Source of the DNA: a virus
Length of the DNA stretch: 64,000 bases
Virus genome (UHGV): UHGV-0236300
Reading direction: 5' to 3' (one strand)
In this document: one piece after another, positions 1 to 64,000 of the stretch
Layout of the letters: each line of letters opens with the position of its first letter
Numbering within the stretch: the stretch's first letter is position 1
Position numbers and translations under genes: made by a program
The notes under the pieces: generated by a model
Databases searched by the model: none
What the model saw: the letters and a program-made list of their open reading frames with translations, nothing else
What the model was told of the DNA's origin: nothing

Positions 1-106
1 TTATTTAGTATTTAACGACGGAGACGGCAAATATAACCGGAATAAGTGTAACTACTTAAGCGAGATTACCGGACGCAACGTTTTCTATTGCCGTAACACG
101 GATCTG

Positions 107-847
107 GTGAAAGAGTTTAAAGAGGCGGCACACCATCCGTTTTTTGCAGATACGGTCAAATTGTTATCGGAGCTTCCACGCCGACCTACGAAGAAAGGTG
201 AAACCAAAACCCGTTACGAACCAGGCTATTGGGTTAAAAAACTTGAGAAGGATGGTTACTTCCGGCGTGAGCGTATTACTAAGGCAGAGTTCAGGAAGAT
301 TAAGCACTGCATACCGTATGAGGGGGATATCCAACGCGGAAGTTGTTGGCTAGGGCAGATGAGCAACATCTACCAGCAAGATTATGACCGTGTGCGTGCG
401 GCACTCCAGATTCCTGAAGGGGAAGATCTGTACCTGGTGTCGGAATCTCGTCTGCTTTGGACTGATCCTGATTGCCAATATGTTACAGAGAAGAATGTGG
501 AACATTTGTTGAAAGAGGATGCTTGGAAATTCTTACTAACTCGCGCAGCAAATGAAACTTCATATGACAGCCTGTACAGACAGTTAGGTAAAATTATCCC
601 CATGCAGGATTTTGGAAGTTATCGGCCACATTTCCACAAGTGGGAAGGTAGCACCACGTGGAAGTACGGTGAGCTAAATCATCGTGCCAAAATCTTAATC
701 GCCAACCGGGTTAAGTGCGGGAAGGCCTATATTGCAAGATTGGAAAAGAAATATCCACTTTTGAAGCATGTAGGCTTGAAATATTGGGATACTCCTGCTA
801 TGATTGAATACCGTGAACTGATTGATACAAAGAATAACATCAAATAA
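107..847 (+). CDS. hypothetical protein (possibly 5'-truncated by the window edge)
   Basis: ORF track; frame stays open back to nt 2 with no ATG, so the gene may begin upstream of the window or at GTG 107; no recognisable motif. Confidence 0.45.
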   Translation: MKEFKEAAHHPFFADTVKLLSELPRRPTKKGETKTRYEPGYWVKKLEKDGYFRRERITKAEFRKIKHCIPYEGDIQRGSCWLGQMSNIYQQDYDRVRAALQIPEGEDLYLVSESRLLWTDPDCQYVTEKNVEHLLKEDAWKFLLTRAANETSYDSLYRQLGKIIPMQDFGSYRPHFHKWEGSTTWKYGELNHRAKILIANRVKCGKAYIARLEKKYPLLKHVGLKYWDTPAMIEYRELIDTKNNIK

Positions 848-857
848 GGAGACCAAG

Positions 858-2063
858 ATGATTTTCATCTACGAACATTTCAAAACTCGTAAAGAAGCAC
901 GTGACCGCCGTGCAGAGCTTGAGAAGAAGGGTTTCACATGCGCTATTGAGAAAGGTAACACAACCTGGACACTGGCAGTAGGTGCCCCAGAGTTGTTCGA
1001 TCCTGACCGTGACAGCGTCTGCTACACCCGTGAGGATTTTGAAACCCGTGAAGAGGCCCGTTTATTTCGATATGGGCTGGAAGATAACGGTAAGTACGCC
1101 ATGATCTTAGACTTAGGCGAAGGTTCCGTTAAACGTTGGGGCGTGGTATATCCGCTGTGTGTTGTTCACGGTGTAGGGTTCACTGGGGTAGCAATCAAGT
1201 CAGAAGAACCTTTAGTAGAAGTCAAAGACCCGGTGCTGGAGGTGGTGAGCAGTGTGTCTCAGCAACAGACCCGAAGCATCGAGCCTTTGGTGGTTATTTG
1301 CGGGGAACTCCTCCAGATCACCTGCAACGAAGGTATTTTTGAAATTCGCCGCAGTGAAAGTGAGGAAGTTTACCAGAAAGTCTTCGACCATATCTCTGTT
1401 CAGGAATATGACGAGGCAATTGGTGAAATCCTTGTCTGGCTGGAACGCAAGAATGAGTTCACCACACTTGCAGACAACCTGATCATGAAAGATGGTAAGC
1501 TCTACTACTACGGTGTAGAGATGCGATCCACCATTGCAAAGAAAATTGAGAAAGATTATGCAGACGGAACACTGGATGACCGCTATGTGAAATTCCTCGT
1601 TCGCCTGCTACGCAATCCTTCTGCAAAATCTGTAAACATGCTCTACGATTTTATGCAGGCAAACGACATTCAGATTGCAGAAGATGGTCGAATCATTTGC
1701 TACAAAGGGGTTCAGTTTAACGGCGACAAGTGGGTGGATTGGCACAGTGGTAAAGTCCCACAATACCAGGGGGCTTTTGTATCCATGCCTCGTAACTTTG
1801 TAGAGGATGATCCGGAAGCTGCATGCTCTTATGGCCTGCACTGTGCCAGCAAAGAGTATGCAAAGAGCTACGGAACTGTGATGACGGTTATGGTTGACCC
1901 TGCTGATGTAGTTAGTGTACCTTACCGACACAACAGCGCCAAGTGCCGTGCATGCCGCTACGAAATCGTAGTAGCTCCAGAATCGCGCAAAGATGGCGAC
2001 CCAATTGAGTACGTGGTTGACCGCGACGGTAATACTATCGACATTATCTACGAGGAGGCGTAA
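858..2063 (+). CDS. hypothetical protein
   Basis: Long ORF (track 822..2063); ATG 858 preceded by AAGGAG; no recognisable catalytic motif. Confidence 0.6.
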   Translation: MIFIYEHFKTRKEARDRRAELEKKGFTCAIEKGNTTWTLAVGAPELFDPDRDSVCYTREDFETREEARLFRYGLEDNGKYAMILDLGEGSVKRWGVVYPLCVVHGVGFTGVAIKSEEPLVEVKDPVLEVVSSVSQQQTRSIEPLVVICGELLQITCNEGIFEIRRSESEEVYQKVFDHISVQEYDEAIGEILVWLERKNEFTTLADNLIMKDGKLYYYGVEMRSTIAKKIEKDYADGTLDDRYVKFLVRLLRNPSAKSVNMLYDFMQANDIQIAEDGRIICYKGVQFNGDKWVDWHSGKVPQYQGAFVSMPRNFVEDDPEAACSYGLHCASKEYAKSYGTVMTVMVDPADVVSVPYRHNSAKCRACRYEIVVAPESRKDGDPIEYVVDRDGNTIDIIYEEA

Positions 2064-3433
2064 TGGAAAAAGGGCAGTACGATGTAGGCACAGATGCTGC
2101 CCTTGTTGCAATCATGAGCGGTGAGAATGTCTTCGTAAGTGGACCTGGTGGAACCGGGAAGACATATCTTATCAACATGATCCAGTCCATGTATGGAGAC
2201 TCTTGCATAACGGTTGCCCCGACAGGGGTAGCCGCTTTAAACGTTAATGGAGCAACAGCGCACCGAACTTTCGATCTTGCCGCAGGTGTGAGCATGGAGT
2301 CAGACTGGACAGCAATAAGGGCAAAAACAGCAAAGCCTCTGAAAAGCAAGGCATTTACCATCCTGATTATCGATGAAATCTCTATGATCCGTGCTGACAA
2401 GTTCATAGAGATGGATAGAAAACTCCGCTTTCTTCGGAAAAATGACAAACCTTTCGGAGGCATTCAGGTGTTATTGTTTGGAGATTTCTACCAAGCACCT
2501 CCAGTTGTCTCTTCTATGGAGAAAGAAGCCTACTTCAACTTCTACCACACAGATCTGTGTTGCTATACAGAATCTTGGGAGGATCTTAATCTTCACAACA
2601 TAGCCTTGGTAGACCAGTTCCGTCAGGAATCTGTTCGCTTCGCCACAATGTTGAACTGTGTTCGTGAAGGTCGTCGCATAAAAGAGGTTGTAGCAGAGCT
2701 TAACACTCGTTGCTATCATGGTGGTGTCCCAACAGATGCCTTGACCATCTGTGCCACCAATAAGCAAGCAGAGGAGGTGAACAGACGTTTCTATGATGCC
2801 ATCAAGGCCCCAGAGAAGACCTACATTGGTAAAATGAAAGGTAAGTTCCCTTCCACACTACCTGTGGAGCAGGAAATGAGGCTGAAGATAGGGATGAAGG
2901 TTATGATAACCTCAAACGATGTTGACCCTACTCACAAAGTTCCGTATTATGTTAACGGGACACGTGCCACAGTGGTAAAATTCAAGACCAAATCCGTAGT
3001 AGTTGAGCTAGAAGACGGAACACAGGTTGAAATTGAGCCGAGATTGTGGGAGAATAACGAGTACAAACCTTCCCAGAGGTACAATATTGCCGAAAGGAAG
3101 ATGGAGAAGTTCATAGAGAGGGTTGTGATCGGGTCTTATGAGCAACTTCCTTTGAAATCTGGGTACGCAGTAACATCGCATAAAAGTCAAGGACTTACGT
3201 TAGATTGTTACAACCTAGACCTCGGAAAGAACGGAGCTTTCTCTCCCGGAATGACGTATGTTGCCTTGAGTCGGGTTAAGACGATACAAGGAATAAACTT
3301 GTTGCGTCCATTAAGAGAGGTGGATATTATTGTTGACCCGAGAGTCGTAGAGTTTTATAATACAACTTTCCCTGGCTTAGACGAGAAAGTCAGGAAAGAT
3401 TTTGAAACTAGAGCAGAAAAGGGGGACGTATGA
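2063..3433 (+). CDS. SF1B DNA helicase (Dda/RecD/Pif1-like)
   Basis: Walker A GPGGTGKT, Walker B LIIDEISMI, FGDFYQAPPV, and C-terminal TSHKSQGLT motif typical of RecD/Dda helicases. Confidence 0.85.
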   Translation: MEKGQYDVGTDAALVAIMSGENVFVSGPGGTGKTYLINMIQSMYGDSCITVAPTGVAALNVNGATAHRTFDLAAGVSMESDWTAIRAKTAKPLKSKAFTILIIDEISMIRADKFIEMDRKLRFLRKNDKPFGGIQVLLFGDFYQAPPVVSSMEKEAYFNFYHTDLCCYTESWEDLNLHNIALVDQFRQESVRFATMLNCVREGRRIKEVVAELNTRCYHGGVPTDALTICATNKQAEEVNRRFYDAIKAPEKTYIGKMKGKFPSTLPVEQEMRLKIGMKVMITSNDVDPTHKVPYYVNGTRATVVKFKTKSVVVELEDGTQVEIEPRLWENNEYKPSQRYNIAERKMEKFIERVVIGSYEQLPLKSGYAVTSHKSQGLTLDCYNLDLGKNGAFSPGMTYVALSRVKTIQGINLLRPLREVDIIVDPRVVEFYNTTFPGLDEKVRKDFETRAEKGDV

Positions 3434-3771
3434 GTTTGTGGAGAAATATCGTTAACTACGTGTGTGGCAATCCGACTCCTGAAGAGAAGGATGTTGTGAT
3501 TCACGATTTTACTAAAAGATCTCGTGAAAAAGATCTACTGCTAACAAAGGTGACTGATAAAGATCCTGCAGTAGGGGACTGGGCAGGTTTTGCGTTTACA
3601 TCGGACAAATACACCTTTAACAAAGGTGACTACCTTGTTGTGGATTTTAACGAAGATATTGAGGGTGCTGAACCTTACTATCAAACCCTTATTGTTGCAG
3701 GGTGTGTTGATCTCTCTGCAGGCATGCACAGTTTGATTCTTTTTGAGCTTGACTCTGAAGACCTTGAGTAG
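3430..3771 (+). CDS. hypothetical protein
   Basis: ORF overlapping the helicase stop by 4 nt (coupled); no motif. Confidence 0.5.
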   Translation: MSLWRNIVNYVCGNPTPEEKDVVIHDFTKRSREKDLLLTKVTDKDPAVGDWAGFAFTSDKYTFNKGDYLVVDFNEDIEGAEPYYQTLIVAGCVDLSAGMHSLILFELDSEDLE

Positions 3772-3832
3772 TAAGATGTGAGTATAAAGGGGAGGCACTC
3801 CTCCCCACAAAAACTAAGGAGAGCACCAAACG

Positions 3833-5176
3833 ATGAGTAAAACCAAATTAGAACTTACCTGGATAGGTAAGAACGAGCGCAAAAAGCTAGAGCCTCACAT
3901 TTTGTTAGAAGATTCGAGCAAGTCTTATTACGCCAGTAAAAAGGTGACCGAAAACGATATTTTTGATAATAAACTGATTTTTGGAGATAACTTACTGGCA
4001 TTGAAGGCACTAGAGCAAGAGTATGCAGGCAAAGTGAAGTGTGTTTACATAGACCCGCCATTCAATACCGGAAGGGATTTTGAGCACTACGATGATAGCC
4101 TGGAGCACTCCATTTGGCTGGGCTTAATGCGGGACAGATTAGAAATAATTCGTAATCTGCTAAGCGATGATGGAGTGATATTCGTTCACTTAGATGACTG
4201 CGAAATGGCTTATTTAAAAGTCTTGATGGACGAGATTTTTGGTCGTGCAAATCAGTTAAATACCATATCGATGACTACAAATTGCCCTTCAGGCTTTAAG
4301 GCAACAGGAACTACAGTTTTCTCCACAGCAAACTTTTTGCTTGTATATGCAAAAGATCGTACCAAGAAACCACTTAACAAAATCTATATACCTAAAGAGT
4401 ATGATACGGGATATAACAAATATCTATTAAACCCAGATGACCATTATAAAAGTTGGACGTGGTGCGGTATTGCCGATGCGTTTGCAAAGGCCAATGGCTA
4501 TAAAGATACAAAAGAAGCCAAGAAAAAACTGCCTGATACATTTGATGATGAATTAGCACAATTTGCAATTGATAATGCAGAACGTGTATTTCAATCCGTT
4601 GCAATTGGCGGTGGTGCCAAAATAAAGAGAAAAGAAACTATCGAGAAGTCAAAGAAAGATAGGGATAAGGTTTATGTACATCCAAATGAGGATGTCGAAG
4701 GCTTTTATATCGCAAATGGTAGGCAAATGGTCTTTTATTCCAATAGGCTTTTGGAAATTGACGGCAAGATGCAGCCTGCTGAACTAATAACTGATGTTTG
4801 GACTGACATTAGTTGGAATGGAATAGCAAATGAAGGCGGCGTTAGTTTCAAAAATGGAAAAAAGCCCGAAGCGCTTTTGAAGCGAATTTTCGAAATGTGT
4901 ACGCGAGAAGGAGATTTAGTCTTGGATTCATTCGGCGGTTCAGGAACTACTGCTGCCGTAGCTCACAAGATGAAAAGACGTTGGATCTCTGTCGAGTTAG
5001 GTGATCATTGTCATACCCATATCATCCCGCGCTTGCAAAAAGTGATCGATGGCAAAGATCAAAGTGGTATTTCTAAATCTGTAAACTGGCAAGGTGGCGG
5101 GGGCTTTCGCTATTACAAACTTGCCCCGAACTTAGTTATGAAAGATAAGCTTGACTCAGAAGAAGATTTAGAGTAA
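3833..5176 (+). CDS. DNA methyltransferase, beta-class amino-MTase (N6-adenine or N4-cytosine)
   Basis: Motif IV IDPPFNT precedes motif I VLDSFGGSGTT (beta-class order); SD AAGGAGA 10 nt upstream. Confidence 0.8.
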   Translation: MSKTKLELTWIGKNERKKLEPHILLEDSSKSYYASKKVTENDIFDNKLIFGDNLLALKALEQEYAGKVKCVYIDPPFNTGRDFEHYDDSLEHSIWLGLMRDRLEIIRNLLSDDGVIFVHLDDCEMAYLKVLMDEIFGRANQLNTISMTTNCPSGFKATGTTVFSTANFLLVYAKDRTKKPLNKIYIPKEYDTGYNKYLLNPDDHYKSWTWCGIADAFAKANGYKDTKEAKKKLPDTFDDELAQFAIDNAERVFQSVAIGGGAKIKRKETIEKSKKDRDKVYVHPNEDVEGFYIANGRQMVFYSNRLLEIDGKMQPAELITDVWTDISWNGIANEGGVSFKNGKKPEALLKRIFEMCTREGDLVLDSFGGSGTTAAVAHKMKRRWISVELGDHCHTHIIPRLQKVIDGKDQSGISKSVNWQGGGGFRYYKLAPNLVMKDKLDSEEDLE

Positions 5177-5235
5177 TATTTAAAATATCTAAGGGTAGGT
5201 CTACTCTTCACACAAGATAAGGAGAACACCAAACG

Positions 5236-5478
5236 ATGAAGCGTTATAAACCATACACTTTTGAAATCGATTTCGAACTTGACGATATGCTCACTGTAGA
5301 AGCTCAGGCAGTTGTCCAGTTGCCAGATCCGGAGTGCCGTGATTCTGATGTTGATTATTATGGATTTAGACAGATTACTGATGTGCATGTTTACCACACA
5401 ACGGAGAAGAGGTGGATTTTCACCAGTTACCAAACGATCTGCGCCACTCGATTTACAAACGTGCAGCACGTGAACTAG
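5236..5478 (+). CDS. hypothetical protein
   Basis: ORF with 5' leader nearly identical to that of the MTase at 3833 (TAAGGAGARCACCAAACGATG). Confidence 0.45.
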   Translation: MKRYKPYTFEIDFELDDMLTVEAQAVVQLPDPECRDSDVDYYGFRQITDVHVYHTTEKRWIFTSYQTICATRFTNVQHVN

Positions 5479-5539
5479 AGTCCTATCTGGATGCAGCGAC
5501 GACAGCGGCAGCATTTGCTGAAGAAGTAGGAGGCTTCTA

Positions 5540-5938
5540 ATGATTACAGATGTGAAGATTATCCAATACCACCTAACCAAATTAGAAGATGCTGAAAAAG
5601 AGCTTGCAGAAGTTCTGAACAGTGGGTATACTTTACTGACATGCTCCTGCTCAGACACATACATTGTGTGGACACTTGCTAAGAAGGAAGAGCCTGCATG
5701 GATCTTGGTGCCAAACCCAGAGATCGCTAGTGAAGTTGATGGCTACTCCCAAGATAACGGCTTGCCAGAAGGTTGGGAAGTGTGGGAAGGTGGTGAAAAC
5801 CCTGCACCAGGTAAGTGGGTAAAATACAAACTACGTAGCGGTGCACAGTATGCTGACTACTCTGATGACCTAGACTGGAGTCACTCTTCACCAGGATCAT
5901 CTGCAAGTGCATATGATATTGTTGCTTTTCAGGAATAA
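5540..5938 (+). CDS. hypothetical protein
   Basis: ORF with SD GGAGG upstream; no motif. Confidence 0.5.
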   Translation: MITDVKIIQYHLTKLEDAEKELAEVLNSGYTLLTCSCSDTYIVWTLAKKEEPAWILVPNPEIASEVDGYSQDNGLPEGWEVWEGGENPAPGKWVKYKLRSGAQYADYSDDLDWSHSSPGSSASAYDIVAFQE

Positions 5939-5950
5939 GGAGAGGGTGTT

Positions 5951-6433
5951 ATGTCAGATTTTATGTGGAAGGTAGGTTATGCCTCTCCTGAAATGTGTGA
6001 GGCTTGTTTTGTGAAAATAGGCCGCGAGGATATTGACAAAGTGATCCTTAAGTTTCGTGATGTGTCTGTAATCGGCAACCGAGTTCTTAAGCACTTAAAG
6101 AATCTGAAGCTCACCAAGAAGAAGTTCTTCGGACTTTTCGAAGAGAAAGTTGATGCTTGGACCCATTGCATTCAGGAAGCTAAATCTCACTACAGTGCTA
6201 TCGTTACTCCGGAACGGGTAGCCAAGATGGAAGGATTCATCAACAGCACGGAGTTTGAGTGCCTAAAGGCTGCCCTTGATAGCTATCCAAAGTGCCTCAA
6301 ACACCTTGACAAGTATGTAGAAAAGGATGGTGAAATGTATCTCACCCTGGACGCATACTATGAGATGCAAGAAATTTTAAATTTAGATTTGACATTGGTA
6401 TCCACCGAGTATACAATAGGTATCCGGGTTTAA
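5951..6433 (+). CDS. hypothetical protein
   Basis: ORF followed by a strong intrinsic terminator. Confidence 0.5.
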   Translation: MSDFMWKVGYASPEMCEACFVKIGREDIDKVILKFRDVSVIGNRVLKHLKNLKLTKKKFFGLFEEKVDAWTHCIQEAKSHYSAIVTPERVAKMEGFINSTEFECLKAALDSYPKCLKHLDKYVEKDGEMYLTLDAYYEMQEILNLDLTLVSTEYTIGIRV

Positions 6434-6439
6434 CACTAT

Positions 6440-6468
6440 GCCCTGCCCGAAAGGGTGGGGCTTTTTGC
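6440..6468 (+). terminator. rho-independent terminator (GAAA tetraloop hairpin + T5)
   Basis: GCCCTGCCC-GAAA-GGGTGGGGC stem-loop followed by TTTTT; near-identical copy at 17441. Confidence 0.7.
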
Positions 6469-6484
6469 ATTAGGAGACAGCAAA

Positions 6485-7249
6485 TTGAAATTTATCTACA
6501 AAGAACACTACCACAAAGGTGTCGTGTGGAGTCTATTTGACGGGTCTGGTGGTGCAGTTATTGACTGGGCAAAAGCTGGGTACCTGTGCCTGTGCTTTAA
6601 TGCAGAAGGTGCTGACCACGGTAGTTATGCAGAGGTGATAACCGATCATCCTAACATTCACTATGTGGATTATTGGATTGATCCATGGTTCCCTCAAGAA
6701 ACTTTTTGCATGTATCCAGCTCCAGACTTTATTCTTGCATTTCCTCCGTGCACGCATTTAGCAGTATCCGGAGCTGCACACTTTAAGAAAAAGCTGGCTA
6801 AGGACCCACTGATCCAAATTAATGCTGTGAAAGATGCTCGGGTTGCAGAAGAGTTGGGAGAGATTTATGATTGCCCGTGGCATGTAGAGAACCCTGTAGG
6901 AGTTATGTCAACACTGTGGCGAAAACCTGATTACCGTTTTCATCCTTCGGATTATGGTGGGTATCTACCAGAGGACGATGTAAACCCATGGTTTCCTGAA
7001 TTTATAGCTCCACGTGATGCCTACCCAAAAATAACTTGCGGTTGGATAGGCAATGGATTTATAATCCCCGCCACAAAACCTGTCCCGCAAATAGTTGATG
7101 TGGTTAGTGGTTATTCCATGCAACACGCTAAGCTAGGTGGAAAGAGTGCAAGGACGAAGATGATTCGAAGCCTTACACCACGTGGCTGGGCAAGAGCTGT
7201 ATTCTTAGCAAACGAGCCTGCAGTAAGGAGAAGAATTAATGGGCAGTAA
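6485..7249 (+). CDS. C5-cytosine DNA methyltransferase-like protein (divergent, short)
   Basis: FDGSGG (motif I-like), FPPCTHLAVSG (PCQ-like motif IV with Thr for Gln), ENPVGV (ENV-like motif VI); start uncertain (TTG 6485 after SD AGGAGA; track start 6455 lies inside the terminator hairpin). Confidence 0.5.
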   Translation: MKFIYKEHYHKGVVWSLFDGSGGAVIDWAKAGYLCLCFNAEGADHGSYAEVITDHPNIHYVDYWIDPWFPQETFCMYPAPDFILAFPPCTHLAVSGAAHFKKKLAKDPLIQINAVKDARVAEELGEIYDCPWHVENPVGVMSTLWRKPDYRFHPSDYGGYLPEDDVNPWFPEFIAPRDAYPKITCGWIGNGFIIPATKPVPQIVDVVSGYSMQHAKLGGKSARTKMIRSLTPRGWARAVFLANEPAVRRRINGQ

Positions 7250-9317
7250 ATTCATGGCATCTGCATACAACCGTTTCGGTGAGCCAAACCCGAAAGCAAC
7301 TAAGTATAAAAGTGGGGGAAGTGTGAAACGAGACTATCGTGATGAAAAAGAAGTTGAAACTGTAGAGACTGTTTTAGAAAATACTAAAATTGTCCCTGTT
7401 CCACAACAAAATATTGGACTGATGGCTGCACAATATTTTGGTGTACGATCATCGCTATCCCAAGAGGATGGTGTAACTGTTACTGCCACCTACTTTCCGT
7501 ATTATGACCGCTACGGTAATCTATCTGGCTTTAAAAAGCGGGACTGGACAATCCCTAAAGAGCAAAGGGGCCATTTCTCGGTTGTTGGCATAGTAAAGGC
7601 CAACTCCCAGATGTTTGGTCAAAAGCTGTGTGCATCCTCCAACAACCGCAAGCAGATTAACGTTTGTGAGGGGGAAGGAGATGTTATTGCAGCGTGGCAG
7701 GCTGCATATCAGGTACAAGTAAAAGGAATTCTCACCAATACTAAAGCCCCGGCGAAGGTGAAGCAGTGGGCTAAAGAAGTCCAGGATGGGATTGATGCAG
7801 TTATCAACGGCGGTGATCTGGCAGGAAAACCATGCCTGCCTTTTGTCGGAATTAACTGCGGGTGTGCAAACGCCGTAGACACTTTTGCGAACAATGAGAA
7901 ATTTATCCGTAGCTACGGAACAGTAGTCCTTGCAATGGACAACGATGCAGCTAACGAGGTAGAGAAGCAAAAACACGTTATCAAAGGTGTTGAAGCTACG
8001 CATAATATCGCAGCATTTTTGATGGCTGACAACGTTTACCACGTGGAATACCCAGGTGAGGTAAACGACCCTGATGGTGTAAAAGATATTCGTGACATGC
8101 TGAAGGCTAAAAAGCTGGAAGATATTGTCAACATGTTCCGTCACCCAGTCAAATATGTGCCTGATGCTGTATCTGATTTAGAAGACTTCTCCATTGAATC
8201 TCTTCGTAAGAAGACTTCCAATGGCGTGGATATCAGTGCAGAGTTCCCTAAACTGCAGAAGATGCTGAAAGGACTCCACAAAGGCACCTTGATGATGCTG
8301 ACAGGCCCGTCTGGCGGTGGTAAAACAACTGTAGCCAAGAAGCTGGAACATTGCATTGCAAGATACTTGATGGACCCAACATGCCCTAAAGCTGATGATT
8401 ATGAAGAGGATGATCGCCTGTGCCTGATTCACCTTGAAGAGGATCCTGAGGAAGCAATCAACTCTCTGTACGCTAACCAGCTGGGGTTTGATGTTAAAGA
8501 GTTTGTTGAAGACCCCAGTCAGTTCCTGACCGATCAGGAGCACGCTGAGATTCATCAATCTTGGGCCAAGGCCGGAAAAATCAAAGTGTTCAAGCATTTC
8601 GGCTCCATCCCTGTAGATGAGCTGATCACTAAGCTTAAACAAATGGTGTGCCTGTATCACTGCCGTTACATTGTGCTGGATCACTTGTCTATGGTGATTT
8701 CAGGGCTTAATGTTAAGGATGAGCGTAAAGAGCTTGACATGGCTATGACTCAACTAGCCGCGTTCTGTAAGCAGTTTAATGTGTTTATCTTGGTGATTGC
8801 TCACCTGAAGCGCACAGAGATTGTACCTCCGAAGGATAAGGATGGAAATCCGTTACCTTTCTGGTACCCTGTACGAAAAGAGAACCTTCGCGGTAGTGCC
8901 GGATTGGAGCAACTTAGCTGGGTGGTTGTCGGGGTAGAGGCAGAGGAGATGGTGGATCGTTCCCGTGGGCGTGTCCGGCTGGTAGGTCTTAAAAACCGCC
9001 CAGCAAAAACCTTAGGTATTGCGGACACTCTAGTTATGGATCCCCACACAGGCAAGTTCCACGATGCCAGCAATTGGTATTGGGATAAAGAGATGCAGAT
9101 GTTTACAGACGGGGAAGGTGGAGAGGTTGTTTGGAGACCTCAAGCTATGTTTGAGGATCAGGAGCATGCAGTTGTAGAAACACCTGTGGGCAAGGTTGTG
9201 GCTGATAAGGTTATAACTCCTGCTGTTAACCCTGTTGACACACAGGAAGATCTTCAGTATGATGATCCGTCCTCTAACCACGTTCCTGGTTTTGAAGACG
9301 ACGAAACACCTTTTTAA
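7239..9317 (+). CDS. bifunctional primase-helicase (toprim primase + DnaB-like helicase, T7 gp4-like)
   Basis: Toprim-like CEGEGD and MDNDAAN; helicase Walker A TGPSGGGKTT, Walker B IVLDHL, LVIAHLKR; acidic C-terminus ending DDETPF. Confidence 0.85.
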   Translation: MGSKFMASAYNRFGEPNPKATKYKSGGSVKRDYRDEKEVETVETVLENTKIVPVPQQNIGLMAAQYFGVRSSLSQEDGVTVTATYFPYYDRYGNLSGFKKRDWTIPKEQRGHFSVVGIVKANSQMFGQKLCASSNNRKQINVCEGEGDVIAAWQAAYQVQVKGILTNTKAPAKVKQWAKEVQDGIDAVINGGDLAGKPCLPFVGINCGCANAVDTFANNEKFIRSYGTVVLAMDNDAANEVEKQKHVIKGVEATHNIAAFLMADNVYHVEYPGEVNDPDGVKDIRDMLKAKKLEDIVNMFRHPVKYVPDAVSDLEDFSIESLRKKTSNGVDISAEFPKLQKMLKGLHKGTLMMLTGPSGGGKTTVAKKLEHCIARYLMDPTCPKADDYEEDDRLCLIHLEEDPEEAINSLYANQLGFDVKEFVEDPSQFLTDQEHAEIHQSWAKAGKIKVFKHFGSIPVDELITKLKQMVCLYHCRYIVLDHLSMVISGLNVKDERKELDMAMTQLAAFCKQFNVFILVIAHLKRTEIVPPKDKDGNPLPFWYPVRKENLRGSAGLEQLSWVVVGVEAEEMVDRSRGRVRLVGLKNRPAKTLGIADTLVMDPHTGKFHDASNWYWDKEMQMFTDGEGGEVVWRPQAMFEDQEHAVVETPVGKVVADKVITPAVNPVDTQEDLQYDDPSSNHVPGFEDDETPF

Positions 9318-9375
9318 TGTTTAACCAAGAGTGGGAGGGGTAGTACAACCGCCTCCCCTTTAAGGAGAACTGTAT

Positions 9376-11799
9376 ATGAGCATGTGGTCGTTCGATTTTG
9401 AGGCCTCTGGCTTGCTGGAAGACCCAGATCTTTATTATCACTGCGGTTTGTTTAAAGAGCTGAATAAGAACCGTTTTATGCTGTTCCTTCCCCTAAATGA
9501 CCGCACACACTACTCTGAAGAGGATGTGGAGAAAGCTAAGAACTTCATTCTGGCAAAGAAGACCCTTTATACAGATTTTGAGGCTCGCATAGCAGATTTT
9601 TCAGAGTTGGAAGGCTGGCTTACAGGCAATTCAGACTGGTCACCTACGGCTTTGAACTGTCATAACTGCTACAGTTACGACTTTATGCTGATGGAAAGAT
9701 TATCCGGTATTCATTTTGATATGTTCCGTGATCCTAAATGCATGGGAACTATCAACGACCACCAGGTTAATCTGTTTGATACGTTAGCGATGAGTCGAAT
9801 CTTGTGGCCTGACCGCCCTTTGCCAAAAGGTTGTCCAGACGCAGTATTCAATCCAGTTACCAAGAAAATGCAGCCTGTTGGACCTCATGGTCTTATGGCA
9901 TGGGGCTATGCCCTTGGTAACCAGAAAGTTCAAATCGATGACTGGCGGGAGCTTCCGCTGTGGAAGTATGTGGATCGTGTGTTCGAGGACGTTATCATTC
10001 AGGAGTTGCTCTGGAAGGAGTTGGTAGCGGAATCAAAAGGTGTATTCTACGGCAAATCTGACATGCAGAACTTTATGTACGATCCTGCCAAAGAGAAGCC
10101 GAAAGGCTTCAAGAAGATCACCTGGAAGAACGCATTACGCCGAGGCATGTTACAGCACTTCCTGATGGAGCTGCAGGCTCGACAGGGGGTGTATTTCGAC
10201 ATAGATGGGGCTATTGCTTTACGTGATCGTTGCGATGCGTGGATGAAAGAGATCGCTGATCGTGTTGAACCACAGCTTCCTTTAAAAGAGTTATCAATGT
10301 CTCAGCGGCCTAAGTTCCCTGAAAAGCCGTTTAACCAGGATGGGACAATCTCCAATAATGGTTGGAAATGGTTAAAAGACAAGCTTGGCTATCCTGTGGA
10401 CATGAGTGCTTTAGAATTTAAAGCCCCTCCTAAGCGAGCATTTACCTCCACAGGGGATGTAAGTAAGATGGGGATAAAATGGTGTGAAGAGATGGGCTGT
10501 AAAGACCCCGATAAGATGGCTGATTTCTTGAGGGGGTATATCAAAGGAACTTCTACACCACACCCTTTACCTAAAGAGCTGATGGATCAGGCGATAAGTG
10601 ACCTACAGCAGAAGCGAATGCCTGACTGCAAGATACCCATGAAAATCAGCAATCAGGACGACATCAAGCGATACCTGATCAGTGCTGGTTGGCTCCCAAC
10701 AATGTGGAGAACTAAGGATGTAACTAAGGATAGCAAGAAGAAAGCTTTACCTGATGCAGATGTTGATGCACGAGTATATGCATATATGGACGAGCTTTTG
10801 GAGTCAGAGTATTGTGACCTAATTATCAACTTCTGGAACAAAACTGATGCTAAGTTCCAGACAACTGTACATAAGTTCAGAAGCTTCCCTAACTCTGAAA
10901 GAATTAAAAAGGAAGTGTTCGGGAAAATACGTAGAAAAGCCAGAGCGCTTATTACTTCTCCGCAACTGAAAGATACGTTTGGGCACCTGTGCCCGAATCT
11001 TGAAAAATTGAACGGAGAGATGGCTAAAGATATCGTTTTGTGGTTATCATTGCGAAACCGTAGATCGGTCCTTGATCCAATCAAGGAAGATAAGGTTGAT
11101 ACTGGTCTTCTTAATCATCCACGTTTGAAGATTGACCACAAACTTCCTGCTAAAAGTTCTGGATTAACAAACACTTCCAGACAGAAACATAGTATTTGTG
11201 CAAACATGCCTAAACCATCTCCTAAAGTGGTTATGGGTAAAGAGATGCGTAGTCTGTGGGGTGTTCCTCCGGGATACTTTGAGATCGGTATTGACGGGTC
11301 CAACTTAGAGCAGCTCATCGGGGCCTGGGGTGCCTTTGAGTTTGACAACGGTCTGTATTATGATGTTGTAAGTAACGGGGACGCGCACCAAAACAATGCT
11401 GAGGCATATACAAAAGTAGCAGGTAGAGAGGTGTCCCGTAACGATGGTAAACCTATCACGTATGGGGTTATGTATGGGGCACAAAAAGATAAAGTTGCAG
11501 ATATGCTGGATATCTCTCCCGAACTGGGGCAGAGAGTAATCGATGCTCTCTGGGATGCCAACCCAGGTCTTAAGGGGCGCAAAGAGGATCTGGAGAAATT
11601 CTGGGAAGCAACAGGTAAGAAATTTATCTACTCTTTTGACGGGCATGCTATTTGGACACGCTCTAAACACTCTTTGCTTAATGCATATCAGCAAAATGGC
11701 GGTGCATCACTGTGTGACCTAGTTGGGATACTCATGCACCACCAGATGGTGAAGCGTGGATGGTATGATGAGGGTGTTCGTCGTATTATTTATTACCAT
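9376..11799 (+). CDS. DNA polymerase, family A (T7 gp5-like), exon 1
   Basis: N-terminal exo motif FDFEASGL and AWGYALG; motif A IDGSNLE, motif B KPITYGVMYG; ORF stops right after ...IIYYH-K, the H being the His of motif C (HDE). Confidence 0.8.
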
Positions 11800-12641
11800 A
11801 AATAACATTGTGGCTTCGTGCAGTGATGCACGTCGAAAACCTCTTTAATTGACGGGAAGGCTAAGTTGACTTTTACGCCTAAACATGGTAAAAGCTCAAT
11901 ATGCTAATCCGCAGCGAAGACTAAAGGGGTGTAGTTAAAATGGCTAGATCAGTTGATTATCACGGATATACCGTGTTTGATGATGGAACAATACCTTTAT
12001 CGAAACGTGATCATACAACAATGTTTTGTTTTGATAATGGTAGAGGTTACCTTTGCGTAACCATGCTCATCGAGGGGAAGCAGTGCACAAAAGGTGTCCA
12101 CCACTTGGTTGCTGAATGCTTTGTACCGAACCCTGATCCTGAAAAGCTCACATGGGTGAACCATAAGGATGGAAATAAGTACAACAATGCATACTGGAAC
12201 TTGGAATGGACTACCCCTGGCGGAAATATCAAACACGCCTACGATAATGAACTCAGAGTAAGGCCAGTCGGTGAGTATAATGCCAACGCTGTACTGACCG
12301 AGGATGAGGTAACGGAGATTTGTGAACTGTTGCAGAGTGGTCTACGACAATGCGAGATTAGGGATCTTGGGTATCCTTATGAGACGGTTAGGGCCATAAA
12401 GCAAAGAAGACAGTGGAAACATATCTCTAAAAACTACACCTGGTAGTAACGTTCAGAGACTATCGAAAGCATAGCTCCAACATAGTTTGGTGTGAAGAAG
12501 CGAGTAGAGTAGGCCAGCAAGTGCGGTCGAAATGAGAGGTGCCTTGGTGACAAGGCAGTGAGATAGTCCGATCCATACAGGAAACCGTATGGCTGTGCAC
12601 GTAATGGTGCGGGGTAGCTTAACGACCTACCTGAACTATTG
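11800..12641 (+). mobile_element. group I intron interrupting the DNA polymerase gene at motif C, carrying an HNH homing endonuclease ORF
   Basis: Exon 1 ends in U, intron ends in G before GATGAG; IGS-like GUGG near 5' end; conserved P (AATTGACGGGAAGG ~11847), Q (AATCCGCAGC ~11906), R (GTTCAGAGACTA ~12451), S (AGATAGTCC ~12561) elements. Confidence 0.8.
11940..12446 (+). CDS. HNH homing endonuclease (intron-encoded)
   Basis: HNH motif VNHKDGNKYNN...NLEW; lies between intron elements Q and R. Confidence 0.8.
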   Translation: MARSVDYHGYTVFDDGTIPLSKRDHTTMFCFDNGRGYLCVTMLIEGKQCTKGVHHLVAECFVPNPDPEKLTWVNHKDGNKYNNAYWNLEWTTPGGNIKHAYDNELRVRPVGEYNANAVLTEDEVTEICELLQSGLRQCEIRDLGYPYETVRAIKQRRQWKHISKNYTW

Positions 12642-12995
12642 GATGAGTACCAACTTCAAGTGCCTGACACACCTAAGTATAAAACTGTATACACCTTCGA
12701 CACAATTGAAGAGCTGGAAACATTTAAAGCCCAACAAGAGGCTAAACTTCATGTGTTCGACGGTCATAAGTACAAAAAGGCACGCAAAGATGAGGACGGA
12801 AACGAAGTGGTTGACAAGGACGGAAATACGGTATACGATCCTATCTTGAACGATGACGGAAAGCTTGAACTTATCTGGAGCCCTGTGGGCGAAATGGTGG
12901 TGCATTGCTTCTGGCAGGCTTCTAAAATGATGGGCGTTCCGTTCCAGATCACAGGTGAATACTTGTGCGGTCGTAACTGGGGCGATTGTCACTAA
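12642..12995 (+). CDS. DNA polymerase, family A (T7 gp5-like), exon 2
   Basis: Begins DEYQLQV (completes HDE motif C); ends ...GRNWGDCH, matching the T7 DNA polymerase C-terminus ...GPNWAICH; in frame with exon 1 after removing the intron. Confidence 0.8.
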   Translation, partial: DEYQLQVPDTPKYKTVYTFDTIEELETFKAQQEAKLHVFDGHKYKKARKDEDGNEVVDKDGNTVYDPILNDDGKLELIWSPVGEMVVHCFWQASKMMGVPFQITGEYLCGRNWGDCH

Positions 12996-13046
12996 TGTAA
13001 ACTATCAACACACGGAAGTGTTGTTAGACAAAGAGAGGAGACTTTT

Positions 13047-13331
13047 ATGGTAGTAGAACCAACAAAAACATTTACCTCCATGACTATCCCTGTCATTATG
13101 CAGGTAGAGTGCGTTCAGGTGTCCCAAGTGTGGCCCGGTACTAAAATTCCAACAGGGCCTGATTTCTTTCAGGTCGGCAAAGTGTATAATGTCTGGAAGG
13201 CACCGGATTGTTACCCTTTCATTAAAGATGACCGTGGAATGTTATGGTATCTGGGGAATGATTTGACACTGCATCTTGGAAATGCTATTATTGCAGTGTT
13301 CCGGCTCAACAAGAAGGAGACAGATCAATGA
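13047..13331 (+). CDS. hypothetical protein
   Basis: ORF with SD GAGAGGAG upstream. Confidence 0.5.
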   Translation: MVVEPTKTFTSMTIPVIMQVECVQVSQVWPGTKIPTGPDFFQVGKVYNVWKAPDCYPFIKDDRGMLWYLGNDLTLHLGNAIIAVFRLNKKETDQ

Positions 13332-13555
13332 CAACTTTGGTTAAAGCTACGTTTGTAGAAGAAAAGATGACAGACCTGTCATTCTTTGAAGAAGGTAAGG
13401 TCTACAAGGTTTATTACGATAAGGATCGCAGGAACAATATGATCGAAGACGAGGACGGTATCTCCTGGTATATCTCCCATCTGTCAAATGGTGAGTATCA
13501 TATCTATGGGACCACCCTACTTGCCAAGTTTGCAGTTGTTGAAGAGGATCTATGA
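13328..13555 (+). CDS. hypothetical protein
   Basis: ORF with start overlapping the upstream stop (ATGA coupling). Confidence 0.5.
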   Translation: MTTLVKATFVEEKMTDLSFFEEGKVYKVYYDKDRRNNMIEDEDGISWYISHLSNGEYHIYGTTLLAKFAVVEEDL

Positions 13556-13746
13556 AAGTAAAGTATCTGGCTGAAGGTATGAGTAGGTATTTTACCCTTG
13601 GGGAAGAGTATTGGCCCTTCACGGAAAATGGAGATGTATACGTGAAGGATGACCAAGGTGTGCCGTGGTTTCTGCACCCTAATGGGTTGGGATATTCCAT
13701 CTACTGCGGTGCGGTGAACAACACAACCCTTGCAGAGTTTGTATAG
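13552..13746 (+). CDS. hypothetical protein
   Basis: ORF with ATGA overlap with the upstream gene. Confidence 0.45.
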   Translation: MKVKYLAEGMSRYFTLGEEYWPFTENGDVYVKDDQGVPWFLHPNGLGYSIYCGAVNNTTLAEFV

Positions 13747-13756
13747 AGGAGGTAGA

Positions 13757-14128
13757 ATGTTAGTAAAAGGTACCCACACAGTCAAGCAACGTATTGAAGT
13801 TGAGATTGATGATTGTGAGCTGAAGCATATTTTACGGTCATGCTCCAACGTTTTGCTCCTTAGTATTCTTCAGGAGCGAGCGGAGAACGAGTTCTTAAAT
13901 GCACTGGCAGGCCGTCCTGGGGACTTCTGTGTGCGTAAGCGTGAAGATCGTAAGTCATGGTTGTGGGAAATCGATGCCGACTGGGATTACCACAAAAATG
14001 AGGGTATAGATGAGCCTATTCGTGAATTGACAGACAAAGAGATTCAGATGTACAATGAAGTTTGTCATTGGGCAAAACGCCAACAAATTTACCTCGACCC
14101 TGTGTGGATGATTGAAAATAGTCATTGA
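13757..14128 (+). CDS. hypothetical protein
   Basis: Track ORF 13730..14128; ATG 13757 preceded by GGAGGTAG. Confidence 0.5.
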   Translation: MLVKGTHTVKQRIEVEIDDCELKHILRSCSNVLLLSILQERAENEFLNALAGRPGDFCVRKREDRKSWLWEIDADWDYHKNEGIDEPIRELTDKEIQMYNEVCHWAKRQQIYLDPVWMIENSH

Positions 14129-14153
14129 CAAGAGGTAAGATTGGATATAAGAT
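14125..14153 (+). promoter_or_regulatory. candidate sigma70 promoter (TTGACA-N17-TAAGAT)
   Basis: Consensus -35 with weak -10, upstream of gene 14205. Confidence 0.35.
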
Positions 14154-14204
14154 TCTTCACACAAACAGAGATTTGATTTTTAAATAATTGAGGAGACTGC
14201 TAAG

Positions 14205-14459
14205 ATGCAAATCACTTTGAAGCCAGAATGCGTTGCAAATGACCGAGCTTTTAAAGATTGCACACTCGGTGCAATTTATGAAGCAGAATTTTGTGAGAAC
14301 CCTCTGGTAAAAGCCCTTCTGGAAGAAGGAACCTATTTATCACAAGAAGAGCTTGATGAGTTGGAAAACTCGGCCCAGTGTCTTACCTTTAAAGATGATG
14401 AAGGGGATTCTGTCTGGTGCACTGTTAACGAAGTAGTTTTTGTAAAACCTGAGCATTAA
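14205..14459 (+). CDS. hypothetical protein
   Basis: ORF with SD GGAG upstream. Confidence 0.55.
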   Translation: MQITLKPECVANDRAFKDCTLGAIYEAEFCENPLVKALLEEGTYLSQEELDELENSAQCLTFKDDEGDSVWCTVNEVVFVKPEH

Positions 14460-14462
14460 TAC

Positions 14463-14491
14463 TTGACAATAGAGATGGGGTCTAATATAAT
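14463..14491 (+). promoter_or_regulatory. sigma70 promoter, perfect consensus TTGACA-N17-TATAAT
   Basis: Exact -35 and -10 hexamers with 17-nt spacer, upstream of gene 14523. Confidence 0.6.
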
Positions 14492-14522
14492 GGCCCTATC
14501 AAAACGAAAGGAGACCACAGCA

Positions 14523-14795
14523 ATGACCAAACAATATCAACGAATTAAAGCCAAGGTTAAGCCAGACTATCTGGAGAAGGACTCTGCTTTTCGGGACTGC
14601 ACAGCAGACAAAATTTACACAGGGGCCGTCCTGCTAAACGATGAATTTGAAGTGGATGTGCTAGGTAAGGAGGCTACTATCAAGGATGACCAGGGGGATT
14701 ATGTTTGTTGCACCACCAGAGAGCTGGAGGTATTAGAATACTTCGGTGAAATCTTCACCTCTCTTGATGATTACTTAGATGACGAGGAAGCGTGA
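14523..14795 (+). CDS. hypothetical protein
   Basis: Track ORF 14463..14795; ATG 14523 with SD AAAGGAG, downstream of the consensus promoter. Confidence 0.5.
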   Translation: MTKQYQRIKAKVKPDYLEKDSAFRDCTADKIYTGAVLLNDEFEVDVLGKEATIKDDQGDYVCCTTRELEVLEYFGEIFTSLDDYLDDEEA

Positions 14796-15196
14796 TGAAA
14801 AACATTTGGGATATTAATATCTTTGAAGCCTCTGAGCTTGACGGTGCCGATGGAGTTATTATAGTCTCTGATGGAAAGGTAACATTGACCTCTGGACTGA
14901 CCTATGAGGACACTACCTACGCACTGGGAGATCTTGCCTTGTTGAAATCAACAGGTGACTCTCTGGAAGAACGTCTGCAAGGATTTGCCTTTAAAGAAGG
15001 CACAAGCACCACACTGATGTGCACTACACGCACTGTTCAGTTGGGCAACGGGGTCTATATGGTCATTGCAGTGTGCCCCAAATTCAGCAACATCAATAAA
15101 GATGATGCTGACGCTGTCAACGACGTGGTTGTCCTCTTCGTTGGTGACGCTATGGCAGATCTGATGAATGCAGGAGAAGCAGCAAATGAAGACTGA
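14792..15196 (+). CDS. hypothetical protein
   Basis: ORF with ATGA overlap with the upstream gene. Confidence 0.55.
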   Translation: MMKNIWDINIFEASELDGADGVIIVSDGKVTLTSGLTYEDTTYALGDLALLKSTGDSLEERLQGFAFKEGTSTTLMCTTRTVQLGNGVYMVIAVCPKFSNINKDDADAVNDVVVLFVGDAMADLMNAGEAANED

Positions 15197-15488
15197 AAAC
15201 ATCAACCCAACAGGATTCTTGAAAGTATACCGTGAACTGCTATATACTACAGAGGACAGTGTTCTAGAGTACCCAGAATACCTTTTGCTGTATAAGTATC
15301 TACAAGAAGCTGGTGAAAATCTACCAGTTAGTGCAGAAGGCGGTCCGAACTGGATATACAGCGCATGGAGAAAGGTTGACATTCTCCCAGATCCAGGAAA
15401 AGATATGGTAGTTTGGCAGCTTATCAACAACATCGGGATTCCAATCTTTGATGAAGCTGTTAAAATCTATTTTGAACTTGACGATTAA
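15186..15488 (+). CDS. hypothetical protein
   Basis: Track ORF 15168..15488; internal ATG 15186 is the likelier start. Confidence 0.5.
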   Translation: MKTENINPTGFLKVYRELLYTTEDSVLEYPEYLLLYKYLQEAGENLPVSAEGGPNWIYSAWRKVDILPDPGKDMVVWQLINNIGIPIFDEAVKIYFELDD

Positions 15489-15505
15489 TATCAGGAGACC
15501 TTAAG

Positions 15506-15751
15506 ATGGCTGGAGTAGTTGCTCGCGCAGGACAGAAAGTACGTTGTGTTGAAGTTGGTTTCGGCGGCAAAGGTTGCCAGAACCTAACACAAGGTAAGGA
15601 ATACGCTGTTATTTCTGGTGGTGGAGATAAGAGCATTGTGTTCGATGATCATATTCTGGATGCTGAAAACTTTGAAATATTTGACGATGATGGCGATCCG
15701 ATCACCTGCCTGCTGAACGGAAGCTGGGGCACTTTCGAAGTAATTGGCTAA
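15506..15751 (+). CDS. hypothetical protein
   Basis: ORF with SD AGGAGA upstream. Confidence 0.5.
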   Translation: MAGVVARAGQKVRCVEVGFGGKGCQNLTQGKEYAVISGGGDKSIVFDDHILDAENFEIFDDDGDPITCLLNGSWGTFEVIG

Positions 15752-15833
15752 CAAATAGCTGTTGTAATTTACAGAAGGAGATGCTAAAATGGTGTCTCCT
15801 TTATGTTGTTCAAATAAAATCGGAGATTCCACA

Positions 15834-16199
15834 ATGGAACAAATGAACGATCAAGCGTCGGTTGCGATGAACGAGCAAGAACAACCTCAAGAATTTTTCT
15901 TAGGGTTAAGCAAAGATCAAGTGTCTCTTCTGCTGGTACTTTCTTCTTTCATGGGGAGACTTCAGGAGCTCACACAACAACCAGAGGCTGAACAGTTATT
16001 CCAGGCTCTGCGAGAAGAAGAGAAATATCGTCGTTTGGATTATGCCTTAGGTTGGGTAGCTCAACAACGAGATATGCTAATGGCCCTTTCTGGGACGACG
16101 AGTTTTGCAATGGGCCTGTTAGCTCAAGTCCAGGACAAATTAATTCAAGCAGGGTTTGCACATACATCAACCACTAACGAAGAACAAGGAGATAAATAA
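15834..16199 (+). CDS. hypothetical protein
   Basis: Track ORF 15789..16199; ATG 15834 (MEQMNDQ) is the likelier start. Confidence 0.5.
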   Translation: MEQMNDQASVAMNEQEQPQEFFLGLSKDQVSLLLVLSSFMGRLQELTQQPEAEQLFQALREEEKYRRLDYALGWVAQQRDMLMALSGTTSFAMGLLAQVQDKLIQAGFAHTSTTNEEQGDK

Positions 16200-17425
16200 T
16201 GAGCGTTATCCAACAATTTGCTAACCCGATGAATCCGCGTGAAACTGTTTTACTGGCTCACGGTATGATTAAACGTGTCAGCATCAAGCCCATTAAAGGT
16301 GCTGATCCTACAACAGGTATTAAAACCACTGTGTGGCAAGGTAAGAAAATTGAATCCAGCCACACCATCTCTTTACTGATTTCTGAACTGGACTCCTCTG
16401 ATAACCTGCTCCAAGGTGGTGAAGAAGTTTGGATCAGCATGGGTGATAAGCTGCTTAAGCCTGGTCATCAAGACTCCGTCTCTGTTAAAATTGATGACAA
16501 GTGGGAAACAGTAACGCCAGGATGGATCGTAAATATCCCTTTAAAGGCAAATGAGCATAACGGTAAGACCTACTACAAAGGCTCACTGGCTAAAATGGTT
16601 AAGTTGGGGGCAGGAGAGGCTCCATCAGCTCCACAGCAACAAAAACAGCAACAAGGCACACAATCACAAGGCCAGAAGCAGAAACCTCAGCAGAATGCCA
16701 ATCAGGACGTTTTACGCATCTATGGTGATGTGACTCAGATTGTTGGTAACGTGGTTACTGTCAATGACCACAAGATTGGCGAAGGTGCTATGGTTGTCTC
16801 CGATGAGCAGCTTAAAGACCTGGTGGTTGGCGGTCGTGTTGCAGCTATTGTTGACAAAGACACCGGGAATATTATCAGCGGCTTCAAGGCCTACCCGCCT
16901 AAAGCAGAGAACGGTACACAAGGTTCTGGTGGTAAGCGTAAATCCTCTTACGACCCCATCGGTGTAGAGACAGGGCACAGTATCAATGCATTGCAGATCA
17001 TCCTGGATCGCGGGTTTAAGATTGACAGCCCTTTAGATGTGGCTAAAACACTGCACGTGGTCACCATCGAGCTTAAGAAAGAGTACGCTCAAGCCACTAA
17101 CCGAACTGAAGATGAAGTAGGTGCCAGTGTTGGTAATGCGGTATTGAACGCTTGTCGCCGTATTGACAAGAAAACGAAAGTTGATGATTTTGCAGTAGCA
17201 ATTACTGCAGAGGCAAAAGATGTCTTGACTAATCTTGCTGAACCGTTGTATGATTGGATCAAGAACGGTGCTGGAGCCACTGACCATCAAGAGCCTCAAG
17301 CTGCCAAACAGGAAGCCGCCCCACAGCAAAACACTGTAGACGCTCCTCCTGTAGATGATGCGGAAGACGACCCGATGGATCAGAATCCGGCACAGTACGC
17401 CTTTGATGATGACATACCTTTTTAA
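16199..17425 (+). CDS. putative ssDNA-binding protein with host-SSB-like acidic C-terminal tip
   Basis: Q/G-rich linker then C-terminus ...AFDDDIPF, almost identical to the E. coli SSB tip DFDDDIPF; an N-terminal OB fold is not verifiable by eye. Confidence 0.5.
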   Translation: MSVIQQFANPMNPRETVLLAHGMIKRVSIKPIKGADPTTGIKTTVWQGKKIESSHTISLLISELDSSDNLLQGGEEVWISMGDKLLKPGHQDSVSVKIDDKWETVTPGWIVNIPLKANEHNGKTYYKGSLAKMVKLGAGEAPSAPQQQKQQQGTQSQGQKQKPQQNANQDVLRIYGDVTQIVGNVVTVNDHKIGEGAMVVSDEQLKDLVVGGRVAAIVDKDTGNIISGFKAYPPKAENGTQGSGGKRKSSYDPIGVETGHSINALQIILDRGFKIDSPLDVAKTLHVVTIELKKEYAQATNRTEDEVGASVGNAVLNACRRIDKKTKVDDFAVAITAEAKDVLTNLAEPLYDWIKNGAGATDHQEPQAAKQEAAPQQNTVDAPPVDDAEDDPMDQNPAQYAFDDDIPF

Positions 17426-17440
17426 CATCTAGTTAACATA

Positions 17441-17470
17441 GCCCTACCCGAAAGGGTGGGGCATTTTTGT
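17441..17470 (+). terminator. rho-independent terminator (GAAA tetraloop hairpin + T-run)
   Basis: GCCCTACCC-GAAA-GGGTGGGGC followed by ATTTTTGT; paralogous to the terminator at 6440. Confidence 0.7.
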
Positions 17471-17487
17471 ATAGAGAGGACTGAAAA

Positions 17488-17904
17488 ATGACATTAGAAG
17501 ATATCATTGTTAAACCTGAGAACTATGACCAATACAATCTATCAACCCAATCTGTGGACCTTGGATGCGCCACTGTCAGTGCGTGGCTGGTTAACGGAAA
17601 AGAGTTGGATAAATGCTTAGAAGCTCACATGACTGTGAACAAGTTCCTTGATGAAAATACTCACTGGCTGGAAGGTGCAGGTGTATACGCTTCGTGGCTA
17701 GAGAGTATGGGATTTGACTACCAATCTGAAGAGGGGTGGTGGAGCTATCTGGCTATCTGTCCAGAGACATTGCAATGCTTCATGAAATATTCTGAAGATT
17801 TGGAGTACCGGGCGGTGGTTGACAGTGCTATTGCTCGTTATAGCCGTAAACCTTTTTCCCACGACATTAAAACTGTGGAAGAATTTGTTGAAGTTTTCTG
17901 TTGA
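17488..17904 (+). CDS. hypothetical protein
   Basis: ORF with SD AGAGGA upstream. Confidence 0.55.
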   Translation: MTLEDIIVKPENYDQYNLSTQSVDLGCATVSAWLVNGKELDKCLEAHMTVNKFLDENTHWLEGAGVYASWLESMGFDYQSEEGWWSYLAICPETLQCFMKYSEDLEYRAVVDSAIARYSRKPFSHDIKTVEEFVEVFC

Positions 17905-18000
17905 CACAGGTTGTAAGGTGTGCAATTATAACCTTGTAGAGCTGGAGGATGTGATGAACGAAGAAAACTGGGATGTGTAACTAACAGGAGGCCACTGCCC

Positions 18001-18198
18001 ATGATTTATCGAATCCGTGTGAGAGAAGATGCACCAGGTTGTTACTTTGACTGGCGTGGGTGGTGGTTTCTCCACCCAATGGATGGACTCACAGATAGAA
18101 TGCTGGATGCTGCCCTTTACACAGATACCGACATAGAGTATAATCTTTACTTGAAAGATGGTATCGATAACGGCCTGTTTGAAGCAATTCCTGCGTAA
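18001..18198 (+). CDS. hypothetical protein
   Basis: Short ORF with SD AGGAGG upstream. Confidence 0.45.
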   Translation: MIYRIRVREDAPGCYFDWRGWWFLHPMDGLTDRMLDAALYTDTDIEYNLYLKDGIDNGLFEAIPA

Positions 18199-18263
18199 GA
18201 GAATGTGATCGCCATGTTTTATGATCTTCCTGTAGCACCACCTATTGATCCTGGAGAACTACG

Positions 18264-18689
18264 ATGATTTATGAAATGCCAAAACTGATTCGTGACGATG
18301 CACGAAACGCCCACACCTTTATTATGGGCAAGCGCATGGATATTATTTGTCACAAAGACTTCTGGGAAGGGAGCTACTTCACAGAATATTTTGGAAAAAT
18401 GGATGATGGCCTACTGATCCAGTTTTACACCGATGCGGAAAACAACATTAGTTGGGAGTTCGAGACCGAAGATATCCATAAACTTTTCACCTTCCTTGGT
18501 ATTAAGATTAAGGCCAAGTTTGAAGAGGGAGAGTGCGACGATTGTGGATTTTATGAGGTAACAGATTTCTATCTTCCGAGCGGTAAAAACCTTTACTATG
18601 AAAGCCACTTCGGTAACTCCAATATGCCACAGTGCTGGACTGAGTTTTTTGAAATTGTGGAAGAGGAGCTGGAATATCGTGATTATTGA
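18264..18689 (+). CDS. hypothetical protein
   Basis: ORF; Cys pair ECDDCG; no assignable family. Confidence 0.5.
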   Translation: MIYEMPKLIRDDARNAHTFIMGKRMDIICHKDFWEGSYFTEYFGKMDDGLLIQFYTDAENNISWEFETEDIHKLFTFLGIKIKAKFEEGECDDCGFYEVTDFYLPSGKNLYYESHFGNSNMPQCWTEFFEIVEEELEYRDY

Positions 18690-19137
18690 TACTGTAGAGG
18701 GAGATTTAATCTCCCTTTTTAAGAGCGGTGCTGGTCACCTGATCCACGGTTGTAACTGCTTCCACACAATGGGTAAGGGTGTAGCAAAACAGATTGCCCG
18801 TGAGTTCCCTCAAGCATTGGAAGCTGATAAAATGACTATGCACGGTTGCCTAAGTAAACTGGGCGCGTTCTCCCGCTGGGAGCACTTATCTCCGAGAGGT
18901 ATTGTCTACGGAATAAATCTGTATACTCAGTTCTACCCAGGGCCTAATGCTGAATATTTCTCAATACTGAAAGGATTTGAGCGAGTCAATGAAGTATTTG
19001 AGGGGTCGATTTTACCATTCTACATCCCTAAGATCGGGTGCGGCATAGGCGGTTTGAAGTGGGAACATGTAGAGGACATTATTAACCTTGCCACTTTTGA
19101 TATAGATATTATCGTGGTGGAGTACAAAGAGTGTTGA
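18679..19137 (+). CDS. macrodomain protein, TARG1/OARD1/DarG-like (putative ADP-ribose hydrolase)
   Basis: HGCNCFHTMGKGVAKQIAREF and IPKIGCGIGGLKWEHVEDII...IIVVEY closely parallel TARG1 H-CISEDCRMGAGIA and MPRIGCGLDRLQWENV motifs; start uncertain (GTG 18679 or upstream ATG 18598). Confidence 0.65.
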   Translation: MIIDTVEGDLISLFKSGAGHLIHGCNCFHTMGKGVAKQIAREFPQALEADKMTMHGCLSKLGAFSRWEHLSPRGIVYGINLYTQFYPGPNAEYFSILKGFERVNEVFEGSILPFYIPKIGCGIGGLKWEHVEDIINLATFDIDIIVVEYKEC

Positions 19138-19162
19138 CAGCTATATTTTAAGGTGGTATAGT
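19134..19162 (+). promoter_or_regulatory. sigma70 promoter (TTGACA-N17-TATAGT)
   Basis: Consensus -35 and near-consensus -10, upstream of gene 19192. Confidence 0.5.
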
Positions 19163-19191
19163 CACCACAACGATTAAGACAGGGGAGCACT

Positions 19192-19386
19192 ATGGAGACT
19201 AAAATCTTAATTCTAGCTGTGATAGATACAACAGAAGGAGCCATGTTTGAATCTGCAGGAGGGTATTTCTACCTGCCCTACGGAAAAAGAACTTCCGAGC
19301 CGAGTAAAGATTCAATCCTCAAAGTGTTCCCGTGTGCTTTCTGGCTGGAGATTCTGGTAGAAGATTGCAGAGGCTTGGGGAGATAA
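19192..19386 (+). CDS. hypothetical protein
   Basis: ORF with SD AGGGGAG upstream. Confidence 0.45.
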   Translation: METKILILAVIDTTEGAMFESAGGYFYLPYGKRTSEPSKDSILKVFPCAFWLEILVEDCRGLGR

Positions 19387-19388
19387 TT

Positions 19389-19583
19389 ATGAGAAACAAG
19401 AAAGAGCTTTACTCTGGCGAGTGGATAAACGATCAACAGGTAGGAGAGGTAACCTGCTTCCGTTGCTTTACTCGGTACAATCTTAAAACTGCACCAAAAA
19501 GTGTTCCAAAGACTGACGGTTATTACATAAAAGAACCTCATTGCCCGAAGTGTAAATGCCGAGTATACTGGAGTAACCTGTAA
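19389..19583 (+). CDS. small zinc-ribbon protein
   Basis: Track ORF 19332..19583; ATG 19389 after SD GGGGAG; CxxC...CxxC pattern (CFRC, CPKCKC). Confidence 0.5.
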   Translation: MRNKKELYSGEWINDQQVGEVTCFRCFTRYNLKTAPKSVPKTDGYYIKEPHCPKCKCRVYWSNL

Positions 19584-19587
19584 AAGG

Positions 19588-19615
19588 TTGACATCTGAAA
19601 ACTGCGGTATATAAT
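19588..19615 (+). promoter_or_regulatory. sigma70 promoter (TTGACA-N16-TATAAT)
   Basis: Consensus hexamers upstream of gene 19647. Confidence 0.55.
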
Positions 19616-19646
19616 ATAAACATAAACTAGCAGAGAGGGATAAATT

Positions 19647-19838
19647 ATGGTAATTTTTAATCGAGACGGTATCATAGTTAGACAGCACCCATTCCTTGAA
19701 TACTATCAGGTTGAGCAATGGTGTTACGGTGATTGCAGTCATTCCTATGGGCAAAGTTGGGGATATCGCACAGTTTTTGAATCAACAGATCTTGATAAAG
19801 TAAAACAGAAAGTCTTAGAACTTCTTAACAACAAGTGA
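19647..19838 (+). CDS. hypothetical protein
   Basis: ORF with SD AGAGAGGGA upstream. Confidence 0.5.
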   Translation: MVIFNRDGIIVRQHPFLEYYQVEQWCYGDCSHSYGQSWGYRTVFESTDLDKVKQKVLELLNNK

Positions 19839-19848
19839 GTATTATACT

Positions 19849-20181
19849 ATGGTAACATTAGAAAGACGTAAAGCTATCGCCGCCACACTGGCAGACATCT
19901 TTTGGGATTGCAATTTAAAAGATACCCGATATTGCGGCGCATCTGTAGATGTATTATTCCCACGGCCCACCATTGTTGCAATGGGTAGCCTGCTGGGTGT
20001 AGTTGCAGGTGCATGGGATAAGGAAGGTGGTTTCTATATCTGGCAGCCTGACTACGGGACCTGGAAAGAAGTAAGGGGTGCTGATGACTTTGGGCCTGCA
20101 GTTGCTAAGATGGATGGCTGGGAAATTTATGTTGGAAACGACATGAAGCTGAAAGGTGAGATTGTTTACTGGTTACCTTAA
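19849..20181 (+). CDS. hypothetical protein
   Basis: ORF; no motif. Confidence 0.55.
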   Translation: MVTLERRKAIAATLADIFWDCNLKDTRYCGASVDVLFPRPTIVAMGSLLGVVAGAWDKEGGFYIWQPDYGTWKEVRGADDFGPAVAKMDGWEIYVGNDMKLKGEIVYWLP

Positions 20182-20201
20182 TAAAACGCAGGAGATAAAG
20201 T

Positions 20202-20447
20202 ATGAACAAAGGGTGGACATTTGTAGACGGCGTTAAAAACATGCCTCTAGGAAAGTATATTGTAGCCATGGCAGATGAGAATGGCAAGGTGGATTTCGGA
20301 GTTTGCGAGATTGTTCTTGCAGGATCTGGTGACTATGCCCACAAAACTGGGATAATTAACGGTCATTTCTACTTTGATTACAACCCTGTTGTGGCGTATA
20401 TGGCTATGCCAGAGTTAGAGCTCCCAAAGGAGGGTGCAGATGTTTAA
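20202..20447 (+). CDS. hypothetical protein
   Basis: ORF with SD GGAGA upstream. Confidence 0.55.
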   Translation: MNKGWTFVDGVKNMPLGKYIVAMADENGKVDFGVCEIVLAGSGDYAHKTGIINGHFYFDYNPVVAYMAMPELELPKEGADV

Positions 20448-20637
20448 GCTTAAATCTGCATGGAACATTGCTGTGGGTGATGAGATCCGCATCCCTGGTG
20501 GGAAGACCGTTATGAAGATATCTCGTATTGAATACGAAGGCGACCGTGTATTCCACATCTTTGCAGAAGATGGTCGGGAAATTTATGTACAAGCGGGCTC
20601 TCACATCTATATCCGTAAGAAAGGGGATGACAAATGA
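20434..20637 (+). CDS. hypothetical protein
   Basis: ORF overlapping its neighbours (coupled). Confidence 0.5.
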   Translation: MQMFKLKSAWNIAVGDEIRIPGGKTVMKISRIEYEGDRVFHIFAEDGREIYVQAGSHIYIRKKGDDK

Positions 20638-20963
20638 CAGAGATCATTATTTCAACTGCAGGGTATGTATTCCTGACAATCATTGCTCTGACCATTTTGG
20701 TGGCGGTATATGGATTTGTTATTCTACCTATTCTTGAGACAATTAGTTTGTGTCGGTGTTGGAGAAAGGCTTACGGTCCACAGCCGTGGAGGGACTGGCC
20801 CCACCTGGTTCGCATAGCGTTCTCTTATGCTTATGATCACGCCAGCAGTGCATGCATAACCGGGTATCACGCTCACAATTGGAACTGGGAGGGGTTGGGT
20901 AGATGGAATGTTATAAAGACCATACCTCTACGTATGCACAAGCCTAAAAACAAAGACAGTTGA
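20634..20963 (+). CDS. putative membrane protein
   Basis: N-terminal hydrophobic segment GYVFLTIIALTILVAVYGFVILPIL. Confidence 0.5.
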   Translation: MTEIIISTAGYVFLTIIALTILVAVYGFVILPILETISLCRCWRKAYGPQPWRDWPHLVRIAFSYAYDHASSACITGYHAHNWNWEGLGRWNVIKTIPLRMHKPKNKDS

Positions 20964-21274
20964 TACTTGAAAATCCCTGGCACATCAAGTATAAGGAGGA
21001 TTTCTAAAATGGACTTCCTCCTTTTGATATTTTACCTGGCCGGATATTTTAAAATTCTTAGAAAATCAGAAAATGGATCGAAAACTAAAATGGATTTTTC
21101 AAGACAGGCGCGATAAGATGTGCTGCTCATTCTATCGTTCGCACCGTACTTTAAGTTACTATTCCAGATTTTCCGCACATACTCTCACCCTTCTACCAGA
21201 ACTTTCCCAGCTTACCTTTGACCCTTTATAACAATAAACCCATTATTCTCAGTAGGTTTTGATACATCTCTCTC

Positions 21275-21440
21275 AGTACTCGATCTGTTTTTCGTTTCAA
21301 AGATTGAATTTTCTGAAAATTTTTCTCGATAAATTTCTTAGTACTCGATCTGTTTTTCGTTTTCTGAATCAGATTTTCTGGAAATCGTTCCGGAGCTCGA
21401 CCTGAAATTTTTGGGGACGAAATCGATTTTTCGTTTTCGG
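21275..21440. repeat. AT-rich tandem repeats (about 65-bp period; core TCGATCTGTTTTTCGTTT)
   Basis: AGTACTCGATCTGTTTTTCGTTT at ~21275 and ~21340, degenerate third copy ~21420; iteron-like. Confidence 0.6.
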
Positions 21441-21554
21441 AAATGGATTTTTAAAATTTGTATATGGAAATACTTAAGGAGGTATTATTTTATATAGAAT
21501 TGTCACGGTAGGTAATTAGCATGCTAACTAAATTTATGAAATGCGAAAAGTTCT

Positions 21555-21780
21555 CATTTAGAATTTTGAATGATAATCATTCTCGTTTGCAGAATAACGG
21601 GCACCCCCGGTGATTGTCTCCCGGCCCCTGTTGCCCCGGCTTGTTATTATAGTATCACACAGGACAAAGAAAGCAAGGATTTTTTGCATAAATTTTTAAA
21701 TGATAATGATAACCGTTCTCATTTTATGCAGCGCCCATCCCCGGTGGTTGTCTCCCCCGTCACCGGTGCCTGCCGTCCTT
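21555..21780. repeat. pair of GC-rich ~90-bp direct repeats in an AT-rich, ORF-poor region
   Basis: AATGATAAT...CCCCGGTGATTGTCTCCCGGCCCC versus AATGATAATGATAA...CCCCGGTGGTTGTCTCCCCCGTCACCGG; ACCTGGCGGGGCC also recurs at ~21800 and ~21862. Confidence 0.55.
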
Positions 21781-21941
21781 TCGATAGGTATATTGTGCCA
21801 CCTGGCGGGGCCGCTGTCAACACTTTTCAAAAAAATTCTAACCTGATGCGCTAACCGTTGCAACCTGGCGGGGCCAGCCTGGCAGGGCTATGCTATAGGG
21901 TAGGCAACAACTGAAGAGGAGGTACAAAAATAAAAGGTAAT

Positions 21942-22103
21942 ATGATCCCTGGAAATGTAGCGATTAATGACGCTGAGGCTATCGCCCTGGTTGAAAAGGC
22001 TATGGCGGGAGCGTTGGAACATAAAGAAGAGTACGAAAAAATGATGGTTAACCTGGCAGGGGCGGCGGCTGGAGAATTCTGCCCAAAAAATAATTCTAAC
22101 TAA
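21942..22103 (+). CDS. small hypothetical protein (53 aa)
   Basis: ORF below the track cut-off (MIPGNVAINDAEAIALVEKAMAG...); weak SD. Confidence 0.3.
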   Translation: MIPGNVAINDAEAIALVEKAMAGALEHKEEYEKMMVNLAGAAAGEFCPKNNSN

Positions 22104-22106
22104 TGG

Positions 22107-22134
22107 TTGACAGCTCGGATAGTTCTGTTATTCT
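22107..22134 (+). promoter_or_regulatory. candidate sigma70 promoter (TTGACA-N16-TATTCT)
   Basis: Consensus -35 with moderate -10, upstream of gene 22187. Confidence 0.4.
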
Positions 22135-22186
22135 TATCCTCGCAAGGTGAACAACACCACACTAATTAACAGAGAGGATAAAAATC

Positions 22187-22384
22187 ATGAACGCCTACGG
22201 AATTAAAGTACGTCGCAACACTCGCCAGGCCGTCACCGATCAAATGATTTGCCAGGTGGACGTAACCATCAACAACGGGCAAGGCCTTTATAAATTCCGT
22301 CGCGGTCAGAGCTACACCCGGCAACAGCTTAATCGTTGCGCCCTGACAAAAGGCCAGATCAACCACTGGTTTAATAAAAAATAA
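22187..22384 (+). CDS. hypothetical small basic protein
   Basis: ORF with SD GAGAGGA upstream. Confidence 0.55.
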   Translation: MNAYGIKVRRNTRQAVTDQMICQVDVTINNGQGLYKFRRGQSYTRQQLNRCALTKGQINHWFNKK

Positions 22385-22387
22385 GTA

Positions 22388-22416
22388 TTGACATACAGTC
22401 TGACACCAAATACACT
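22388..22416 (+). promoter_or_regulatory. candidate sigma70 promoter (TTGACA-N17-TACACT)
   Basis: Consensus -35, upstream of gene 22449. Confidence 0.45.
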
Positions 22417-22448
22417 AAAAGCACAAAAGACACTAAGAGGATAAAATC

Positions 22449-22847
22449 ATGAAAACCACTACCTTTAATTTTGATAATGCGGACTTTTCTTTTTCTGATG
22501 TCAAGAACTGCCGCCGTGATCGTGGATTTTACAAGGCCTATAATCTGGTGGGCCTGGACGATGACAATAATTTGCACGAAGTAGCTGAGATCCGGTATTA
22601 TGCCGCCGCCAGCGGGAACACTCAATACTGCGTTTTTTGGATTCACGACAACAAGAACAATAAGTACGGTTATACTGGCGGGAAGGCGAGCGGTCACGGT
22701 TACGATAAAGCTAATGCAGCACTTGAGAGCGCATTAAATGCTATGGGGATCACTGCCAACGGCTGGATCTATGAAGAAGAGTTTTTGTCGGCACTTGCTA
22801 ACCACCTGGGCTATAAAAAGCACATTGTAACATGCGCCCACGAATAA
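22449..22847 (+). CDS. hypothetical protein
   Basis: ORF with SD AAGAGGA upstream. Confidence 0.6.
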   Translation: MKTTTFNFDNADFSFSDVKNCRRDRGFYKAYNLVGLDDDNNLHEVAEIRYYAAASGNTQYCVFWIHDNKNNKYGYTGGKASGHGYDKANAALESALNAMGITANGWIYEEEFLSALANHLGYKKHIVTCAHE

Positions 22848-22853
22848 AAATTG

Positions 22854-22881
22854 TTGACACGCTGCAAAATTCAAGTAAACT
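22854..22881 (+). promoter_or_regulatory. candidate sigma70 promoter (TTGACA-N16-TAAACT) followed by a 5'-UTR hairpin
   Basis: Consensus -35; hairpin GGCGGGAA-TGT-TTCCCGCC at ~22892-22910 before gene 22930. Confidence 0.45.
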
Positions 22882-22929
22882 AATCACAAAAGGCGGGAAT
22901 GTTTCCCGCCAACACAAAGGAAAAAGATC

Positions 22930-23334
22930 ATGAATAAGAACGTACGCCGCATCATGAATGAACTGGCAAACGATGAAAAAATTATTGATATGCATTTGGT
23001 GAACATTTGCCGCCGTTGTGTAACATATAACAACCGCGCCGCAAAAGCGCGTGAGATGAACGCAAAAGGCACCTTAAAGCCCTTCCAGGTGGTGGTAAAG
23101 GCCATCAAAGATGTAACTAATACGGCAAACCAGGTACAGGGGAACACCAACGAGAGTACCGATATTGATCCGGCTTACATCATGAAACGGATCCGGACCT
23201 GCAAGAACAAAGAGCAAGTGTATAACGTCATAGACTGGTTGGATTCTATGGGCGACGTGGTGTACAATAGGTTTTCTGCAGCTATCGAGATCCAGCTTGA
23301 CAGGTTGGACGGGAAAGTACTGAAAACTTATTAA
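22930..23334 (+). CDS. hypothetical protein
   Basis: ORF with SD AAGGAAAAAG upstream. Confidence 0.6.
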   Translation: MNKNVRRIMNELANDEKIIDMHLVNICRRCVTYNNRAAKAREMNAKGTLKPFQVVVKAIKDVTNTANQVQGNTNESTDIDPAYIMKRIRTCKNKEQVYNVIDWLDSMGDVVYNRFSAAIEIQLDRLDGKVLKTY

Positions 23335-23382
23335 GTTTATTTTTAGATGGCCTTGACTCCAGGGCCATCAATAAAGTAAACT
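23335..23382. repeat. repeated intergenic element, copy 1 (T-tract + palindrome ATGGCC-TTGACTCCAG-GGCCAT + TAAACT)
   Basis: Near-identical to 23955-24003; embeds a TTGACT-N18-TAAACT promoter-like arrangement. Confidence 0.6.
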
Positions 23383-23414
23383 AGTCTCAACTAAGCGAAA
23401 AAGGGGGCTTTAAG

Positions 23415-23534
23415 ATGAGCACTACACGCCAATACACAAAGGTAACTATTATCGTTTGCGTTGTCGGTTACATCCTGGCGCAAATGTTAATGAGTAGCGC
23501 CAACAGTTTTGCAAAATTTTTCTTAAATTTTTAA
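23415..23534 (+). CDS. small putative membrane protein (39 aa)
   Basis: ORF below the track cut-off; SD AAAGGGGG; hydrophobic core VTIIVCVVGYILAQMLM. Confidence 0.35.
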   Translation: MSTTRQYTKVTIIVCVVGYILAQMLMSSANSFAKFFLNF

Positions 23535-23562
23535 TTGACAAGCTAACCCAAATCAGTATACT
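23535..23562 (+). promoter_or_regulatory. sigma70 promoter (TTGACA-N16-TATACT) followed by a 5'-UTR hairpin
   Basis: Consensus hexamers; CGGGAA-AAC-TTCCC hairpin ~23575-23588; upstream of gene 23614. Confidence 0.55.
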
Positions 23563-23613
23563 TAAGCACGTAAACGGGAAAACTTCCCAGAACACACAAA
23601 AGGAGAAAACACC

Positions 23614-23946
23614 ATGACTACTATGACCGCCGCAGAAAAAGCTATTCAGGTTGCCGCACTGAAAAAACAGATCGCAGACCTTGAGAACAAGATCGATAAC
23701 TTTGAAATCGACGAGGACAAGTACGACGAAAACTATGATGAATGGTTAGACGAGGTCTACGGCGAAATCATGATCGGAAACATTTCTTTTCTTCCGTCGC
23801 GTATCCTCAAGGAGCTAGATCCTATCGCTTACCGCTGCGGATTTAGCGACTACATCGACAGCCTGGATATTGAGGACGATGAAGAGTACCAAGAATTGCA
23901 AACAGAGTTGGAAGAAGCAAAAGAAGAGCTTGCAGAACTGGAATAA
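23614..23946 (+). CDS. hypothetical acidic protein
   Basis: ORF with SD AAAGGAGAAAA upstream; highly acidic C-terminal half. Confidence 0.6.
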   Translation: MTTMTAAEKAIQVAALKKQIADLENKIDNFEIDEDKYDENYDEWLDEVYGEIMIGNISFLPSRILKELDPIAYRCGFSDYIDSLDIEDDEEYQELQTELEEAKEELAELE

Positions 23947-23954
23947 AACGAGTA

Positions 23955-24003
23955 AATTTATTTTTAGATGGCCTTGACTCCAGGGCCATCAATAAAGTAA
24001 ACT
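23955..24003. repeat. repeated intergenic element, copy 2
   Basis: Same T-tract + ATGGCC...GGCCAT palindrome + TAAACT as at 23335. Confidence 0.6.
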
Positions 24004-24041
24004 TTACACTGTTAACACTGAACTAATGAGGAGTTAAAACC

Positions 24042-24287
24042 ATGGCAGCACTAATCACCAAATATTATGCGCCTACCAACACCAAAAGCGCCCGTATCAT
24101 GGTAAAAGGCTTCGGACGTAAAAAGGTCTACACCTGGGATTATGCCTTAGATATGGAAGACAACTACACCAACGCAATGACCGATTTTATTAATGATCTG
24201 AATAAACAGATCTTAACCGACTACAAAGTGACCGATATTGCCTACGTCGGGGAAGGCGGGATCTGTTTTGTGGGCATTGTGAAATAG
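24042..24287 (+). CDS. hypothetical protein
   Basis: ORF with SD GAGGAG upstream. Confidence 0.55.
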   Translation: MAALITKYYAPTNTKSARIMVKGFGRKKVYTWDYALDMEDNYTNAMTDFINDLNKQILTDYKVTDIAYVGEGGICFVGIVK

Positions 24288-24337
24288 TTATTTTTTCGGT
24301 GGTCCTGGCTGCAGGGCCATCTATAAAGATAATTTAT
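24288..24337. repeat. repeated intergenic element, copy 3 (degenerate)
   Basis: T-tract + GGTCCTGGCTGCAGGGCCAT + TATAAAG; diverged relative of the elements at 23335 and 23955. Confidence 0.45.
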
Positions 24338-24362
24338 TAACACCATGAAAGGAGAAAGTAAC

Positions 24363-24716
24363 ATGATCAGCGGTGCAAGTTTTATCATTGGCGCTATTGC
24401 TACGGCTTTAATTGTAAACAAGATCCAGGATAAAAAGGAAAGAGGAAGCACCGCCCTTGCAGAATATCCATTTTGGGCATTCAACGATAACGAAGATTAT
24501 ATTATAAAGTATAAAAATAAAGAAGGTGACCAAGTAACACCGCGACCGATCCCGGCTTACAAGATGCAGGAAACACTATACCGCCTGGAGGCGGGGGGCG
24601 CAAAAATTGTGGACTTTTGGGGATACGATCACACAGATCAGGAAGTTATAAAGCGCCGTATCCGGGCTATTCAGGCCAATATTGAAGTTAGCAAGGGGGG
24701 AATATATGAAGATTAA
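24363..24716 (+). CDS. hypothetical protein with N-terminal transmembrane anchor
   Basis: Track ORF 24345..24716; ATG 24363 after SD AAAGGAGAAAG; N-terminal ISGASFIIGAIATALIV. Confidence 0.55.
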   Translation: MISGASFIIGAIATALIVNKIQDKKERGSTALAEYPFWAFNDNEDYIIKYKNKEGDQVTPRPIPAYKMQETLYRLEAGGAKIVDFWGYDHTDQEVIKRRIRAIQANIEVSKGGIYED

Positions 24717-24903
24717 TTTTGAGAAGATTGTAAAGCGATCTCATGATTCCGAAGAGTTGCCGGAACGCCGCCAGCGTAACAATAAACTGAATAAGCCAAA
24801 AAGATTTGGAAAGATCTGGCGAAATCATTATGATCGTAAATTGCCTGGCCTACTTTTGGAACGTGAACGACAGGCAGAACGATACCGCCATAAAGACAAA
24901 TAA
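24706..24903 (+). CDS. hypothetical small basic protein
   Basis: Track ORF 24682..24903; ATG 24706 after a G-rich SD; Arg/Lys-rich. Confidence 0.5.
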   Translation: MKINFEKIVKRSHDSEELPERRQRNNKLNKPKRFGKIWRNHYDRKLPGLLLERERQAERYRHKDK

Positions 24904-24910
24904 CAACCAA

Positions 24911-24940
24911 CGCCCCGCCATTGTGCGGGGCTTTTTATTT
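24911..24940 (+). terminator. rho-independent terminator
   Basis: GCCCCGC-CATTGT-GCGGGGC hairpin followed by TTTTTATTT. Confidence 0.7.
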
Positions 24941-25083
24941 CTATTCTACGAATAGCGCCCCTGGTTGGCCCTGTAAGCGCCAAAAAGGCCCCCACCTATG
25001 CAATCGCCCCTTTAACCTGAAAACATCGCCCAGGGCCGTTTTATGGCGTTAAAAATATTATTGGCAGTGATTTTATTTAAAGC

Positions 25084-25111
25084 TTGACATCTTAAACAGG
25101 TTAGCTATACT
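25084..25111 (+). promoter_or_regulatory. sigma70 promoter (TTGACA-N16-TATACT)
   Basis: Consensus hexamers upstream of gene 25144. Confidence 0.55.
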
Positions 25112-25143
25112 AACCACATCAAAGAGAGAAAGGAGTAAACGCC

Positions 25144-25404
25144 ATGCGTAAATTAAAAAATTTTGATAAAGTTGATGTTATCCTGAATAATTTTTACTAC
25201 TGCAACAACAAGGCCATTTGGTGGCGTGATAGTTCCACCGATAAAGTCAAGGCGCGCTTTCTCCAGGGGCACTGGCAAGGCCGTCCAGTGATTAAAATCA
25301 TGGGGCAATTGGTAGCGTTTAAAAATTGCCGCCGTGTTGATGACGTTGAAGAGATTTTAAACATTTTGCGCCACAATAATTTAAAAAATAGTGTTGACAA
25401 GTAA
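25144..25404 (+). CDS. hypothetical protein
   Basis: ORF with SD AAAGGAG upstream. Confidence 0.55.
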   Translation: MRKLKNFDKVDVILNNFYYCNNKAIWWRDSSTDKVKARFLQGHWQGRPVIKIMGQLVAFKNCRRVDDVEEILNILRHNNLKNSVDK

Positions 25405-25421
25405 ATCTCGATAAGTATACT
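25394..25421 (+). promoter_or_regulatory. sigma70 promoter (TTGACA-N16-TATACT) followed by a 5'-UTR hairpin
   Basis: Consensus hexamers; CGGGAA-AAC-TTCCCG hairpin ~25434-25448; upstream of gene 25479. Confidence 0.55.
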
Positions 25422-25478
25422 TAAACACGTAAACGGGAAAACTTCCCGCCACTAACAAAGAAAATAGGAGAAAATATC

Positions 25479-26102
25479 ATGACCACCGTTAACATTACCA
25501 CAGGTTGCAATTTATCTTTCGACGTGCTGACCGACGAACAAAAAGAAAAAGCTATTGAAATGGTCCGCGAAAGAGAAGAACACAGCGGAGAGGATTTTTT
25601 CGCAGAAAGTGTAATTGAATATTATAAAGAACAAGTTTTTCCAGAGTACGGCCTTGAAGATACCGAAGTACATTGGTCCGGCTTTTGGTGCCAGGGTGAC
25701 GGCGCGTCAATCAGTGCTGAAAACGTGGATTTAGAAAAATTCTTGCGTAAAGTAAAGGCCCTGACCAAGTTCCGATCAATTCGTCACTTGTTCGGCACAA
25801 TGCACGATGGCGAGTTATCAGCCAGTATTGAACGCGACAAGTACAGCCATTACAGCCATGAAAACACTGTAAGCGGATACATTGATACCACCTGGCTAGA
25901 TCTGACCGCCAAACAAGAAAACAAAGTGGAAGACCTGGAAGAGCTGATCACCGAGACGGTACGGGAGCTATCCCGCAAGGTTTATGTAGACCTGGAGGAG
26001 TCCTATCTTGAACAGTTTACTACCGAAAACCTGATCGGCCTTATTGAAGCCAATGATTGGCGGTTTGATGTGGATGAATATGGTGAGATGAGTTTTTCAT
26101 AA
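25479..26102 (+). CDS. hypothetical protein
   Basis: ORF with SD AGGAGAAAA upstream; acidic; HWSGFWCQGDGA segment of unknown family. Confidence 0.6.
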   Translation: MTTVNITTGCNLSFDVLTDEQKEKAIEMVREREEHSGEDFFAESVIEYYKEQVFPEYGLEDTEVHWSGFWCQGDGASISAENVDLEKFLRKVKALTKFRSIRHLFGTMHDGELSASIERDKYSHYSHENTVSGYIDTTWLDLTAKQENKVEDLEELITETVRELSRKVYVDLEESYLEQFTTENLIGLIEANDWRFDVDEYGEMSFS

Positions 26103-26110
26103 ATAAAGTG

Positions 26111-26138
26111 TTGCAATAATCTAAAAACCTGCTATATT
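26111..26138 (+). promoter_or_regulatory. candidate sigma70 promoter (TTGCAA-N16-TATATT)
   Basis: Near-consensus hexamers upstream of gene 26158. Confidence 0.4.
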
Positions 26139-26157
26139 TAAAACTCAAGGGGGTGAG

Positions 26158-26457
26158 ATGACTTGCCTCCCACAAAACAAAGAGGAAAACATCATGAAAC
26201 GTCTTGACCAGCTCAAACTAGTTCAGTACATGGCTTACAGAATTCTTGAAGTCCAAAAAGGTAGCAAAAAAGAAGTTTGCGAGAAAGCGTACAAGATCTT
26301 TACTCGCAAAAAAGACGATTGGATGTTACGCCAGACCAAAAAAGCCGATATCTTGGGGTACCTGGAAGAAGAGATCCGGCTTGAAGAACAAGAAGAGATC
26401 CGCCGTAGTGAGGCAGATTATCAGGCAGCTTGGGAAAACTGGATGAGCAACAAATAA
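26158..26457 (+). CDS. hypothetical protein
   Basis: ORF with SD GGGGGTGAG upstream; alternative start at ATG 26194. Confidence 0.55.
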   Translation: MTCLPQNKEENIMKRLDQLKLVQYMAYRILEVQKGSKKEVCEKAYKIFTRKKDDWMLRQTKKADILGYLEEEIRLEEQEEIRRSEADYQAAWENWMSNK

Positions 26458-26523
26458 TACAACAGGTTGCATGGTCAGGGGCGATAAAGCCCCTTGATCA
26501 CATAAAAATTATGCTATCCCTTG

Positions 26524-26552
26524 TTGACAGGGATCGGCAGTTTTGCTATATT
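26524..26552 (+). promoter_or_regulatory. sigma70 promoter (TTGACA-N17-TATATT)
   Basis: Consensus -35 and near-consensus -10 upstream of gene 26602. Confidence 0.5.
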
Positions 26553-26601
26553 CTTTTTTGAAGGGAAGTTGTAAGAAAATTAACTAAGAGGTAAAAACAC
26601 C

Positions 26602-27021
26602 ATGAACATTAAATCTGATAATCCGGCATATAGCTTTGATAACGCTTTTTGTCACGGTCCGGCGGCGAAAGGATTCGAAATCGATGGTAAACTAATTATT
26701 GTCAATGTTGACGGGGAAGAGGTTGCAGTATATCCGGTGGCAGACGTTAAAAGCCGTCTACAATGCCGCATAGATGTTACCGCCTATCAGCTTGATCCGG
26801 TCCGGGTAGTTGCCCTGGTCCTGGAAGAAGAAATTAAAGCAATGCACCACAGCAACAAGTTTATTGGTGACGCTCAAGATAATATGCAGGTATGCCGCTA
26901 TAAAGTTAATGAAGTGCTTAAAGAGTACGGCTATAAGGATTTAATGATCAAGCGCGATGAAAAATTCCGCTACCGTAACGACCTGGCAAATCGGATTTTT
27001 GAAATATACGAATCATTATAA
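26602..27021 (+). CDS. hypothetical protein
   Basis: ORF with SD AAGAGGTAAAAA upstream; followed by a terminator. Confidence 0.6.
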   Translation: MNIKSDNPAYSFDNAFCHGPAAKGFEIDGKLIIVNVDGEEVAVYPVADVKSRLQCRIDVTAYQLDPVRVVALVLEEEIKAMHHSNKFIGDAQDNMQVCRYKVNEVLKEYGYKDLMIKRDEKFRYRNDLANRIFEIYESL

Positions 27022-27039
27022 TTTCTTAACTGAATTATC

Positions 27040-27068
27040 AAGGGGCTTAAAGGCCCCTTTCTTTTTGT
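27040..27068 (+). terminator. rho-independent terminator
   Basis: AAGGGGC-TTAAAG-GCCCCTT hairpin followed by TCTTTTTG; closes the plus-strand cassette array. Confidence 0.7.
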
Positions 27069-27526
27069 CTGCTCTTCTCCTACCATAAACGGCCCTACCT
27101 GGCAAGTGGAATAATTGACTAGCCATCAATCCCACATACTGTACAAATATACATGGAAAATAACTATTGCATAATCTTTCATTGTGTGGTAGCAGGGCCA
27201 TTTTTACCCGTTTTCTCTCCCAAAAGTGCACGTAATGCCGCTATTGCACAAATTTTAACCTGATGCACATCTCCAATATCTTGTCAACAACTAAAAATCT
27301 TTATAAGTCATACACTTACACAGCATCGAAAGCGTGTTCTACGCGAAAAATCGAGTATAACTATAGCCGCCAGATCTCAGAATTCACGTACGCACGCCAT
27401 TCTATAGTCTGCAAAGTATTTATTCCAACCACAGAATAACGGAATAGTCAATACCTGCATAAAATAATTATTCGTGTAAACTGCATAACATAAATCAGCT
27501 CAGGTGTCAACATTTTTCGTAAACAG

Positions 27527-28322
27527 TTCGAAATTGTCACGATAAGTTATTATACACAGAGAAATCTTTAGTCGTCTAATGTTTACTGTACATTACTATA
27601 CTGACTGGAATCATTAGATGACTAAGAGAAAGATAAGAAATAATTAATAATGTAATTGTTTTACCTGTAACAATAAGGCAACTATGCAAACGAATGGCAT
27701 GGCGCGACGGAGTCGCGACATAATATAAAAGCAGTAACAATCACCCCCGTGATAGTTTTTCTGCAATCTATTATTCAGATCATAGTTGCCTTGTATTTAG
27801 TTAATCATGACATAACAAGCAAGGCAACTATAGATCTTCTAATAGTTGCCCTGCTTTTATATTATGTCATAGATTGTTATCTTGTTAATTGTTTTCATGC
27901 AAACGAATGTCATGGCTTATCATCTCTGTGTAAACAATTTGGGCGTAAACTATTCAGATGAAAACTATTCAGGCGTAAACAGTCTATGCGTAAACAGTGA
28001 GATATGGAATAGTAACAGCCGTTATTGTGTCATATTGTGTCATTGTGTCAAAGGTAAAAGTGTCAAAAGTGACAATTTTGTCACATTGTGTCAGACAAGT
28101 TTTTCTCCTCTTTGTCAAGTGCCGCATGAAAAATTTACAAACTGGTATGGTAGCATTTTTGCGGCCCTGTTTACATTCAGGAATGTATGTATAATCCTTG
28201 CTGTGTGGGCGTTTAGACGTCTGGACGGTCAGAAGTCAGCAGGTCAATATCTAATCTATTGGTTGCTAACTATATCCCACACAAATAGTAAGAAATATAA
28301 TTGTTATGTGCGTAAACAGTAA
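27527..28322. repeat. iteron-like repeats (core GCGTAAACAGT) in a noncoding region
   Basis: (T/G)CGTAAACAGT at ~27527, ~27974, ~27988, ~28310; GCGTAAACT at ~27944; AAGGCAACTAT and its reverse complement recur at ~27673, ~27783, ~27821, ~27843. Confidence 0.55.
28025..28120. repeat. array of TTGTGTCA-type short repeats
   Basis: TTGTGTCAT x2, TTGTGTCAA, GTGTCAAAAGTGACA, TTGTCACA, TTGTGTCAG, TTGTCAAG within ~95 bp. Confidence 0.55.
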
Positions 28323-28622
28323 CTCATGTTATCAATCCCTGTATGTATCGCCAGTGGTGCGCATAATGGGTATTATGTTAAATTGCCCGTAATGATAACC
28401 ATTCTCACAATGATAGGTATTCTCATTCATCCCCACAAGATAGATTGCAAATGTTGTGCCACTGTGTGAACGGCCTCACCTATTAATTTGCCTCACTGCC
28501 TCGATATTTGAGAATTATTATAAAAAATGAGAAGTATTCCCATTCCGTCCGCCTGGCAGCACTCCTGTAGGACAAGCACAACATCGGGGTATAACTGGAC
28601 CTGTTCAGATATTTCTGGCTGA

Positions 28623-29162
28623 CTCTTCAGGCCTGTGTGGGAAAAGCCAACCTCTCCGGCGGCGGGGAGGGGGGTCAATTAAAAAATTTACGTGGTGTAT
28701 GAAGCGCTCTTCAGGCAAGGTGTGTATTATGGGATGAAACCCTCTTCAGGTGATGATATTTGTGGGGGGATATTTGCTGGAAAGCCAGATATGACGGGGC
28801 TCCCGGCGGGGATGGGGTAGTACAGACAGGGAAAATGTGGGGATGTGGTGGGAGTAAATTGATCAAGTAGGTAGGATATGGAATATGTTACAAGTATGTT
28901 AAATATAGAGGTAGGATATTTGTGAGATTTGTGTGTAAAATCAAAGACTTAGGTGGTGTTGTGGTATTTTCTATAAATAATTCAAGTTTAATAGGTGATA
29001 TTTGTCTCCATCCACTTTGTGTGGTAAACAGCTCCTAATTGAATTGGTTTACAAGTGTATATAAAGTATACAAATTAAAGATATAAGAAACCCCCCTCCC
29101 CCTTCGGCTACCATTCACCTTTTCCTCTGACTGGTACTTAAACACTTATTCAGACTCTTCAG
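28623..29162. repeat. dispersed 9-mer CTCTTCAGG (4 copies here, 5th at ~29814)
   Basis: Exact 9-mer at ~28623, ~28707, ~28742, ~29154 and ~29814; about 0.5 copies expected by chance in 64 kb. Confidence 0.55.
28664..29101. repeat. 12-bp G-rich inverted repeat pair (GGGGAGGGGGGT / ACCCCCCTCCCC) flanking a GT-skewed segment
   Basis: Perfect reverse complements at ~28664-28675 and ~29090-29101; the intervening plus strand is almost devoid of C and holds G-runs. Confidence 0.5.
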
Positions 29163-29526
29163 GTTATCACCCCTATACTATATGGCAGTGACTGGTGTCC
29201 TCCGGCCCCTCTTTCGCCACCCGTCCGCTTCGCCATGCTAATGCCATAGCCAAAGGTTCGGTTGTTCACCCTGTTCACTCAGGTGTATCTCCATACCCCT
29301 TCAAACCGAAGAGAACAGAAAACCCGAATTACTCGGTAAAAGAAAAGAGAAGAACTTAATTTTATCAAGATAGGCAAGAATGTCAAGGGATGACTGCTCA
29401 CTAAACAAGCAAACAGTCATGTGTGGTAGGTAAGTAACTGGGTTGGTAGGAAATTTAGTTGGAAGATGTTATAGGTGCCTCCAGAACCTTAGCTGGGCAG
29501 CTAAACCTGCAAAGCAGACTTGTGTG

Positions 29527-29808
29527 TCAGTCCAAAGGTTCATCTACTACTTCACTGAAATCAATGTTCAGGGTCTCTTCCCAACCATCAATCTCAGCAC
29601 CAGAGTAGAGATCTTTAGGGTCTACATCAAGGGCTTCCGCAACAGCATCTATATTTAACACTTCTGGCAGGTAAGATTCATCGAATTCAAGGTAAATCAG
29701 GCCACGAGTGTTGTCAGTCCCACCAAATATTTCTATTTTCATGAAATCTCCTCTGGAAATGAGAGTGTGAACAGGGTTTATACGTTCCAATACGCTGGAA
29801 TTATGCAC
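29527..29808 (-). CDS. hypothetical acidic protein
   Basis: ORF with GTG start; very acidic composition. Confidence 0.5.
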   Translation of the reverse strand: MHNSSVLERINPVHTLISRGDFMKIEIFGGTDNTRGLIYLEFDESYLPEVLNIDAVAEALDVDPKDLYSGAEIDGWEETLNIDFSEVVDEPLD

Positions 29809-29862
29809 GTTTGCCTCTTCAGGCCATGCTTTAGCATGATAAACTTATGTGGGCTCGGTGCT

Positions 29863-30048
29863 TCATAGTCTCCCACCTCTGAACTCTTCGTGCTCGGGCA
29901 TAATAGAGAACCAGATGGCTATGATATCTTCCCACGTTAGGTCATCAGCCTCAGGATCCACCTGGGACGGAGATAGAGAATCCTCAGAATTGAAGTTTTC
30001 CTCTATCACTCCTTCAGATGTCTCTGTAGATGCATGTGTGTTGGTCAT
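29863..30048 (-). CDS. hypothetical acidic protein
   Basis: Short acidic ORF. Confidence 0.4.
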   Translation of the reverse strand: MTNTHASTETSEGVIEENFNSEDSLSPSQVDPEADDLTWEDIIAIWFSIMPEHEEFRGGRL

Positions 30049-30546
30049 GTTCCACCCGTGAGTATTCCGGCAACATGTTTAAAAAATAAGACTTTATCAA
30101 CATATGGCCGGAACGTGTCGATGCCATAAGCATATTCCTGCAACAGCCGCTATGGACGTAATGATCATCAGGATCACCACTAAAACCTCTGACAATGTTT
30201 TCATTGTGTATTCCATATTATCCAAACAATGTGTGGATACTATCACAGGGGCGGTAATGTGTCAACAGAAGCGCCGCGAGGGTTTGGTTAAAATCCGAGC
30301 GTATGGTGATTTGGGTCAAAACGGGCGTGCGTTCTCGCTACGCTCGAAATAGAGAGTTGTTTGTAGGATGACTTTAAACGCTCTGTAAGGAGATTAATTG
30401 TCTAAGGTATGGAATCGTGCACCAGATAAAGAAAAGGACGCCACAGAGCGTCCTAGGTGCCTTAAATTTGATATTTTGCTATACCCATGAGGGCTTGTCT
30501 AGGTTGGAGTAACTGAAGGGGGTCAAAAGGTGACTGTCAAAATCTT

Positions 30547-30789
30547 TCAAACTGTCCAAGTCTTTTCCTCGTCCTGACACCATCTGTGCCTGCATTTATT
30601 GTTGTAGTGCATGGAATGCATAGCGTTCTGCAACTTAATAGGTACAAGTGATTCAGGAGTAGATAGAATTGTTGGGTATGCCAGGACTATCTCGAACAAT
30701 GGAAACACATCGAAACTGAAGTCTATTTCTGCTGAGGTTGCTGGCATATAGGAGTATTTAGCTGTCGTTGTAGACATAATCCACCTCAC
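30547..30789 (-). CDS. hypothetical protein
   Basis: ORF coupled to the upstream gene. Confidence 0.45.
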   Translation of the reverse strand: MRWIMSTTTAKYSYMPATSAEIDFSFDVFPLFEIVLAYPTILSTPESLVPIKLQNAMHSMHYNNKCRHRWCQDEEKTWTV

Positions 30790-31112
30790 ACAGGCTTGAT
30801 AATACCTTCACCGAATAACTCTTCATATTTAATCTTATCAGGATCCCACTCCTGGATAATTTCGAAGACAATATCCAGCCCAGGGATAATCACTTCTCCG
30901 GTATCAAGTCTGGCAAGAACAAAACCGGAAGGTTGAATGGTTTCCCAGTTGCGACGATTAGAATAGAGAACTTCGAAAATATCGCCAACCGCAATCTGCT
31001 GATCAAGGTGCTCAAGATTCTCTTTCATATAAACGCAGCGTATTTTCCGTGCAGGCCACAGGCCCCCTGCATCACGTTCATTTAGCTCTTTTACAGTAAT
31101 CGGCATTAGCAT
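30786..31112 (-). CDS. hypothetical protein
   Basis: ORF with SD GGAGA upstream. Confidence 0.5.
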   Translation of the reverse strand: MLMPITVKELNERDAGGLWPARKIRCVYMKENLEHLDQQIAVGDIFEVLYSNRRNWETIQPSGFVLARLDTGEVIIPGLDIVFEIIQEWDPDKIKYEELFGEGIIKPV

Positions 31113-31132
31113 TTCTGATCTTCTCCATAGAT

Positions 31133-31158
31133 AGTAAAAAGAGGGGCCAAGACCCCTC
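31133..31158 (-). terminator. rho-independent terminator (minus strand)
   Basis: On the minus strand GAGGGG-TCTTGG-CCCCTC hairpin followed by TTTTTACTAT. Confidence 0.6.
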
Positions 31159-31165
31159 CTCGTTG

Positions 31166-31471
31166 TTATTCTGCAGAGCGTTTGAACAGAATGTCTGCTT
31201 CAGACATGTGCTCAACCTCTTCTTCGATTTTAGCTCGACGTTTTTCAGCTTCGTAGCGGATATCGAATTCGGTAGCCACCAATGACTTGATAAACTTAGG
31301 AGAATACAGGTGATCCTGTTTCTCGACAAGAATAATATCCTTGATAGCGTCTTTCAGATCTTTAATCTGAAGCTGAAGTTCCACCAGCTCTTCAATTGTT
31401 TTACGGAGGCGATCACGCTCTGCAGTGTCAGAAGGCAGAGAGGTGAACAGTTCAACTTTAGATTTAGCCAT
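31166..31471 (-). CDS. hypothetical protein (predicted helical)
   Basis: ORF; Lys/Glu-rich repeats suggest coiled-coil. Confidence 0.55.
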   Translation of the reverse strand: MAKSKVELFTSLPSDTAERDRLRKTIEELVELQLQIKDLKDAIKDIILVEKQDHLYSPKFIKSLVATEFDIRYEAEKRRAKIEEEVEHMSEADILFKRSAE

Positions 31472-31499
31472 AGTAAGAGTCTCCTTATATTGTTTTAAA

Positions 31500-31751
31500 T
31501 TAACGTTCTACAAAAATACCGTTCAGTTCAATAACCAGGAATTTCTGGTCTTCACTATCGTCACGTGCCAGCACCTCACAGACGTAACGGTCATCTCCGT
31601 CATCATCACAGTCAAACACAAGGCTGAGGACTTTATCATGATAAACCTTCGCCACTACCGCCTCGTAAGTGTTGCCGATTGTGAATCCAAGATAATCCCC
31701 GATGCATTTGACAACAACATGGTCGCCAGCATTTAAGTCAATCTTCGTCAT
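31500..31751 (-). CDS. hypothetical protein
   Basis: Track ORF 31500..31817; ATG 31751 (MTKIDL) after SD AAGGAG is the likelier start. Confidence 0.5.
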   Translation of the reverse strand: MTKIDLNAGDHVVVKCIGDYLGFTIGNTYEAVVAKVYHDKVLSLVFDCDDDGDDRYVCEVLARDDSEDQKFLVIELNGIFVER

Positions 31752-31878
31752 TACTGTGCTCCTTGGGTGATAATACGGTATGTAAAACTCTAACCAGAGA
31801 TGTGAATAACGCCCCAAAACACACCGATAGCGCTAAAACAGATAAGGCCATCATTAAAGCTTCAGTAAAATCAGTCAT
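31738..31878 (-). CDS. small putative membrane protein (46 aa)
   Basis: ORF below the track cut-off; SD GAGGTGAGGA; hydrophobic MMALSVLALSVCFGALF; stop overlaps the next start. Confidence 0.3.
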   Translation of the reverse strand: MTDFTEALMMALSVLALSVCFGALFTSLVRVLHTVLSPKEHSNDED

Positions 31879-31906
31879 TCCTCACCTCTTGTTAGTCACT
31901 ATACTA

Positions 31907-32221
31907 TTATTTATCTTTGCCGTCAAGAACTTTTTTAAATCTCTCAGGAATATCTCCTGTTCTTAGATAGTTCATGACCTCACAAGGTTCCCACTTAAAC
32001 TTCTTGCACAGCAGAGCGGCTGAGATTGTCTCATTGCGAAAAGAAAGGATATCAATATCCCACTCTGAGAACCCTAATTTCCGAAGAGTGGCTATAGAAA
32101 TCCTCACAGCAACCCAACAAGAGAGGCACGCAACAAACGCCACTGCCACAACCCACACCAAGATGTTCATACAGCCCCTTAATGAAATACAAGACATAGT
32201 GCCAAGGTCACTATTCAGCAA
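31907..32221 (-). CDS. putative membrane protein
   Basis: Hydrophobic segment ILVWVVAVAFVACLSCWVAV. Confidence 0.45.
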   Translation of the reverse strand: MLNSDLGTMSCISLRGCMNILVWVVAVAFVACLSCWVAVRISIATLRKLGFSEWDIDILSFRNETISAALLCKKFKWEPCEVMNYLRTGDIPERFKKVLDGKDK

Positions 32222-32258
32222 ATAATTAACAGTGCCGTTGCAACCTTGGCAAGATTTA

Positions 32259-32546
32259 TCATAGCGTCTCTAAAATTTCATACCCTTCGGGTCGGAAAAC
32301 AAGCCACTCAGGTGCTCCATTTGGTCGATACGCTTTATACAGAACAACCTGATCTCGGCACATACACATTGCTACATAGTTTTCATCCACACCTGCAGCC
32401 TGCATTGCATCTTCTTCTCCGGCAACCGCTTTGCTTACAACTTCCTTGGTAGGCAGGTGGGCGATCAGCTCGTCACCATCGTTAATTCCAAAATGGCTGA
32501 GTTCTCCATTGGTGTCTTTAATCTTGATCTTAACCAAATCTTTCAT
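32259..32546 (-). CDS. hypothetical protein
   Basis: ORF coupled to the upstream gene. Confidence 0.5.
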   Translation of the reverse strand: MKDLVKIKIKDTNGELSHFGINDGDELIAHLPTKEVVSKAVAGEEDAMQAAGVDENYVAMCMCRDQVVLYKAYRPNGAPEWLVFRPEGYEILETL

Positions 32547-32875
32547 TAGTCTTCCCCCAAGTTCAAAGGTCCTAAGATTTCATATGCCAGATTAGAAGTT
32601 ACCAGGGGATCTTCTGCATCTTTAGTATTATACCACCCGTGAATAACCAGAGTCCCACTTTTCTTCATGTCTAACTGGAACTGTTCTGCCGTTTCCTCAT
32701 CCACCTCCAAGATCTCCATGAGGTATTTGATGTTAGGAAGGTATGCAGCTGTTACAGTCCCCTCTACCCGGCCTTCAGGCCAACCTACATCCGGATGACA
32801 AGTAGGGACCAGAGAGGTCAGCTTGATAGTGTATGCTTTTTCTGCACGAGCCTTCAGTAACGGATCAATCTTCAT
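32546..32875 (-). CDS. hypothetical protein
   Basis: ORF coupled to the upstream gene. Confidence 0.5.
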   Translation of the reverse strand: MKIDPLLKARAEKAYTIKLTSLVPTCHPDVGWPEGRVEGTVTAAYLPNIKYLMEILEVDEETAEQFQLDMKKSGTLVIHGWYNTKDAEDPLVTSNLAYEILGPLNLGED

Positions 32876-33225
32876 TATTCTTCCTCCTCTTCGGTGCCTG
32901 CTTCCAGTAGTAAGTTAAGAACATCTTCAGCAGAAGGTTCGTAGAACTCTTGGCCTTCGTTGTCGATGATGCGATAGTCATCACCACGAATAATCAGAGG
33001 ATCGTCATCAAAACCTTCAAGACCTTTAACAACGACAACACGGTCGATTGCCATCATTGTAAGAACTTTATCGACATCTTCCTCTGCTACACCATACTGC
33101 AGCAGAATGTCTTTGGTAGGAGGGACAGCATCCACCACAACACCGTTACTAAAACCTTCCGGAAGTTTAGCTAAAATATCTTCCGGAACCACATTCATAT
33201 CAAAACCTGTGATCTCTACTTTCAT
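32875..33225 (-). CDS. hypothetical acidic protein (paralog family B)
   Basis: Similarity by eye to 33226..33486 and 34651..34920; poly-Glu C-terminus. Confidence 0.55.
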   Translation of the reverse strand: MKVEITGFDMNVVPEDILAKLPEGFSNGVVVDAVPPTKDILLQYGVAEEDVDKVLTMMAIDRVVVVKGLEGFDDDPLIIRGDDYRIIDNEGQEFYEPSAEDVLNLLLEAGTEEEEE

Positions 33226-33486
33226 TTACAGCACCTCTTCGTCAACTACTTCATAAAAATGGCTAGGGATTGCAATAGCGTTCTCACCTTCACCTACAAA
33301 CACAGTCCCGTCAAGGATCAACATCATAAGAATGTCTGTAATATCCTCCTCCGGAACGTTGCCAAAACCTTTAATCAACTTATATGTCGGGACATTCGCC
33401 TCTAGGATGTCGCCATCTTTAGAACGGAAATCCACACCTTCCTGAATCTCTGCCATTTCAAGGTTTTTCAATCTAATCTTCATCAA
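33226..33486 (-). CDS. hypothetical acidic protein (paralog family B)
   Basis: Shares an MKI/MKV start and an YEVV(D/E)EE-type C-terminus with 34651..34920. Confidence 0.55.
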   Translation of the reverse strand: MMKIRLKNLEMAEIQEGVDFRSKDGDILEANVPTYKLIKGFGNVPEEDITDILMMLILDGTVFVGEGENAIAIPSHFYEVVDEEVL

Positions 33487-33515
33487 TCAGTCTCCTGTCT
33501 TGTTAAGATGAAGGT

Positions 33516-33544
33516 ATTATTGCACACAGGGTTGGTGTTGTCAA
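33516..33544 (-). promoter_or_regulatory. candidate sigma70 promoter (minus strand) overlapped by a 15-bp palindrome
   Basis: Minus-strand TTGACA at 33544-33539 with an AATAAT/TAATAC -10 candidate; perfect palindrome GGTGTTG-T-CAACACC (33534-33548) covers the -35. Confidence 0.35.
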
Positions 33545-33562
33545 CACCTGTGTGGCATAAAA

Positions 33563-33958
33563 TTACTGAAACAGTGCAGATAAATTACCTTCTGGTGGGA
33601 ACTTATCTGCCAGGAATGGGGTTAGAACAGTGGCCTTCTGAAGATCTGGGGTCCACTCGTTGTTCAGAACATCCCAGTAATACGCAATGTTGCTATGTGG
33701 GTGCCGCATTACGAACTTTTTCCCTTCGTAGTCAGTTGAAACCTCTACAGAAGAAATAACAACAGAATCTTCAAGGGTTTCTTCATAGAAAGATCCACCC
33801 TCAAATTTCCAACGAGATGCAAGAGCTCCTGCCTTGAACGCTGCAGATAACGGACTGTCTGCAAGAACATACATTTCTTGCACTCTGTCACTGCGATCTT
33901 TGCTTCTTACGTTGTATACAGTATCCGAGCTATACTCAACACGGTATAGACTTACCAT
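33563..33958 (-). CDS. hypothetical protein (paralog family C)
   Basis: Paralogous to 35766..36164 (HP(D/H)S...YW...WTP motif). Confidence 0.55.
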   Translation of the reverse strand: MVSLYRVEYSSDTVYNVRSKDRSDRVQEMYVLADSPLSAAFKAGALASRWKFEGGSFYEETLEDSVVISSVEVSTDYEGKKFVMRHPHSNIAYYWDVLNNEWTPDLQKATVLTPFLADKFPPEGNLSALFQ

Positions 33959-34317
33959 TACCGAGCCTCCTCAATAACTTCCACATCTGAACCCACCACA
34001 AATGCAAAAGGGCAGGTTTCATGAAAGATATCCGGATCTCCACCAAGCTTGCTAACTATCTCTCCACCACTAATAAACACAAGCTCACCAATATTCATCA
34101 GATTGCTAAAATAGTAGCCATAATGATTGAAGAATGCAGCTGGGTCAGGTAGACTGGTGGCCTCAAGCTCTACATTGCTTGAGATCACTTTCTTATCATA
34201 CCCTCTCGCCTTTTGAGATGCAAGATCTGCAGAGTCTTCAGGAGACCGGAGATGCACAGGAATTGTTTCACCAATAAAGCGTACTTTCATATTCTTACCC
34301 CACAACCATAGCTTCAA
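33958..34317 (-). CDS. hypothetical protein (possible family A relative)
   Basis: C-terminal FVVGSDVEVIEE resembles family A tails; start may be an internal ATG. Confidence 0.5.
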   Translation of the reverse strand: MKLWLWGKNMKVRFIGETIPVHLRSPEDSADLASQKARGYDKKVISSNVELEATSLPDPAAFFNHYGYYFSNLMNIGELVFISGGEIVSKLGGDPDIFHETCPFAFVVGSDVEVIEEAR

Positions 34318-34558
34318 AAGGTGTCATAAACGAATAAACAGCATCATCATCTGCTTCAGGGAATGCCCCCAAAGACTTTATGTCTGATCCCTTGACAAAT
34401 ACAAGGTTTTGATCAAAAGCTTCTTGTGGATCAATCCGATACATATCTCGTAGGATACCACTTACCTCCTCATCAAGAGGCGAGTATGCTGTGCACGTTT
34501 TTCCAATCAAGCTTTGAGAATCAGGGTATCCACCTGAAGTTTTAAAATAAACAATCAT
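34295..34558 (-). CDS. hypothetical protein (paralog family A)
   Basis: LVFVKGSDIKSLGAFPE resembles VFILGSDLIAAGAPE of 36177..36431. Confidence 0.5.
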   Translation of the reverse strand: MIVYFKTSGGYPDSQSLIGKTCTAYSPLDEEVSGILRDMYRIDPQEAFDQNLVFVKGSDIKSLGAFPEADDDAVYSFMTPFEAMVVG

Positions 34559-34650
34559 ATAGTATCACCTCTGGTAAGAGATGGGGATTCCTTTCCCACA
34601 AATAATTACAAACCTTTCTTGTCGAGGAAAGTATGCTAACCCAAGTAGGA

Positions 34651-34920
34651 TTACTCTTCTACAACCTCATACACATCCGGAGTTACAATCAACTCTTCTC
34701 CGTTACCTGGTGCAACAAACACTACCAAACCTTCCGGTGTGTGCTTTTTAGCCATCTCGATGACATCTTCTCGCAGAGCTGGCTCCATCAGATCAAAACC
34801 TTCACCCAGAGCATCACGAACCACCTTCATGTAGTCAACTGGTTGTGCTTCAACGATCATGCCTTCAACCAGTCCACAGTTTTTGTCTGCCAGCTCAGTT
34901 TGGAATAATTTAATTTTCAT
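34651..34920 (-). CDS. hypothetical acidic protein (paralog family B)
   Basis: MKIKL start and YEVVEE end shared with family B. Confidence 0.55.
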   Translation of the reverse strand: MKIKLFQTELADKNCGLVEGMIVEAQPVDYMKVVRDALGEGFDLMEPALREDVIEMAKKHTPEGLVVFVAPGNGEELIVTPDVYEVVEE

Positions 34921-35063
34921 TTAGAGGTCTCCTCAATTATTTGATATTAATAGCCGTAACCTAACACATTAACTACAACTGCGATTGCAAACATAATTTC
35001 AAAGCATGCAATCTCTACATTTGGGACTAATTTCTTAATCATGCCCATTGTAGCACCTCAATC

Positions 35064-35375
35064 TCAAAAGTCAATCTTTACTTTACCTTTTCCCTTACCT
35101 TTCTTTCCACCGCATTTAGCCAACTGGCGTGCTGCAACATCCACCATACGGTCAGTTGCCTCGTAAGCATCGCTACCTTTAGCTTTGGCGATAACTTCTT
35201 TCCCAGAATTGTCAAAAATGAAAGCCATAACTTCCTGGTGATCATTTTCAACTTTTACACTCACACGTGCATAGTTGGCAGAGGGGTGCAAACGCTCCAG
35301 CTTGGACATTTTGTGGGAAATGAAAGACACCATACCTTCAGTGATCTCTACGTTGCCAGTGATTTCAATCTGCAT
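35064..35375 (-). CDS. hpf: ribosome hibernation promoting factor / RaiA-like protein
   Basis: MQIEITGNVEITEGM...VSVKVEN...AKAKGSDAYEATDRMVDVAARQLAK parallels E. coli HPF MQLNITGNNVEITEAL...; basic C-terminal tail. Confidence 0.8.
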   Translation of the reverse strand: MQIEITGNVEITEGMVSFISHKMSKLERLHPSANYARVSVKVENDHQEVMAFIFDNSGKEVIAKAKGSDAYEATDRMVDVAARQLAKCGGKKGKGKGKVKIDF

Positions 35376-35422
35376 AACGTGCTCCTTTTAAAGAAGAGGG
35401 AACCAAACCCTCTTTGAAAATA

Positions 35423-35451
35423 ATGATACTAAAGATCAAATGTTGTGTCAA
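35423..35451 (-). promoter_or_regulatory. hpf: sigma70 promoter (minus strand, TTGACA-N17-TATCAT) with a 5'-UTR hairpin
   Basis: Minus-strand TTGACA at 35451-35446, TATCAT at 35428-35423; hairpin AGAGGG-N7-CCCTCT (35395-35413) then SD AAGGAG before the hpf ATG. Confidence 0.5.
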
Positions 35452-35457
35452 CAGTTT

Positions 35458-35748
35458 TTACAGCTTGTCGTCGATAGTTTTTAAAATATCCACTGCAAGA
35501 TCTGCCATTTTACGAACATACTCTGCAAACTCAACAGGATCCTTGATCAATGAGTTCACAGGGTCATACCCTAAAGCGTTTAAAATGGCTACAGCATCCA
35601 CAACCTTCTCATCATTTGCGAAGATCTCACCGTCAAACTTGTAAGTCCATTTTGAGTCAATCTTGGCATGGCAGGATTGGTCCATGCTTATTACACCATC
35701 TTTTTTAAACGATTCGGTGTTATCAGTATCCAAAACTAAATCCATCAT
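35458..35748 (-). CDS. hypothetical protein
   Basis: ORF; no motif. Confidence 0.5.
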   Translation of the reverse strand: MMDLVLDTDNTESFKKDGVISMDQSCHAKIDSKWTYKFDGEIFANDEKVVDAVAILNALGYDPVNSLIKDPVEFAEYVRKMADLAVDILKTIDDKL

Positions 35749-35765
35749 GTAAGTACCCCACTATT

Positions 35766-36164
35766 TCAGCTTATCTTTTCTTCAACAACCCCGTAGCTCG
35801 GGGCAGAGTCAAGAGCTTTCTGGTTTAAAAGTGGTGTAGCAGAATCTGCAAACGGTGTCCAGGTTTTTGTTCTGGCATTCCAGTAATGCTTTACTCTGGA
35901 ATCTGGATGCACTATAACAAAAACTTTTTCACTTGTCAACACATTAATTTCTTCTACACCCTTGCTGATAATCTCTCCGTCATAGCCACCAGTCTGGTAT
36001 CCTTCGTACCAGGTTCTTGCATAGGCATAGCCAGCCTGCCAGCATGCAGCCTCCTCCGAGGTGGAGACTACGTAGAAGTCTTTCTCAAATTCGGGGATAC
36101 GCCCTTGCTTTACGCTCCAAGCTCCGCGAATTTTCATTGTAACTTTGAACAGTTTATTTTTCAC
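35766..36164 (-). CDS. hypothetical protein (paralog family C)
   Basis: Paralogous to 33563..33958. Confidence 0.55.
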   Translation of the reverse strand: MKNKLFKVTMKIRGAWSVKQGRIPEFEKDFYVVSTSEEAACWQAGYAYARTWYEGYQTGGYDGEIISKGVEEINVLTSEKVFVIVHPDSRVKHYWNARTKTWTPFADSATPLLNQKALDSAPSYGVVEEKIS

Positions 36165-36176
36165 AACAGTTCCCCA

Positions 36177-36431
36177 TCACAGCTCTAAAATATCTGCATC
36201 TGACCCTGTCCCAAAGGCATAATACGAGTCCTCTCCGAAATAATATTCCGGGGCACCAGCCGCGATCAGGTCTGATCCCAAGATGAACACCACATTGTGG
36301 CCTACATGGCTGTGATTTTGCCGCACAGGATCGTCCCACGGCAACCCTTCGAAGTATACAGCAGGTACTACCTTTCCTTTCAGGAAGGATTGTCCCAAGT
36401 AGACGTTAGAGTCAAGAATTTTAACCTTCAT
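36177..36431 (-). CDS. hypothetical protein (paralog family A)
   Basis: MKVKILD... and GSDLIAAGAPE shared with 36421..36645 and 40069..40302. Confidence 0.55.
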   Translation of the reverse strand: MKVKILDSNVYLGQSFLKGKVVPAVYFEGLPWDDPVRQNHSHVGHNVVFILGSDLIAAGAPEYYFGEDSYYAFGTGSDADILEL

Positions 36432-36645
36432 GATCGTCCTCCACTATCTCCACATCCTCTCCTAGGGCAAAGTTGTAGGTCCACTGACTGTCAAAGCATT
36501 CCTGGGATGCACCAGCGGCAATAAGATCTGCACCTTTTATTTTTAAAAGGTCAGGATAATCTTCGTTAGGGATAGCGGTAAACACTTTCCCCACTAAGGG
36601 CTCCTGACCAATATAGAAGCTTGAATCTAAAACTTTAACTTTCAT
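36421..36645 (-). CDS. hypothetical protein (paralog family A)
   Basis: MKVKVLD... and GADLIAAGAS motif. Confidence 0.55.
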   Translation of the reverse strand: MKVKVLDSSFYIGQEPLVGKVFTAIPNEDYPDLLKIKGADLIAAGASQECFDSQWTYNFALGEDVEIVEDDHEG

Positions 36646-36929
36646 CAGCGGTCTCCATCGGGCGGTTGTGGAACGTAAACACTGTTACGAATCTCGTCAG
36701 CAGTATAGTAACAAGTTTTCCCCTCTCTGTCTCTGGCAGCAATGTATTCAGCTATACCAATAAGTGCCATAGCCTTGGTTGCGTATCTCTTAAGCTCGTT
36801 AGCTCCCCAGCAAAATCTCTGCCAAAACGGTATGAAACCGAATAGGTACACTTTCTGTTTCACTATCCAATAAGTTCCTTTACAGATCACTTTAAACTCT
36901 GCAGCACTATTGCTAACACCATTGCTCAT
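36645..36929 (-). CDS. hypothetical protein
   Basis: ORF coupled to its neighbours. Confidence 0.45.
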   Translation of the reverse strand: MSNGVSNSAAEFKVICKGTYWIVKQKVYLFGFIPFWQRFCWGANELKRYATKAMALIGIAEYIAARDREGKTCYYTADEIRNSVYVPQPPDGDR

Positions 36930-36941
36930 TATCTTCTCCTT

Positions 36942-37226
36942 TTATTTTTCTGGATTTGGCAGATATTGCACATTGGCAGGAGGAACACCGGATAGCTCCC
37001 AAACAACCATAGTGCTGTACCCTGGCACACTTCTAACATTTAAAAGAGTAGGAGCACCAACACATTTAAACTTCCTTTTCCCAAATCCGTTCTCCATCAT
37101 AACCCAGTATCCGGTATCCTGATCACCGGGAATTTGTGTTCCATCATCGTCCACCCAGCGGACGGTCCATTTCGATACAGCAACAGCCTGGTATTTAAAC
37201 TTTTTAAACCACTCGAACAGTTTCAT
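36942..37226 (-). CDS. hypothetical protein
   Basis: ORF; no motif. Confidence 0.45.
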   Translation of the reverse strand: MKLFEWFKKFKYQAVAVSKWTVRWVDDDGTQIPGDQDTGYWVMMENGFGKRKFKCVGAPTLLNVRSVPGYSTMVVWELSGVPPANVQYLPNPEK

Positions 37227-37321
37227 AATTCAGCCTCGCATAGCCATAATAACTATAAACAGACAAAGAATGAATCCGAATGCCACGCCACCCATAAACG
37301 TTAATATTGATGCGACCATAA

Positions 37322-37507
37322 TCAATCAGCCTCGTTTGGCAGCTCTTCCATTTTGACATACCGGAAAGTGTTGCCGTAATAGTTGATCCATGACATCAGC
37401 TCACTTTCTTGCTCTTCCTCTGGGATGGACTCTCGAACGCTGACAAGTTTTAAGAAAACCCAATCACAATCCACCCCCATCCTACCAGACAGACAATAGT
37501 GCTTCAT
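37322..37507 (-). CDS. hypothetical protein
   Basis: Short ORF. Confidence 0.4.
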   Translation of the reverse strand: MKHYCLSGRMGVDCDWVFLKLVSVRESIPEEEQESELMSWINYYGNTFRYVKMEELPNEAD

Positions 37508-37525
37508 AAAACCCTCCCGCCTGGT

Positions 37526-37720
37526 TTAGAATACTGCTTCTTCCATTGCACCTGAGAGCAACAAAGAGGTAATCTGGCTAACATTCATCTCAGACTCCAC
37601 TTCCTCCCCTTTGAAAGGTTCGCGGCAGAATAGGACTGTTTCAGGATTTTTACTTCGAACAATATAATACAAATCATTCAAAGTGTTGTAGTAATAAGTG
37701 TTAAAACGTAAGTTTTTCAT
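37526..37720 (-). CDS. hypothetical protein
   Basis: Short ORF. Confidence 0.4.
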   Translation of the reverse strand: MKNLRFNTYYYNTLNDLYYIVRSKNPETVLFCREPFKGEEVESEMNVSQITSLLLSGAMEEAVF

Positions 37721-38004
37721 TTTCTAGTCCCCTTTTTAGATTTTTGTGCAGAAACGCTTTCTGCAATACGAGACAGGCGTTCTTCTGAAGCTTTACCTAC
37801 TCCAGGTTTCTTGAGCGGGCTATCTTTATGACCGCAATCCAATTGGATGCTAGATACATCCCCAACCTTGTAAGTCAATTCTAGCAAAAGGTTGTCGTCC
37901 TTGTCAAATGTTTTTACGATAAATTTTTTATCGTCCTCCTTAACTTCATATCTAGTACCTGCAGTGTACAGCATGGTGCCATCAGCGTAGGATATCCAGA
38001 TCAT
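37717..38004 (-). CDS. hypothetical protein
   Basis: ORF coupled to its neighbours. Confidence 0.45.
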   Translation of the reverse strand: MIWISYADGTMLYTAGTRYEVKEDDKKFIVKTFDKDDNLLLELTYKVGDVSSIQLDCGHKDSPLKKPGVGKASEERLSRIAESVSAQKSKKGTRK

Positions 38005-38321
38005 TGCACCTCCTTCTGCTGCAACAGCATCAACTCTTTGTTGGAAATCTTTACTGCTGTCTTTATTGTCCCATCTTCACGGAACCACGACCAGAATTCT
38101 ACAGTGTCACCACTATCAAGCAAGGCATGACCATGGTAAAAATCTTTGTCCTTAGACAGTTTCTCATCTATATCTGCATCGACACATTCGTGATCCATAG
38201 CATTCTGCCTGAATGCATCGGTTATGCCAATGCACGCCTTACTCTCAAGGCTGGTATACCCAATATCTTTTAATTCAGTTCCCAAGTCCAGTATCCTACA
38301 AAAGCTACAACAGCCACCCAC
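38001..38321 (-). CDS. hypothetical protein
   Basis: ORF with GTG start per track; start uncertain; a 26-codon hydrophobic mini-ORF overlaps the 5' end. Confidence 0.4.
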   Translation of the reverse strand: MGGCCSFCRILDLGTELKDIGYTSLESKACIGITDAFRQNAMDHECVDADIDEKLSKDKDFYHGHALLDSGDTVEFWSWFREDGTIKTAVKISNKELMLLQQKEVQ

Positions 38322-38407
38322 ATTAATATCGATTTAATCTTTGACATTCTCTCTACCTCTTTCTTAGTTTATTTAATTATGGCACATCCTTTGTGCCATA
38401 ATGCACA

Positions 38408-38869
38408 TTACTTAAACAACAGTTCAAAATAGTGCAAAATTAACAGAAGTTGAATTACGCCTAGCACAACGGCGAGTATGTTGATCTTAGAATCAAAAAA
38501 CTTCTTAACTTTTACCCTAAAAGGCTCCTTAATGTCCTTTACGATCCTATTTATAGATGATTTCATATCCCTGATTACCATCCTAAACATTAGGGACGGA
38601 TCTTCCTTCTCTGTAACGGAATCGAAAACATACTCTCTTCGGTCATAAGGACCTCCAGATCTGCGTATTAACCTCTCCACAGATACCTCGTACGACACAC
38701 CTGTAACGTAATCATCTATGACAAGTAGTGACGGATCTTTATCGTCCAAAGGTATTAAAGTTATCTTTCCAGATTTTGTTAAAATTTCTCCTTTTTCAAG
38801 CAGTGTGTACCAATGCTCTCTACCAAGGTTGTTGAGGCACGTTTTTACATATTTAACAAACATCGTCAC
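38408..38869 (-). CDS. hypothetical protein with C-terminal hydrophobic helix
   Basis: C-terminal ILAVVLGVIQLLLILHYF. Confidence 0.5.
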   Translation of the reverse strand: MTMFVKYVKTCLNNLGREHWYTLLEKGEILTKSGKITLIPLDDKDPSLLVIDDYVTGVSYEVSVERLIRRSGGPYDRREYVFDSVTEKEDPSLMFRMVIRDMKSSINRIVKDIKEPFRVKVKKFFDSKINILAVVLGVIQLLLILHYFELLFK

Positions 38870-39069
38870 CCCTCATCGCACGTCTGATATAGCCATTCTA
38901 TGAAATCTTGATACCACTCTCCCTCTGAGCGCTCCGTAGGCCAATAATCTTCCCCCTCTCTTGCATTAAAATCTGAGTATTCAACTTTCCACTCCTTTAC
39001 CAGCTCGTGGAGAAGGTTTTCAGCCTGTTCTAAGGATTTATTTTTTGTCATTACTGTCCCCTTTTTCAA
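38866..39069 (-). CDS. hypothetical protein
   Basis: Short ORF; likelier start at internal ATG (MTKNKSL) after SD AAAAGGGGA. Confidence 0.45.
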   Translation of the reverse strand: MKKGTVMTKNKSLEQAENLLHELVKEWKVEYSDFNAREGEDYWPTERSEGEWYQDFIEWLYQTCDEG

Positions 39070-39271
39070 GATAATTATACATCAGCGCCGCACCACCCAA
39101 AATGGCTACCAGCAGTAATACCCCAGAGAGCATTTCAATAAACATGGCTTGAAACATTAGAAGGCCCCCTCTAATTTCACGCACCATTTTAAATACATAT
39201 TCTTTTCCCATAAAGGTGCCCGGCTAAGATCTGTGTAGAACGCAATCTCTTTAAGAACAGTATAAACAGTT

Positions 39272-39508
39272 TTAGGTGCGGTATCCATCCCTACTCTCCT
39301 TTTTCTCCTTACGGGTATTCTTGTAGTAATCAACCAGACACATTATTACGATGAAGACAACCACAGGCCAAAAAGGTGCAGCAGTGATGATGGTGATAAA
39401 ATCATCAAACTTCACCCTTCGTGTAGACACGATGCATATACCTGTCAAGATTACTGCTGTTATAACAGCTACTACTAGGTAACCTATTAGCACAGCATTT
39501 ATACTCAT
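39272..39508 (-). CDS. small two-TM membrane protein with charged C-terminal tail (holin-like topology)
   Basis: Two hydrophobic segments (LIGYLVVAVITAVILTGICIV; ITAAPFWPVVVFIVIMCLV) and a Lys/Arg/Glu-rich C-terminus. Confidence 0.45.
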   Translation of the reverse strand: MSINAVLIGYLVVAVITAVILTGICIVSTRRVKFDDFITIITAAPFWPVVVFIVIMCLVDYYKNTRKEKKESRDGYRT

Positions 39509-39526
39509 TGGCTCCTCCTTCGTAGG

Positions 39527-40072
39527 TTAAATTGTGCACTTCAGGTGGTTGTCGATGGTGTCAAGAAAATTATCCCGTTCTTTCTCAGAGTTTTCACGGA
39601 TGTAGCTGAAAAACATATCTAGAATAACCTTATTGATATATTCCAACTCCTCTGTGTTCAAGTACTTAGCAGGATCTACAATGACATCCCAAGTATCATA
39701 CAGACCGCACTCATGATACCCCCAACGCCGCTCAATTGTCAAACTGATCGGCAAATCTTTACCGTCACAAACAACCCTCCATCTACAGATACTGGTATCT
39801 GGGCGTACCTGTGCACGGTATACCTGTACAAAATCCAATTTGAATTTGAGGTACTCGTCATACAATTTAAGCACAAAGCTCTCGATTTGTGGAGACACTT
39901 TTGCAGCAAACTGTGCGTATTTGTACTTGCACTGGATGATCTTTCTGCGTTTTGCAGTTAAATTTTTTGCAGCCAGTTGTTCTTCAGTGTACCTCCACCT
40001 ACGATCAACAAACGCAACAGGGTCTTTGTCCCCATAGAGGTCTTCCCAGTTAATCAGAAGCATACCTGTCAC
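39527..40072 (-). CDS. hypothetical protein
   Basis: ORF; no motif. Confidence 0.55.
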   Translation of the reverse strand: MTGMLLINWEDLYGDKDPVAFVDRRWRYTEEQLAAKNLTAKRRKIIQCKYKYAQFAAKVSPQIESFVLKLYDEYLKFKLDFVQVYRAQVRPDTSICRWRVVCDGKDLPISLTIERRWGYHECGLYDTWDVIVDPAKYLNTEELEYINKVILDMFFSYIRENSEKERDNFLDTIDNHLKCTI

Positions 40073-40302
40073 TCCTCCACAACTTCAAGGCCTTTACCGC
40101 CTCGCTCTGGCAGATTGCCTAAAGATAGGTAATACGTATAATCAGGAGAGATCCTACCAGACTCTGCACCTGCAGCTAGTAAATATTTTCCCTTAACCAT
40201 GACAACATTATCGTTTGCAGATAGCCGTTTTGCTTCCACAATTTTACCAACGCAGTCAACCAAGGAAGGGTACCCTAAATCTGTAAGAAATTTAACTTTC
40301 AT
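40069..40302 (-). CDS. hypothetical protein (paralog family A)
   Basis: MKVKFLTD... and KYLLAAGAESG resemble family A. Confidence 0.55.
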   Translation of the reverse strand: MKVKFLTDLGYPSLVDCVGKIVEAKRLSANDNVVMVKGKYLLAAGAESGRISPDYTYYLSLGNLPERGGKGLEVVEE

Positions 40303-40341
40303 GCTACCTCCTACTTCTACCGTCCCTGGTAAGATAAATTA

Positions 40342-40740
40342 TTACTGAACAGAGCGCGGAGCTGGGAAGGATAACTCTTCTAAAGAGAATATTTCATTTC
40401 CCACAATCCATGTTGCCGGATCATCCGGGTTGACTGGATAGATAATCATCACCTCATCAGTGTTACATACCCGCTTTTTACCTGTGGAGTTATCAGCAAC
40501 TAGCATGCGAGGCTCTTCAGAGATACACAGGTATCCGCCACGTCCAACTGTCCCTTCTACAGGGTCCTGACCTTTTATTACGATGAATATCTTCTCTCCT
40601 GAGGTGATATTACCTTGCACACTTACCGTTTGACCAACCTTGGATGTACCAATCTTAGTGACTTCGAACATTACATCACGGATAACTGTTGCATAGTTAC
40701 CAGAGACTTTCTTACCTTCTTCAGTAATCTCAATCTTCAT
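40342..40740 (-). CDS. hypothetical protein
   Basis: ORF; no motif. Confidence 0.55.
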   Translation of the reverse strand: MKIEITEEGKKVSGNYATVIRDVMFEVTKIGTSKVGQTVSVQGNITSGEKIFIVIKGQDPVEGTVGRGGYLCISEEPRMLVADNSTGKKRVCNTDEVMIIYPVNPDDPATWIVGNEIFSLEELSFPAPRSVQ

Positions 40741-40976
40741 AATCTAGGCTCCTTAAATGAATCTATATAGTCAATTAAATCCCAAGCATCCCTATGACCT
40801 GTCAGAGGGTATACTTCTCCAAGAGGGATCATAGCAATAAGCCTATCAAAAACCCAGTCTGGACGCAACATTTTATGATGATATTCCCACTCACCTTCCA
40901 CAGATTTTTTCTGAGTGATCAGAATCTCTGTGTAGTGTTTTGCCTGTCTTGAGTAAATTGAAAATGACTTATACAT
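40737..40976 (-). CDS. hypothetical protein
   Basis: ORF coupled to the downstream gene. Confidence 0.5.
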   Translation of the reverse strand: MYKSFSIYSRQAKHYTEILITQKKSVEGEWEYHHKMLRPDWVFDRLIAMIPLGEVYPLTGHRDAWDLIDYIDSFKEPRL

Positions 40977-41013
40977 AGATGACCCCCCCTCTTGTTGAAA
41001 ACAAAATACACTA

Positions 41014-41298
41014 CTACCAGGTCACTGTCAAGTAGGCAACTGTGTTATTTTTCTCCGGGGAGATGCCAACAACATCCACCCGCAGACCTCCTGCCCTCAA
41101 ATCCCCAACGATGTGTGGGAAGTAGTCTGAGAGGTGTGATGGAAGATTTATCGAAAATCCGCATCCCAGAAAGCCTGCTAACGCCTTATTTTGTATCTCC
41201 CCTACAATCGCATCATAAATGGAGTTAAGCTCGTCAGGGAGAGTTACAGGACGTTTTAGCGCTAACTGGTGCAACTTGTCCTTAGCACTCATTTTCAT
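41014..41298 (-). CDS. hypothetical protein
   Basis: Track ORF 41014..41367; likelier start is the internal ATG forming an ATGA overlap with the MTase stop. Confidence 0.45.
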   Translation of the reverse strand: MKMSAKDKLHQLALKRPVTLPDELNSIYDAIVGEIQNKALAGFLGCGFSINLPSHLSDYFPHIVGDLRAGGLRVDVVGISPEKNNTVAYLTVTW

Positions 41299-41828
41299 TT
41301 CAAGTCTGCCTCCGGAGGTGCCAACCACATAAATGGTGGTAGGTCTAAACGGTTCTTCTTGTCCCACACAAAATATGCATATGCTTGCCCGTCAGTTCTG
41401 CCATTAGATTGGAATGATGGACGCTTAGATATTGTGATCACAGTGGTAGGGGCATTATCAAGCCACCATTCAAATCTGGCCTTGCTTTCCAGAAAATTAA
41501 GACGCAAAAGCATAATAACTACGTCAGCATCTTTCAACGCCTTGTCCACAAACTCACGAGCCAGGCTGTACGGCGGGTTGGTGATAATACAGTCAACATG
41601 GTTGTATTCCGTATTCAGATAGTCAACACCTTCTTGGATTTCTCCCCATGCAGATCCTAACGGCATACGGGAGTAGAATACACCTGAGGCGCTATTCCTG
41701 CAAGGCTCCAAATAGGTCCAATCTTCTGGGAACGGAATGAGGTTATACAACCCTTCTGCACACCACTCTGGTGTCACATATTCATCATAGGCGTTACGTT
41801 GTTCGTCAGGTTTTCTAGCACAAGTCAT
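41295..41828 (-). CDS. small DNA N6-adenine methyltransferase (phage Dam-like)
   Basis: Catalytic motif IV ITNPPYS; small size (177 aa) as in phage T1-type Dam proteins. Confidence 0.6.
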   Translation of the reverse strand: MTCARKPDEQRNAYDEYVTPEWCAEGLYNLIPFPEDWTYLEPCRNSASGVFYSRMPLGSAWGEIQEGVDYLNTEYNHVDCIITNPPYSLAREFVDKALKDADVVIMLLRLNFLESKARFEWWLDNAPTTVITISKRPSFQSNGRTDGQAYAYFVWDKKNRLDLPPFMWLAPPEADLK

Positions 41829-41840
41829 GCAAATCTCCAG

Positions 41841-41865
41841 ATCATAAAAGCCCTCCGAAGAGGGC
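41841..41865 (-). terminator. rho-independent terminator (minus strand)
   Basis: On the minus strand GCCCTC-TTCG-GAGGGC followed by TTTTATGAT, directly after the ClpP-like gene stop. Confidence 0.6.
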
Positions 41866-41879
41866 TTTAAGATTAATGT

Positions 41880-42929
41880 TTAAGCTTCTTCGACAATTCC
41901 TGCGCCCAGGATTTTTTCATTGAGCTCTTTTGCTGTTTTAATAATATTGTCAACCAGACGCTTGCGGGTCTTATCTTTAACCTGAACTTCTTCACCTCCG
42001 TTCAGGGTGGTTTTCAATTGGGACAAAATGTCCTGAAGCTCTACCACAGAGAATCGCTGCAGATCTTCCGAGGTAATCTCACCCAGTGCAATCTTAACGG
42101 TCTCACCACTCTCCATCTGCAGATTCAGGAACACAGTGTGAACATCACCTTTCATACCATTTGCTTTTGCAGACTCAACAGCATGAACCAGCTCGTCCAG
42201 AGATGTGCATTGGTGAATCTCTGGCAAACCTGCTTCACCTAGCACACCTTCTTCATCACTTTTTGCCAAAAGCTTTTTCGGTTTCTGTCCATTCTGAATG
42301 TGCTGAATGTTTTCATCGTCCAGAATGATAGCACCAGTTCGAGATGCCAGCTCTTCTCCATCCAACCACACTTCGCCACCAGCTGTGATGGATGCGATCT
42401 CATCTTCTGTCAGAACCCCACCGTAGTATTTTTCAATCAGGCGTTCAAAACGTTTCTTCCAGTAGTTAACCTGGGTATTCATGTTCACACCGTTGCCATA
42501 GGTGCCACCTTGATAGTAGTGGAACATAAACTCTGTGTCCGGAGCCACAGTTCGTTCTTTGCACCCCAGCCATAAGATTGTTCCTGCTGAGCAGCACATC
42601 CCTTCAGCGTGTACAACAACGCTTGCCTGAGACTCGCGAAATGCCTGCAAATACGCCATAGCAATGTGAACGCAACCACCAGGGCTGTTAATGATTACAC
42701 GGATACTTTCTTCTGGCTGTGCCATACGAATTGTTTGCAAACGTGACATATGATCCTGCAAGTCTTCAAGATCGTCAATATAAAGGACGTGGTCAACAAC
42801 TGGCGTTGGGTAGCTATATGTTTCCATAATACCACCAGGCATACCGAACATTTTATTACTCATCGGTTCGAAGCCGTTCTGTTTTTCTTTCATACCGTGT
42901 ACCATGGTGCTACGAGGTGTTAAATTCAT
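41880..42929 (-). CDS. ClpP-family serine protease-like protein with C-terminal extension
   Basis: INSPGG motif, candidate catalytic Ser in GMCCSAG and His in FMFHYY; ~150-aa acidic C-terminal extension; start uncertain. Confidence 0.65.
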   Translation of the reverse strand: MNLTPRSTMVHGMKEKQNGFEPMSNKMFGMPGGIMETYSYPTPVVDHVLYIDDLEDLQDHMSRLQTIRMAQPEESIRVIINSPGGCVHIAMAYLQAFRESQASVVVHAEGMCCSAGTILWLGCKERTVAPDTEFMFHYYQGGTYGNGVNMNTQVNYWKKRFERLIEKYYGGVLTEDEIASITAGGEVWLDGEELASRTGAIILDDENIQHIQNGQKPKKLLAKSDEEGVLGEAGLPEIHQCTSLDELVHAVESAKANGMKGDVHTVFLNLQMESGETVKIALGEITSEDLQRFSVVELQDILSQLKTTLNGGEEVQVKDKTRKRLVDNIIKTAKELNEKILGAGIVEEA

Positions 42930-42990
42930 GTGAGGTCCTTAATGTTGGAAAGTTAAAAGCGATCTATTTAAACCTGATTATCATTTACCT

Positions 42991-43302
42991 TTATTTAGCA
43001 ATTACCATGGAATACTTACAATTGTCAGAAGCATCACAGGTCAACGATTGCCAGTCTACAACATACCACGTATCATTGTCAACAATTACTTTATCGCCTG
43101 TTCTGTAAAAGGTGTTGCTTTCAATAACACGAGACTCAGTGAAGAATCGGTGTCTCCGCTCACGCAGTAGTGCTAAGTTGATTATATTACCACCGCTGTC
43201 CTTAATCCACACATTCTTGTATCCTTTGTTTGCCAAAATTGTCTCGCCGTTATAGACAAATAGGCAGTATATTTTATTCAGTCTCTCTTGTATTGTAGCC
43301 AT
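42991..43302 (-). CDS. hypothetical protein
   Basis: ORF; no motif. Confidence 0.5.
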   Translation of the reverse strand: MATIQERLNKIYCLFVYNGETILANKGYKNVWIKDSGGNIINLALLRERRHRFFTESRVIESNTFYRTGDKVIVDNDTWYVVDWQSLTCDASDNCKYSMVIAK

Positions 43303-43401
43303 ACTGTCATTCTCCTTGCCTTGTTCGATAATATCTAAAACTTATCCGTTTGTCAACAATTGTTTTAGGTATTTAAGGGTGGAATAAACCACCCTTTTGT
43401 A

Positions 43402-44190
43402 TTACTCGGAAACAGGGGTCCAAATATGATTTGCACGATCCTCAATGAGATTGAGTGCAATCTGACGACCCAACCCGGAACGAACAACATCGTCTGGACT
43501 ATCAAAGCTGATCATTCCGACCTCAGGATCTGGATGGCGAGTAAAGAAATCCGTAACCCACGCAAGGCCAGATTTACCAGGAATGTCACGTTGGCTGTTA
43601 TCGCCCATAATTACAAGGGTTGCCTGATCAGAGATCCTTGTGATGATTGACAACATCTCTTCAGGGTTGGTTTGCTGTGCTTCATCAATAAGGACAAAGC
43701 ATCGTTCATCAAAACTACGACCACGAATGCTTTCAACCTCACAAATCTCGATACGGCTGTTCTGACCATCCCCAAGCATTGCTGCAAAAGCACCTTTGCC
43801 GACACGTTTGCAAATCGTGTCCATCATACTGCGAAGGTAAGGCCACAGTTTCTGCATTGCATTTCCAGGTTTAAATCCTGAAGTCTTTCCTGTTTGAACG
43901 TAAGGGCGTGCAACAATGATCTTATCAATCTCGTTCTTACGCAAAAGATCACCTGCATATGCGGATGCCATGAATGTCTTACCGGATCCAAACACACCGT
44001 TTACAATAATAATCTTACGCGATCCTAGATAATCAAGATACTTTTGCTGCTTTTTGTTCATTGGTCTAAGAGCTGGAGCTGTGTGCTCTCGTTCGTCAGC
44101 AAATTTCTCAGCAGCCTTACGCAGGCGATCAGATTTGCGAGCCTCTCTGGCTTCATCACGCATGCGTTTTGTTTCTTTAGCTCGACCCAT
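43402..44190 (-). CDS. phoH: PhoH-like ATPase
   Basis: Walker A GVFGSGKTF, Walker B-like VLIDEAQ; PhoH family architecture. Confidence 0.8.
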   Translation of the reverse strand: MGRAKETKRMRDEAREARKSDRLRKAAEKFADEREHTAPALRPMNKKQQKYLDYLGSRKIIIVNGVFGSGKTFMASAYAGDLLRKNEIDKIIVARPYVQTGKTSGFKPGNAMQKLWPYLRSMMDTICKRVGKGAFAAMLGDGQNSRIEICEVESIRGRSFDERCFVLIDEAQQTNPEEMLSIITRISDQATLVIMGDNSQRDIPGKSGLAWVTDFFTRHPDPEVGMISFDSPDDVVRSGLGRQIALNLIEDRANHIWTPVSE

Positions 44191-44228
44191 GTTGGGACTC
44201 CTTTCAGATTGAGATGTGTCAAGGACTT

Positions 44229-44579
44229 TTACTGCAACAGTTTTTCAATAGCCGCTTCCATGCTGCTTGCAACAGCCTGAACTCGGATATTCATCTCTTC
44301 TTGGCGGATCAGCTCCTTAAGCTCTTTAACGGTAAATTCTTTAGAGAAACCTTCCACCATAATCTTGTGCAAGGCTTCTTGCGTGTCTACTTGCAAGAAC
44401 TTTTCCAGTTTGTTGGCAGAGGCCTCTAAATCGGCCCGAATACGTGGGTCATCTGTTCGGTTCAGCATTAGGCGTAAGCCATCAAGATTGGTAGAAATAG
44501 CGTCTGCATGTTGAGTAACCAACCGTGGCAAAATGAGATCTACAAACTTACTGGCTAAATCAATACGCTCTTGTGTCAC
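44229..44579 (-). CDS. hypothetical protein
   Basis: ORF with GTG start overlapping the upstream small ORF stop. Confidence 0.5.
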   Translation of the reverse strand: MTQERIDLASKFVDLILPRLVTQHADAISTNLDGLRLMLNRTDDPRIRADLEASANKLEKFLQVDTQEALHKIMVEGFSKEFTVKELKELIRQEEMNIRVQAVASSMEAAIEKLLQ

Positions 44580-44689
44580 TGTTGCACCCCCTCTTCATCT
44601 TCATGATATTTCTTTTCACGCTTGTGTTTTTTCTTAAGCTCAAGCGCAATCTCTTTCTTGTACGCCTTCTTCAAGGCTTTTTTAGCCAT
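44576..44689 (-). CDS. small Lys-rich protein (37 aa)
   Basis: ORF below the track cut-off; strong SD GGAGGTG; MAKKALKKAYKKEIALELKKKHKREKK... Confidence 0.35.
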   Translation of the reverse strand: MAKKALKKAYKKEIALELKKKHKREKKYHEDEEGVQQ

Positions 44690-44751
44690 TTGGCACCTCC
44701 TCTGCTTTCATTATGATAATTATAACCAACTTATCAAAGCTTTGTCAACGA

Positions 44752-45225
44752 TTAGTCAACCTGAACCCAACCGCCTGCTACCTTTTTAAACATTCTTTGG
44801 TTATCGCTGCCTCGGAATGGTTTCTTTGTTGGTAAATCTTTTACATACTTTCCATCAATGACGATATCAGCCAGTTTAAGAACATCACTAGAGATATGCT
44901 CAAATGTGAACCCAGTATACACAAGAATAGTTTTCTTGTCACCAAACTTTTCCTTAATTCTCCTCATAAGGTCTATAATACCTGGCTCATTATAAGGAGC
45001 CAAAGGCTCTCCACCAAGTAAAGAAATACCGCATACAGATTCATTGTCTAAATCCGACAAAATTTTCTGCAAATCTTCTTCGGTGAACTCCCTTCCTTTA
45101 TCTTTTGACCAAAATGCTTGATTAAAGCAACCAGGACAAGCGTGTGGGCACCCAGATACCCACAAAGCTGTCCTAATGCCTGGCCCCTCGGTGTAAGATA
45201 TCTCTGTATACCCGACAATATTCAT
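44752..45225 (-). CDS. nrdG: anaerobic ribonucleotide reductase activating protein (radical SAM)
   Basis: CPHACPGCFN (CxxxCxxC radical-SAM cluster motif); directly downstream of nrdD; track ORF 44752..45243, start set at MNIVGYT. Confidence 0.8.
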   Translation of the reverse strand: MNIVGYTEISYTEGPGIRTALWVSGCPHACPGCFNQAFWSKDKGREFTEEDLQKILSDLDNESVCGISLLGGEPLAPYNEPGIIDLMRRIKEKFGDKKTILVYTGFTFEHISSDVLKLADIVIDGKYVKDLPTKKPFRGSDNQRMFKKVAGGWVQVD

Positions 45226-45338
45226 ACGTACTCCGCATCGCATTTAGGACAATGCCAAATAAAATCGTCCAGTGCCTTACACCAACGAAGATTGCAATGA
45301 CAACCACACTTGCAAATTTTATAAATACCTGTAGACAT
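45222..45338 (-). CDS. small Cys-rich zinc-ribbon protein (38 aa)
   Basis: ORF below the track cut-off between nrdD and nrdG; SD GGAGGTG; CKCGCHC...CPKC; stop overlaps the nrdG start. Confidence 0.4.
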   Translation of the reverse strand: MSTGIYKICKCGCHCNLRWCKALDDFIWHCPKCDAEYV

Positions 45339-45401
45339 ATTGCACCTCCTAGTTTACTGTGTGACAACAATATGCCACATCCTTGTGACTTTTGTCAAGT
45401 A

Positions 45402-47522
45402 TCAGCAACCACAACTTCCGTAGTGCTTAACCCGTTCTATAACCTCAGCCTGCTTACCCTTATTGTAAGGGCGGGAGTTTGGACTAGACAGATACCCGGA
45501 TACGCGTCTGATCACACTGATCGTTCCTTCTTCATGGTTTCCACACTCTGGGCATACAAAGCCTTTAGCTGTTGCACTGAACTCGCCAGAGAATCCACAC
45601 TTAAGACATTTATCCACAGGCTGGTTAATACCAAAATACATAATGTGTTTATACCCGAAATCGACAAGAGCTTCTAAAGCATCTAAGTTGTTTTTCAGGT
45701 TAGGTGTTTCTATGTATCCAATGTTGCCGCCAGAAGAGATCATAGCAAAACCTTCCTCATACTTCCACTTGTCAAAAGGTGAGCTATTGATCCACACGGG
45801 TTGGTGGAAACTGTTGGTAAGGTATTCGTGCTCGTGCTTCAACACTTCAGGATATTCACGATCTAGACATGTTGCAGCCTTATAGCACAAGCTCTCTGAA
45901 GGAGTGCCGTACAAGCTGAATGCCAGACCACTTTCTTTTTTGTACCGATCACAAGCATCTTTCATGTGTTGAAGGATCCCAAGAGCTAAGGACTTGTCTC
46001 CCTCTCTGCCTAAAATCTGGCAGGTTTCATACACACCAATATACCCAATACTTATGGAAGCATACCCGTCATAGAAGAGTTTATCAATACTCTCTTCAGG
46101 ATCCAGGCGAGCAAGGGCCCCTTCACACCACATGATGGGGTTCTGCCCTGCCTTTGTTCCTTTTAGACGGTTAACTCTTACAAGGTGAGCCTCGTATGCC
46201 AGATCCAAGTACTCGTCAAGAACTGCAAAGAAATCAACACCTTCCGTTTTAGCTTTTGCCGCAATCATTGGTAGGTTAAGGCTAACAACACCCAAGTTGA
46301 ATCTGCCAAGGTATTTTTCATCACCCTCCGAGGTAACGTATTTGCCAAGGAACGACCTACATCCCATGCTTGTTACTTTGCCATCTGTTGAACCTGTCAC
46401 TTTACGATTTAGCGGAACAGAAACAAAGTCAGGATAAATCCGCTCTGCAGAGCATTCTAGGGCCAATCGTTTCAAATCATAGTTAGGATCCCCAGGGTTC
46501 ATGTTGACACCATCTTCTAAGAAGAACAGCACTTTAGGGAACACAGGCGTGATCCGTTCTTCACCAAGACCCATTTTGTGGACTTTCAAGTAGTTTTTGG
46601 TAATCATTCTACCAAAGACCGAAGTATCCAGCCCTAAACTTAATGTGATGAATGGGGTTTGCCCGTTGACAGAAGTTAACGTATTGATTTGGTAGAGCAA
46701 AGTTTGCATACTATCAAACACGTCTTTATCGGTCATTTGCATTGCAACAGTCTCAGCATCTGGCAACCAATGTTCCTGACAAAATTTAAGGTTCTTCTCA
46801 TAAGTTGCTTCAGCATATTGTGCCAGATAATGATCAATATGGCTCATAGTTTGACCACCATATTGAGCACTAGCTACTGCACTAGAGATTTGACTAAGGA
46901 TTGTTGTTGCAACCCCTATTGACTTCGGCTTACTGACATGGGCGTTGCCAATGTTGAATCCGTTTTCCAGCATATCCGGATAATTTACCAAACAACAGTT
47001 TGTTAACGGACTGATCAGGTAGTCAAGATCATGCACATGGATGAAGCCCTTGTTGTGCTCTTCTGAGACACGATCTGGCAGGATCTGTGTTGATGCAAGG
47101 TGTTTGCTAAGGATGCCTGCAAGCAGGTCACGATGAGTGTGTACATGATTAGTAGGCTTATTTGCGTTTTCTTTTGTAAATTCATCACAAGTACGATCCA
47201 AAAAGCCACTAATATCTGCAAGCAGTTTTCCACCTGCCTCTCTGTTATTATCTCTTGTCTGTCTATACTGGATGTATTCTCTGGCTGCACATTTTAAACC
47301 CATATCCATAAGAGCATCTTCAACAAGGATATGGATATTTTTTACAGAGATCGTGCACTGGTCGGTTGGCAGATTGTTGGCAACAACTTCATTAACCGCG
47401 CAGGCAATCCGGTAAGCTTCTTCTTCAGTATGCCCAGACTCAAGTAAGGCGGACTCTGCCGCCTTGATCACCTTAATTCCGTTATAAAACTCTTCTCTAC
47501 CGTCCCGTTTTACAACTTTCAC
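45402..47522 (-). CDS. nrdD: anaerobic ribonucleoside-triphosphate reductase (class III)
   Basis: C-terminal zinc site CLKCG...CPECG and glycyl-radical motif RRVSGYL. Confidence 0.9.
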   Translation of the reverse strand: MKVVKRDGREEFYNGIKVIKAAESALLESGHTEEEAYRIACAVNEVVANNLPTDQCTISVKNIHILVEDALMDMGLKCAAREYIQYRQTRDNNREAGGKLLADISGFLDRTCDEFTKENANKPTNHVHTHRDLLAGILSKHLASTQILPDRVSEEHNKGFIHVHDLDYLISPLTNCCLVNYPDMLENGFNIGNAHVSKPKSIGVATTILSQISSAVASAQYGGQTMSHIDHYLAQYAEATYEKNLKFCQEHWLPDAETVAMQMTDKDVFDSMQTLLYQINTLTSVNGQTPFITLSLGLDTSVFGRMITKNYLKVHKMGLGEERITPVFPKVLFFLEDGVNMNPGDPNYDLKRLALECSAERIYPDFVSVPLNRKVTGSTDGKVTSMGCRSFLGKYVTSEGDEKYLGRFNLGVVSLNLPMIAAKAKTEGVDFFAVLDEYLDLAYEAHLVRVNRLKGTKAGQNPIMWCEGALARLDPEESIDKLFYDGYASISIGYIGVYETCQILGREGDKSLALGILQHMKDACDRYKKESGLAFSLYGTPSESLCYKAATCLDREYPEVLKHEHEYLTNSFHQPVWINSSPFDKWKYEEGFAMISSGGNIGYIETPNLKNNLDALEALVDFGYKHIMYFGINQPVDKCLKCGFSGEFSATAKGFVCPECGNHEEGTISVIRRVSGYLSSPNSRPYNKGKQAEVIERVKHYGSCGC

Positions 47523-47797
47523 TTTTTCTCTCCAAAACCATTCTTAACAAAAGAGATGAAATCGTCAGCACCACCTATGTGGAGACTGTCAAGGTTGCTT
47601 TCCAAGAAGATCTGAGGCAACGTTCTAGGAACAAATGGGCTACACTTCTCGATAAGCTCTTCTTTTGTGTATCCTTCACCCAGCGTCTTGTATACGAAAG
47701 GTATGCCTTTGCTGACTGCAAATTCTTTTGCTCTTACACAATGTGGGCAGTTATCCTTGCCGTAAATGATGATGAAAAAAGATTTTTCGCAGCTCAT
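47519..47797 (-). CDS. glutaredoxin-like protein
   Basis: CPHC active-site motif in a ~90-aa protein within the RNR cluster. Confidence 0.7.
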   Translation of the reverse strand: MSCEKSFFIIIYGKDNCPHCVRAKEFAVSKGIPFVYKTLGEGYTKEELIEKCSPFVPRTLPQIFLESNLDSLHIGGADDFISFVKNGFGEKK

Positions 47798-47800
47798 ATA

Positions 47801-48889
47801 TTAAAACTCCCAAATTTCTTCTTCAGCGTCGTTAACAGTTGTGTTGACGCGGTAGTCAGTGTTAGACATTTCCTGGTTAGCCGTCTGTTGCAGTGAAGGT
47901 TTCATCCACACCTGCATAAACGGTAGCGGGTCTTTTGTTGGCGGCACAAAGTCTTTGTCGATATTGTAGTAATCATAAATCGGTGAGCAGTTATAGTCAA
48001 CCCATTCTTTAAGTAATGGTGAGTTAAGACCTATAATTGCTCTTCCTTCGCTGAAAATATAGTCACTCCAACCGTACTCCTTGATTCGCACTTCGTCAAG
48101 AATTTCTTTTAACTCACCCTTAATCTCAAGAAAGCTTTGCTCCCATGCAGGGTCATCAAGCAGGATATCGATGATAGCAAAATCACCTTTCGAATGCAGC
48201 ATTTCATCAAGCATAATTTTTTGAACGAGTTGTGCAACTTGAACAAAAATACCTTGCTCAGCTACTGCGAACGTACATGCAAAACTTGCAATAAACTCAA
48301 TACTCTCTAGAGCTAAAAGTGCAAAAAGTGCTCTAAGGATACATTTCCGTACAACATCTTCTTCAACACTGGAAGGATCCAGTCGGTATTTTGCACCAAT
48401 AACCTCAAGCTCTTGCATATATTTGACAATAACTCCAGACCTGCTCAGCACGTTCTGGTTTTCCTGAATCTCTTCTATAATCTCACGAGCATTAGGAAGG
48501 CATTGTCTAACAATCTCTGAGTAAGTTAGTGCATGAAGAACCTCAATCTCAGACTGCTTCATCAACAAGGTGAAAAGTTCACTATTGGTGATAAATGGTG
48601 AAAACAGACAAATGATAGATCTTGCTGCAACACTGTCTGCCTCCCATTGCCACATCAGTGTCTGCACCATCACATCGTAAGTTGACTTTGAGCATGTTAC
48701 GAAATCCGAAATAGACTGTGACAGATCTACTTCGTCCTCTGCCCAATCTTGTTCTTTTTGTTTTTTGTATAGTTCAAACAGCTGTGGGTACTTTTTGTTA
48801 ATAGAGTCGTACATCCCCATCTGCTGTCCTAAAAACAGTGGATAATCACCAGTTTTATGAGCAGTGTTCTCAGTATTAAATACAGCCAT
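47801..48889 (-). CDS. nrdB: ribonucleoside-diphosphate reductase beta subunit (class Ia)
   Basis: PLFLGQQ, EIEVLHALTYSE and ALESIEFIASFACTFAVAEQG parallel E. coli NrdB; track start 48979 overlaps nrdA, start set at MAVFNTE after SD. Confidence 0.85.
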   Translation of the reverse strand: MAVFNTENTAHKTGDYPLFLGQQMGMYDSINKKYPQLFELYKKQKEQDWAEDEVDLSQSISDFVTCSKSTYDVMVQTLMWQWEADSVAARSIICLFSPFITNSELFTLLMKQSEIEVLHALTYSEIVRQCLPNAREIIEEIQENQNVLSRSGVIVKYMQELEVIGAKYRLDPSSVEEDVVRKCILRALFALLALESIEFIASFACTFAVAEQGIFVQVAQLVQKIMLDEMLHSKGDFAIIDILLDDPAWEQSFLEIKGELKEILDEVRIKEYGWSDYIFSEGRAIIGLNSPLLKEWVDYNCSPIYDYYNIDKDFVPPTKDPLPFMQVWMKPSLQQTANQEMSNTDYRVNTTVNDAEEEIWEF

Positions 48890-48929
48890 TATTCTACCTC
48901 TAAAATGGGGCCGAAGCCCCTTTTTTAAA

Positions 48930-51245
48930 TTACAGTGCACAACTTTCGCAATATGGATCTTCAACTGAACTATCTGCAATCAAAGGATAGTTCTTTCTGG
49001 TTTCATCTTCAGCCTGTTTCTTCGCGTGAAGCTCCTCTGTCAAAGAGTCACCAGCACCAACCCGAGAGTTTAAGTAATACCATGTCTTCATCCCGAATTT
49101 AGTAGCACGGATAAGATACCCCAGCTGCTCCTTCATTGAAATTTTACCATCTTTCAACTTGGTGTAATCAATATATAGGTCAGCACTGATTGCCTGTCCT
49201 GTGAATTTTTGAATCACAGCATACATATCAATCATGTCGTTAGTATCAACGTCCCAAGCCGAGGTATAATACTCTTTCAGTTCATCATATTCAGGAACGA
49301 TAAACAGCACCTGTCCTTGTGGCGACTTTTTAAAGATAATGTGCTCACGGACAGGATAAACCCCGTTAGTGGTGTTTGTTGCCAGCGAAGAGCTTTCATT
49401 AGGCATATATGCTTCAAGAACGCTATTACGTAGCCCACCATTTTCAATGATTTCTTTACGTAACCCTTCCCAATCCTGCTTAAGAGAAGGATCTTTCACC
49501 ACACTATCGACCTCTTTGTTATAGGTGTCGATTGGTAACCAACCATCCGGGTATTTTGTTTTATGCATCCACTCACAGACACCACGCTCTTTTGCCAATC
49601 GTAAACTTGCCTTATGCAAGCTGTAGCTGTGGAGCTCTGCAAGATCGTGAACAAGCTGTTTACTTTCAGGAGACCCGTAAGCAACCTTGTGGCTGGCAAT
49701 AAAATGTGCAACATTGGTAAGGCCAACCCCGATGGATCTGCGTTTTTTAACAGTGCTCTCCATATTTTCATACGGATATGTCATGATTTCCATAACATTG
49801 TCAATCATAAGCACAGTGTAGTATGCAACATCCTCATACTCCTCTGGGGTAACCCTTCCAGCTACAAGAGATGACAGGAAGCACAATGCAACTTCGCCAT
49901 CATCAACATCGTACTTGAAGATATTACGCATATCTGAATAGCCTTTTGTCGGGAGGGCTATTTCTGCACACAGGTTACTTGAATAGATCACATCTTTAAA
50001 AGGTGTATGTCTATTCATCTCATCTGTCCAGTATACGTACAGCCTGCCAACCTCGGTACGCTGCGTGATCAGTTCAACAGCAAGGTCTCTAGCACGGATC
50101 CATGTTTTAGGAATGCTGTCATCTTTAGCAATACGATCAACCTCTGCATCAAACTCCTCCATAGACATGGTGAAGATACCCTCATGCAGTTGAGGCGCGT
50201 GCTTATAAGAAACAAGCATCCAATCTAAATTCTTAGCCACACGGTTGATAAACGACCTATTAATACCTATAGAGTAATCCATGGTGTTGATTCTTTTTGA
50301 AGCAACAGTCATAGGGTTTCTCAAACGGATTAGCTCATCAATCTGCGGGTCCAGTGCAAGGAATGATACTGTTGCAGAACCGCCACGTGATTGTTGTCTG
50401 TTCTCCTTAACCCCAGCATCAATACCTCGATAATATGGAATCTTGCCCATATGTTTAATAGTGTTACCACGAACACCATCACCTGCAGATCTTGATGATA
50501 AATAGTATCCAATACCTGCTTGGTTAACCGTCATTGTGTATGCAACTTCACGTGCCACACCAATAGATTTTGCTGTATCGTCAGCTTTTATTACACAACA
50601 AGATGCATACCCTGTCTTGCCTGTGCGTAGACCGTTTAAGTACGGTGTCGGGGCATTGATCTTTAAGTCTGACAGATAAGTGTATAATTTTACAACATCG
50701 TCAATACGGCGTTCTTTCGGCATATTTTTCATGACAGCCATCGCTATCCCCATAAACATCATCTGTGGAGATTCGAACAGGGTGTCTTTAAGAGTATCCT
50801 TGATCCCGTATTTGTCTCGAAACTGTTTAAGGACTGCATAGCCATAACCAAGGTCTTTACTGTGATCAATAACAGTGTCTAAAGTGTTTAACTCGGTAAA
50901 GCTATAACCCATATCCTCCCAATACCCTTTATCAACCATGGTATTGTAAAATGATGGTAAGGAAGGGATCTTTGTGAATCCTCCAAAAGCCTCTTTATAA
51001 ATCTGACCGATAAGAACACGACCAGCCATACGAGAATGTGCTTCGTCCTTACGGCTAACACAGGAGTCTATAATAGCTTGGTTAACTTCTTTGGTTGTGC
51101 ATCCATCATACAGCCGTTTGTATGCATCAAGTGCAATATGTGACCAATTGCCGTTACCGTCGTCACCGAAAATAGCTGCCTTATTTAAACGTTCCGGATC
51201 GAATGCCACTTCACATCCGTTGCTTTTAATTACCTTAGTGATCAA
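48930..51245 (-). CDS. nrdA: ribonucleoside-diphosphate reductase alpha subunit (class Ia)
   Basis: N-terminal ATP-cone-like segment, active-site NLCAEI, C-terminal CESCAL cysteine pair. Confidence 0.9.
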   Translation of the reverse strand: MITKVIKSNGCEVAFDPERLNKAAIFGDDGNGNWSHIALDAYKRLYDGCTTKEVNQAIIDSCVSRKDEAHSRMAGRVLIGQIYKEAFGGFTKIPSLPSFYNTMVDKGYWEDMGYSFTELNTLDTVIDHSKDLGYGYAVLKQFRDKYGIKDTLKDTLFESPQMMFMGIAMAVMKNMPKERRIDDVVKLYTYLSDLKINAPTPYLNGLRTGKTGYASCCVIKADDTAKSIGVAREVAYTMTVNQAGIGYYLSSRSAGDGVRGNTIKHMGKIPYYRGIDAGVKENRQQSRGGSATVSFLALDPQIDELIRLRNPMTVASKRINTMDYSIGINRSFINRVAKNLDWMLVSYKHAPQLHEGIFTMSMEEFDAEVDRIAKDDSIPKTWIRARDLAVELITQRTEVGRLYVYWTDEMNRHTPFKDVIYSSNLCAEIALPTKGYSDMRNIFKYDVDDGEVALCFLSSLVAGRVTPEEYEDVAYYTVLMIDNVMEIMTYPYENMESTVKKRRSIGVGLTNVAHFIASHKVAYGSPESKQLVHDLAELHSYSLHKASLRLAKERGVCEWMHKTKYPDGWLPIDTYNKEVDSVVKDPSLKQDWEGLRKEIIENGGLRNSVLEAYMPNESSSLATNTTNGVYPVREHIIFKKSPQGQVLFIVPEYDELKEYYTSAWDVDTNDMIDMYAVIQKFTGQAISADLYIDYTKLKDGKISMKEQLGYLIRATKFGMKTWYYLNSRVGAGDSLTEELHAKKQAEDETRKNYPLIADSSVEDPYCESCAL

Positions 51246-51472
51246 TTTGCTTCCTCCACTTCATCAACGTATTTATCAAGGCAGGTATCAGTATCTTGTT
51301 GGGTAAAGGTATCCTCTTCTACAGAGATATTTATAATTTTACCTGTATACTCGTCATAATAAACATCATCATACATTTTAATATCGTTTGTCAGGCCATT
51401 GAACCAAAGCCAACCAACATATTCTGCCCGACTTGCAAAACCAAGATCCTTCCACTTGGAGTTATGACTCAT
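51242..51472 (-). CDS. hypothetical protein
   Basis: Track ORF 51242..51550; ATG 51472 after SD AAGGTGG is the likelier start. Confidence 0.45.
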   Translation of the reverse strand: MSHNSKWKDLGFASRAEYVGWLWFNGLTNDIKMYDDVYYDEYTGKIINISVEEDTFTQQDTDTCLDKYVDEVEEAN

Positions 51473-51482
51473 CTTCACCACC

Positions 51483-51944
51483 TTAGCTTTCAATACCGAA
51501 TAATTTTTCCAGGAGATGCAGATCTTCAAAATTGAAAGGTTCATCAACAATATGAATATCTTCAGCCTTTTCAGATTGTTTTGTATACTTTCTTACATTA
51601 ACACGATCTTCTACAGGGATATCATATGGAAGATCTTGAACAAGCATTGTCTCACCGGGTGCTTTATCTACATCGAGAATATCTACACCATTATACATTT
51701 GTGGGTATCTAAAGTCTGCACGCATGACACCAGCAAATACATCGGCCTTTCGATAATGAGTTGGTTTATTTTTGCATCTAACGTTTTTTCCACGAAGAAC
51801 ATCAATATTTTTTAAATCAAACCCTACGGCAAAGAGTGCAGCTCGAAGACCGTTTCGTGTGCGAACGTTAAACCCGGGAACGGTAGATAGGAAATCTAAA
51901 GTAACTGAAATAAATGTCTTTTTAGGAATCATAACATCACTCAT
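51483..51944 (-). CDS. hypothetical protein
   Basis: Track ORF 51483..51983; ATG 51944 after SD AAGGGAGA is the likelier start. Confidence 0.5.
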   Translation of the reverse strand: MSDVMIPKKTFISVTLDFLSTVPGFNVRTRNGLRAALFAVGFDLKNIDVLRGKNVRCKNKPTHYRKADVFAGVMRADFRYPQMYNGVDILDVDKAPGETMLVQDLPYDIPVEDRVNVRKYTKQSEKAEDIHIVDEPFNFEDLHLLEKLFGIES

Positions 51945-52042
51945 ATCTGTCTCCCTTTCTGGCTCACCAACAAAGTGAGCCACTATTATAGATTATCTAA
52001 TGCTATTAGTCAACACAAAAGTTACCTATCGCTGTGATAGGC

Positions 52043-53026
52043 TTACCCTTTCATGAAGTGGTTATTAAGCAACTGTCTGTGCTGAACCCACCCACAAAAG
52101 TTGGCAGACCAGAATTTACCATCGCGGTCTTGATGGGTTACACCTTCCTGCCAAACACAACTATCTTGTGTGATTTCACATGAAGACAGGTAGTAGTTTA
52201 AACGTTCCATTGCATTGTCGTGATCCATAGGTGTCGCCTGGTGCTCGTAAGGGCTTGCATGAATACGATCCCCACCAATCAATTTTTTAGCCACACTATC
52301 TGCTTTTTCAAACGTGCTGTCAATATTGCGATAAGATACTTGTGCACAGCAGCTCGCACTAATAGATAGAGCTTCTCCAGTATCGAGAATGCATAGCTTC
52401 CCTTCTGTGTCACGCACAGCATAGTTAAACTCACCGTCCAAATAAACGTGTTCTACATATGGGGTGTGCCATTGACCTGGTTTAAGGACTTCAGGAGTGC
52501 TATTCACAAGAGCCTCCCACATACAATTAGCCAACATCTGAATCGTAGGATCCGCATCGTGCCAGCAACGGAGGTGGAAAAAATTATTCCACTCGGTGCT
52601 TGTTACAACTGTTTTCATGCGTTGAAAAGGTTCCACTAAGCGGTTACATACTTGCTTATGGTAACCAGCAAGGGCGAACTTCTCTGCATGCCAAGCGGCG
52701 TTTTTTGCAGCTTCTTTCCAAAACTCTTCAGGAGTCAGCTCCATGTCAGTGTATTCTACACGGATCTTTTGATCGTGTTCCCCACCATCTTCCATCCCTC
52801 GCTTATTTACACCGAAGCGAACTGGCATTGCCGGATTCTCCACGATCTGCTGCAGCATCTTGCTGACAGGTACTGCACGAGAAGACATAGCGTTTCGGCT
52901 GAACACTCGATGTGTCATAAGCTCTGAGTGAATAATTCGAGGATATTCTAGCTCAAAAGTGGTGATACGCTTACCTTTCTCGGAAATGCTGTCGGCAATA
53001 ATCTTTGCAGTGCACAGTTTTAGCAT
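52043..53026 (-). CDS. thyX: flavin-dependent thymidylate synthase-like protein (ThyX family)
   Basis: ELMTHRVFSRNAMSSRAV parallels the ThyX signature (RHRxxxxxxxS...R), with Thr in place of the first Arg; longer than typical ThyX. Confidence 0.65.
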   Translation of the reverse strand: MLKLCTAKIIADSISEKGKRITTFELEYPRIIHSELMTHRVFSRNAMSSRAVPVSKMLQQIVENPAMPVRFGVNKRGMEDGGEHDQKIRVEYTDMELTPEEFWKEAAKNAAWHAEKFALAGYHKQVCNRLVEPFQRMKTVVTSTEWNNFFHLRCWHDADPTIQMLANCMWEALVNSTPEVLKPGQWHTPYVEHVYLDGEFNYAVRDTEGKLCILDTGEALSISASCCAQVSYRNIDSTFEKADSVAKKLIGGDRIHASPYEHQATPMDHDNAMERLNYYLSSCEITQDSCVWQEGVTHQDRDGKFWSANFCGWVQHRQLLNNHFMKG

Positions 53027-53226
53027 TATTTAGCTCTCCTTGTTTTAATTTTGGAAATTTCGTCTGGGTTTATGTTGGCCTTAAATGCAAGGTATCTGTT
53101 GAACATATCGGAGCACATATCTTGGGTGATCCTAGAGGCATACACCAGCTTACCACCCAGATCATACACCTCTAGCCAGTCACCGTATCTGACTACAGGA
53201 TCGCCACCCTTAGAACATCTGCCCAT
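53026..53226 (-). CDS. hypothetical protein
   Basis: Short ORF coupled to thyX. Confidence 0.45.
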   Translation of the reverse strand: MGRCSKGGDPVVRYGDWLEVYDLGGKLVYASRITQDMCSDMFNRYLAFKANINPDEISKIKTRRAK

Positions 53227-53227
53227 T

Positions 53228-53821
53228 TCAAATACCTTCTAAAAACTTCCCTATTTTATACCAGCTGTTAGCGGTATAGTCAACACTAACCTTCAACTCC
53301 TCGAATTGCTCATAAGGAGTGTCTTTTAAGATTTTAATAACTTCAGGGCGTGAAGCGAATTGGTTCAGGTATTCATGCCTGTCGTCAATTATAACATCTA
53401 CAGCCACATTACCTTTGAAATGTGTGGCGTAGAAGCCGTGACCCTGGGTGTGATCGTCCAGATCCATAAAATCGCTGGTCCAACGCTTTAAGAACCTTGA
53501 TTTAGATGCAAGGTGACCTTTCTTGCATACAGAGATAAATGCAAGCTTGTGACCACGAGCCACCAAATCTTTCATAACCTCAATAGCCCCCTCTTCAGGC
53601 TTAAGAAAGTCGTAGAGGAACGGGTCACTCCAGAAATCAAAAGGTCCTATGATGTTTTCTTTGGGGCGATCAGGCCAATACTTTGACAGATCGTAATACA
53701 TCAGCCCGTTAGAAGGTTTAGCAACTGTCTTGCTGGCTGGACCATATAAACGCTCTAGCCACTCCCACCATGCTGTTCCTGAGTCTACCAGTGTTAAATC
53801 TACATCAATTCCGATCAGCAT
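53228..53821 (-). CDS. HAD-family phosphatase (putative 5'(3')-deoxyribonucleotidase)
   Basis: N-terminal IGIDVDLTLVDS (DxDxT HAD motif I); sits between thyX and a dNMP kinase. Confidence 0.5.
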   Translation of the reverse strand: MLIGIDVDLTLVDSGTAWWEWLERLYGPASKTVAKPSNGLMYYDLSKYWPDRPKENIIGPFDFWSDPFLYDFLKPEEGAIEVMKDLVARGHKLAFISVCKKGHLASKSRFLKRWTSDFMDLDDHTQGHGFYATHFKGNVAVDVIIDDRHEYLNQFASRPEVIKILKDTPYEQFEELKVSVDYTANSWYKIGKFLEGI

Positions 53822-53826
53822 TGTTC

Positions 53827-54429
53827 TCAGACCTCTTTAGCATCAATATACTTGCACACAATCTCAGATGCGCACTCCCAAGGAGACCCCTCAGGGTTAA
53901 CAACATCAAACTCGATACCTTTTATCCCGTTCTTCTCTAGGCTAAGGTAAGTTCTGGAATCATTCCCCCAATCATACCCTGCACGGTGGATACGGAACAG
54001 TAGAAGATCACCACCTGTGCTGTATGCGTACTCGCCAAGGCATGCCAGCTCCTCTTTGAAGCCACCATCGGAGTAAACAACAACCCCTTTACCTTCAGGG
54101 AAATCTTTCTTCAAGGATGCTACTGCGGCCTTACCGAAAGCGTCTTCACCAAAGATAGGTTTAATCAGATTTTCACTACAATGGATCATCCATTCTCGCG
54201 GAGAAACATGCTTGCCGTCTATCATTAAGAACGGGCACGGTTCTTCTTTGTAGCGGCGATCATAGAGTGCATTCCACAACTGTGGTGAAATACCAGCTGC
54301 CTTAATTGCCACACTGAATAGCATTTCCTTTACCTCGCGGTGATGCGAGTTTGGAATGGCTTCCAACAAAAGATCTGCGATATGGTCTTTTCCAGAACTT
54401 GGTGGAGCATTAAGAACAATAATATCCAT
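53827..54429 (-). CDS. deoxynucleoside monophosphate kinase (T4 gp1-like)
   Basis: MDIIVLNAPPSSGKDHIADLL parallels T4 gp1 MKLIFLSGVKRSGKDTTADFI (P-loop). Confidence 0.6.
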   Translation of the reverse strand: MDIIVLNAPPSSGKDHIADLLLEAIPNSHHREVKEMLFSVAIKAAGISPQLWNALYDRRYKEEPCPFLMIDGKHVSPREWMIHCSENLIKPIFGEDAFGKAAVASLKKDFPEGKGVVVYSDGGFKEELACLGEYAYSTGGDLLLFRIHRAGYDWGNDSRTYLSLEKNGIKGIEFDVVNPEGSPWECASEIVCKYIDAKEV

Positions 54430-54632
54430 TAAAAACCTCCGTGGTATTCTTCAACTGCATCAATAATACTTTTACACTTATCTACCAGCTCGTTAGCCAC
54501 TACAGCATCGTCTTCCCAAACAGCCTCCTCAATCTGGTCAAGCAGTGATCGCATCTTTCCCATCATTTCTGGAATAAAGCTTTCTGAAAAGCTGTCTGGG
54601 ATTGTTAACTCTGGTGTCATTGCGGTCTCCAA
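54429..54632 (-). CDS. hypothetical acidic protein
   Basis: Short ORF coupled to its neighbours. Confidence 0.45.
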   Translation of the reverse strand: METAMTPELTIPDSFSESFIPEMMGKMRSLLDQIEEAVWEDDAVVANELVDKCKSIIDAVEEYHGGF

Positions 54633-54647
54633 TCATACTGTGCGTTA

Positions 54648-55088
54648 TTAGAAGTTTGTTTTTACACGTCCCTTTTCATCTACTTCGTTGTTAGCTAAAA
54701 GCGTTACAAAGTCTGTAAAACGAACATGAAGAACTCTTTTCTTATCTAGGTATCCTAAAGCCACACCTGAGAAATTTACCATCAAAGGGGCTAAAGAAGC
54801 TCTGGCACTGAGATGTTGCTGTTCCACTCTTCCAACACCTTTAGTATAAGAAGGGTTGAGATTGTAAGTTCTGAATCCAAGTTTTGTTGGAGCTTTAGAA
54901 TTAAAAACAACTTTATAACGTTTCTTACTCAGCTTATGTTCCAGAATAAGCATCCCCTTTTCACCACGGATAAGCTGAAAATCTGTAAAATGCTCTTTTA
55001 AGACAAAAGGTAGTGCCAGGCCCATAGCCTGCCCCCTTTGCACAGCTGTCTCACCAAAAGCTTTTGCATCAGTAAGCTCTTTAGTCAA
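54648..55088 (-). CDS. hypothetical protein
   Basis: ORF; no motif. Confidence 0.5.
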   Translation of the reverse strand: MTKELTDAKAFGETAVQRGQAMGLALPFVLKEHFTDFQLIRGEKGMLILEHKLSKKRYKVVFNSKAPTKLGFRTYNLNPSYTKGVGRVEQQHLSARASLAPLMVNFSGVALGYLDKKRVLHVRFTDFVTLLANNEVDEKGRVKTNF

Positions 55089-55090
55089 GT

Positions 55091-55882
55091 CTATAGATCA
55101 TACCTGGTCTCCAAAATGTATTGTAGTTCTTTCTTGCCTATACTCTTCATTCCAGCAGTCTTACCTGCTTCTTCTTGAAAAGAAGAATAGCATTCAGCAA
55201 ACACTCTGTCAACACCGTCAACTAAAGATTTTATGAAATATGTTGATTCTTCAGATTTTGGGTCATCATCCCCCAATACTTTTCCAGCATTATACCCAAC
55301 ACGTCTTATGCAGAAGTCGTAGTCATCTGGTGTACTAAAAGAAAATAGCTTATTCTCCCCAATCTCTACAGGATCCCTATTGCACACCTTTTTCTCCCAA
55401 ATTTGGAAAACACATGGCACGTCATAAGGTTTGCCGTTGAGTAAAAACGAGTTCTTGGGGCACCTTTCACTGTAAATAAGGTGCATCGACATGTCCAGTT
55501 TGTTTGCAAAAAATATTTTTTCAAATGTCCGTGGCAAGATGAAGGCTATAGCCCCACCAGGCTCTAGCAATGATGCGCAGTGGTTAAAAAACTTGCAAGC
55601 TAAAGACGAATTTTTGCCGAATGGGGGATTACCTATGAAGACATCAGCCTTAGGGTACACCTCTAAGAAGTCTGCCTTAATACACGGTGTTGGGCCTTCA
55701 AATTCAGGATCTGGTACCAAATCGTACGACAGTATCTCTGAAAATAGTTTTGAAAAAGAACCCTTTCCAGCAGAAGGCTCAACGTATGCACAACTCCCAT
55801 ACTTACCTTTTACTTTACCAACAAGATATTCTGCATACTCAGGGTCTGTGTAATATTTGTCGTTGGACTCTTTCTTGCTCAA
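55091..55882 (-). CDS. DNA N6-adenine methyltransferase (gamma-class)
   Basis: YYTDPEYAEYLV, motif I VEPSAGKGSF before motif IV IGNPPFG (gamma order). Confidence 0.7.
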   Translation of the reverse strand: MSKKESNDKYYTDPEYAEYLVGKVKGKYGSCAYVEPSAGKGSFSKLFSEILSYDLVPDPEFEGPTPCIKADFLEVYPKADVFIGNPPFGKNSSLACKFFNHCASLLEPGGAIAFILPRTFEKIFFANKLDMSMHLIYSERCPKNSFLLNGKPYDVPCVFQIWEKKVCNRDPVEIGENKLFSFSTPDDYDFCIRRVGYNAGKVLGDDDPKSEESTYFIKSLVDGVDRVFAECYSSFQEEAGKTAGMKSIGKKELQYILETRYDL

Positions 55883-55928
55883 AGTGCCTCCAAAAATGAA
55901 AAGGGAGGCGCAAGCCTCCCTCTACTTG

Positions 55929-56912
55929 TCAGATTATCTGAATCAGGGTGTTTTTCATCTCTTCTCTGGTACGGATGTTGTTACGATCACGAACAACAGA
56001 TCCACAACCTTCGCAGCGGTATGTTTTAAATGCACTCAGCTGAGTATACGCCAAAGCTTCTTCCTCGTGAAGGTGTTCTCCACCACAACGTGGGCAACGA
56101 ACTTTTGACTCCTCATCTTGGTAGTACAATGACATGTTAGGGTGCTGCTTGGCAAACGGACGCGCCAGCAAATACAGGCCTTCCAGAGACAAGATGTCCC
56201 CAACATTATACTCCCGCATCTGTTTAAACGCCTCAAGATCACCATGAACACACTTGATCCACATTTCAAATGTGTGGTCAATCAGCTTCTGTCGGGCCAG
56301 TTGGAAGTATTTACATGCATACTCTAACGTGTTTGCATTCAAACGGAATGCCTTTTTAATCATCTTGAGGGTGTCAACCTCTTTGTATGGACTTGTTGGC
56401 GGCAAACCGTGAAATGCAAATCGTTGGTTGGCCCACCCACAGTCAAAACCAGAGTTGTGCGCTACTGCGACATCACATTTATCCAGATAATACCACAAAT
56501 CTTGAATCAGTTCAAGATCGTTGTGGATATCCTCGCCCCACATTTTGTAATCGGGAAGAGCACAGTCAACCACGCTAGGGCTGTCTAACCATTTACCTGC
56601 GAAAGTTAGCATATAAGGCATAATTTCAATACCGCAGGTTTGAATGTTGGTCTTATAGTGCCCAAAGAACCAGCCGTTTGTTGGGGATGTCTCTGTATCA
56701 TACACCCAAACTTTAGCGCCCTTGTGTTCTTCAAGGAAGCGCTCCGTTGCCTCCCCTACAATCTCTGACATATTCTCTTGTGCACGTTTAAGCTGTAGCC
56801 GGATCCAGCTCTCACGTGACTCACGACCTAAAAATTCACGAGCAATCTGTCTATTAGTGTATCCCTGTTGCTTTAGTGTTAAAATTTGCTCAAGAGTTAA
56901 CTTTGTCATCAT
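55929..56912 (-). CDS. DEDDy-type 3'-5' exonuclease with N-terminal HTH-like and C-terminal zinc-ribbon segments
   Basis: Exo I VWVYDTETS, Exo II AHNSGFD, Exo III YNVGD; C-terminal CPRCGG...CEGCG. Confidence 0.7.
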   Translation of the reverse strand: MMTKLTLEQILTLKQQGYTNRQIAREFLGRESRESWIRLQLKRAQENMSEIVGEATERFLEEHKGAKVWVYDTETSPTNGWFFGHYKTNIQTCGIEIMPYMLTFAGKWLDSPSVVDCALPDYKMWGEDIHNDLELIQDLWYYLDKCDVAVAHNSGFDCGWANQRFAFHGLPPTSPYKEVDTLKMIKKAFRLNANTLEYACKYFQLARQKLIDHTFEMWIKCVHGDLEAFKQMREYNVGDILSLEGLYLLARPFAKQHPNMSLYYQDEESKVRCPRCGGEHLHEEEALAYTQLSAFKTYRCEGCGSVVRDRNNIRTREEMKNTLIQII

Positions 56913-56924
56913 CGTTAAGATTCC

Positions 56925-57146
56925 TTAGTAAAACTGAAGAATGTCTTTTAAAGCGAAGTCACGATATTCGCCCTTGTCTACATCAAATGCATGCATCAAC
57001 CACTGATCTTCTTTATGATAATCTGTAGAGCCAAACCATAAACTAGGCTCAGTAACGCAGCGATCTGCAACAACACCTTTCCAGTTACGGTATTTCATCC
57101 TGATCAGAACTGAATCGCAAGGATTGAATACCTTTTTCATCTCCAT
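56925..57146 (-). CDS. hypothetical protein
   Basis: Short ORF overlapping the endonuclease VII 3' end; start probably internal. Confidence 0.4.
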   Translation of the reverse strand: MEMKKVFNPCDSVLIRMKYRNWKGVVADRCVTEPSLWFGSTDYHKEDQWLMHAFDVDKGEYRDFALKDILQFY

Positions 57147-57690
57147 AGAAATCTCTCTCCTCAGTTTTCTTTATAAACTCCTGCATGTAGGCCTCAATAG
57201 CCTCATGCTTGGTATACTCTGAATTAATGACAAGATCTAGATCCGATTCTGCCCGTGCAATAATCGTAGCTTTAGAGCATCTCCTCAAGAACTTTGTCAT
57301 ATCGTCCCTGTAGTTTTTGTGGAGCGGGAAGTCGCTGTAGTCTTTCTCCAGATAGTCAGCCATCCGGCGCAACGCCTCTGATAAACTGCAATCTGTATAC
57401 TCGTTACAGTATTTCATCCAGTATTTAAGCACATACCCCTCAAAGGTATTAGTGCATTGGGACAAAACACCCCTGCAACGACCAGTCAGATGATCATGAT
57501 CTAAACAAGGCTTACGAAGTGGTTCGCACAAGATCGGATCAAGACCATCCTGCTCTTCTGACAATTCTTTCCGAAAGTTAGCTATGTCCTTAGAATCTTT
57601 TAGCCACCCGCTATGAACGGGGGCTTTGACAGCTTTCTTTCTTATTTTACGCTTTGCGATAATCCCTCCAGATGCGCCCTGCCTATCCAA
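57085..57690 (-). CDS. endonuclease VII-like junction-resolving enzyme
   Basis: CLDHDHLTGRCRGVLSQCTNTFEG parallels the T4 gp49 zinc/active-site segment HLDHDHELNG...RGLLCNLCN..EG. Confidence 0.75.
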   Translation of the reverse strand: MDRQGASGGIIAKRKIRKKAVKAPVHSGWLKDSKDIANFRKELSEEQDGLDPILCEPLRKPCLDHDHLTGRCRGVLSQCTNTFEGYVLKYWMKYCNEYTDCSLSEALRRMADYLEKDYSDFPLHKNYRDDMTKFLRRCSKATIIARAESDLDLVINSEYTKHEAIEAYMQEFIKKTEERDFYGDEKGIQSLRFSSDQDEIP

Positions 57691-58271
57691 TAAGCATCTG
57701 CGAGATCGGCCTTACCTTGTACCAAATTGATCCCATCTAGGAACCCCGGTTCAGATACTTCGCAGGCCTTAACCATCAACTTTTTATCCATCGTAACAGG
57801 TTTCTTCACAGTAAGCTCCTTACCTGTCCTTTTGTCAAGCTTTTTCTTCTCCTCAAAAGCAAGTTCTTCAGGAAGATGACTACGAGCAAACTTTTTGGCA
57901 GTTGTTGGTGTCACTGTGTGAACCTTAAACAGGCCGTCATTTTCACAATCTGCTAAAGCATCCCAAAGCATAACTTCAAGACCGTAAAACAACCCAGCCA
58001 GTTCACGTGTGGCATCTCCTCGCGATCCGAAGGAGAGCCCTTCCATAACCACGGTGTCAACGCCGTGCGTGTGGATATAATATCTAACCTGTTTGCAGAT
58101 CCAGTCAATACGCTCAGCAGCTGTTGCAAAAGAAACCGTCCCTGGTTTCTTCTCTTTTGCAGACGAGCTTTGGGTTCGTAACACAACCTTATGAACAGGC
58201 CTACCATCGTCCCATACAACGCAGGCAGTGTGGGTAAGAGACTGGTCTATAGACAGCAGTCTTTCTCTCAT
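57642..58271 (-). CDS. putative RuvC-like Holliday junction resolvase
   Basis: N-terminal LSIDQSLTHTACVV (RuvC-like Asp motif) and VVMEGLSFGS...ATRELA (Glu motif); weak, by eye. Confidence 0.4.
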   Translation of the reverse strand: MRERLLSIDQSLTHTACVVWDDGRPVHKVVLRTQSSSAKEKKPGTVSFATAAERIDWICKQVRYYIHTHGVDTVVMEGLSFGSRGDATRELAGLFYGLEVMLWDALADCENDGLFKVHTVTPTTAKKFARSHLPEELAFEEKKKLDKRTGKELTVKKPVTMDKKLMVKACEVSEPGFLDGINLVQGKADLADAYWIGRAHLEGLSQSVK

Positions 58272-58594
58272 GCTGTTTCCTCTTCATCTGGGGCATAAGC
58301 TTTGTCTTTGAACAACACAAGGGAGCAAAGCTTAACATCTGTTTCCACACTGGTAAACATGCATAACCGCTCGCCCTCGATCAGCTCACAGTCCTCTTTT
58401 AAAACAGCAGACCATACACGATCATCTGCGTAATCATCAGTATACAAGATGTATGCAATAGTATCATCTTCATACAATCGCCACATACCTGTGGCAACAA
58501 TAAATGTATTTTTTGTTTTAATGGTGCCTGTTGTATGATCATCCTCAAAAACAGCTTCCATAATTGCATTATCTACAGAATTTTTAGTCATCAA
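58268..58594 (-). CDS. hypothetical protein
   Basis: ORF coupled to its neighbours. Confidence 0.5.
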   Translation of the reverse strand: MMTKNSVDNAIMEAVFEDDHTTGTIKTKNTFIVATGMWRLYEDDTIAYILYTDDYADDRVWSAVLKEDCELIEGERLCMFTSVETDVKLCSLVLFKDKAYAPDEEETA

Positions 58595-59730
58595 ATTGCT
58601 CCAACATTTCTAAGAACGTTAACAAGTTTTGTTTGATCATTGAATGTTCGCTTCATATACAAACAGTCAAAAATTATACTCATCCACTGGCCTACGGAAA
58701 TCCTACGGTCGATACCATTGAAATCAGTATACTTAACGGCACCTTTCGGAAACCATTTTTTATACTGATCAATAATTGCTAACCACATCTCTTTCGGTGT
58801 GCTGCACTGAGACAGTAAGGAGAATGCAGATGCATCTCCAAACTTTCCTTTACCAATAAGCCCTTGGTAAGGCTTAATATTGTCAGCCGAGTCACCACAC
58901 AGCATTTGATAACCGAAGAACAACATTCCATACCCACCAACATCGCCGTTTGGTTTCATGAATATGTTACCCATACCGTTATCAATGAGCATAGGTGTCT
59001 CTCTTACAAAATCACCTTTATCGTTCCTCATCGGATCGAATACAAGCCCAGGAAGTGTTCGCTGGTCCTTATCTATAGAGATAATAAACTTGTTGAACTT
59101 TCCTGTTTTCTGGTAGTGGTTCCAACCTTCAAATTGCTGGATAGCTAACCAGTCGTCAGCTTCAATACCGTTGATCACTTGAGCGTTATATTGCTTTTGT
59201 AGATACTGTCTTGCATCTTCAAGCAACAGTGGTCGAAGAGTATTGTTACGGTTGGCTTTATATCGTTCCGGCATGGGAAGATCTAGTCTGAAATTGCCTG
59301 TTCCTCCAAGCACCCCTACGCACCGATCTTCAGGAATACCGAGATAGTTAAGGACTGCATTAGCTTTACACTTAATTGTGTGCAAGCAGTTCTCTACAGG
59401 ATCAGGGGTTTGGATATCCAAGACATCAAAATCTTCGCGTGTCCACGGAATAAACTCCTTGCCAGCTTTTTTACATGCAGCTTCACGGTTGGTGTTCTCA
59501 GCCTTTAACCAACCGCCAACTGCGTTCTTCTGCCTCCCCCAAAATTCTGTTCGTGTTTTAAACACCTTCTTACGTCCGGAGGCTTTATGTGTTACCTCAA
59601 TTGTCCTTTTTTCACAACTTGCTGCAGCTTGATATGCAACCTGATCGAAGTCATAATAAACTATAGCGTCAGGTTCAAGAAGATCAGCTAGACAATCTAT
59701 AGACTCAATAAGTGGATATTCTCTACTCAA
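58591..59730 (-). CDS. 5'-3' exonuclease / flap endonuclease (FEN family)
   Basis: LCGDSADNIKPYQGLIGKGKFGDASAFSLL parallels the Pol I 5'-nuclease motif GDSSDNIPGVPGIGEKTA..LL. Confidence 0.7.
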   Translation of the reverse strand: MSREYPLIESIDCLADLLEPDAIVYYDFDQVAYQAAASCEKRTIEVTHKASGRKKVFKTRTEFWGRQKNAVGGWLKAENTNREAACKKAGKEFIPWTREDFDVLDIQTPDPVENCLHTIKCKANAVLNYLGIPEDRCVGVLGGTGNFRLDLPMPERYKANRNNTLRPLLLEDARQYLQKQYNAQVINGIEADDWLAIQQFEGWNHYQKTGKFNKFIISIDKDQRTLPGLVFDPMRNDKGDFVRETPMLIDNGMGNIFMKPNGDVGGYGMLFFGYQMLCGDSADNIKPYQGLIGKGKFGDASAFSLLSQCSTPKEMWLAIIDQYKKWFPKGAVKYTDFNGIDRRISVGQWMSIIFDCLYMKRTFNDQTKLVNVLRNVGAI

Positions 59731-60031
59731 AGACCCTCCTGTTAGTTACTCTGCAAGATGGTTGGATGCTGTAATGGAATGCATCATCACTCTCTGCAAT
59801 AAGAGACTCAACATCCCAATATTTTTCAAAAAGGAACGGATTAGACCCCCAGTGGTGGGTTATTTTCATCAAGGAGTCTGGTATCAGATAGCCACAAATC
59901 TTAATTACATCACCAGGTTGAATGGTGTTTTCATGAAGGTTGCTTGCCTTCTTCAGGATCATACCTTTATGATTCTCGTTTGCATACAACTGGACAATAT
60001 CTTTATCTTCAACAATAAAAATTTTAAGCAT
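59723..60031 (-). CDS. hypothetical protein
   Basis: ORF; no motif. Confidence 0.5.
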   Translation of the reverse strand: MLKIFIVEDKDIVQLYANENHKGMILKKASNLHENTIQPGDVIKICGYLIPDSLMKITHHWGSNPFLFEKYWDVESLIAESDDAFHYSIQPSCRVTNRRVFE

Positions 60032-60090
60032 GTCTAGTTCTCCTAGTTTATAAATATCTGACTGATAATATCAGATTAATAGAACTTTTG

Positions 60091-60384
60091 TCAAGACTTT
60101 TTAGTCTTTCTTGGAGAGCCTTTTGTTGATCTTTTCCTTTTGTGGTAGATTCCAAGTGCGGCGTTTTCTTGGGCGCACGTTTTAACAGTTCTCAGACAAG
60201 AACTTTCAGCTTTAGGCAGGTTTAACTCCCACCAACCAAGCCAGTAAAGTTCTGATTCAGACAATTGCTCAGATTCAGCCTTCCGATACAATGATTGCAT
60301 ACCTCTGATAATGTCGTCCAGAGGCGTATCAAATACAAAAGCTGTCTTATCGAATTTCTCTTTTACAGGTTTCTTAGCCATCAA
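60091..60384 (-). CDS. hypothetical basic protein
   Basis: ORF; Lys/Arg-rich C-terminus. Confidence 0.5.
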   Translation of the reverse strand: MMAKKPVKEKFDKTAFVFDTPLDDIIRGMQSLYRKAESEQLSESELYWLGWWELNLPKAESSCLRTVKTCAQENAALGIYHKRKRSTKGSPRKTKKS

Positions 60385-60838
60385 GGTAACCCTCTATCCA
60401 CGAAAAGTCAGTCTTCCATTCCGGAACTTTACTAAGCTCACGCCACTCTGCAAAGCAGTCTCGGTAATACGCCTCTGCCATACCCTTGGTGATCTTATTC
60501 ACCTTAGCCAACTGATTAACTGCCTGAGCATACTTTCCACGGATATTTGCTAACCCAGGATGCACCGATGTGTGACAATCTGGGCACAACGCTATCAGTC
60601 CGACAAGCCGGATCACTCCCTCTTCGAAAGTGTAAAGTTCATGACACTCCACCGGATGTTTGCTGCCTTTACCGCCGCACACCTCACAAGTATAGTTGGC
60701 TTCTCTGTAGCACTTCTTACGGATCTTATCCCACTCACTCTTCTTCACAGCGTTTCGGAGATTATTATACCAAGCTGTCTCTGGGATCAGCTGTACAATA
60801 AGCCTGCGTTCAGACTTCATTAAACGTCCGTCTTCCAC
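60374..60838 (-). CDS. zinc-binding protein, possible HNH-like nuclease fold
   Basis: CEVCGG...HPVECHELY...LCPDCH cysteine/histidine spacing reminiscent of zinc-bound HNH motifs. Confidence 0.4.
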   Translation of the reverse strand: MEDGRLMKSERRLIVQLIPETAWYNNLRNAVKKSEWDKIRKKCYREANYTCEVCGGKGSKHPVECHELYTFEEGVIRLVGLIALCPDCHTSVHPGLANIRGKYAQAVNQLAKVNKITKGMAEAYYRDCFAEWRELSKVPEWKTDFSWIEGYLDG

Positions 60839-60847
60839 GTATCCTCC

Positions 60848-61054
60848 TCATTCAAAGAAATGGGTGCGAGGGCAGGAACCTGCCTCGCCTTGTTTCACAA
60901 GCTCGTAGAGCTCACCTTGGCTTGTCTCATAAAGGCAAATACGTTTACCATTGTCCCGATATACATCCACAAGATACGCTGTTTCACCTGCAAACACGAC
61001 ACCACAGGCAAGGCATGCTGCCATGAACAAAATTGCCAACAGAAAATCTTTCAT
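60848..61054 (-). CDS. small secreted or lipoprotein-like Cys-containing protein
   Basis: N-terminal signal-like FLLAILFMAACLACGVVFAG; immediately downstream of the endolysin. Confidence 0.5.
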   Translation of the reverse strand: MKDFLLAILFMAACLACGVVFAGETAYLVDVYRDNGKRICLYETSQGELYELVKQGEAGSCPRTHFFE

Positions 61055-61117
61055 GGTTAAACCCTCTTGAGTACTTTATGAGGTAACAATACCACATCCA
61101 TGTGGTCATGTCAATGA

Positions 61118-61588
61118 CTAATCTAGGACAACACCGCCTGACTTTTTAAACACCTCGATCAACTTTTCGATCTTCTGTTCGTGCTGACCATACCCTGCAC
61201 CAGGAAGGCTTGCCCATCGGGATCTGCAAAGATGGATGGCCTGATGAATACGACCTTCATCAATATCATCGAGCGCCTTGCACTCACGGATCAATTGTAG
61301 TGCGATCTTATCCTGACTGGCAGGGCCAAAATCTGGTAATCCTAACTGTTTCATATAGTGTTTAGCAAACTTCTCCAAAACTTGGTAGCGACCCGCAGCA
61401 GAGGAGGTAAGTTTAGCATTTAGCTTAACGTACACACCTGGATGCTTACTGTAATCGCTAAACAGCTTGCCACCGACTATGACATCATAGCCACGATCCT
61501 TGGTAGGTTGTCTACCATTATCTGTGCCTTCTGAATATGCGATCATATCCAAGAAAGCTTTTCGTTGAACATTTTTATCAAGTTTCAT
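61118..61588 (-). CDS. endolysin, lambda R-like lytic transglycosylase
   Basis: NVQRKAFLDMIAYSEGTDNGRQPTKDRGYDVIVGG...GRYQVL...WASLPGAGYGQHE is near-collinear with lambda R, including the catalytic Glu in SEGTD. Confidence 0.9.
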   Translation of the reverse strand: MKLDKNVQRKAFLDMIAYSEGTDNGRQPTKDRGYDVIVGGKLFSDYSKHPGVYVKLNAKLTSSAAGRYQVLEKFAKHYMKQLGLPDFGPASQDKIALQLIRECKALDDIDEGRIHQAIHLCRSRWASLPGAGYGQHEQKIEKLIEVFKKSGGVVLD

Positions 61589-61712
61589 TTTTCATACTCT
61601 CCAGTTTACTCATAACTAACCAGATCAACAACACTGCATAATGTGGTTATGCAGGGGCCAATTGAAAAACCATCATTCAATTGGCTACCGTTATCTACTG
61701 AACATCCCTACA

Positions 61713-62996
61713 TTATTCCAGCACCTCCCAAGTGTCTGGGTTAACATTTCGGACACAGATGCCGACAGGGAATTGGTAGTTGTTGTCTTCTGTCCTTGCT
61801 TGATATTTGAAGGTGACAAACTTGCCGATCATTTCCTGCATCCTGTCATAGCTGCGCTCCTCGTGCGTACCTTTCATCTTCATTTTAACAACGATACCTT
61901 CCTTGTCAACACAGATAAGAACACCTTCATCATTCTTATCTTTCTCAACGTCAATAACTTTCACCTCAGCATCGTTGAACTTTTTCCATTTCAATGCTTC
62001 GGATGTTCGCTGACCGTATTCGTATTTACCACAGAAGTTACGCATGATAGTACCTTCATATCCTTCGGACATGAATACACCAACAGATTCTTCGCAATGA
62101 TCAACTGTGTACGCAAGCTCTGCGTCAACAACCTTGATATTGTCAAGCATCAGAGTGGCAATGGTATCTTCTGCATCCATGAGATCCTTGCATCGTCCAG
62201 ATTCTGTTTCCGGATCCCACCATACCTTGTCACTAGGGATGTCGAAAATATGATACTCTAAGTCATAGCTACAGTACCCTCCGTAACGCAAATCATCACG
62301 AACAGGCTCAACATCAACAGGAATATCTACCTTATTGAAGTTTTTGTATGTTGATAAGCCTGCCTTAATTGCGGCATGACGGCGTTTTTTATCTGCCTCG
62401 TAGTCTTTATCGATCTCGGCCTGAATCTCTTCCTGTGTGCGCCACCGTTTAGCAAGAGACACTATTTTCTGCAGAGGCAGACCATGAATATAGATCTCTC
62501 CGTCGAGCTGTTTAATCCCGGTGGTGAAGTGGAAAGAACGAAGTTGCTCCAGAAGCTTTCCTTGAATAGGGTAGGACTTATTACCACGGGAAATAAATTT
62601 AGGCTCACCGTTTTGGAAAACAACCAGTAGACGAAGGCCATCTAACTTACGCAAGATCCAGCAAGGCAATTTAAGTGCCTTTCCACGCTTCAGGTAGTCA
62701 TGCACCAGCATGGGTAAAAGGTCAACACCCTGCTCGCAATCTTCCATATTTTCAACATACCCCAGACGGACTTGTTTTTCCCACTTACTGATCGCTTCCA
62801 GCTCAGCCTGTTGCTCAGCTGTAGTTTCATTGGCACGACCCACGTTCTTAGGTGTGCAGATCGTCTCTTTGTATTGCAGTTTACCATCAAGCTTGCCAAA
62901 CTCTACGATAACCTTATCACCATCCGTGAATACTTTCCACTGTTGGTAGCTGCCATCTTTGTTCAGTGCGTACAGTGTTGTTTTAATCTGATGCAT
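61713..62996 (-). CDS. ATP-dependent DNA ligase
   Basis: Adenylation motif I KLDGLR (KxDGxR), motif IV-like EGTIMR, motif V-like KWKKF. Confidence 0.8.
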   Translation of the reverse strand: MHQIKTTLYALNKDGSYQQWKVFTDGDKVIVEFGKLDGKLQYKETICTPKNVGRANETTAEQQAELEAISKWEKQVRLGYVENMEDCEQGVDLLPMLVHDYLKRGKALKLPCWILRKLDGLRLLVVFQNGEPKFISRGNKSYPIQGKLLEQLRSFHFTTGIKQLDGEIYIHGLPLQKIVSLAKRWRTQEEIQAEIDKDYEADKKRRHAAIKAGLSTYKNFNKVDIPVDVEPVRDDLRYGGYCSYDLEYHIFDIPSDKVWWDPETESGRCKDLMDAEDTIATLMLDNIKVVDAELAYTVDHCEESVGVFMSEGYEGTIMRNFCGKYEYGQRTSEALKWKKFNDAEVKVIDVEKDKNDEGVLICVDKEGIVVKMKMKGTHEERSYDRMQEMIGKFVTFKYQARTEDNNYQFPVGICVRNVNPDTWEVLE

Positions 62997-63265
62997 TACT
63001 CAGCCTCTTCCTTAAAAATTTTAAACATCTCTTCTTTGCTCATTACCAACCAGTCTCCCATAAAGTCAACTAACCAATCCCCTTGGTACAAGACCAGGTT
63101 ACCAAACGGCTCGACAAGCTCACACATGCGGAGAATATCTCTGGTCCGAACAGGTGACGGTGTAAACACACCTGTATCAATCCACCGTTGCAGATCAGAT
63201 ACTGATGAAGAGCTTCCGTCAAACTGGTGTGCTTCTACAGGTTTAGCAAGATTAAATAACGGCAT
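62996..63265 (-). CDS. hypothetical protein
   Basis: ORF coupled to the ligase gene. Confidence 0.5.
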   Translation of the reverse strand: MPLFNLAKPVEAHQFDGSSSSVSDLQRWIDTGVFTPSPVRTRDILRMCELVEPFGNLVLYQGDWLVDFMGDWLVMSKEEMFKIFKEEAE

Positions 63266-63560
63266 TGCAGTCCTCCTTCTCTAATAGGTCTTTTATCGGG
63301 TAAACAAGTAGGTGTGGATCGTAATAATTTATAGTTTTATTCTGCCACACTATGAACTTAATTACAACTAAATTTACCACATCTTTATCTCCATGCAGTC
63401 CAACACACAGATTTGTCCATACTTTGTGGTTGAATACTTTGCTGTCGATATAGATCTTAGTGTCAAACTTATCCTCTATCCTACCTATAAGTTTAACCAA
63501 TTCTTTCATCTGATCCCCAAACACATCATCGTTTTCAAGATCTCTGGAGTGCTTGTACAT
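63252..63560 (-). CDS. hypothetical protein
   Basis: ORF; no motif. Confidence 0.5.
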   Translation of the reverse strand: MYKHSRDLENDDVFGDQMKELVKLIGRIEDKFDTKIYIDSKVFNHKVWTNLCVGLHGDKDVVNLVVIKFIVWQNKTINYYDPHLLVYPIKDLLEKEDCNAVI

Positions 63561-63584
63561 AACTTTCTACCTCACTTGCATACT

Positions 63585-63618
63585 TTCCGAAACAAGTAAA
63601 GCCGGGATCGCCCCGGCT
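63585..63618 (-). terminator. candidate rho-independent terminator (minus strand)
   Basis: On the minus strand AGCCGGG-GCGAT-CCCGGCT hairpin followed by TTACTTGTTTC. Confidence 0.45.
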
Positions 63619-63624
63619 ATGTTA

Positions 63625-63900
63625 TTAAATATATTCTGTTACATCCTTGAAGCTTGAAGGCTTCATAATCTTACCTTTACTGTCGAGGAATATGATAACT
63701 TTATTTCCGTTGTAGAATTCTTCTTTAGCAACAAAACCTTCATAGCGACCATCAAAGCGTCGCTCAAGATCTTTAATCTCCAACTCGATGAGTTGTTCAG
63801 CAGGCATATCTGCACTGGCACCGTGTGAATGCCGCAGATGGTTGACACGTGCAAACTTGCTGTCATTAGATTTTAGAACCTTCCGCATCATCCCGCACAC
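63625..63900 (-). CDS. hypothetical protein
   Basis: ORF; upstream region runs to the window edge. Confidence 0.5.
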   Translation of the reverse strand: MCGMMRKVLKSNDSKFARVNHLRHSHGASADMPAEQLIELEIKDLERRFDGRYEGFVAKEEFYNGNKVIIFLDSKGKIMKPSSFKDVTEYI

Positions 63901-64000
63901 ATCACCGCGAAGCTGGAACAGTAAAGCCGTTGACAGCTCTGCTAAGCGGTAAGCAGACGCTCTTTGCTTAGAGGTATTTTTCGCAGCGATCAGTGTATCA

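Follow-up and report, generated by a model that had tools for sequence, protein, structure and literature searches.

The genome of a coliphage encodes, in close proximity, a ThyX-family protein with an altered signature, a kinase resembling gp1 of T4 and a HAD phosphatase, and the question raised by this locus is whether it supplies ordinary dTMP or leads to a noncanonical pyrimidine nucleotide. Superficially, the same kinds of enzyme recur in the pathways of T4 (hydroxymethylcytosine), SPO1 (hydroxymethyluracil) and ViI/M6 (hypermodified thymidine): a C5 one-carbon transferase whose substrate is a pyrimidine dNMP, a kinase for dNMPs and a phosphatase for nucleotides. A first-pass annotation had regarded the two possibilities as undecidable from sequence alone and had pointed to the length of the ThyX-like protein and its THR in place of RHR. 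The DNA analyzed here, in the following called the window, is a stretch of 64,000 nucleotides of the virus genome UHGV-0236300. It belongs to an rV5/FV3-like member of the Vequintavirinae and displays about 97% identity to more than 100 sequenced genomes. Most probably the cluster is a deoxynucleotide-supply module of an rV5-like coliphage, and the 327-aa protein a working flavin-dependent thymidylate synthase.

Gene content of the cluster and its surroundings

The genes of the ThyX-like protein, a 66-aa protein, the HAD phosphatase and the kinase are close-packed (Table 1), the 66-aa ORF being annotated as hypothetical in relatives. Downstream of the ThyX-like gene the same minus-strand array continues with two small ORFs and then, after about 800 bases in all, with nrdA. 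The coordinates of nrdB are those of the mechanical ORF, whose true start is probably located some 90 bases farther inside; for the relative HMD-6, the genome of which is complete, the nrdB product is annotated with 362 aa. An ORF of 166 aa at 51483-51983, labeled 'thymidylate synthase' in some GenBank records, was considered as a second synthase and rejected: it found no support in Pfam, NCBIfam or PDB, and the label was therefore treated as an annotation error.

Table 1. Positions of the cluster genes, the ribonucleotide reductase genes and the C5-MTase-like ORF in the window.
Feature	Positions	Strand	Basis or remark
ThyX-like protein, 327 aa	52043-53026	-	ORF; long-form, apparently segment-permuted, THR signature
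66-aa ORF	53026-53226	-	between ThyX-like and HAD genes; phrog_4903 ('unknown function') 6e-35
Putative HAD phosphatase, NT5C 5'(3')-deoxyribonucleotidase type, 197 aa	53228-53821	-	Pfam NT5C and motifs
P-loop dNMP kinase-like protein, 200 aa	53827-54429	-	T4 gp1-like by predicted fold
nrdA, class I ribonucleotide reductase large subunit	48930-51245	-	ORF; nrdA annotation in all close relatives
nrdB, ribonucleotide reductase small subunit	47801-48979	-	Pfam Ribonuc_red_sm 101 bits
NrdD, anaerobic ribonucleotide reductase	45402-47522	-	Pfam NRDD 537 bits
NrdG, activase of NrdD	44752-45243		Pfam Fer4_12 and Radical_SAM
C5-MTase-like ORF, 264 aa	6455-7249	+	FDGSGG, PPCT and ENP motifs; phrog_757 'DNA methyltransferase' 6e-87

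The T4 gp1-like dNMP kinase reported earlier beside the ThyX-like gene was recovered. It belongs to phrog_139 'dNMP kinase' (3e-43) and has no Pfam match. In a Foldseek search its AF2 model (pLDDT 90.8) found both chains, A and B, of the T4 dNMP kinase 1DEK as best PDB match (TM 0.63-0.64, E 1e-6 to 3e-6), ahead of adenylate kinases, so by predicted fold the protein would be T4 gp1-like. Both are small phage P-loop kinases; however, their identity is only 14-15%, no sequence or profile match to 1DEK was obtained in PDB, and membership in phrog_139 is the sole link at sequence level. G13 and K14 of the P-loop are invariant, and about 1,500 phage records contain homologues, among them T1-like siphophages of about 50 kb.

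The HAD phosphatase was likewise found where it had been described. Its match to Pfam NT5C (PF06941) is weak (27.1 bits versus a cut-off of 24.8), and with the NT5C deoxyribonucleotidases, among them the mammalian cytosolic and mitochondrial enzymes, it has the DxDxT nucleophile and the acidic motif in common: motif I reads DVDLT within GIDVDLT at residues 4-10, and IIDD lies near residue 145. Its family, phrog_420, carries the label 'unknown function'; homologues are present in 701 phage records and stand beside the kinase also in ICP1 and the Vibrio phages K408/F97.

A C5-MTase-like protein had been noticed elsewhere, and this ORF was retrieved as well. It is flanked by helicase-module genes and a primase/helicase gene, is annotated as 'DNA cytosine methyltransferase' in HMD-6 and has no Pfam match; its motifs and third-party annotation point to a putative C5-MTase-like protein.

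Segment order and active-site residues of the ThyX-like protein

ORF, Thy1 and phrog_85 matches and HMMER alignment agree on a 327-aa ThyX-family protein with THR for RHR, as the earlier reading had it. The phrog_85 match, 'thymidylate synthase', was strong (1e-112), and Pfam Thy1 (PF02511) was reached with 38.5 bits versus a cut-off of 24.8, covering profile positions 60-190 only. In the NCBIfam model TIGR02170, the thyX equivalog, the protein scored 40.3 bits, below the cut-off of 87.9. A direct search of PDB sequences gave no match and the profile of the protein reached an E of only about 0.2 against ThyX of T. maritima, so that the relationship had to be traced by fold and by profile-profile comparison. 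The protein has the ThyX fold, and PolB, a UMP/dUMP C5-methylase of polyoxin biosynthesis in Streptomyces cacaoi (PDB 4P5A) and also a divergent enzyme of this fold, was among its top structural matches. However, the segments of PolB stand in the canonical order and its gene lies in an antibiotic gene cluster, whereas the window protein is encoded in a phage deoxynucleotide module, and no relationship of the two sequences beyond the common fold was detected.

In profile-profile comparisons residues 12-195 corresponded to canonical ThyX positions 59-226 (probability 96%, E 4e-9) and residues 214-274 to positions 22-78 (probability 93.5%, E 2e-7); the usual N-terminal segment (ARVSY...HxSPFEH) is located behind the catalytic core in the long subfamily. 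These comparisons suggest a swapped segment order, with the core preceding the usual N-terminal segment, opposite to that of canonical ThyX (T. maritima TM0449, PBCV-1 A674R, M. tuberculosis, H. pylori; PF02511, TIGR02170). When residues 199-262 were placed in silico ahead of 19-198, the Thy1 score increased from about 39 to 51 bits and the profile coverage from 60-190 to 15-190, while TIGR02170 gave 53.8 bits instead of 40.5 and was covered at 20-208, the score still missing the cut-off; both models were then matched over nearly their whole length in a single stretch. A relocated N-terminal segment would explain the length of the protein as well as its weak family scores.

The protein exceeds canonical ThyX by about 100 residues. 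Part of this excess is a conserved tail at the C-terminus, about 65 residues long, in which N309, Q315 and R317 are invariant among 132 cluster representatives. Simple internal duplication was rejected, as the C-terminal and N-terminal parts aligned in hhalign with a probability of only 0.3%, so that the extra length probably represents the relocated segment plus the tail and not a duplicated core. Taken by themselves, the C-terminal 149 residues gave no Thy1 match in Pfam.

The signature of the protein is MTHRVFSRNAMSSRA. Where the canonical signature is RHRx7S(xR), it reads THRVFSRNAMSSR, with the H, the second R, the S and the final R retained. In the HMMER alignment to T. maritima ThyX, T38 corresponds to R78, H39 to H79, R40 to R80, S48 to S88 and R50 to R90, and R153 takes the place of R174, which is the uracil-contacting Arg of that enzyme; in the extended alignment Gln75, Glu86 and Tyr91 are replaced by E35, A46 and A51. 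The T. maritima numbering agrees with the names of PDB mutants. Thr38 is invariant in 31 relatives and occurs in 127 of the 132 representatives of clusters at 50% identity, so THR is not an error, and since rare members carry R or K at this position, the THR signature grades into RHR.

Conservation at other positions is nearly complete: H39, R50, R153 and H256 are present in all 132 representatives, S48, R129 and H262 in 131 and E261 in 126. R129 lies at most one residue from the position of R147 in the profile alignment (NRxxEP versus canonical ARxxLP), and HASPYEH aligns to the canonical HxSPFEH of the His53 loop. The main dUMP-contacting residues that could be mapped in these alignments, R40, S48, R50 and R153 among them, are thus kept. 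Arg78 of T. maritima ThyX has been described as stabilizing the anionic reduced flavin, FADH- (PMC11940539), and with Thr in its place and Gln75, Glu86 and Tyr91 not kept, the flavin chemistry could differ. If R317 of the tail compensated for the missing Arg, it might be lost in the rare members with Arg at position 38; it is found in 132 of 132 representatives, so no such pattern was seen.

Distribution and synteny of the long ThyX subfamily

When grouped at 50% identity, the long subfamily falls into more than 5,500 clusters, and it was found in 1,036 phage records, with N4 gp30 and proteins of ICP1, Pakpunavirus and phiCbK among its members. Length and THR signature are thus no peculiarities of the locus that would hint at new chemistry but stable features of a very large subfamily found in phages. 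A scan of 185,579 bacterial and archaeal species genomes with two exact peptide patterns yielded 17 loci, mostly on MAG contigs and two of them in isolates, which says little beyond 'rare in cells'; the subfamily appears to be essentially confined to phages, another difference from canonical ThyX. The Vequintavirinae of the BASEL collection possess the same ThyX-like gene at 95-98% identity. The literature search revealed no characterized (assayed or solved) long-form ThyX and nothing direct on N4 gp30.

The gene adjoins nrdA/nrdB in this phage, Pakpunavirus and Phapecoctavirus, is at most about 3 kb away from nrdA in ICP1 and lies near a dCTP deaminase gene in N4 and Gamaleyavirus. In two Barbavirus phages with near-identical genomes and the same host strain, the long form of Barba8S (NTHR...SSR) occupies the exact site of a short, 222-aa ThyX in Barba26S (also PMC6715854), and the flanks are 99.3-99.4% identical right up to the gene borders. 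The displaced short ThyX itself has KHK instead of RHR.

Probable thymidylate supply and its alternatives

In the proposed supply route, the 327-aa protein would convert dUMP and methylene-tetrahydrofolate to dTMP, FAD serving both to carry the methylene group and to reduce it, and the relocated segment ARVSY...HxSPFEH would carry the counterpart of the folate-stacking His53. The T4-gp1-like kinase would phosphorylate dTMP and other dNMPs to diphosphates, the NT5C-type phosphatase may trim or balance dNMP pools, and the deoxyribonucleotides would come from the neighboring ribonucleotide reductases, both aerobic and anaerobic. The genes present, the fold, the conserved residues, the order of the segments, the distribution and the synteny are observations, and what we infer is the catalytic activity, the substrates of kinase and phosphatase and the residue, if any, that stands in for Arg78.

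The long ThyX is the sole thymidylate synthase candidate in the complete HMD-6 genome, the annotation of which has no ThyA or short ThyX gene. Queries with E. coli ThyA and eight short phage ThyX proteins gave nothing better than E 0.19 in the window and in HMD-6, and tblastn with E. coli ThyA against both returned noise (E above 1.9). The mapped dUMP residues, the lack of a second synthase match in HMD-6, the linkage to ribonucleotide reductases (and to dCTP deaminase in N4-like phages), the exchange with a short ThyX in Barbavirus and the restriction sensitivity of the Vequintavirinae all point to ordinary thymidylate supply, and the evidence thus does allow a choice between the two possibilities, if not a final one.

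Alternatively, the long-form enzyme could make a noncanonical pyrimidine nucleotide such as 5-hydroxymethyl-dUMP, if the loss of Arg78 impaired the hydride step at the flavin and water captured the exocyclic methylene intermediate, with the kinase activating the product and the phosphatase removing the canonical competitor. The replacement of R78, which is reported to stabilize FADH-, the changes at Q75, E86 and Y91 around flavin and substrate loop, and the failed TIGR02170 threshold could be read in this way, and the pairing of kinase and nucleotidase resembles base-replacement pathways. T4 gp1 serves the hydroxymethyl-dCMP pathway, of which there is no evidence in the window phage, and weak homologues of the HAD protein (24% identity, E 4e-5) occur in Vi01-like phages, the thymidine of which is hypermodified. 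However, pyrimidine-replacement pathways rely on hydroxymethylases of the ThyA family together with enzymes destroying the canonical nucleotide, often also on DNA-level transferases, whereas the window phage has no ThyA match, and the annotation of the cluster lacks the enzymes typical of such pathways, be they for canonical-nucleotide exclusion, transferases or for modification at the DNA level; dCTPase, dUTPase and dTTPase are not annotated either, an annotation-based absence that is weak evidence. Against this alternative speak also the uracil-contacting Arg, which is invariant, the kinase family, which is common in T1-like phages, and the subfamily itself, which is spread over many unrelated phage groups including N4 and ICP1; to our knowledge, modified bases have not been reported from the groups with long ThyX, these two among them. 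The in-situ exchange in Barbavirus is a further argument against it. The Vequintavirinae of BASEL were reported to be 'exceptionally susceptible' to restriction-modification systems, with no effective protection (PMC8594841), which argues against bulky hypermodification and would be compatible with a small change such as 5-hydroxymethyluracil; a nucleoside analysis of Vequintavirinae DNA was not found in the literature search. Taken together, the noncanonical reading is disfavored and we consider it improbable.

The ThyX fold might also have been put to another use, either in a methylase of dCMP or, like PolB, of a ribonucleotide such as UMP, or in a flavin or nucleotide binder that has ceased to produce thymidylate. 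This appears very unlikely, since the phosphate- and uracil-contacting residues are strongly conserved and fit a dUMP site, the neighbors belong to deoxynucleotide synthesis (ribonucleotide reductases, dCTP deaminase, dNMP kinase) and no genes for antibiotics or RNA modification keep it company; the Barbavirus exchange, too, fits a dUMP enzyme. Purifying selection over more than 5,500 clusters speaks against loss of function. For the permuted subfamily lacking Arg78 as a whole, a different C5 one-carbon transfer, for example one that halts at 5-hydroxymethyl-dUMP, or a different reductant or flavin chemistry, is conceivable but improbable.

For the window phage, thymidylate supply means that a mundane nucleotide-supply module and no hidden DNA-modification pathway is most likely. 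For the family, thousands of phage genes labeled 'thymidylate synthase' represent a rearranged ThyX subfamily without the presumed flavin-stabilizing Arg, and the annotation of more than 1,000 phage genomes hinges on its function. How ThyX tolerates the loss of Arg78 matters because the enzyme is pursued as an antibacterial target. If a different C5 chemistry proved true, many well-studied phages would have a DNA base that has gone unrecognized or an enzyme with a new mechanism.

Phage identity and gene content of the locus

The window is part of an E. coli myophage of the Vequintavirinae (rV5/FV3-like), and over bases 51000-56000 it shares 94-98% identity with 123 phage records, among them FV3 and, of the BASEL phages, EduardKellenberger and RudolfGeigy. 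The locus is an ordinary, previously annotated member of a well-sampled phage group. Its ThyX-like, 66-aa, HAD and kinase ORFs are packed end to end in a minus-strand array, which continues beyond the ThyX-like gene with two small ORFs, nrdA, nrdB, glutaredoxin, nrdD and nrdG, and is preceded at higher coordinates by two small ORFs as well as a methyltransferase gene of the N6-adenine type, with an NPPF motif.

Features of the window considered in the analysis
Feature	Position	Strand	Characteristics
N6_N4 DNA methylase, 447 aa	3833-5176	+	Pfam, 147 bits
C5-MTase-like ORF	6455-7249	+	FDGSGG, PPCT, ENP motifs; phrog_757
Methyltransferase-like gene	41295-41828		
nrdD, 706 aa	45402-47522	-	single intact ORF
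166-aa ORF	51483-51983	-	phrog_5557 (unknown function)
ThyX-like ORF, 327 aa	52043-53026	-	Pfam Thy1; phrog_85
66-aa ORF	53026-53226	-	between ThyX-like and HAD genes
HAD phosphatase, 197 aa	53228-53821	-	Pfam NT5C; DVDLT and IIDD in translation
P-loop kinase, 200 aa	53827-54429	-	phrog_139; AF2 model match to 1DEK
Methyltransferase-like gene	55091-55882		
Endonuclease VII-family ORF	57085-57690	-	Pfam, 31.7 bits
209-aa ORF	57642-58271	-	'RNaseH' in relatives

The gene set proposed by the first-pass annotation was borne out. The long ThyX-family protein exceeded the Pfam Thy1 cut-off (38.5 bits vs 24.8), matched phrog_85 'thymidylate synthase' at 1e-112 and carries the altered signature MTHRVFSRNAMSSRA; the adjoining HAD protein lay above the NT5C cut-off (27.1 bits vs 24.8), and the supposed T4 gp1-like dNMP kinase, for which Pfam gave no match, yielded an AF2 model (pLDDT 90.8) with the T4 dNMP kinase structure 1DEK as best match (TM 0.63, E 1e-6). 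The C5-MTase-like protein reported elsewhere was recovered by motifs and phrog family, a Pfam search being without match. The kinase family is frequent in ~50-kb T1-like and Webervirus-type siphophages, and kinase and phosphatase genes adjoin in ICP1 and other Vibrio phages too; both resemble general pool-management genes, in keeping with plain dTMP supply.

Several further observations concern annotation and strain variation. For the 166-aa ORF, labelled 'thymidylate synthase' in HMD-6 (the complete genome of a close relative), ECP26 and VB-EcoM-WM, comparison with Pfam, NCBIfam and PDB revealed no similarity; its label was probably carried over in error from the neighbouring gene. The N6_N4 methylase gene, situated between a helicase gene and small ORFs of the replication module, is replaced in HMD-6 by two short hypothetical ORFs and hence looks like a strain-variable insertion; altogether four methyltransferase-like genes occur in the window, although the group was reported to be restriction-sensitive. 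An HNH homing endonuclease gene divides nrdD of HMD-6 (33946-36831) into two CDSs, so that its presence varies by strain. The endonuclease VII-family ORF, at whose position no gene is annotated in HMD-6, overlaps the end of the 209-aa ORF by ~50 bases; its mechanical start is probably too far upstream. At the locus, about 20 'Campylobacter phage' records (MG065653, MG065661, MG065672 etc.) share 90-100% identity with rV5-like phages of E. coli, the HAD protein of 'Campylobacter phage C14' reaching 100%; these probably represent mislabelled or contaminant sequence, not a real host jump.

Signature and segment order of the long-form ThyX

In the HMMER alignment to T. maritima ThyX, T38, H39, R40, S48, R50 and R153 correspond to R78, H79, R80, S88, R90 and R174, and extension of the alignment revealed further differences at Q75, E86 and Y91 (E35, A46, A51). 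T. maritima Arg78 is described as directed toward N1/C2=O of the flavin in its reduced state, thereby stabilising FADH- (PMC11940539). Among 132 representatives of the subfamily, hereafter the long form, position 38 is Thr in 127, Arg in three and Lys in two; the altered signature is a trait of the family. (Near-)invariant residues were H39, S48, R50, A51, G77-M78, H123-K124-Q125, R129, R153, H187, P189, S231, H256, S258, E261, H262, N309, Q315 and R317. Judged by conservation, R30, K124 and R317 are candidates to compensate for Arg78. Several phage ThyX proteins of ordinary length (L006-L011; Yersinia PYps3T, Rheinheimera Barba26S, Escherichia EcM-vB1, Roseobacter SIO1, Alteromonas R8W, Bacillus Glittering) show KHQ, KHK or KYV for RHR, which makes the textbook motif looser in phages than usually stated, the first Arg often being absent.

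The NCBIfam equivalog cut-off (TIGR02170) was not reached (40.3 vs 87.9), and both Pfam and TIGR02170 matched from profile position 60 onward only, at residues ~22-180. For a profile comparison, a small set of actual ThyX sequences of the short phage type was aligned. Against it, residues 12-195 fall on positions 59-226 of the canonical protein (probability 96%, E 3.7e-9), and residues 214-274 (ISASCCAQVSYR...HASPYEH) on its N-terminal segment, positions 22-78 (ARVSY...HxSPFEH; probability 93.5%, E 2.4e-7). When residues 199-262 were placed in silico ahead of 19-198, the Thy1 score rose from 39.0 to 51.0 bits, with a single matched stretch extended from profile 60-190 to 15-190, and TIGR02170 from 40.5 to 53.8 bits (coverage 20-208); the same pieces in native order gave a partial match only. 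That the C-terminal part is a copy of the N-terminal part was ruled out (probability 0.3%). The swapped segment order accounts for the length and low family scores of the protein, and the moved segment would be equivalent in three dimensions to the canonical N-terminal one.

Distribution of the long form

More than 7,500 homologues were found in a word-indexed search, the best-scoring 120 being almost all 313-347 aa long and many located on phage-sized contigs of ~130-150 kb; an exhaustive profile search, with clustering at 50% identity, gave 5,534 clusters, of which 3,423 fell below 1e-30. By tblastn the long form occurs in 1,036 phage records, with Vequintavirinae, Phapecoctavirus, Justusliebigvirus, Vibrio phage ICP1, Pakpunavirus, Otagovirus, N4-like Schitoviridae, phiCbK and Flavobacterium phages as carriers; N4 gp30 is a member (41% identity, E 7e-78, signature MTHRALNRNASSSRA). 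A pattern-limited scan of cellular species genomes recovered only 17 loci, mostly on MAG contigs. Cultured isolates with the gene were Kineosporia rhizophila JCM 9960 (L033; 39% identity) and Moraxella caviae CCUG 355 (L022; 46%). Metagenomic relatives of 520-680 aa (P0126, P0135, P0138, P0150, P0160 and others) contain two tandem long-form units, and such fused dimers would be the kind of intermediate expected under evolution by duplication and truncation. Neither the literature nor a PDB sequence search yielded an assay or structure of any member.

Probable thymidylate supply and alternative functions

The first-pass annotation held that plain dTMP supply and a noncanonical pyrimidine pathway could not be told apart from sequence alone; its caution was justified, but the question is now largely resolved toward the former, and plain dTMP synthesis is the probable function. 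The long form retains the histidine loop as well as those residues with which dUMP is bound in solved ThyX. The gene is the only thymidylate synthase candidate in the window and the complete HMD-6 genome, where searches with E. coli ThyA and eight short phage ThyX proteins retrieved no other synthase (best E 0.19). A flavin-dependent thymidylate synthase yields no dihydrofolate, and the absence of an annotated DHFR fits such an enzyme. Across unrelated phages the constant companion of the long form is ribonucleotide reductase; in N4 and Gamaleyavirus it is accompanied by dCTP deaminase, which feeds dUMP production, and in roseophage relatives it is paired with dCMP deaminase (PMC2784036). Rheinheimera phages Barba26S and Barba8S, 99.3-99.4% identical on either side of the thymidylate synthase gene, carry it between glutaredoxin and reductase genes, as a short 222-aa ThyX in Barba26S and a 303-aa long form (NTHR...SSR) in Barba8S. 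This is a natural swap of short for long ThyX, and two unrelated 'thymidylate synthase' versions were recorded by the authors (PMC6715854).

Restriction behaviour likewise favours plain dTMP synthesis: BASEL Vequintavirinae, which carry the ThyX-like gene at 95-98% identity, reportedly lack effective protection from restriction-modification systems and are 'exceptionally susceptible' to them (PMC8594841), although such sensitivity is compatible with a small modification such as hydroxymethyluracil. A noncanonical product of the enzyme is improbable, and another role of the protein altogether is very improbable. With dTMP synthesis as the preferred function, the new point lies at the level of the subfamily, a permuted ThyX without Arg78 that is widespread in phages.

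Follow-up and report, generated by a model that had tools for sequence, protein, structure and literature searches.

Why should a phage encode two different junction-cutting enzymes side by side? The question arises in the interval 55929–62996 of the window, the whole stretch of 64,000 nucleotides of virus genome UHGV-0236300 that was analysed. The source of the window is a Vequintavirus, an rV5-like E. coli myovirus, and the pair of enzymes is the unusual feature of an otherwise ordinary block. The interval (7,068 bases) extends from the opening base of a ligase ORF (62996) to the final base of an exonuclease ORF (55929), and all 12 of its ORFs lie on the minus strand. An initial annotation had described it as a dense toolkit for DNA repair and recombination. 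Six enzyme genes do occupy about 72% of the bases, and all six assignments were borne out, including the RuvC-like and HNH-like ones first graded weak; the word dense must be qualified, for the interval also holds an endolysin gene, a 68-aa ORF and four small ORFs.

Are these ORFs genes? Among 125 matching phage records, 115 align with 80% or more of the interval at 90–98% nucleotide identity. Measured against three relatives, pN/pS is 0.00–0.13 for every gene except the 73-aa ORF (about 0.25). On these two grounds the ORFs are real genes, not chance, and all are under strong purifying selection. The block has already been sequenced and annotated in public Vequintavirus genomes; the interval matches more than 100 public phage genomes at 94–98% identity, and no new sequence is described here. 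In rV5, FV3, B9-1, ECP32, NHEP1 and BASEL phages (e.g. AlexBoehm) the 12 genes occur in identical order at 94–98% nucleotide identity. Public annotations name a ligase, an endolysin, an HNH endonuclease, an exonuclease, a RuvC-like resolvase or ‘RNaseH’, EndoVII and a DnaQ-like exonuclease. These genomes differ from the window by small indels only, apart from an extra 219-bp ORF in some relatives, an inserted HNH homing endonuclease in FV3 and, in NHEP1, a stop codon beyond the TTG at which EndoVII is usually annotated to start.

The block and its neighbours

The FEN-type 5'-3' exonuclease/flap endonuclease (379 aa, 58591..59730) is identified by phrog_107 (1e-71), by PF02739 and PF01367 in homologues at 31–35% identity, and by matches of its family profile to solved 5' nucleases in the PDB, namely the 5'-3' exonuclease 9l56 (7e-5) and the Taq 5' nuclease; taken alone, the window protein falls below the Pfam cutoff. 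Its invariant residues are D27, D29, E190, D192, D193, D220, D222, D280, D283, Y157, K158 and R161. T5 D15, T4 RNase H and T7 gp6 are further members of the family, though the searches here recovered none of the three. The ATP-dependent DNA ligase (427 aa, 61713..62996) matches two Pfam domains above cutoff, DNA_ligase_A_M (2.1e-9; 37.8 bits, cutoff 26.2) and DNA_ligase_OB_2 (1.8e-7; 31.5 bits, cutoff 28), as well as phrog_114 (2e-82), and carries motif I as K117-L-D-G. What role might these two play? The window also encodes a primase-helicase (7239–9317) and a family-A polymerase (starting at 9376). FEN and ligase had been counted as repair enzymes; most simply, they are read as functions of lagging-strand maturation.

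The last gene, 55929..56912, encodes a stand-alone DEDDy 3'-5' exonuclease of 327 aa (phrog_403, 9e-111). The N-terminal HTH and C-terminal zinc ribbon noted earlier are both confirmed, as is the DEDDy motif: D72, E74, D157, Y235 and D239, and the four ribbon cysteines C273, C276, C300 and C303, occupy invariant columns. The exonuclease has 3,461 representative relatives. Of 30 family members, 22 match PF13482, 18 RNase_T and 7 the PolB-exo-like PF10108, with matches to HTH families as well, and the family profile matches Pol III epsilon (1j53) at 3e-7. The phage polymerase matches the same stretch of PHROG 17 as the exonuclease (profile 670 onward) and has a D-x-E at residues 7–9. It thus probably has an exonuclease domain of its own, and the name ‘polymerase exonuclease subunit’ is accordingly doubtful for the stand-alone enzyme.

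For the 154-aa product of the complete ORF 60374..60838 the evidence is weaker than for the others, but it is consistent with an HNH-like zinc nuclease. HNH proteins were the only matches in a PDB profile search; C51, C54, E64, H66, E67, C85, C88, H89 and H93 are invariant in the family, and C65 almost so.

Amid these DNA enzymes, yet outside the DNA toolkit, sits the endolysin gene (156 aa, 61118..61588; phrog_90 endolysin, 5e-55), whose counterparts in relatives are named endolysin or lysozyme. The 68-aa ORF (orf68, 60848..61054; phrog_4641) has, by eye, a hydrophobic N-terminus and is a ‘putative membrane protein’ in rV5 and FV3. The 97-aa ORF (60091..60384; pN/pS 0.02–0.11) belongs to phrog_6208, listed by PHROG as of unknown function; it has no Pfam match, and the name ‘transposase-like’ that some records give it is unsupported. 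Similarly, the 102-aa ORF (orf102, 59723..60031; phrog_14449) bears the PHROG label ‘transposase’ with no significant Pfam match. The 108-aa ORF (orf108, 58268..58594; phrog_7583) lies between FEN and the RuvC-like gene. The 73-aa ORF (orf73, 56925..57146; phrog_3715, 1e-25) shares 62 nt with the 3' tail of EndoVII, a poorly conserved stretch, and gives weak, sub-cutoff WYL-like Pfam matches. Small ORFs are retained at both places, between FEN and RuvC-like and between EndoVII and the exonuclease, in phages of other genera also (GAP31 and phiTE).

Two putative junction resolvases

Is the product of 57642..58271, a complete ORF of 209 aa, a member of the RuvC family? It matches phrog_159 (3e-38), and distant homologues contain PF02075, the Pfam RuvC domain, which the window protein itself does not reach on direct profile search. 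Its sequence-only PDB matches are marginal (E 0.088). The AlphaFold (AF2) model, at pLDDT 91.3, has a confident RuvC fold, and its top Foldseek matches are T. thermophilus RuvC 4ld0 (8e-8), the RuvCs of D. radiodurans, P. aeruginosa and E. coli, and phage bIL67 RuvC 4ktw. The catalytic tetrad D9, E77, D189 and D192 is conserved. A β-hairpin insertion of about 35 residues (approximately 131–160) is missing from relatives of 157–161 aa. Profile and structure searches thus uphold the RuvC assignment.

Its neighbour at 57085..57660 is a T4-type endonuclease VII. It exceeds the cutoff for Pfam Endonuclease_7 (31.7 bits, cutoff 23.6) and aligns with residues 37–152 of the 157 of T4 endonuclease VII (1e7d, E 2e-4), retaining D64, H65, H67, N81 and E84 (numbered from the TTG) as equivalents of T4 D40, H41, H43, N62 and E65.

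The co-occurrence of the two families, flagged earlier as unusual, agrees with a survey of jumbo phages in which RuvC and EndoVII are nearly complementary in distribution. Are the two then redundant, as had been suggested? Across Vequintavirinae the order HNH-like, FEN, RuvC-like, EndoVII, exonuclease is constant, and it is identical in GAP31 and phiTE. In IMG/VR, 24 of 60 loci with RuvC-like relatives have EndoVII following on the same strand; 23 of these 24 have FEN upstream, 23 the exonuclease downstream and 17 the HNH-like gene upstream. Even the marine relatives Pseudoalteromonas phage H101 and Vibrio phage PS17B-2, at 29–33% identity, retain FEN followed by RuvC-like and EndoVII. Since synteny of the pair persists through deep divergence, and each gene is under purifying selection (pN/pS ≤0.13), redundancy is unlikely. 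Recombination-dependent replication, the other suggestion, has no direct support here, as no phage recombinase was found among 43 scanned ORFs (nearly all those of at least 120 aa in the window, together with the ORFs of the interval).

The start of endonuclease VII and the transcription units

Where does translation of EndoVII begin? In the mechanically called ORF, as in most annotations, the first codon is TTG 57690 (201 aa). That TTG is a possible start in the window, 30 nt upstream of an ATC at 57660; it is unusable in NHEP1 and L019. Starting from the ATC, the protein would have about 191 aa. Three nucleotides ahead of this codon, within the 3' end of the RuvC-like gene and on the same strand, lies the Shine–Dalgarno-like GGAGGG (57664..57669). 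The arrangement GGAGG or GGGGG, 3–4 nt, then ATC or ATA is conserved in 12 sequences from at least seven lineages, while the overlapping RuvC C-terminus diverges. In ten lineages no canonical start lies upstream of the conserved basic N-terminal tail of EndoVII; L024 and L032 have the stop-start overlaps TAATC and TAATA, and the RefSeq entry for GAP31 EndoVII uses a non-canonical Ile codon, ATC. From these alignments, EndoVII seems to start within the last part of the RuvC-like gene, at the conserved AUC/AUA behind the strong SD site. In E. coli, initiation at AUC proceeds at only about 1–2% of that at AUG.

Judged by consensus matches to promoters and terminators, the interval appears to hold three or more transcription units; promoter-like matches in total barely exceed the number expected from shuffling (22 versus 16.8). 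The last unit seems to begin at a σ70-like match on the minus strand at 60065..60094 (TTGACA-18-TATTAT, 11/12, with TG) and to continue through orf102, FEN, orf108, RuvC-like, EndoVII, orf73 and the exonuclease. It would end at a terminator-like hairpin, again a consensus match (55900..55923, minus strand; 10 pairs, 6 GC, T-rich tail), directly 3' of the exonuclease stop codon; the corresponding place in phiTE carries an annotated terminator. The ligase and HNH-like genes would belong to units upstream; a further σ70-like site (61114–61086) precedes the 68-aa ORF.

A working model and known systems

We consider it likely that the interval is a conserved DNA-processing block of Vequintavirus, on the minus strand, operating as follows. 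FEN and ligase would follow a T7-like replisome of primase-helicase and family-A polymerase, clearing primers and closing nicks. The RuvC-like enzyme and EndoVII would cut the four-way junctions and other branches of the replicating concatemer, which could otherwise block headful packaging; the genome is probably circularly permuted, as shown for related Certrevirus phages only. The two resolvases may be retained for different substrates or timing, not as spares, with EndoVII probably made at low level from the conserved AUC behind its strong SD, its translation coupled to the RuvC-like gene. The exonuclease and the HNH-like protein would be core members that might trim ends, nick DNA or contribute to host-DNA breakdown.

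Might the nucleases instead serve chiefly to break down the host chromosome for nucleotide salvage, in the manner of T7 endonuclease I (gp3) and exonuclease (gp6)? Same-strand neighbours of the block encode dNMP kinase, ThyX, NrdAB/NrdDG and a nucleotide pyrophosphohydrolase, and the rV5 genome paper files the exonuclease under nucleotide metabolism. However, FEN, RuvC and EndoVII act on particular DNA structures and are not bulk DNases, and we regard this as unlikely. Nor are host-DNA breakdown and phage DNA maturation mutually exclusive: T7 gp3 and gp6 do both. That the HNH-like gene should be a selfish homing endonuclease, and the toolkit in part an accident of mobile-element insertion, is very unlikely. 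The BASEL collection does label it a ‘putative homing endonuclease’, and true homing genes do insert here, FV3 having one additional HNH gene that separates orf68 from the endolysin gene, and the phiTE region two extra HNH genes and EndZ. But the gene keeps its position beside FEN across genera at about 50% identity, its distribution follows that of the RuvC-like gene (240 and 268 phage records, with near-identical genus counts), and its pN/pS (0.02–0.04) is among the lower values of the block. It is a syntenic core gene.

If only one of the pair were a true junction resolvase, the RuvC-fold protein might be an RNase H-like primer or flap nuclease, as the label ‘RNaseH’ in several records implies, or the clade's EndoVII, its structural zinc site lost, mainly a mismatch or nick enzyme; and because the two families are near-complementary in jumbo phages, their co-occurrence does suggest functional divergence. 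We find this doubtful nonetheless: RuvC resolvases, not RNase H, take the top Foldseek rank, the tetrad and C-terminal DxxDA helix motif are RuvC-like, FEN already supplies primer removal, and EndoVII keeps all five T4 catalytic residues in a near-full T4 alignment that includes the C-terminal domain. Extremely unlikely is a RuvC–EndoVII fusion made by −1 ribosomal frameshifting close to the 3' end of the RuvC-like gene, with no independent initiation. In Vequintavirinae the EndoVII frame is indeed −1 relative to that of the RuvC-like gene, the overlap has A-AAA runs adjoining the RuvC stop codon and, 12–15 nt upstream, an SD-like element, and many lineages have no canonical EndoVII start; yet no slippery heptamer is conserved (GGGATTA, GGGTTTA and GGGGCTA at one site), A-runs are expected where coding is Lys/Arg-rich, and PS17B-2 has a different relative frame. 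The overlaps in L024 and L032 are typical of re-initiation, and distant relatives start EndoVII by ordinary coupling at ATG or GTG (ATGA in H101; SD and GTG, with an intervening gene, in phiTE).

How does the block proposed in our working model compare with known enzymes? Two points go beyond public annotation: the apparent AUC/AUA start of EndoVII, and its zinc site. The five catalytic equivalents of T4 endonuclease VII (gp49; 1e7d, 1en7, 2qnc) are invariant in the clade, whereas the CxxC...CxxC of T4, with its four zinc-binding cysteines, is not conserved; stability and specificity may therefore differ from those of T4 EndoVII. In addition, the N-terminal tail of the clade's enzyme is basic, its gene probably starts at AUC, and a RuvC-like gene lies next to it. 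With bacterial RuvC (4ld0, 1hjr) and lactococcal bIL67 RuvC (4ktw) the RuvC-like protein shares the RNase H-like fold (target-normalised TM 0.72–0.77) and the D-E-D-D tetrad at the expected positions; it differs in sequence (13–17% identity), in its hairpin insertion of about 35 residues and in having no RuvAB partner. FEN has the acidic clusters and the YKxxR, EADD, DKD and GDxxDN motifs of the Taq Pol I 5' nuclease domain and E. coli ExoIX/Xni, but is longer by about 100 residues, N-terminal and internal. The HNH-like protein has the CxxC...CxxCH zinc scaffold and invariant His of EcoKMcrA, phage GVE2 HNH and the En domain of group II intron maturase. Finally, the exonuclease shares the DEDDy motifs of DnaQ-like and PolB-exonuclease-like stand-alone enzymes (PF13482 RNase_H_2, PF10108 DNA_pol_B_exo2) but differs from them in its additional HTH at the N-terminus and four-Cys ribbon at the C-terminus.

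Gene content and public record of the block

The interval 55929–62996 contains 12 open reading frames, all on the minus strand. The initial annotation had described it as a dense repair and recombination toolkit; its coordinates coincide with ORF boundaries, and the six enzymes that it listed (exonuclease, endonuclease VII, RuvC-like resolvase, FEN, HNH-like nuclease and DNA ligase) are all present, occupying about 72% of the bases. Of the remaining six ORFs, one encodes an endolysin (61118–61588) and one a 68-aa protein (60848–61054) that is labelled a membrane protein in other records; four are small and have no assigned function. Two of these, the 102-aa (59723–60031) and 97-aa (60091–60384) ORFs at 59723–60384 (−), are tagged ‘transposase’ or ‘transposase-like’ in PHROGs and in several GenBank records. 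This label, for which neither Pfam nor NCBIfam gave support, looks like a propagated annotation error.

Is the block new? We found 125 phage records that match the interval at about 94–98% nucleotide identity, 115 of which cover at least 80% of it. They are nearly throughout Escherichia phages of the genus Vequintavirus (rV5, FV3, B9-1, ECP32, NHEP1 and BASEL phages), and the remainder of the window matches the same genomes. Twenty records bear the title ‘Campylobacter phage’, with C. jejuni as host, yet match the window's Vequintavirus at about 94% identity across the whole interval; those listed carry no annotation, and they are probably mislabelled or contaminant assemblies. Public labels for the genes are ATP-dependent ligase, endolysin, HNH or homing endonuclease, 5′ exonuclease, ‘hypothetical’, ‘RNaseH’ or ‘RuvC-like resolvase’ for a single protein, EndoVII and DnaQ-like exonuclease. 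The rV5 genome paper names the ligase and one exonuclease but no RuvC-like protein; a literature search for Vequintavirus together with Holliday junction returned no match. Pairwise pN/pS against three relatives is 0.00–0.13 for all genes, the 73-aa ORF (56925–57146) standing at about 0.25. Since these values are low, the genes are real and constrained.

We conclude that the block is already known and annotated, and that the initial observation was correct but ordinary. For a phage genus sampled this well it is routine annotation and changes little. It does firm up two weak or inconsistent public annotations: the ‘hypothetical’ or ‘RNaseH’ protein is predicted to be a RuvC-fold resolvase, and the ‘homing endonuclease’ behaves as a core gene. 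Modest interest attaches to the conserved resolvase pair, to an apparently zinc-less EndoVII and to the conserved, putatively non-AUG start of the latter.

A sigma-70-like promoter match (60094–60065, −) and a strong putative hairpin terminator (55923–55900, −), both pattern matches from consensus scans, bracket the 102-aa ORF, FEN, a 108-aa ORF (58268–58594), the RuvC-like protein, EndoVII, the 73-aa ORF and the exonuclease. An annotated terminator occupies the same relative place in phage phiTE. Rfam detected no structured RNA in the interval. The window also encodes at least four DNA methyltransferase-like proteins, identified by PHROGs (phrog_67, 757, 799 and 5172/799), at 3833–5176 (+), 6455–7249 (+), 41295–41828 (−) and 55091–55882 (−); the gene for one of them comes immediately after the putative exonuclease terminator.

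Identity of the nucleases and ligase

Is the RuvC-like protein (57642–58271) related to RuvC, as the initial annotation had weakly proposed? The window protein matched nothing in Pfam or NCBIfam (the family model PF02075 was not reached) and a PDB search with its sequence alone was uninformative; a family profile and a structure model were needed. It matches PHROG 159, ‘RuvC-like Holliday junction resolvase’, at 3e-38, while PF02075 is carried solely by its most distant homologues, P0019 and P0021 of a large protein collection. E77 is the same in all of 21 homologues, and D9, D189 and D192 are nearly invariant among them. The acidic tetrad, tested against D7, E66, D138 and D141 of the E. coli enzyme, is present; in the HMMER family profile the positions of D9 and E77 align with those in D. 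radiodurans RuvC, and a DLADAYWIG motif is found. The AlphaFold (AF2) model built from the homologue alignment has a pLDDT of 91.3, and the structures that Foldseek ranks 1–13 are all RuvCs, from Thermus, Deinococcus, Pseudomonas, E. coli and the lactococcal phage bIL67 (E 8e-8 to 2e-4; target-normalised TM 0.67–0.77). Model and search together indicate an RNase H-like fold closest to RuvC, from which the protein differs by a β-hairpin insertion of roughly 35 residues that shorter relatives lack. The earlier assignment is thus upheld for fold and active site by the structure model, Foldseek and the conserved tetrad. These support a RuvC-fold resolvase, for which junction cleavage and dimerisation are predicted.

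The HNH-like protein (60374–60838) matches PHROG 5200 at 2e-72 and eight further HNH PHROGs. It did not reach the curated models: Pfam HNH scored 13.9 bits against a cutoff of 21.4, and NCBIfam IscB, matched weakly at its HNH region, 19.8 against 175. In the PDB both the single sequence and the profile matched HNH enzymes only (E 0.015–0.33), namely a group II intron maturase, ScoMcrA, EcoKMcrA and the HNH protein of phage GVE2. The structure model is very confident (pLDDT 96.7), and Foldseek found nothing significant for it in the PDB. In the family alignment C51, C54, E64, H66, E67, C85, C88, H89 and H93 are invariant and C65 nearly so; among the cysteines is a candidate CxxC...CxxC zinc scaffold for a ββα-metal core. 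For the H...N...H triad, the invariant histidines are H66, H89 and H93. Where HH or DH would be usual the motif is ECHE, the canonical Asn position aligns with Gly, and the register of the general base is uncertain. The weak HNH assignment of the initial annotation is therefore supported by the PHROG families and the HNH-only PDB matches, at scores below the Pfam and NCBIfam cutoffs, and the protein is most fittingly regarded as a divergent HNH-superfamily member with an uncertain catalytic register.

Might it be a homing endonuclease, as some public records have it? Its distribution differs from that of such an element. Homologues occur in 240 phage records with genus counts almost equal to those of the RuvC-like protein, adjoin FEN across genera at about 50% identity, and show a pN/pS of 0.02–0.04. 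Close homologues (about 45% identity) also lie on very long metagenomic contigs, a 496 kb JGI contig (L011) and four others (L012–L015), which have dense short unannotated ORFs and genes for Thg1, IF3 and NadA nearby; this suggests huge phages or other unusual genomes. The neighbours of the homologues there are mostly unannotated and phage-like and gave no functional clue.

FEN (58591–59730) matches PHROG 107 at 1e-71. Pfam 5_3_exonuc_N is marginal for the window protein (13.7 bits, cutoff 34.3); homologues that are 31–35% identical to it across more than 90% of the length carry PF02739, and one of them PF01367 as well. The metal-binding carboxylates D27, D29, E190, D192, D193, D220, D222, D280 and D283 are invariant in 24 sequences, as is the YKxxR motif, Y157-K158-x-x-R161. 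Searching the PDB with the sequence alone gave nothing useful; the family profile, which was needed, found a solved 5′–3′ exonuclease (7e-5), the Taq 5′ nuclease domain and ExoIX. The ligase (61713–62996) has both Pfam domains, adenylation and OB, above cutoff, and its motif I, KxDG, is K117-LDG.

The DEDDy reading of the exonuclease (55929–56912) was right. D72 and E74 (ExoI, D-x-E), D157 (ExoII) and Y235/D239 (ExoIII, Y-x3-D) are invariant in 30 sequences, and so are the four ribbon cysteines. The family comprises 3,461 representative clusters. The window protein scores 21.7 bits against RNase_T (cutoff 24); family members match PF13482 (22 of 30), PF10108, which is PolB-exonuclease-like (7 of 30), RNase_T and HTH families, and the family profile matches Pol III epsilon at 3e-7. 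Could this be the proofreader of the phage polymerase? The exonuclease and the family-A polymerase match one and the same part of PHROG 17, and the polymerase itself begins with a D-x-E, so the label ‘polymerase exonuclease subunit’ is doubtful; direct BLASTP between the two proteins found no similarity. The polymerase gene (9376–12995, +) is interrupted: its ORF ends at 11805, the next ORF within the gene is that of an HNH homing endonuclease (11940–12446, +; phrog_59, 2e-38), and about 12639–12995 (+) is likely to be a second exon. An Rfam group I intron match at 11790–12046 (31.1 bits, local E 7.5e-6) is below the gathering score. The AlexBoehm record joins the polymerase from two pieces with a homing endonuclease inside.

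Endonuclease VII and its start codon

EndoVII (57085–57660 or 57690, according to the start) scores 31.7 bits against Pfam Endonuclease_7 (PF02945; cutoff 23.6) and matches phrog_423 at 4e-37. T4 EndoVII structures are matched at 2e-4 in an alignment that covers T4 residues 37–152 of 157, and hence reaches the C-terminal helical domain of the domain-swapped T4 dimer. LDHDH and N..EG align with T4. We aligned six diverse homologues, those of the window, GAP31, phiTE, Pseudoalteromonas phage H101 and Vibrio phage PS17B-2, and gp49 of the T4-like Aeromonas phage 31. D64, H65, H67, N81 and E84, corresponding to T4 D40, H41, H43, N62 and E65, are invariant in all (residues numbered from the TTG). 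What has become of the four-cysteine zinc site of T4 (C23, C26, C58 and C61)? The rV5-like and marine homologues share no conserved cysteine column, whereas gp49 of Aeromonas phage 31 has the CxxC...CxxC pattern. By its sequence, the window protein appears to be a zinc-less variant of the T4 endonuclease VII family.

Where does its translation begin? No ATG occurs in the frame ahead of residue 92. A Shine–Dalgarno site is missing at the annotated TTG (57690, giving 201 aa). In NHEP1 the frame that this TTG opens is closed by a stop at codon 4, and a 94%-identical IMG/VR contig lacks the TTG in its open frame; in NHEP1 only a C-terminal fragment without the active site is annotated. In 12 sequences from at least seven lineages, GGAGG or GGGGG and a spacer of 3–4 nt precede an ATC (ATA in one), ahead of a conserved basic N-terminal tail. 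This arrangement, at 57642–57690 (−) in the window and likewise in NHEP1 (L001) and the compared loci L018–L032, lies inside the 3′ end of the RuvC-like gene and is kept although the overlapping RuvC C-terminus varies between lineages. Many Vequintavirinae lineages have no usable canonical EndoVII start, and in ten none occurs upstream of the basic tail. In two Erwinia-phage-like contigs the RuvC stop and EndoVII start overlap as TAATC and TAATA, and RefSeq already annotates a non-canonical Ile-codon start, ATC, for GAP31. We infer that EndoVII probably initiates at a low level at AUC 57660, giving about 191 aa, in coupling with translation of the RuvC-like protein.

A fusion of the two proteins by −1 frameshifting would also dispense with a canonical start. 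It is less likely because no slippery site is conserved; the Certrevirus and marine relatives, moreover, have ordinary GTG or ATG starts. The rV5 late-promoter motif TGGTAAAATA was found neither ahead of EndoVII nor where the putative operon begins; its sole match in the region is inside the HNH-like ORF.

The resolvase pair and its possible role

How stable is the pairing of the two resolvases? Seunavirus GAP31 and Certrevirus phiTE keep the order HNH-like, FEN, x, RuvC-like, EndoVII, x, exonuclease, and H101 and PS17B-2 keep FEN...RuvC-like–EndoVII at 29–33% identity. EndoVII lies immediately downstream of RuvC-like, on the same strand, in 24 of 60 IMG/VR loci encoding RuvC-like relatives; there, FEN is upstream in 23, the exonuclease downstream in 23 and HNH-like upstream in 17. 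More distant loci, such as Shewanella phage KASIA and the N4-like VBP47, have FEN then RuvC-like, or RuvC-like alone, which makes FEN followed by RuvC-like the more widespread linkage. In the rV5-like lineage and its marine relatives, RuvC-like and EndoVII stay together as a stable trait.

Relatives also have genes inserted within the block: one HNH homing-endonuclease gene in FV3 (8195–8878 of L002), two HNH and an EndZ homing-endonuclease genes in phiTE (2810–3322, 3815–4330 and 7691–8227 of L017), and a 219-bp ORF without assigned function in NHEP1 (7908–8126 of L001). The block appears to be a preferred site of insertion for mobile endonuclease genes.

What might the enzymes do? The window's other replication genes encode a DnaB-like (gp4-type) helicase, a primase/helicase in relatives, a PIF1-like helicase and the family-A polymerase; PHROGs found no phage recombinase or annealase among the larger ORFs. 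Genomes of the related Certrevirus are circularly permuted. On the simplest model, FEN and ligase would mature lagging-strand fragments, and the RuvC-like protein and EndoVII would clear branches from replicating concatemers ahead of headful packaging; the exonuclease and the HNH-like nuclease would belong to this scheme without assigned substrates. The nucleases may also share in the breakdown of host DNA, as gp3 and gp6 of T7 do, a possibility raised by the nucleotide-metabolism genes that adjoin the block.

A comparative study of jumbo phages found RuvC-like and EndoVII-like resolvases to be nearly complementary in distribution, and the earlier remark that the two families are unusual together is reasonable for that reason. 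That they are redundant, as was also suggested, is not the likely reading of a pair so stable across the rV5-like lineage and marine relatives. Families that tend to exclude each other elsewhere are stably paired here, which offers a tractable system for asking why a virus needs both. A stronger proposal, to which we give rather low odds, is that Vequintavirinae-type phages have an obligatory two-resolvase system, in which the zinc-less EndoVII is made only by coupled (re)initiation at the conserved AUC (AUA in one lineage) behind a strong Shine–Dalgarno site in the last RuvC-like codons. In a study of E. coli start codons AUC initiated at about 1–2% of the level of AUG; the non-canonical starts confirmed by then numbered only two, each an AUU. 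If the proposal is true, the system would set a low EndoVII-to-RuvC ratio, the EndoVII start would join a very small number of conserved AUC starts in E. coli phages, and each junction nuclease would act on substrates of its own, without redundancy. The conserved, apparently non-AUG start falls on a gene whose counterpart in T4 is tightly regulated and toxic on overexpression.

Follow-up and report, generated by a model that had tools for sequence, protein, structure and literature searches.

The window examined here, a 64,000-nt stretch of phage DNA, belongs to a Vequintavirus, that is, an rV5-like myophage infecting E. coli. Its endolysin locus comprises the gene for a 156-aa lambda R-type (GH104-like) endolysin (61118-61588, minus strand; the orthologue of rV5 gp89 and bas54_0202), whose upstream neighbour is a ligase gene (61713-62996). 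Between the two lies a 124-nt spacer (61589-61712, minus) with two hairpins. The endolysin gene is followed by a small ORF of 68 aa (60848-61054, minus; rV5 gp90, PHROG 4641) and by an HNH endonuclease gene (60374-60838, minus; rV5 gp91), which matches phrog_5200 at 2e-72.

The locus is 94-97% identical to its counterparts in over 100 Vequintavirus genomes, all of which share its gene order, and the same layout recurs in more than 120 GenBank phages. This order, namely gp88 ligase, gp89 lysin, gp90 and gp91 HNH, was described in rV5 (Kropinski et al. 2013, PMC3606486), and the gene order, gene sizes and spacer lengths of the window are those of rV5 gp88-gp91, LL12 gp89-gp92 and Bas54 bas54_0200-0203, with the small ORF being 97-100% identical to its counterparts in these phages. 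Thus, the locus is an already known, published and ordinary rV5-type endolysin region, and because it has the published rV5 arrangement, the layout is not atypical, contrary to what the initial annotation of this DNA had held. Pattern and protein scans of IMG/VR gave few rV5-like contigs, and GenBank records were used for the comparisons. As a separate observation, the endolysin locus is a hotspot of HNH insertions and allele swaps.

The endolysin and the dispersed lysis genes

Residues 4-154 of the endolysin match the PDB entries 1AM7 (E = 3.2e-56) and 3D3D (E = 4.2e-56) in a phmmer search of the PDB, and the protein matches phrog_90 'endolysin' at 5e-55, with no match in Pfam-A at E <= 0.01. 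The SEGT(D) motif is kept in the alignment with the lambda lysozyme (AYSEGTDNGRQ vs AWSEGTDNGRQ), and its aligned Glu is what we take to be the catalytic residue of lambda R. The likeness to lambda R proposed from the sequence at the outset is thereby confirmed. The N-terminus (MKLDKNVQRKAFLDMIAYSEG) is hydrophilic and has no hydrophobic stretch, signal or SAR segment. By its sequence, then, the protein is a soluble lambda R-type (GH104-like) lytic transglycosylase of the holin-dependent kind. Its 97%-identical orthologue, bas54_0202, is essential: 0 of its 24 TA sites received an insertion (published Bas54 Tn-seq).

The endolysin gene would be the last of the ligase transcription unit, within the block of replication genes. 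As the protein has no export signal, it would build up in the cytoplasm until a membrane-lesion protein encoded elsewhere lets it out; with release in the hands of proteins encoded elsewhere, we infer that the timing of lysis would thus be set post-translationally and not at the endolysin locus. The immediate neighbours, namely the ligase, the small ORF and the HNH gene, include no holin, spanin or Rz/Rz1, and on this point the initial annotation was right. The answer to how the cytoplasmic endolysin reaches the wall is not at the endolysin locus.

A dispersed lysis-gene layout has been published for rV5, LL12 and CB7 (Kongari 2018; CB7 paper; rV5 PMC3606486), with spanins annotated beside TerL (LL12 gp65/66; Kongari 2018), and the spanin genes of Bas54 received no transposon insertions (published Tn-seq). 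The outer membrane would be handled by this i-/o-spanin pair beside the terminase gene, outside the window. As for the holin, the rV5 paper (PMC3606486) names gp129 as a 'putative holin', and in the window it corresponds to a 78-aa two-TMD protein with a basic C-terminus, taken from the ORF list (39272-39508, minus). The Bas54 gene bas54_0164, which we paired with rV5 gp129 by syntenic position, its length of 237 nt and gene order, tolerates insertions at 17 of its 19 TA sites (published Tn-seq); a gp129-type protein is therefore not a proven holin. Both annotated 'putative holins' of the Vequintavirus group are dispensable in the published Tn-seq, in which the endolysin is essential and the spanin genes are insertion-free; Bas54 has 15 essential genes that lack an annotation.

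The small protein gp90 and its predicted export

The small ORF begins MKDFLLAILFMAACLACGVVFAG, is hydrophobic over residues 4-22 and has Cys at positions 14, 17, 40 and 61, so that the signal-like N-terminus and the four cysteines first noted in the 60848-61054 ORF are both present. Its match to phrog_4641 is at 4e-28, and PHROG 4641 takes in each of the 14 family members tested; the family is found in 229 Vequintavirinae-like phage records from several genera. An n-h-c signal layout is common to the family, with the sequence of the hydrophobic core itself variable, and for 12 of the 14 members a regular expression places an AXA-type site directly ahead of the conserved start of the mature protein, the residues around -3/-1 reading VFA, SFA, TFA, VRS, AWA, AWS, AQA, AEA or AHA. 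The expression missed the site in P0019 and mis-placed it in P0017, the most distant homologues, which are known from short contigs with little gene context. The depositor of the PBES 02 record annotated a sig_peptide on its gp90 homologue. From these features gp90 is predicted to be Sec-exported, processed by SPase I after Ala22 (between VFA and GE) and periplasmic, with a signal peptide of residues 1-22 (60989-61054, minus) and a predicted periplasmic mature domain of 46 aa (60851-60988, minus).

The mature part has a dN/dS of ~0.04-0.05, with dS saturated, and the signal part evolves faster; mature gp90 is under strong purifying selection. An AF2 model gives a four-stranded beta-sheet (pLDDT 82), and the mature protein is probably, on this model, a 46-aa beta-sheet mini-protein with a Cys40-Cys61 disulfide. 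Its conserved surface includes D30, Y32, Y42 and a CP motif. Searches of Pfam-A and NCBIfam returned only noise at E > 0.01, sequence and profile searches of the PDB returned nothing, and gp90 has no sequence or fold likeness to any known protein.

The distribution of the cysteines bears on the proposal that the small protein is a lipoprotein or spanin-like component. Cys40 and Cys61 are invariant, and Cys14 and Cys17 are missing from most homologues; seven of the 14 members lack any Cys ahead of the mature domain, and where one is present its position is not conserved. The window allele has a relaxed lipobox-like MAAC ending at Cys14, with Met rather than Leu/Val/Ile at -3, and such a Cys, again with Met at -3, is confined to the three closest of the 14 members. 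Because the two N-terminal cysteines are not conserved, gp90 is not a lipoprotein or spanin, and the conserved SPase I-type site likewise speaks against that proposal. Several specific lysis roles were considered and rejected. An o-spanin would have a conserved lipobox Cys and an adjacent, overlapping or embedded i-spanin, and gp90 has neither. A u-spanin of the T1 gp11 type is contradicted by the missing C-terminal TMD (hydropathy is <= 0 in all 19-residue windows past residue 20) and by the polar C-terminus (...SCPRTHFFE). A holin is contradicted by a hydrophobic segment that is the least conserved part and ends at an AXA-type site, by a nearly invariant soluble part and by the non-essential orthologue.

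That orthologue in Bas54, 97% identical, was hit at 7 of its 8 TA sites and is non-essential, and no conditional phenotype was recorded for it (log2FC +0.5, adjusted p = 1; published Bas54 Tn-seq). The initial annotation had set a lysis role against a product that is cytoplasmic and dispensable: the dispensability stands, whereas the cytoplasmic location does not, the protein being predicted to reside in the periplasm. In the scheme that we favour, gp90 would be dispensable for plaque formation and would be neither lipoprotein, spanin nor holin.

The small ORF is preceded by a sigma-70 promoter, P090 (61086-61114, minus; TTGACA-17-TATTGT with an extended -10 TG), which scores 10/12 plus the TG in a promoter scan; the identical site is listed as P090 in Table S4 of the rV5 paper (PMC3606486). 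All 16 loci from three diverged clades retain the -35 TTGACA, the spacing of 17 nt and the TGn-10, despite differing in spacer sequence, and consensus promoters also lie upstream of the gp90 homologues of SSBI34, KB57 and Mydo. The gp90 gene would begin a transcription unit of its own, driven by this host-type sigma-70 promoter. The HNH gene downstream of the small ORF is within one P090 unit with it, and its orthologue in Bas54 is non-essential (published Tn-seq). The 6-bp palindrome CCACAT-GG-ATGTGG in the P090 spacer was considered as an operator and rejected, being perfect only in the window and reading CCACACGGACGTGG elsewhere. A further sigma-70-like site in the 3' end of the ligase gene (61909->61882) is conserved in close relatives, for which coding constraint could equally account.

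The most serious alternative for gp90 is that it is functionally coupled to the endolysin, either as an inhibitor of, or 'immunity' factor against, the GH104 enzyme in the periplasm, preventing damage from leaked or external endolysin until the holin triggers, or as an antiholin-like regulator of timing. The two genes are 62-68 nt apart in every Vequintavirus locus (63 nt in the window) and in a rearranged sister clade, so that their adjacency survives a rearrangement of gene order between two clades, although the short distance could equally account for this. A small, periplasmic, probably disulfide-bonded protein with the conserved surface described above would suit such a role, and non-essentiality in the laboratory is what one would expect of a modulator of lysis timing. 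However, the gp90 family also occurs in Vequintavirinae genera without an R-like endolysin in the vicinity: none is found within 3-4 kb of the homologue in PBES 02, KB57, Mydo, Kashira and SSBI34, and endolysin types have been reported to differ between the genera (CB7 paper). Further, in contig L013 the endolysin has been swapped for a 51%-identical allele and gp90 is 100% identical; the gp90 gene has its own promoter and is not co-transcribed; and gp90 resembles neither Ivy, PliC/MliC, PliG nor T4 RI in sequence or fold. We therefore regard coupling as unlikely and prefer a gp90 family that would be conserved throughout the Vequintavirinae with or without a neighbouring R-type endolysin.

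The hairpins and the ligase-endolysin spacer

The spacer holds a distal hairpin, CCAATTGAA-N9-TTCAATTGG (61658-61684, minus; 9-bp stem, 9-nt loop, -8.5 kcal/mol), and a proximal one, CTGCATAA-N5-TTATGCAG (61634-61654, minus; 8-bp stem, 5-nt loop, -7.4 kcal/mol), followed by TGTTGTTG. The two perfect inverted repeats recorded in the initial annotation are therefore real, save that the distal loop is of 9 nt and not N10. Perfect hairpins with stems of 8 bp or longer and 3-12 nt loops number 22 in the window, where first-order Markov simulations give 8.7 +/- 2.7; hence, two of them in one 124-nt spacer are unlikely under this null. A Poisson estimate for two hairpins in this pre-specified spacer is ~1e-4, and a perfect 9-bp stem would arise by chance in a spacer of such size with an estimated frequency of ~0.004. 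The entire spacer folds no better than shuffled versions of itself (z = -0.87).

An origin for these repeats is suggested by contig L013, which has an intact 164-aa ORF at the position of the spacer, with homologues annotated as VUT family or 6-TMD membrane proteins. In the spacers, tblastn finds N-terminal (residues 10-27) and C-terminal (residues 144-164) remnants of this protein that lie in different reading frames and are interrupted by stops, and the window keeps the C-terminal remnant AVLLIWLVMSKLESMKN. As read from these alignments, the ligase-endolysin spacer is the decayed remnant of a deleted gene for a VUT-type multi-pass membrane protein. Relative to FV3, C12 and JES2013, the window has a 28-nt deletion that joins CTGCATA to CCACATTATGCAG and forms the proximal repeat; the perfect proximal repeat would thus have been created by a further deletion within the VUT scar. 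The spacer so documents the decay of a VUT-type transporter gene to a 124-nt scar. We also considered the L013 membrane protein, which lies upstream of the endolysin and overlaps its start, as a lost holin; this was rejected, since its homologues, of the VUT/6-TMD type, have methyltransferase and nin-region early genes as neighbours.

Comparison of relatives provides little sign that the pairing has been kept. Both repeats are perfect in the window allele and have 1-3 mismatches in rV5, LL12 and Bas54. The proximal hairpin is perfect only in the window among the 13 genomes compared, with half of the relatives unpaired at pair 3 and a single G-C to A-T double change seen in its stem. The sequence of the distal stem is kept in most relatives; four of its nine pairs depart, by unpaired cells only and with no compensatory change among the 13 genomes. 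The covariation score over these genomes is 0.051 vs 0.049 in shuffles, with 288 of 500 shuffles reaching it. More generally, most relatives have mismatches in the hairpins, and sister clades lack them or have another in their place: in the L008 clade the spacer is 55 nt long and forms a different hairpin, and in the L005 clade there is none, the endolysin following directly after another gene.

The initial annotation had suggested that the repeats serve as a terminator or operator controlling the timing of lysis-gene expression. As in the Rho-independent terminators of rV5 (Table S4), the proximal hairpin is a stem-loop with a T-rich tract after a stop codon, and a scan flags it with TGTTGTTG as terminator-like, downstream of a stop codon. 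However, the predicted rV5 terminators are GC-rich, have true T-runs and range from -11.5 to -24.7 kcal/mol, with none listed between gp88 and gp89 (Table S4, PMC3606486); the proximal hairpin is weaker, AT-rich (3 of 8 pairs are G-C), devoid of covariation and unlisted, and its tail has five T in 8 nt. The distal hairpin has no T-tract. With weak stems, few G-C pairs, no covariation and pair-breaking changes, an intrinsic terminator was rejected, and the suggested terminator or operator function does not hold. Repeated operator copies were likewise sought and there are none in the window, CCAATTGAA not being repeated beyond the hairpin. Two other candidates fared no better: CTGCATAA as a phage-wide motif (12 copies vs 2.8 expected) was rejected as the remaining copies fall within unrelated coding regions and have no flanks in common, and TGGTTAGTTA, which agrees with the rV5 late promoter (TggTAaAAtA) at 7 of 10 positions, was rejected as its TGG varies (GGG, GTG, TGT). 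No transcript map was found in the literature for any Vequintavirus.

A rather different alternative is that the pseudogene remnant supplied a functional RNA element, with the hairpins acting, for example, as an mRNA stabiliser or as a processing site for RNase III or RNase E, and so uncoupling the endolysin and ligase mRNAs. The retention of the perfect 9-bp distal stem sequence in most relatives is consistent with this, as is the L008/L011 clade, in which an analogous hairpin followed by TTGTTGTT stands immediately ahead of the endolysin RBS; so too is the tolerance of insertions in the ligase with an essential endolysin downstream, with which read-out from the transposon is equally compatible. 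Yet substitutions break pairs with no covariation, the whole-spacer fold is unexceptional, the L005 clade does without a hairpin, in HMD-6 and L007 an inserted HNH gene separates the spacer from the endolysin, and a search of 60700-62000 against Rfam found nothing relevant. We hold such an element to be quite improbable. The analogous hairpin of the L008/L011 clade leaves room for a possible small role at the RNA level, for instance in partial termination or in stabilising 3' or 5' ends. On the reading of the hairpins that we prefer, they would not be maintained as structures and would at most slightly attenuate or stabilise the read-through transcript of the ligase and endolysin; they are probably not a lysis-timing switch.

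The weakest reading is the original combined one, in which gp90 is a lipoprotein or spanin-like substitute for Rz/Rz1 and the paired hairpins are a terminator or operator timing the endolysin; it draws on the MAAC of the window allele, the terminator-like flag on the proximal hairpin with its TGTTGTTG tail and a window with no spanin or holin beside the endolysin, but is extremely improbable, as that Cys is absent from most members and has Met at -3, gp90 has no C-terminal TMD or adjacent i-spanin, genuine spanins lie elsewhere and are hit-free in Tn-seq while gp90 is dispensable, and the hairpins are weak, mismatched in relatives, without covariation, set in a pseudogene remnant and unaccompanied by repeated operator copies in the window.

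The locus in relation to known phage systems

Taken as a whole, we consider it likely that this is an ordinary rV5 locus in which the small ORF encodes a secreted, dispensable mini-protein with no part in lysis and the hairpins are unmaintained structures in a remnant. A normal Vequintavirus endolysin locus would then combine three unrelated things adjacent by chance, namely the endolysin, the 68-aa gene and the two hairpins. The locus matters little for the biology of lysis, and the regulatory and spanin roles proposed for it do not hold. What it does offer is a description of PHROG 4641 as a family of predicted Sec-secreted beta mini-proteins with two Cys, under strong purifying selection throughout a phage subfamily and yet dispensable in the laboratory, a profile characteristic of accessory factors for exclusion or the host interface. 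By analogy with T4 Spackle, gp90 might be an accessory factor acting at the envelope, which protects against superinfection or lysis from without via a periplasm-exposed target; we offer this as a tentative possibility. It is likewise rather unlikely that the family is an unrecognised class of periplasmic effectors, concerned with envelope protection or with modulation of peptidoglycan hydrolases, possibly including the adjacent transglycosylase.

With regard to lambda, the endolysin is homologous to R over its full length, equal to it in size and likewise soluble, with the catalytic Glu in a conserved SEGTD and no signal or SAR segment. In contrast to R, it stands outside any S-R-Rz/Rz1 cassette and sits in a block of replication genes, with the spanins ~10 kb away. 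The small ORF shares with the Rz1 o-spanins and T1 gp11 u-spanins its small size, an N-terminal export signal and periplasmic Cys, but unlike them it has no conserved lipobox Cys, C-terminal TMD or i-spanin partner and is predicted to have a folded beta domain; the true spanins of the Vequintavirus group are elsewhere, contrary to an Rz1-type reading of gp90.

A parallel in logic is T4 Spackle (Sp, gene 61.3), a small protein of the periplasm that excludes superinfecting phage and inhibits the gp5 tail lysozyme. Spackle is a helical protein. Both it and gp90 are small Sec-exported products, predicted as such for gp90, of a large virulent myophage, encoded among replication or early genes and expressed from a host-type promoter, and T4 sp tolerates insertions in the same published Tn-seq study as the Bas54 orthologue of gp90. 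There is no sequence or fold similarity between the two, and gp90, which is predicted to be all-beta with one disulfide, differs from the helical Spackle, so that the resemblance is one of logic only.

Gene order and dispersed lysis partners

More than 100 GenBank genomes of Vequintavirus, the rV5-like myophages with genomes of ~136 kb, match the window at 94-97% identity across 60300-62000, and all of them have its gene order. Every gene in the 58-64 kb segment lies on the minus strand. In transcription order, an ATP-dependent DNA ligase (61713-62996) is followed by a 124-nt spacer (61589-61712), the endolysin (61118-61588), a 63-nt spacer, a 68-aa ORF (60848-61054), an HNH endonuclease (60374-60838), two small ORFs, and a 5'-3' exonuclease; the ligase-to-exonuclease genes are the counterparts of rV5 gp88-gp94. 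As the initial annotation recognized, the endolysin is lambda R-like: a match to lambda lysozyme (structures 1AM7 and 3D3D; E = 3e-56) spans its residues 4-154 and preserves the SEGTD motif, and no hydrophobic N-terminal segment was found in it.

The absence of a holin or spanin next to the endolysin, noted at first, is borne out; the layout is the known architecture of the rV5 group. The rV5 genome paper names gp89 as the lysin, finds no neighboring holin, and proposes the remote two-TMD protein gp129 instead (Kropinski et al., 2013; PMC3606486); we located the gp129 ORF at 39272-39508 on the minus strand (78 aa, two TMDs). The announcement of phage LL12 places the i-/o-spanin pair (gp66/gp65) beside the large terminase and states that a holin was not identifiable. 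The spanins are so annotated in the LL12 GenBank record as well, at a distance of ~10 kb from the endolysin, which puts them past the end of the window. The rV5 spanin family is also listed in the spanin census (Kongari, 2018), and the CB7 paper reports terminase-linked spanins likewise in rV5, PVP-SE1, and Certrevirus. The endolysin locus is, then, an ordinary arrangement that has been published before; the initial observation was correct, and its interpretation is only partly supported.

Functional evidence comes from HIDEN-SEQ transposon mapping of Bas54 (phage MaxBurger; MZ501093), a 97%-identical relative whose endolysin shares 151 of 156 residues with that of the window. The endolysin bas54_0202 is essential (0 of 24 TA sites hit), and the ligase bas54_0203 is non-essential (69/73). 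The i-/o-spanin genes show zero insertion reads in the comparison tables, and the BASEL 'putative holin' bas54_0115 tolerates insertions. The gp129-like 'holin' bas54_0164, equated with gp129 and the window ORF by identical gene order and length rather than by alignment, is non-essential (17 of 19 TA sites hit). Both annotated holin candidates thus accept insertions, unlike the essential endolysin and the insertion-free spanin genes, and neither can be taken as the true Vequintavirus holin. The endolysin would be produced by read-through from the ligase unit and would build up in the cytoplasm until freed by a holin encoded elsewhere. A strong sigma-70-like site (TTGACA-16-TAAAAT with TG, 11/12; 61882-61909, minus strand) lies inside the ligase 3' end, ~290 nt ahead of where the endolysin gene begins; close relatives share the site, but its conservation is inseparable from coding constraint.

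Endolysin alleles are mosaic (51-97% identity) between near-identical flanks, and some relatives carry HNH homing-endonuclease genes directly upstream of the endolysin (L027, the HMD-6 locus, 1667-2383; L007, 3742-4422; and L015); the locus looks like a hotspot of recombination. Separately, ~19 GenBank records of 'Campylobacter phage' (host C. jejuni, some UNVERIFIED; MG065635, MG065644, MG065654, and others, including our matches H25, H27, H28, and H179) are genomes of Vequintavirus, their identity to E. coli phages being 92-100% at this locus, and the host label is probably wrong.

Pseudogene origin of the ligase-endolysin spacer

The IMG/VR contig UViG_3300010279_000001 (L013) alone retains, at 1955-2449, an intact 164-aa ORF for a VUT-family (YhhQ-like) multi-pass membrane protein between ligase and endolysin, overlapping the endolysin start. 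Its homologues (25-36% identity) are annotated as VUT-family or 6-TMD proteins; in mEp021-like and Rogunavirinae phages they keep company with early and methyltransferase genes and are not part of lysis cassettes. Both ends of this gene are still recognizable by alignment in ordinary Vequintavirus spacers: the first 20 nt past the ligase stop align to its RBS and start region, an N-terminal remnant (VUT residues 10-27) reads FQLAPAYALMYALCNIA in FV3, and a C-terminal remnant (residues 144-164) reads CCTVLLIGYAISRLESKK in HMD-6 and AVLLIWLVMSKLESMKN in the window. As both gene ends persist in different frames with stops inside, the spacer is a deletion scar of a VUT-type gene. FV3, C12, JES2013, and HMD-6 carry 28 extra nt inside the proximal hairpin element; a further 28-nt deletion in the window's clade joined CTGCATA to CCACATTATGCAG, thereby creating the proximal inverted repeat.

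The initial annotation had suggested that two perfect inverted repeats in this spacer could act as a terminator or operator timing lysis. Both are present, the proximal as CTGCATAA-N5-TTATGCAG (61634-61654) and the distal as CCAATTGAA-N9-TTCAATTGG (61658-61684), with a loop of 9 nt, not 10. Perfect hairpins of this class number 22 in the window, and Markov simulations give 8.7 +/- 2.7, which makes the chance occurrence of two in one spacer unlikely. Their energies are weak (-7.4 and -8.5 kcal/mol), as against the 20 predicted terminators of rV5, whose stems are GC-rich with energies of -11.5 to -24.7 kcal/mol, none of them between these genes (PMC3606486). The whole spacer folds no better than its shuffles (z = -0.87), and an Rfam search gave no match for the hairpin region. 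When the spacer was aligned from 13 genomes and pairs were counted for both stems, 87% of cells were paired, yet every measure was on a par with the shuffled controls (reached in 288 of 500 shuffles). Only the window has a perfect proximal stem; pair 3 of this stem is unpaired in half of the sequences, and one G-C to A-T double change is accompanied by A.C intermediates. The distal stem varies solely by pair-breaking substitutions (navn, LL12, BP9, EdH4, C12, and JES2013). In the clade of L008 and L011 the spacer is 55 nt long and carries another hairpin, GTGCACA-ATA-TGTGCAC, with TTGTTGTT after it; the clade of L005 lacks the spacer altogether. Given weak energies, a structure that is not conserved, and a position outside the rV5 terminator list, the hairpins probably do not time lysis. 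Our conclusion is that no conserved regulatory structure is present here; the hairpins may slightly affect read-through or RNA stability.

The octamer CTGCATAA itself occurs 12 times in the window (1-64000; e.g., at 1556, 27455, 27481, and 35370) against 2.8 expected, a count reached in 0 of 100 shuffles; the contexts of these copies are unrelated and mostly coding, with no shared motif around them. Far stronger is a G+C-rich palindromic stem-loop at 63600-63618, AGCCGGGGCGATCCCGGCT, which separates ORFs 63252-63560 and 63625-63900; with a T-rich tail on either strand, it looks like a true bidirectional intrinsic terminator.

The separately promoted, dispensable small gene

The 68-aa ORF encodes a conserved, dispensable mini-protein that is predicted to be secreted. 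It belongs to PHROG 4641 (no assigned function), as do all 14 diverse relatives tested. A tblastn search with a distant member places the family in 229 records of Vequintavirinae-type phages, whose hosts include Escherichia, Klebsiella, Cronobacter, Salmonella, Pectobacterium, Enterobacter, Erwinia, Proteus, and Serratia; protein collections of 5.8 billion and 1.8 billion sequences yielded no homologue outside such phage sequences. The labels 'lysozyme' in APECc02 (KR698074, H35) and 'tail fibers protein' in SYGMH1 (MW883061, H50) look like annotation errors.

The signal-like N-terminus and four cysteines noted initially are confirmed (hydrophobic stretch 4-22; Cys 14, 17, 40, and 61). An n-h-c signal peptide is discernible by eye in 14/14 members, and in 12 of them pattern matching placed an SPase I site immediately ahead of the conserved mature N-terminus (e.g., ...VFA↓GE, AWS↓GD, AQA↓SQ, AEA↓SQ, and AHA↓GN). 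The mature part (~44-46 aa) has invariant T25, L28, D30, Y32, C40, Y42, C61, and P62, and its dN/dS between diverged clades is ~0.04-0.05 with dS saturated; protein-level change is faster in the signal part. The ORF is therefore a real gene, and purifying selection on it is strong.

Between the endolysin stop and the small ORF lies a sigma-70 promoter, TTGACA-17-TATTGT with an extended -10 TG (61114->61086), which is P090 on the rV5 promoter list (PMC3606486). In 16 loci from three diverged clades the -35 TTGACA, the 17-nt spacing, and the TGn-10 are kept while the spacer sequence differs, and consensus promoters also directly precede the SSBI34, KB57, and Mydo homologues. Hence, the small gene heads a unit driven by host RNA polymerase rather than trailing the endolysin in a shared transcript. 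A second consensus-like promoter (TTGACA-18-TATTAT with TG, 60065-60094, minus strand), the P093 of the rV5 paper, precedes a 102-aa ORF (59723-60031).

The main rival among functional readings, that the small protein modulates the adjacent transglycosylase, draws on linkage: in Vequintavirus and a sister clade (L005-L007, L010, and L014-L017), the small ORF is always preceded, at 62-68 nt, by the end of a lambda R-like endolysin, and in the sister clade the pair stays adjacent at a different gene-order position. However, homologues in the same replication-gene block of Certrevirus PBES 02, Mydovirus KB57 and Mydo, Serratia phage Kashira, and Salmonella phage SSBI34 have no R-like endolysin within 3-4 kb, and endolysin types are said to differ among these genera (CB7 paper). 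Moreover, L013 retains a 92%-identical ligase and a 100%-identical small protein around an endolysin allele of 51% identity. The family thus predates, and is separable from, adjacency to the R-type endolysin, and we regard such modulation as improbable. The lipoprotein or spanin-like reading fares worse, both as o-spanin and as u-spanin: the signal peptide suggested initially holds family-wide, whereas the lipobox is not conserved (Cys14 and Cys17 are lineage-specific in the alignments, and 7 of 14 members lack any Cys ahead of the mature domain), and C-terminal TMD and partner gene are absent. The spanin-like reading is further opposed by the Bas54 orthologue bas54_0201 (66/68 identical, both differences within the signal peptide), which is non-essential, with 7 of 8 TA sites hit and no conditional phenotype (log2FC +0.5, adjusted p = 1); the deletion proposed initially has effectively been made, and plaques still form. 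A holin is rejected as well: no part of the protein is less conserved than the hydrophobic segment, and a predicted cleavage site comes after it.

Upstream of the small-ORF homologue in the Mydovirus KB57 (L021), a gene at 2060-2950 encodes a 296-aa protein annotated 'lipoprotein', with an LTGC lipobox and by eye SPFH/HflC-type-looking, likewise envelope-targeted and in the same early block.

The small protein would be cleaved after Ala22, form a Cys40-Cys61 disulfide, and work in the periplasm. There, we tentatively suggest, as a possibility well short of an even chance, that it guards the infected cell envelope in the manner of Spackle. Like the small gene of Bas54, the T4 Spackle gene sp tolerates transposon insertions in the HIDEN-SEQ study.
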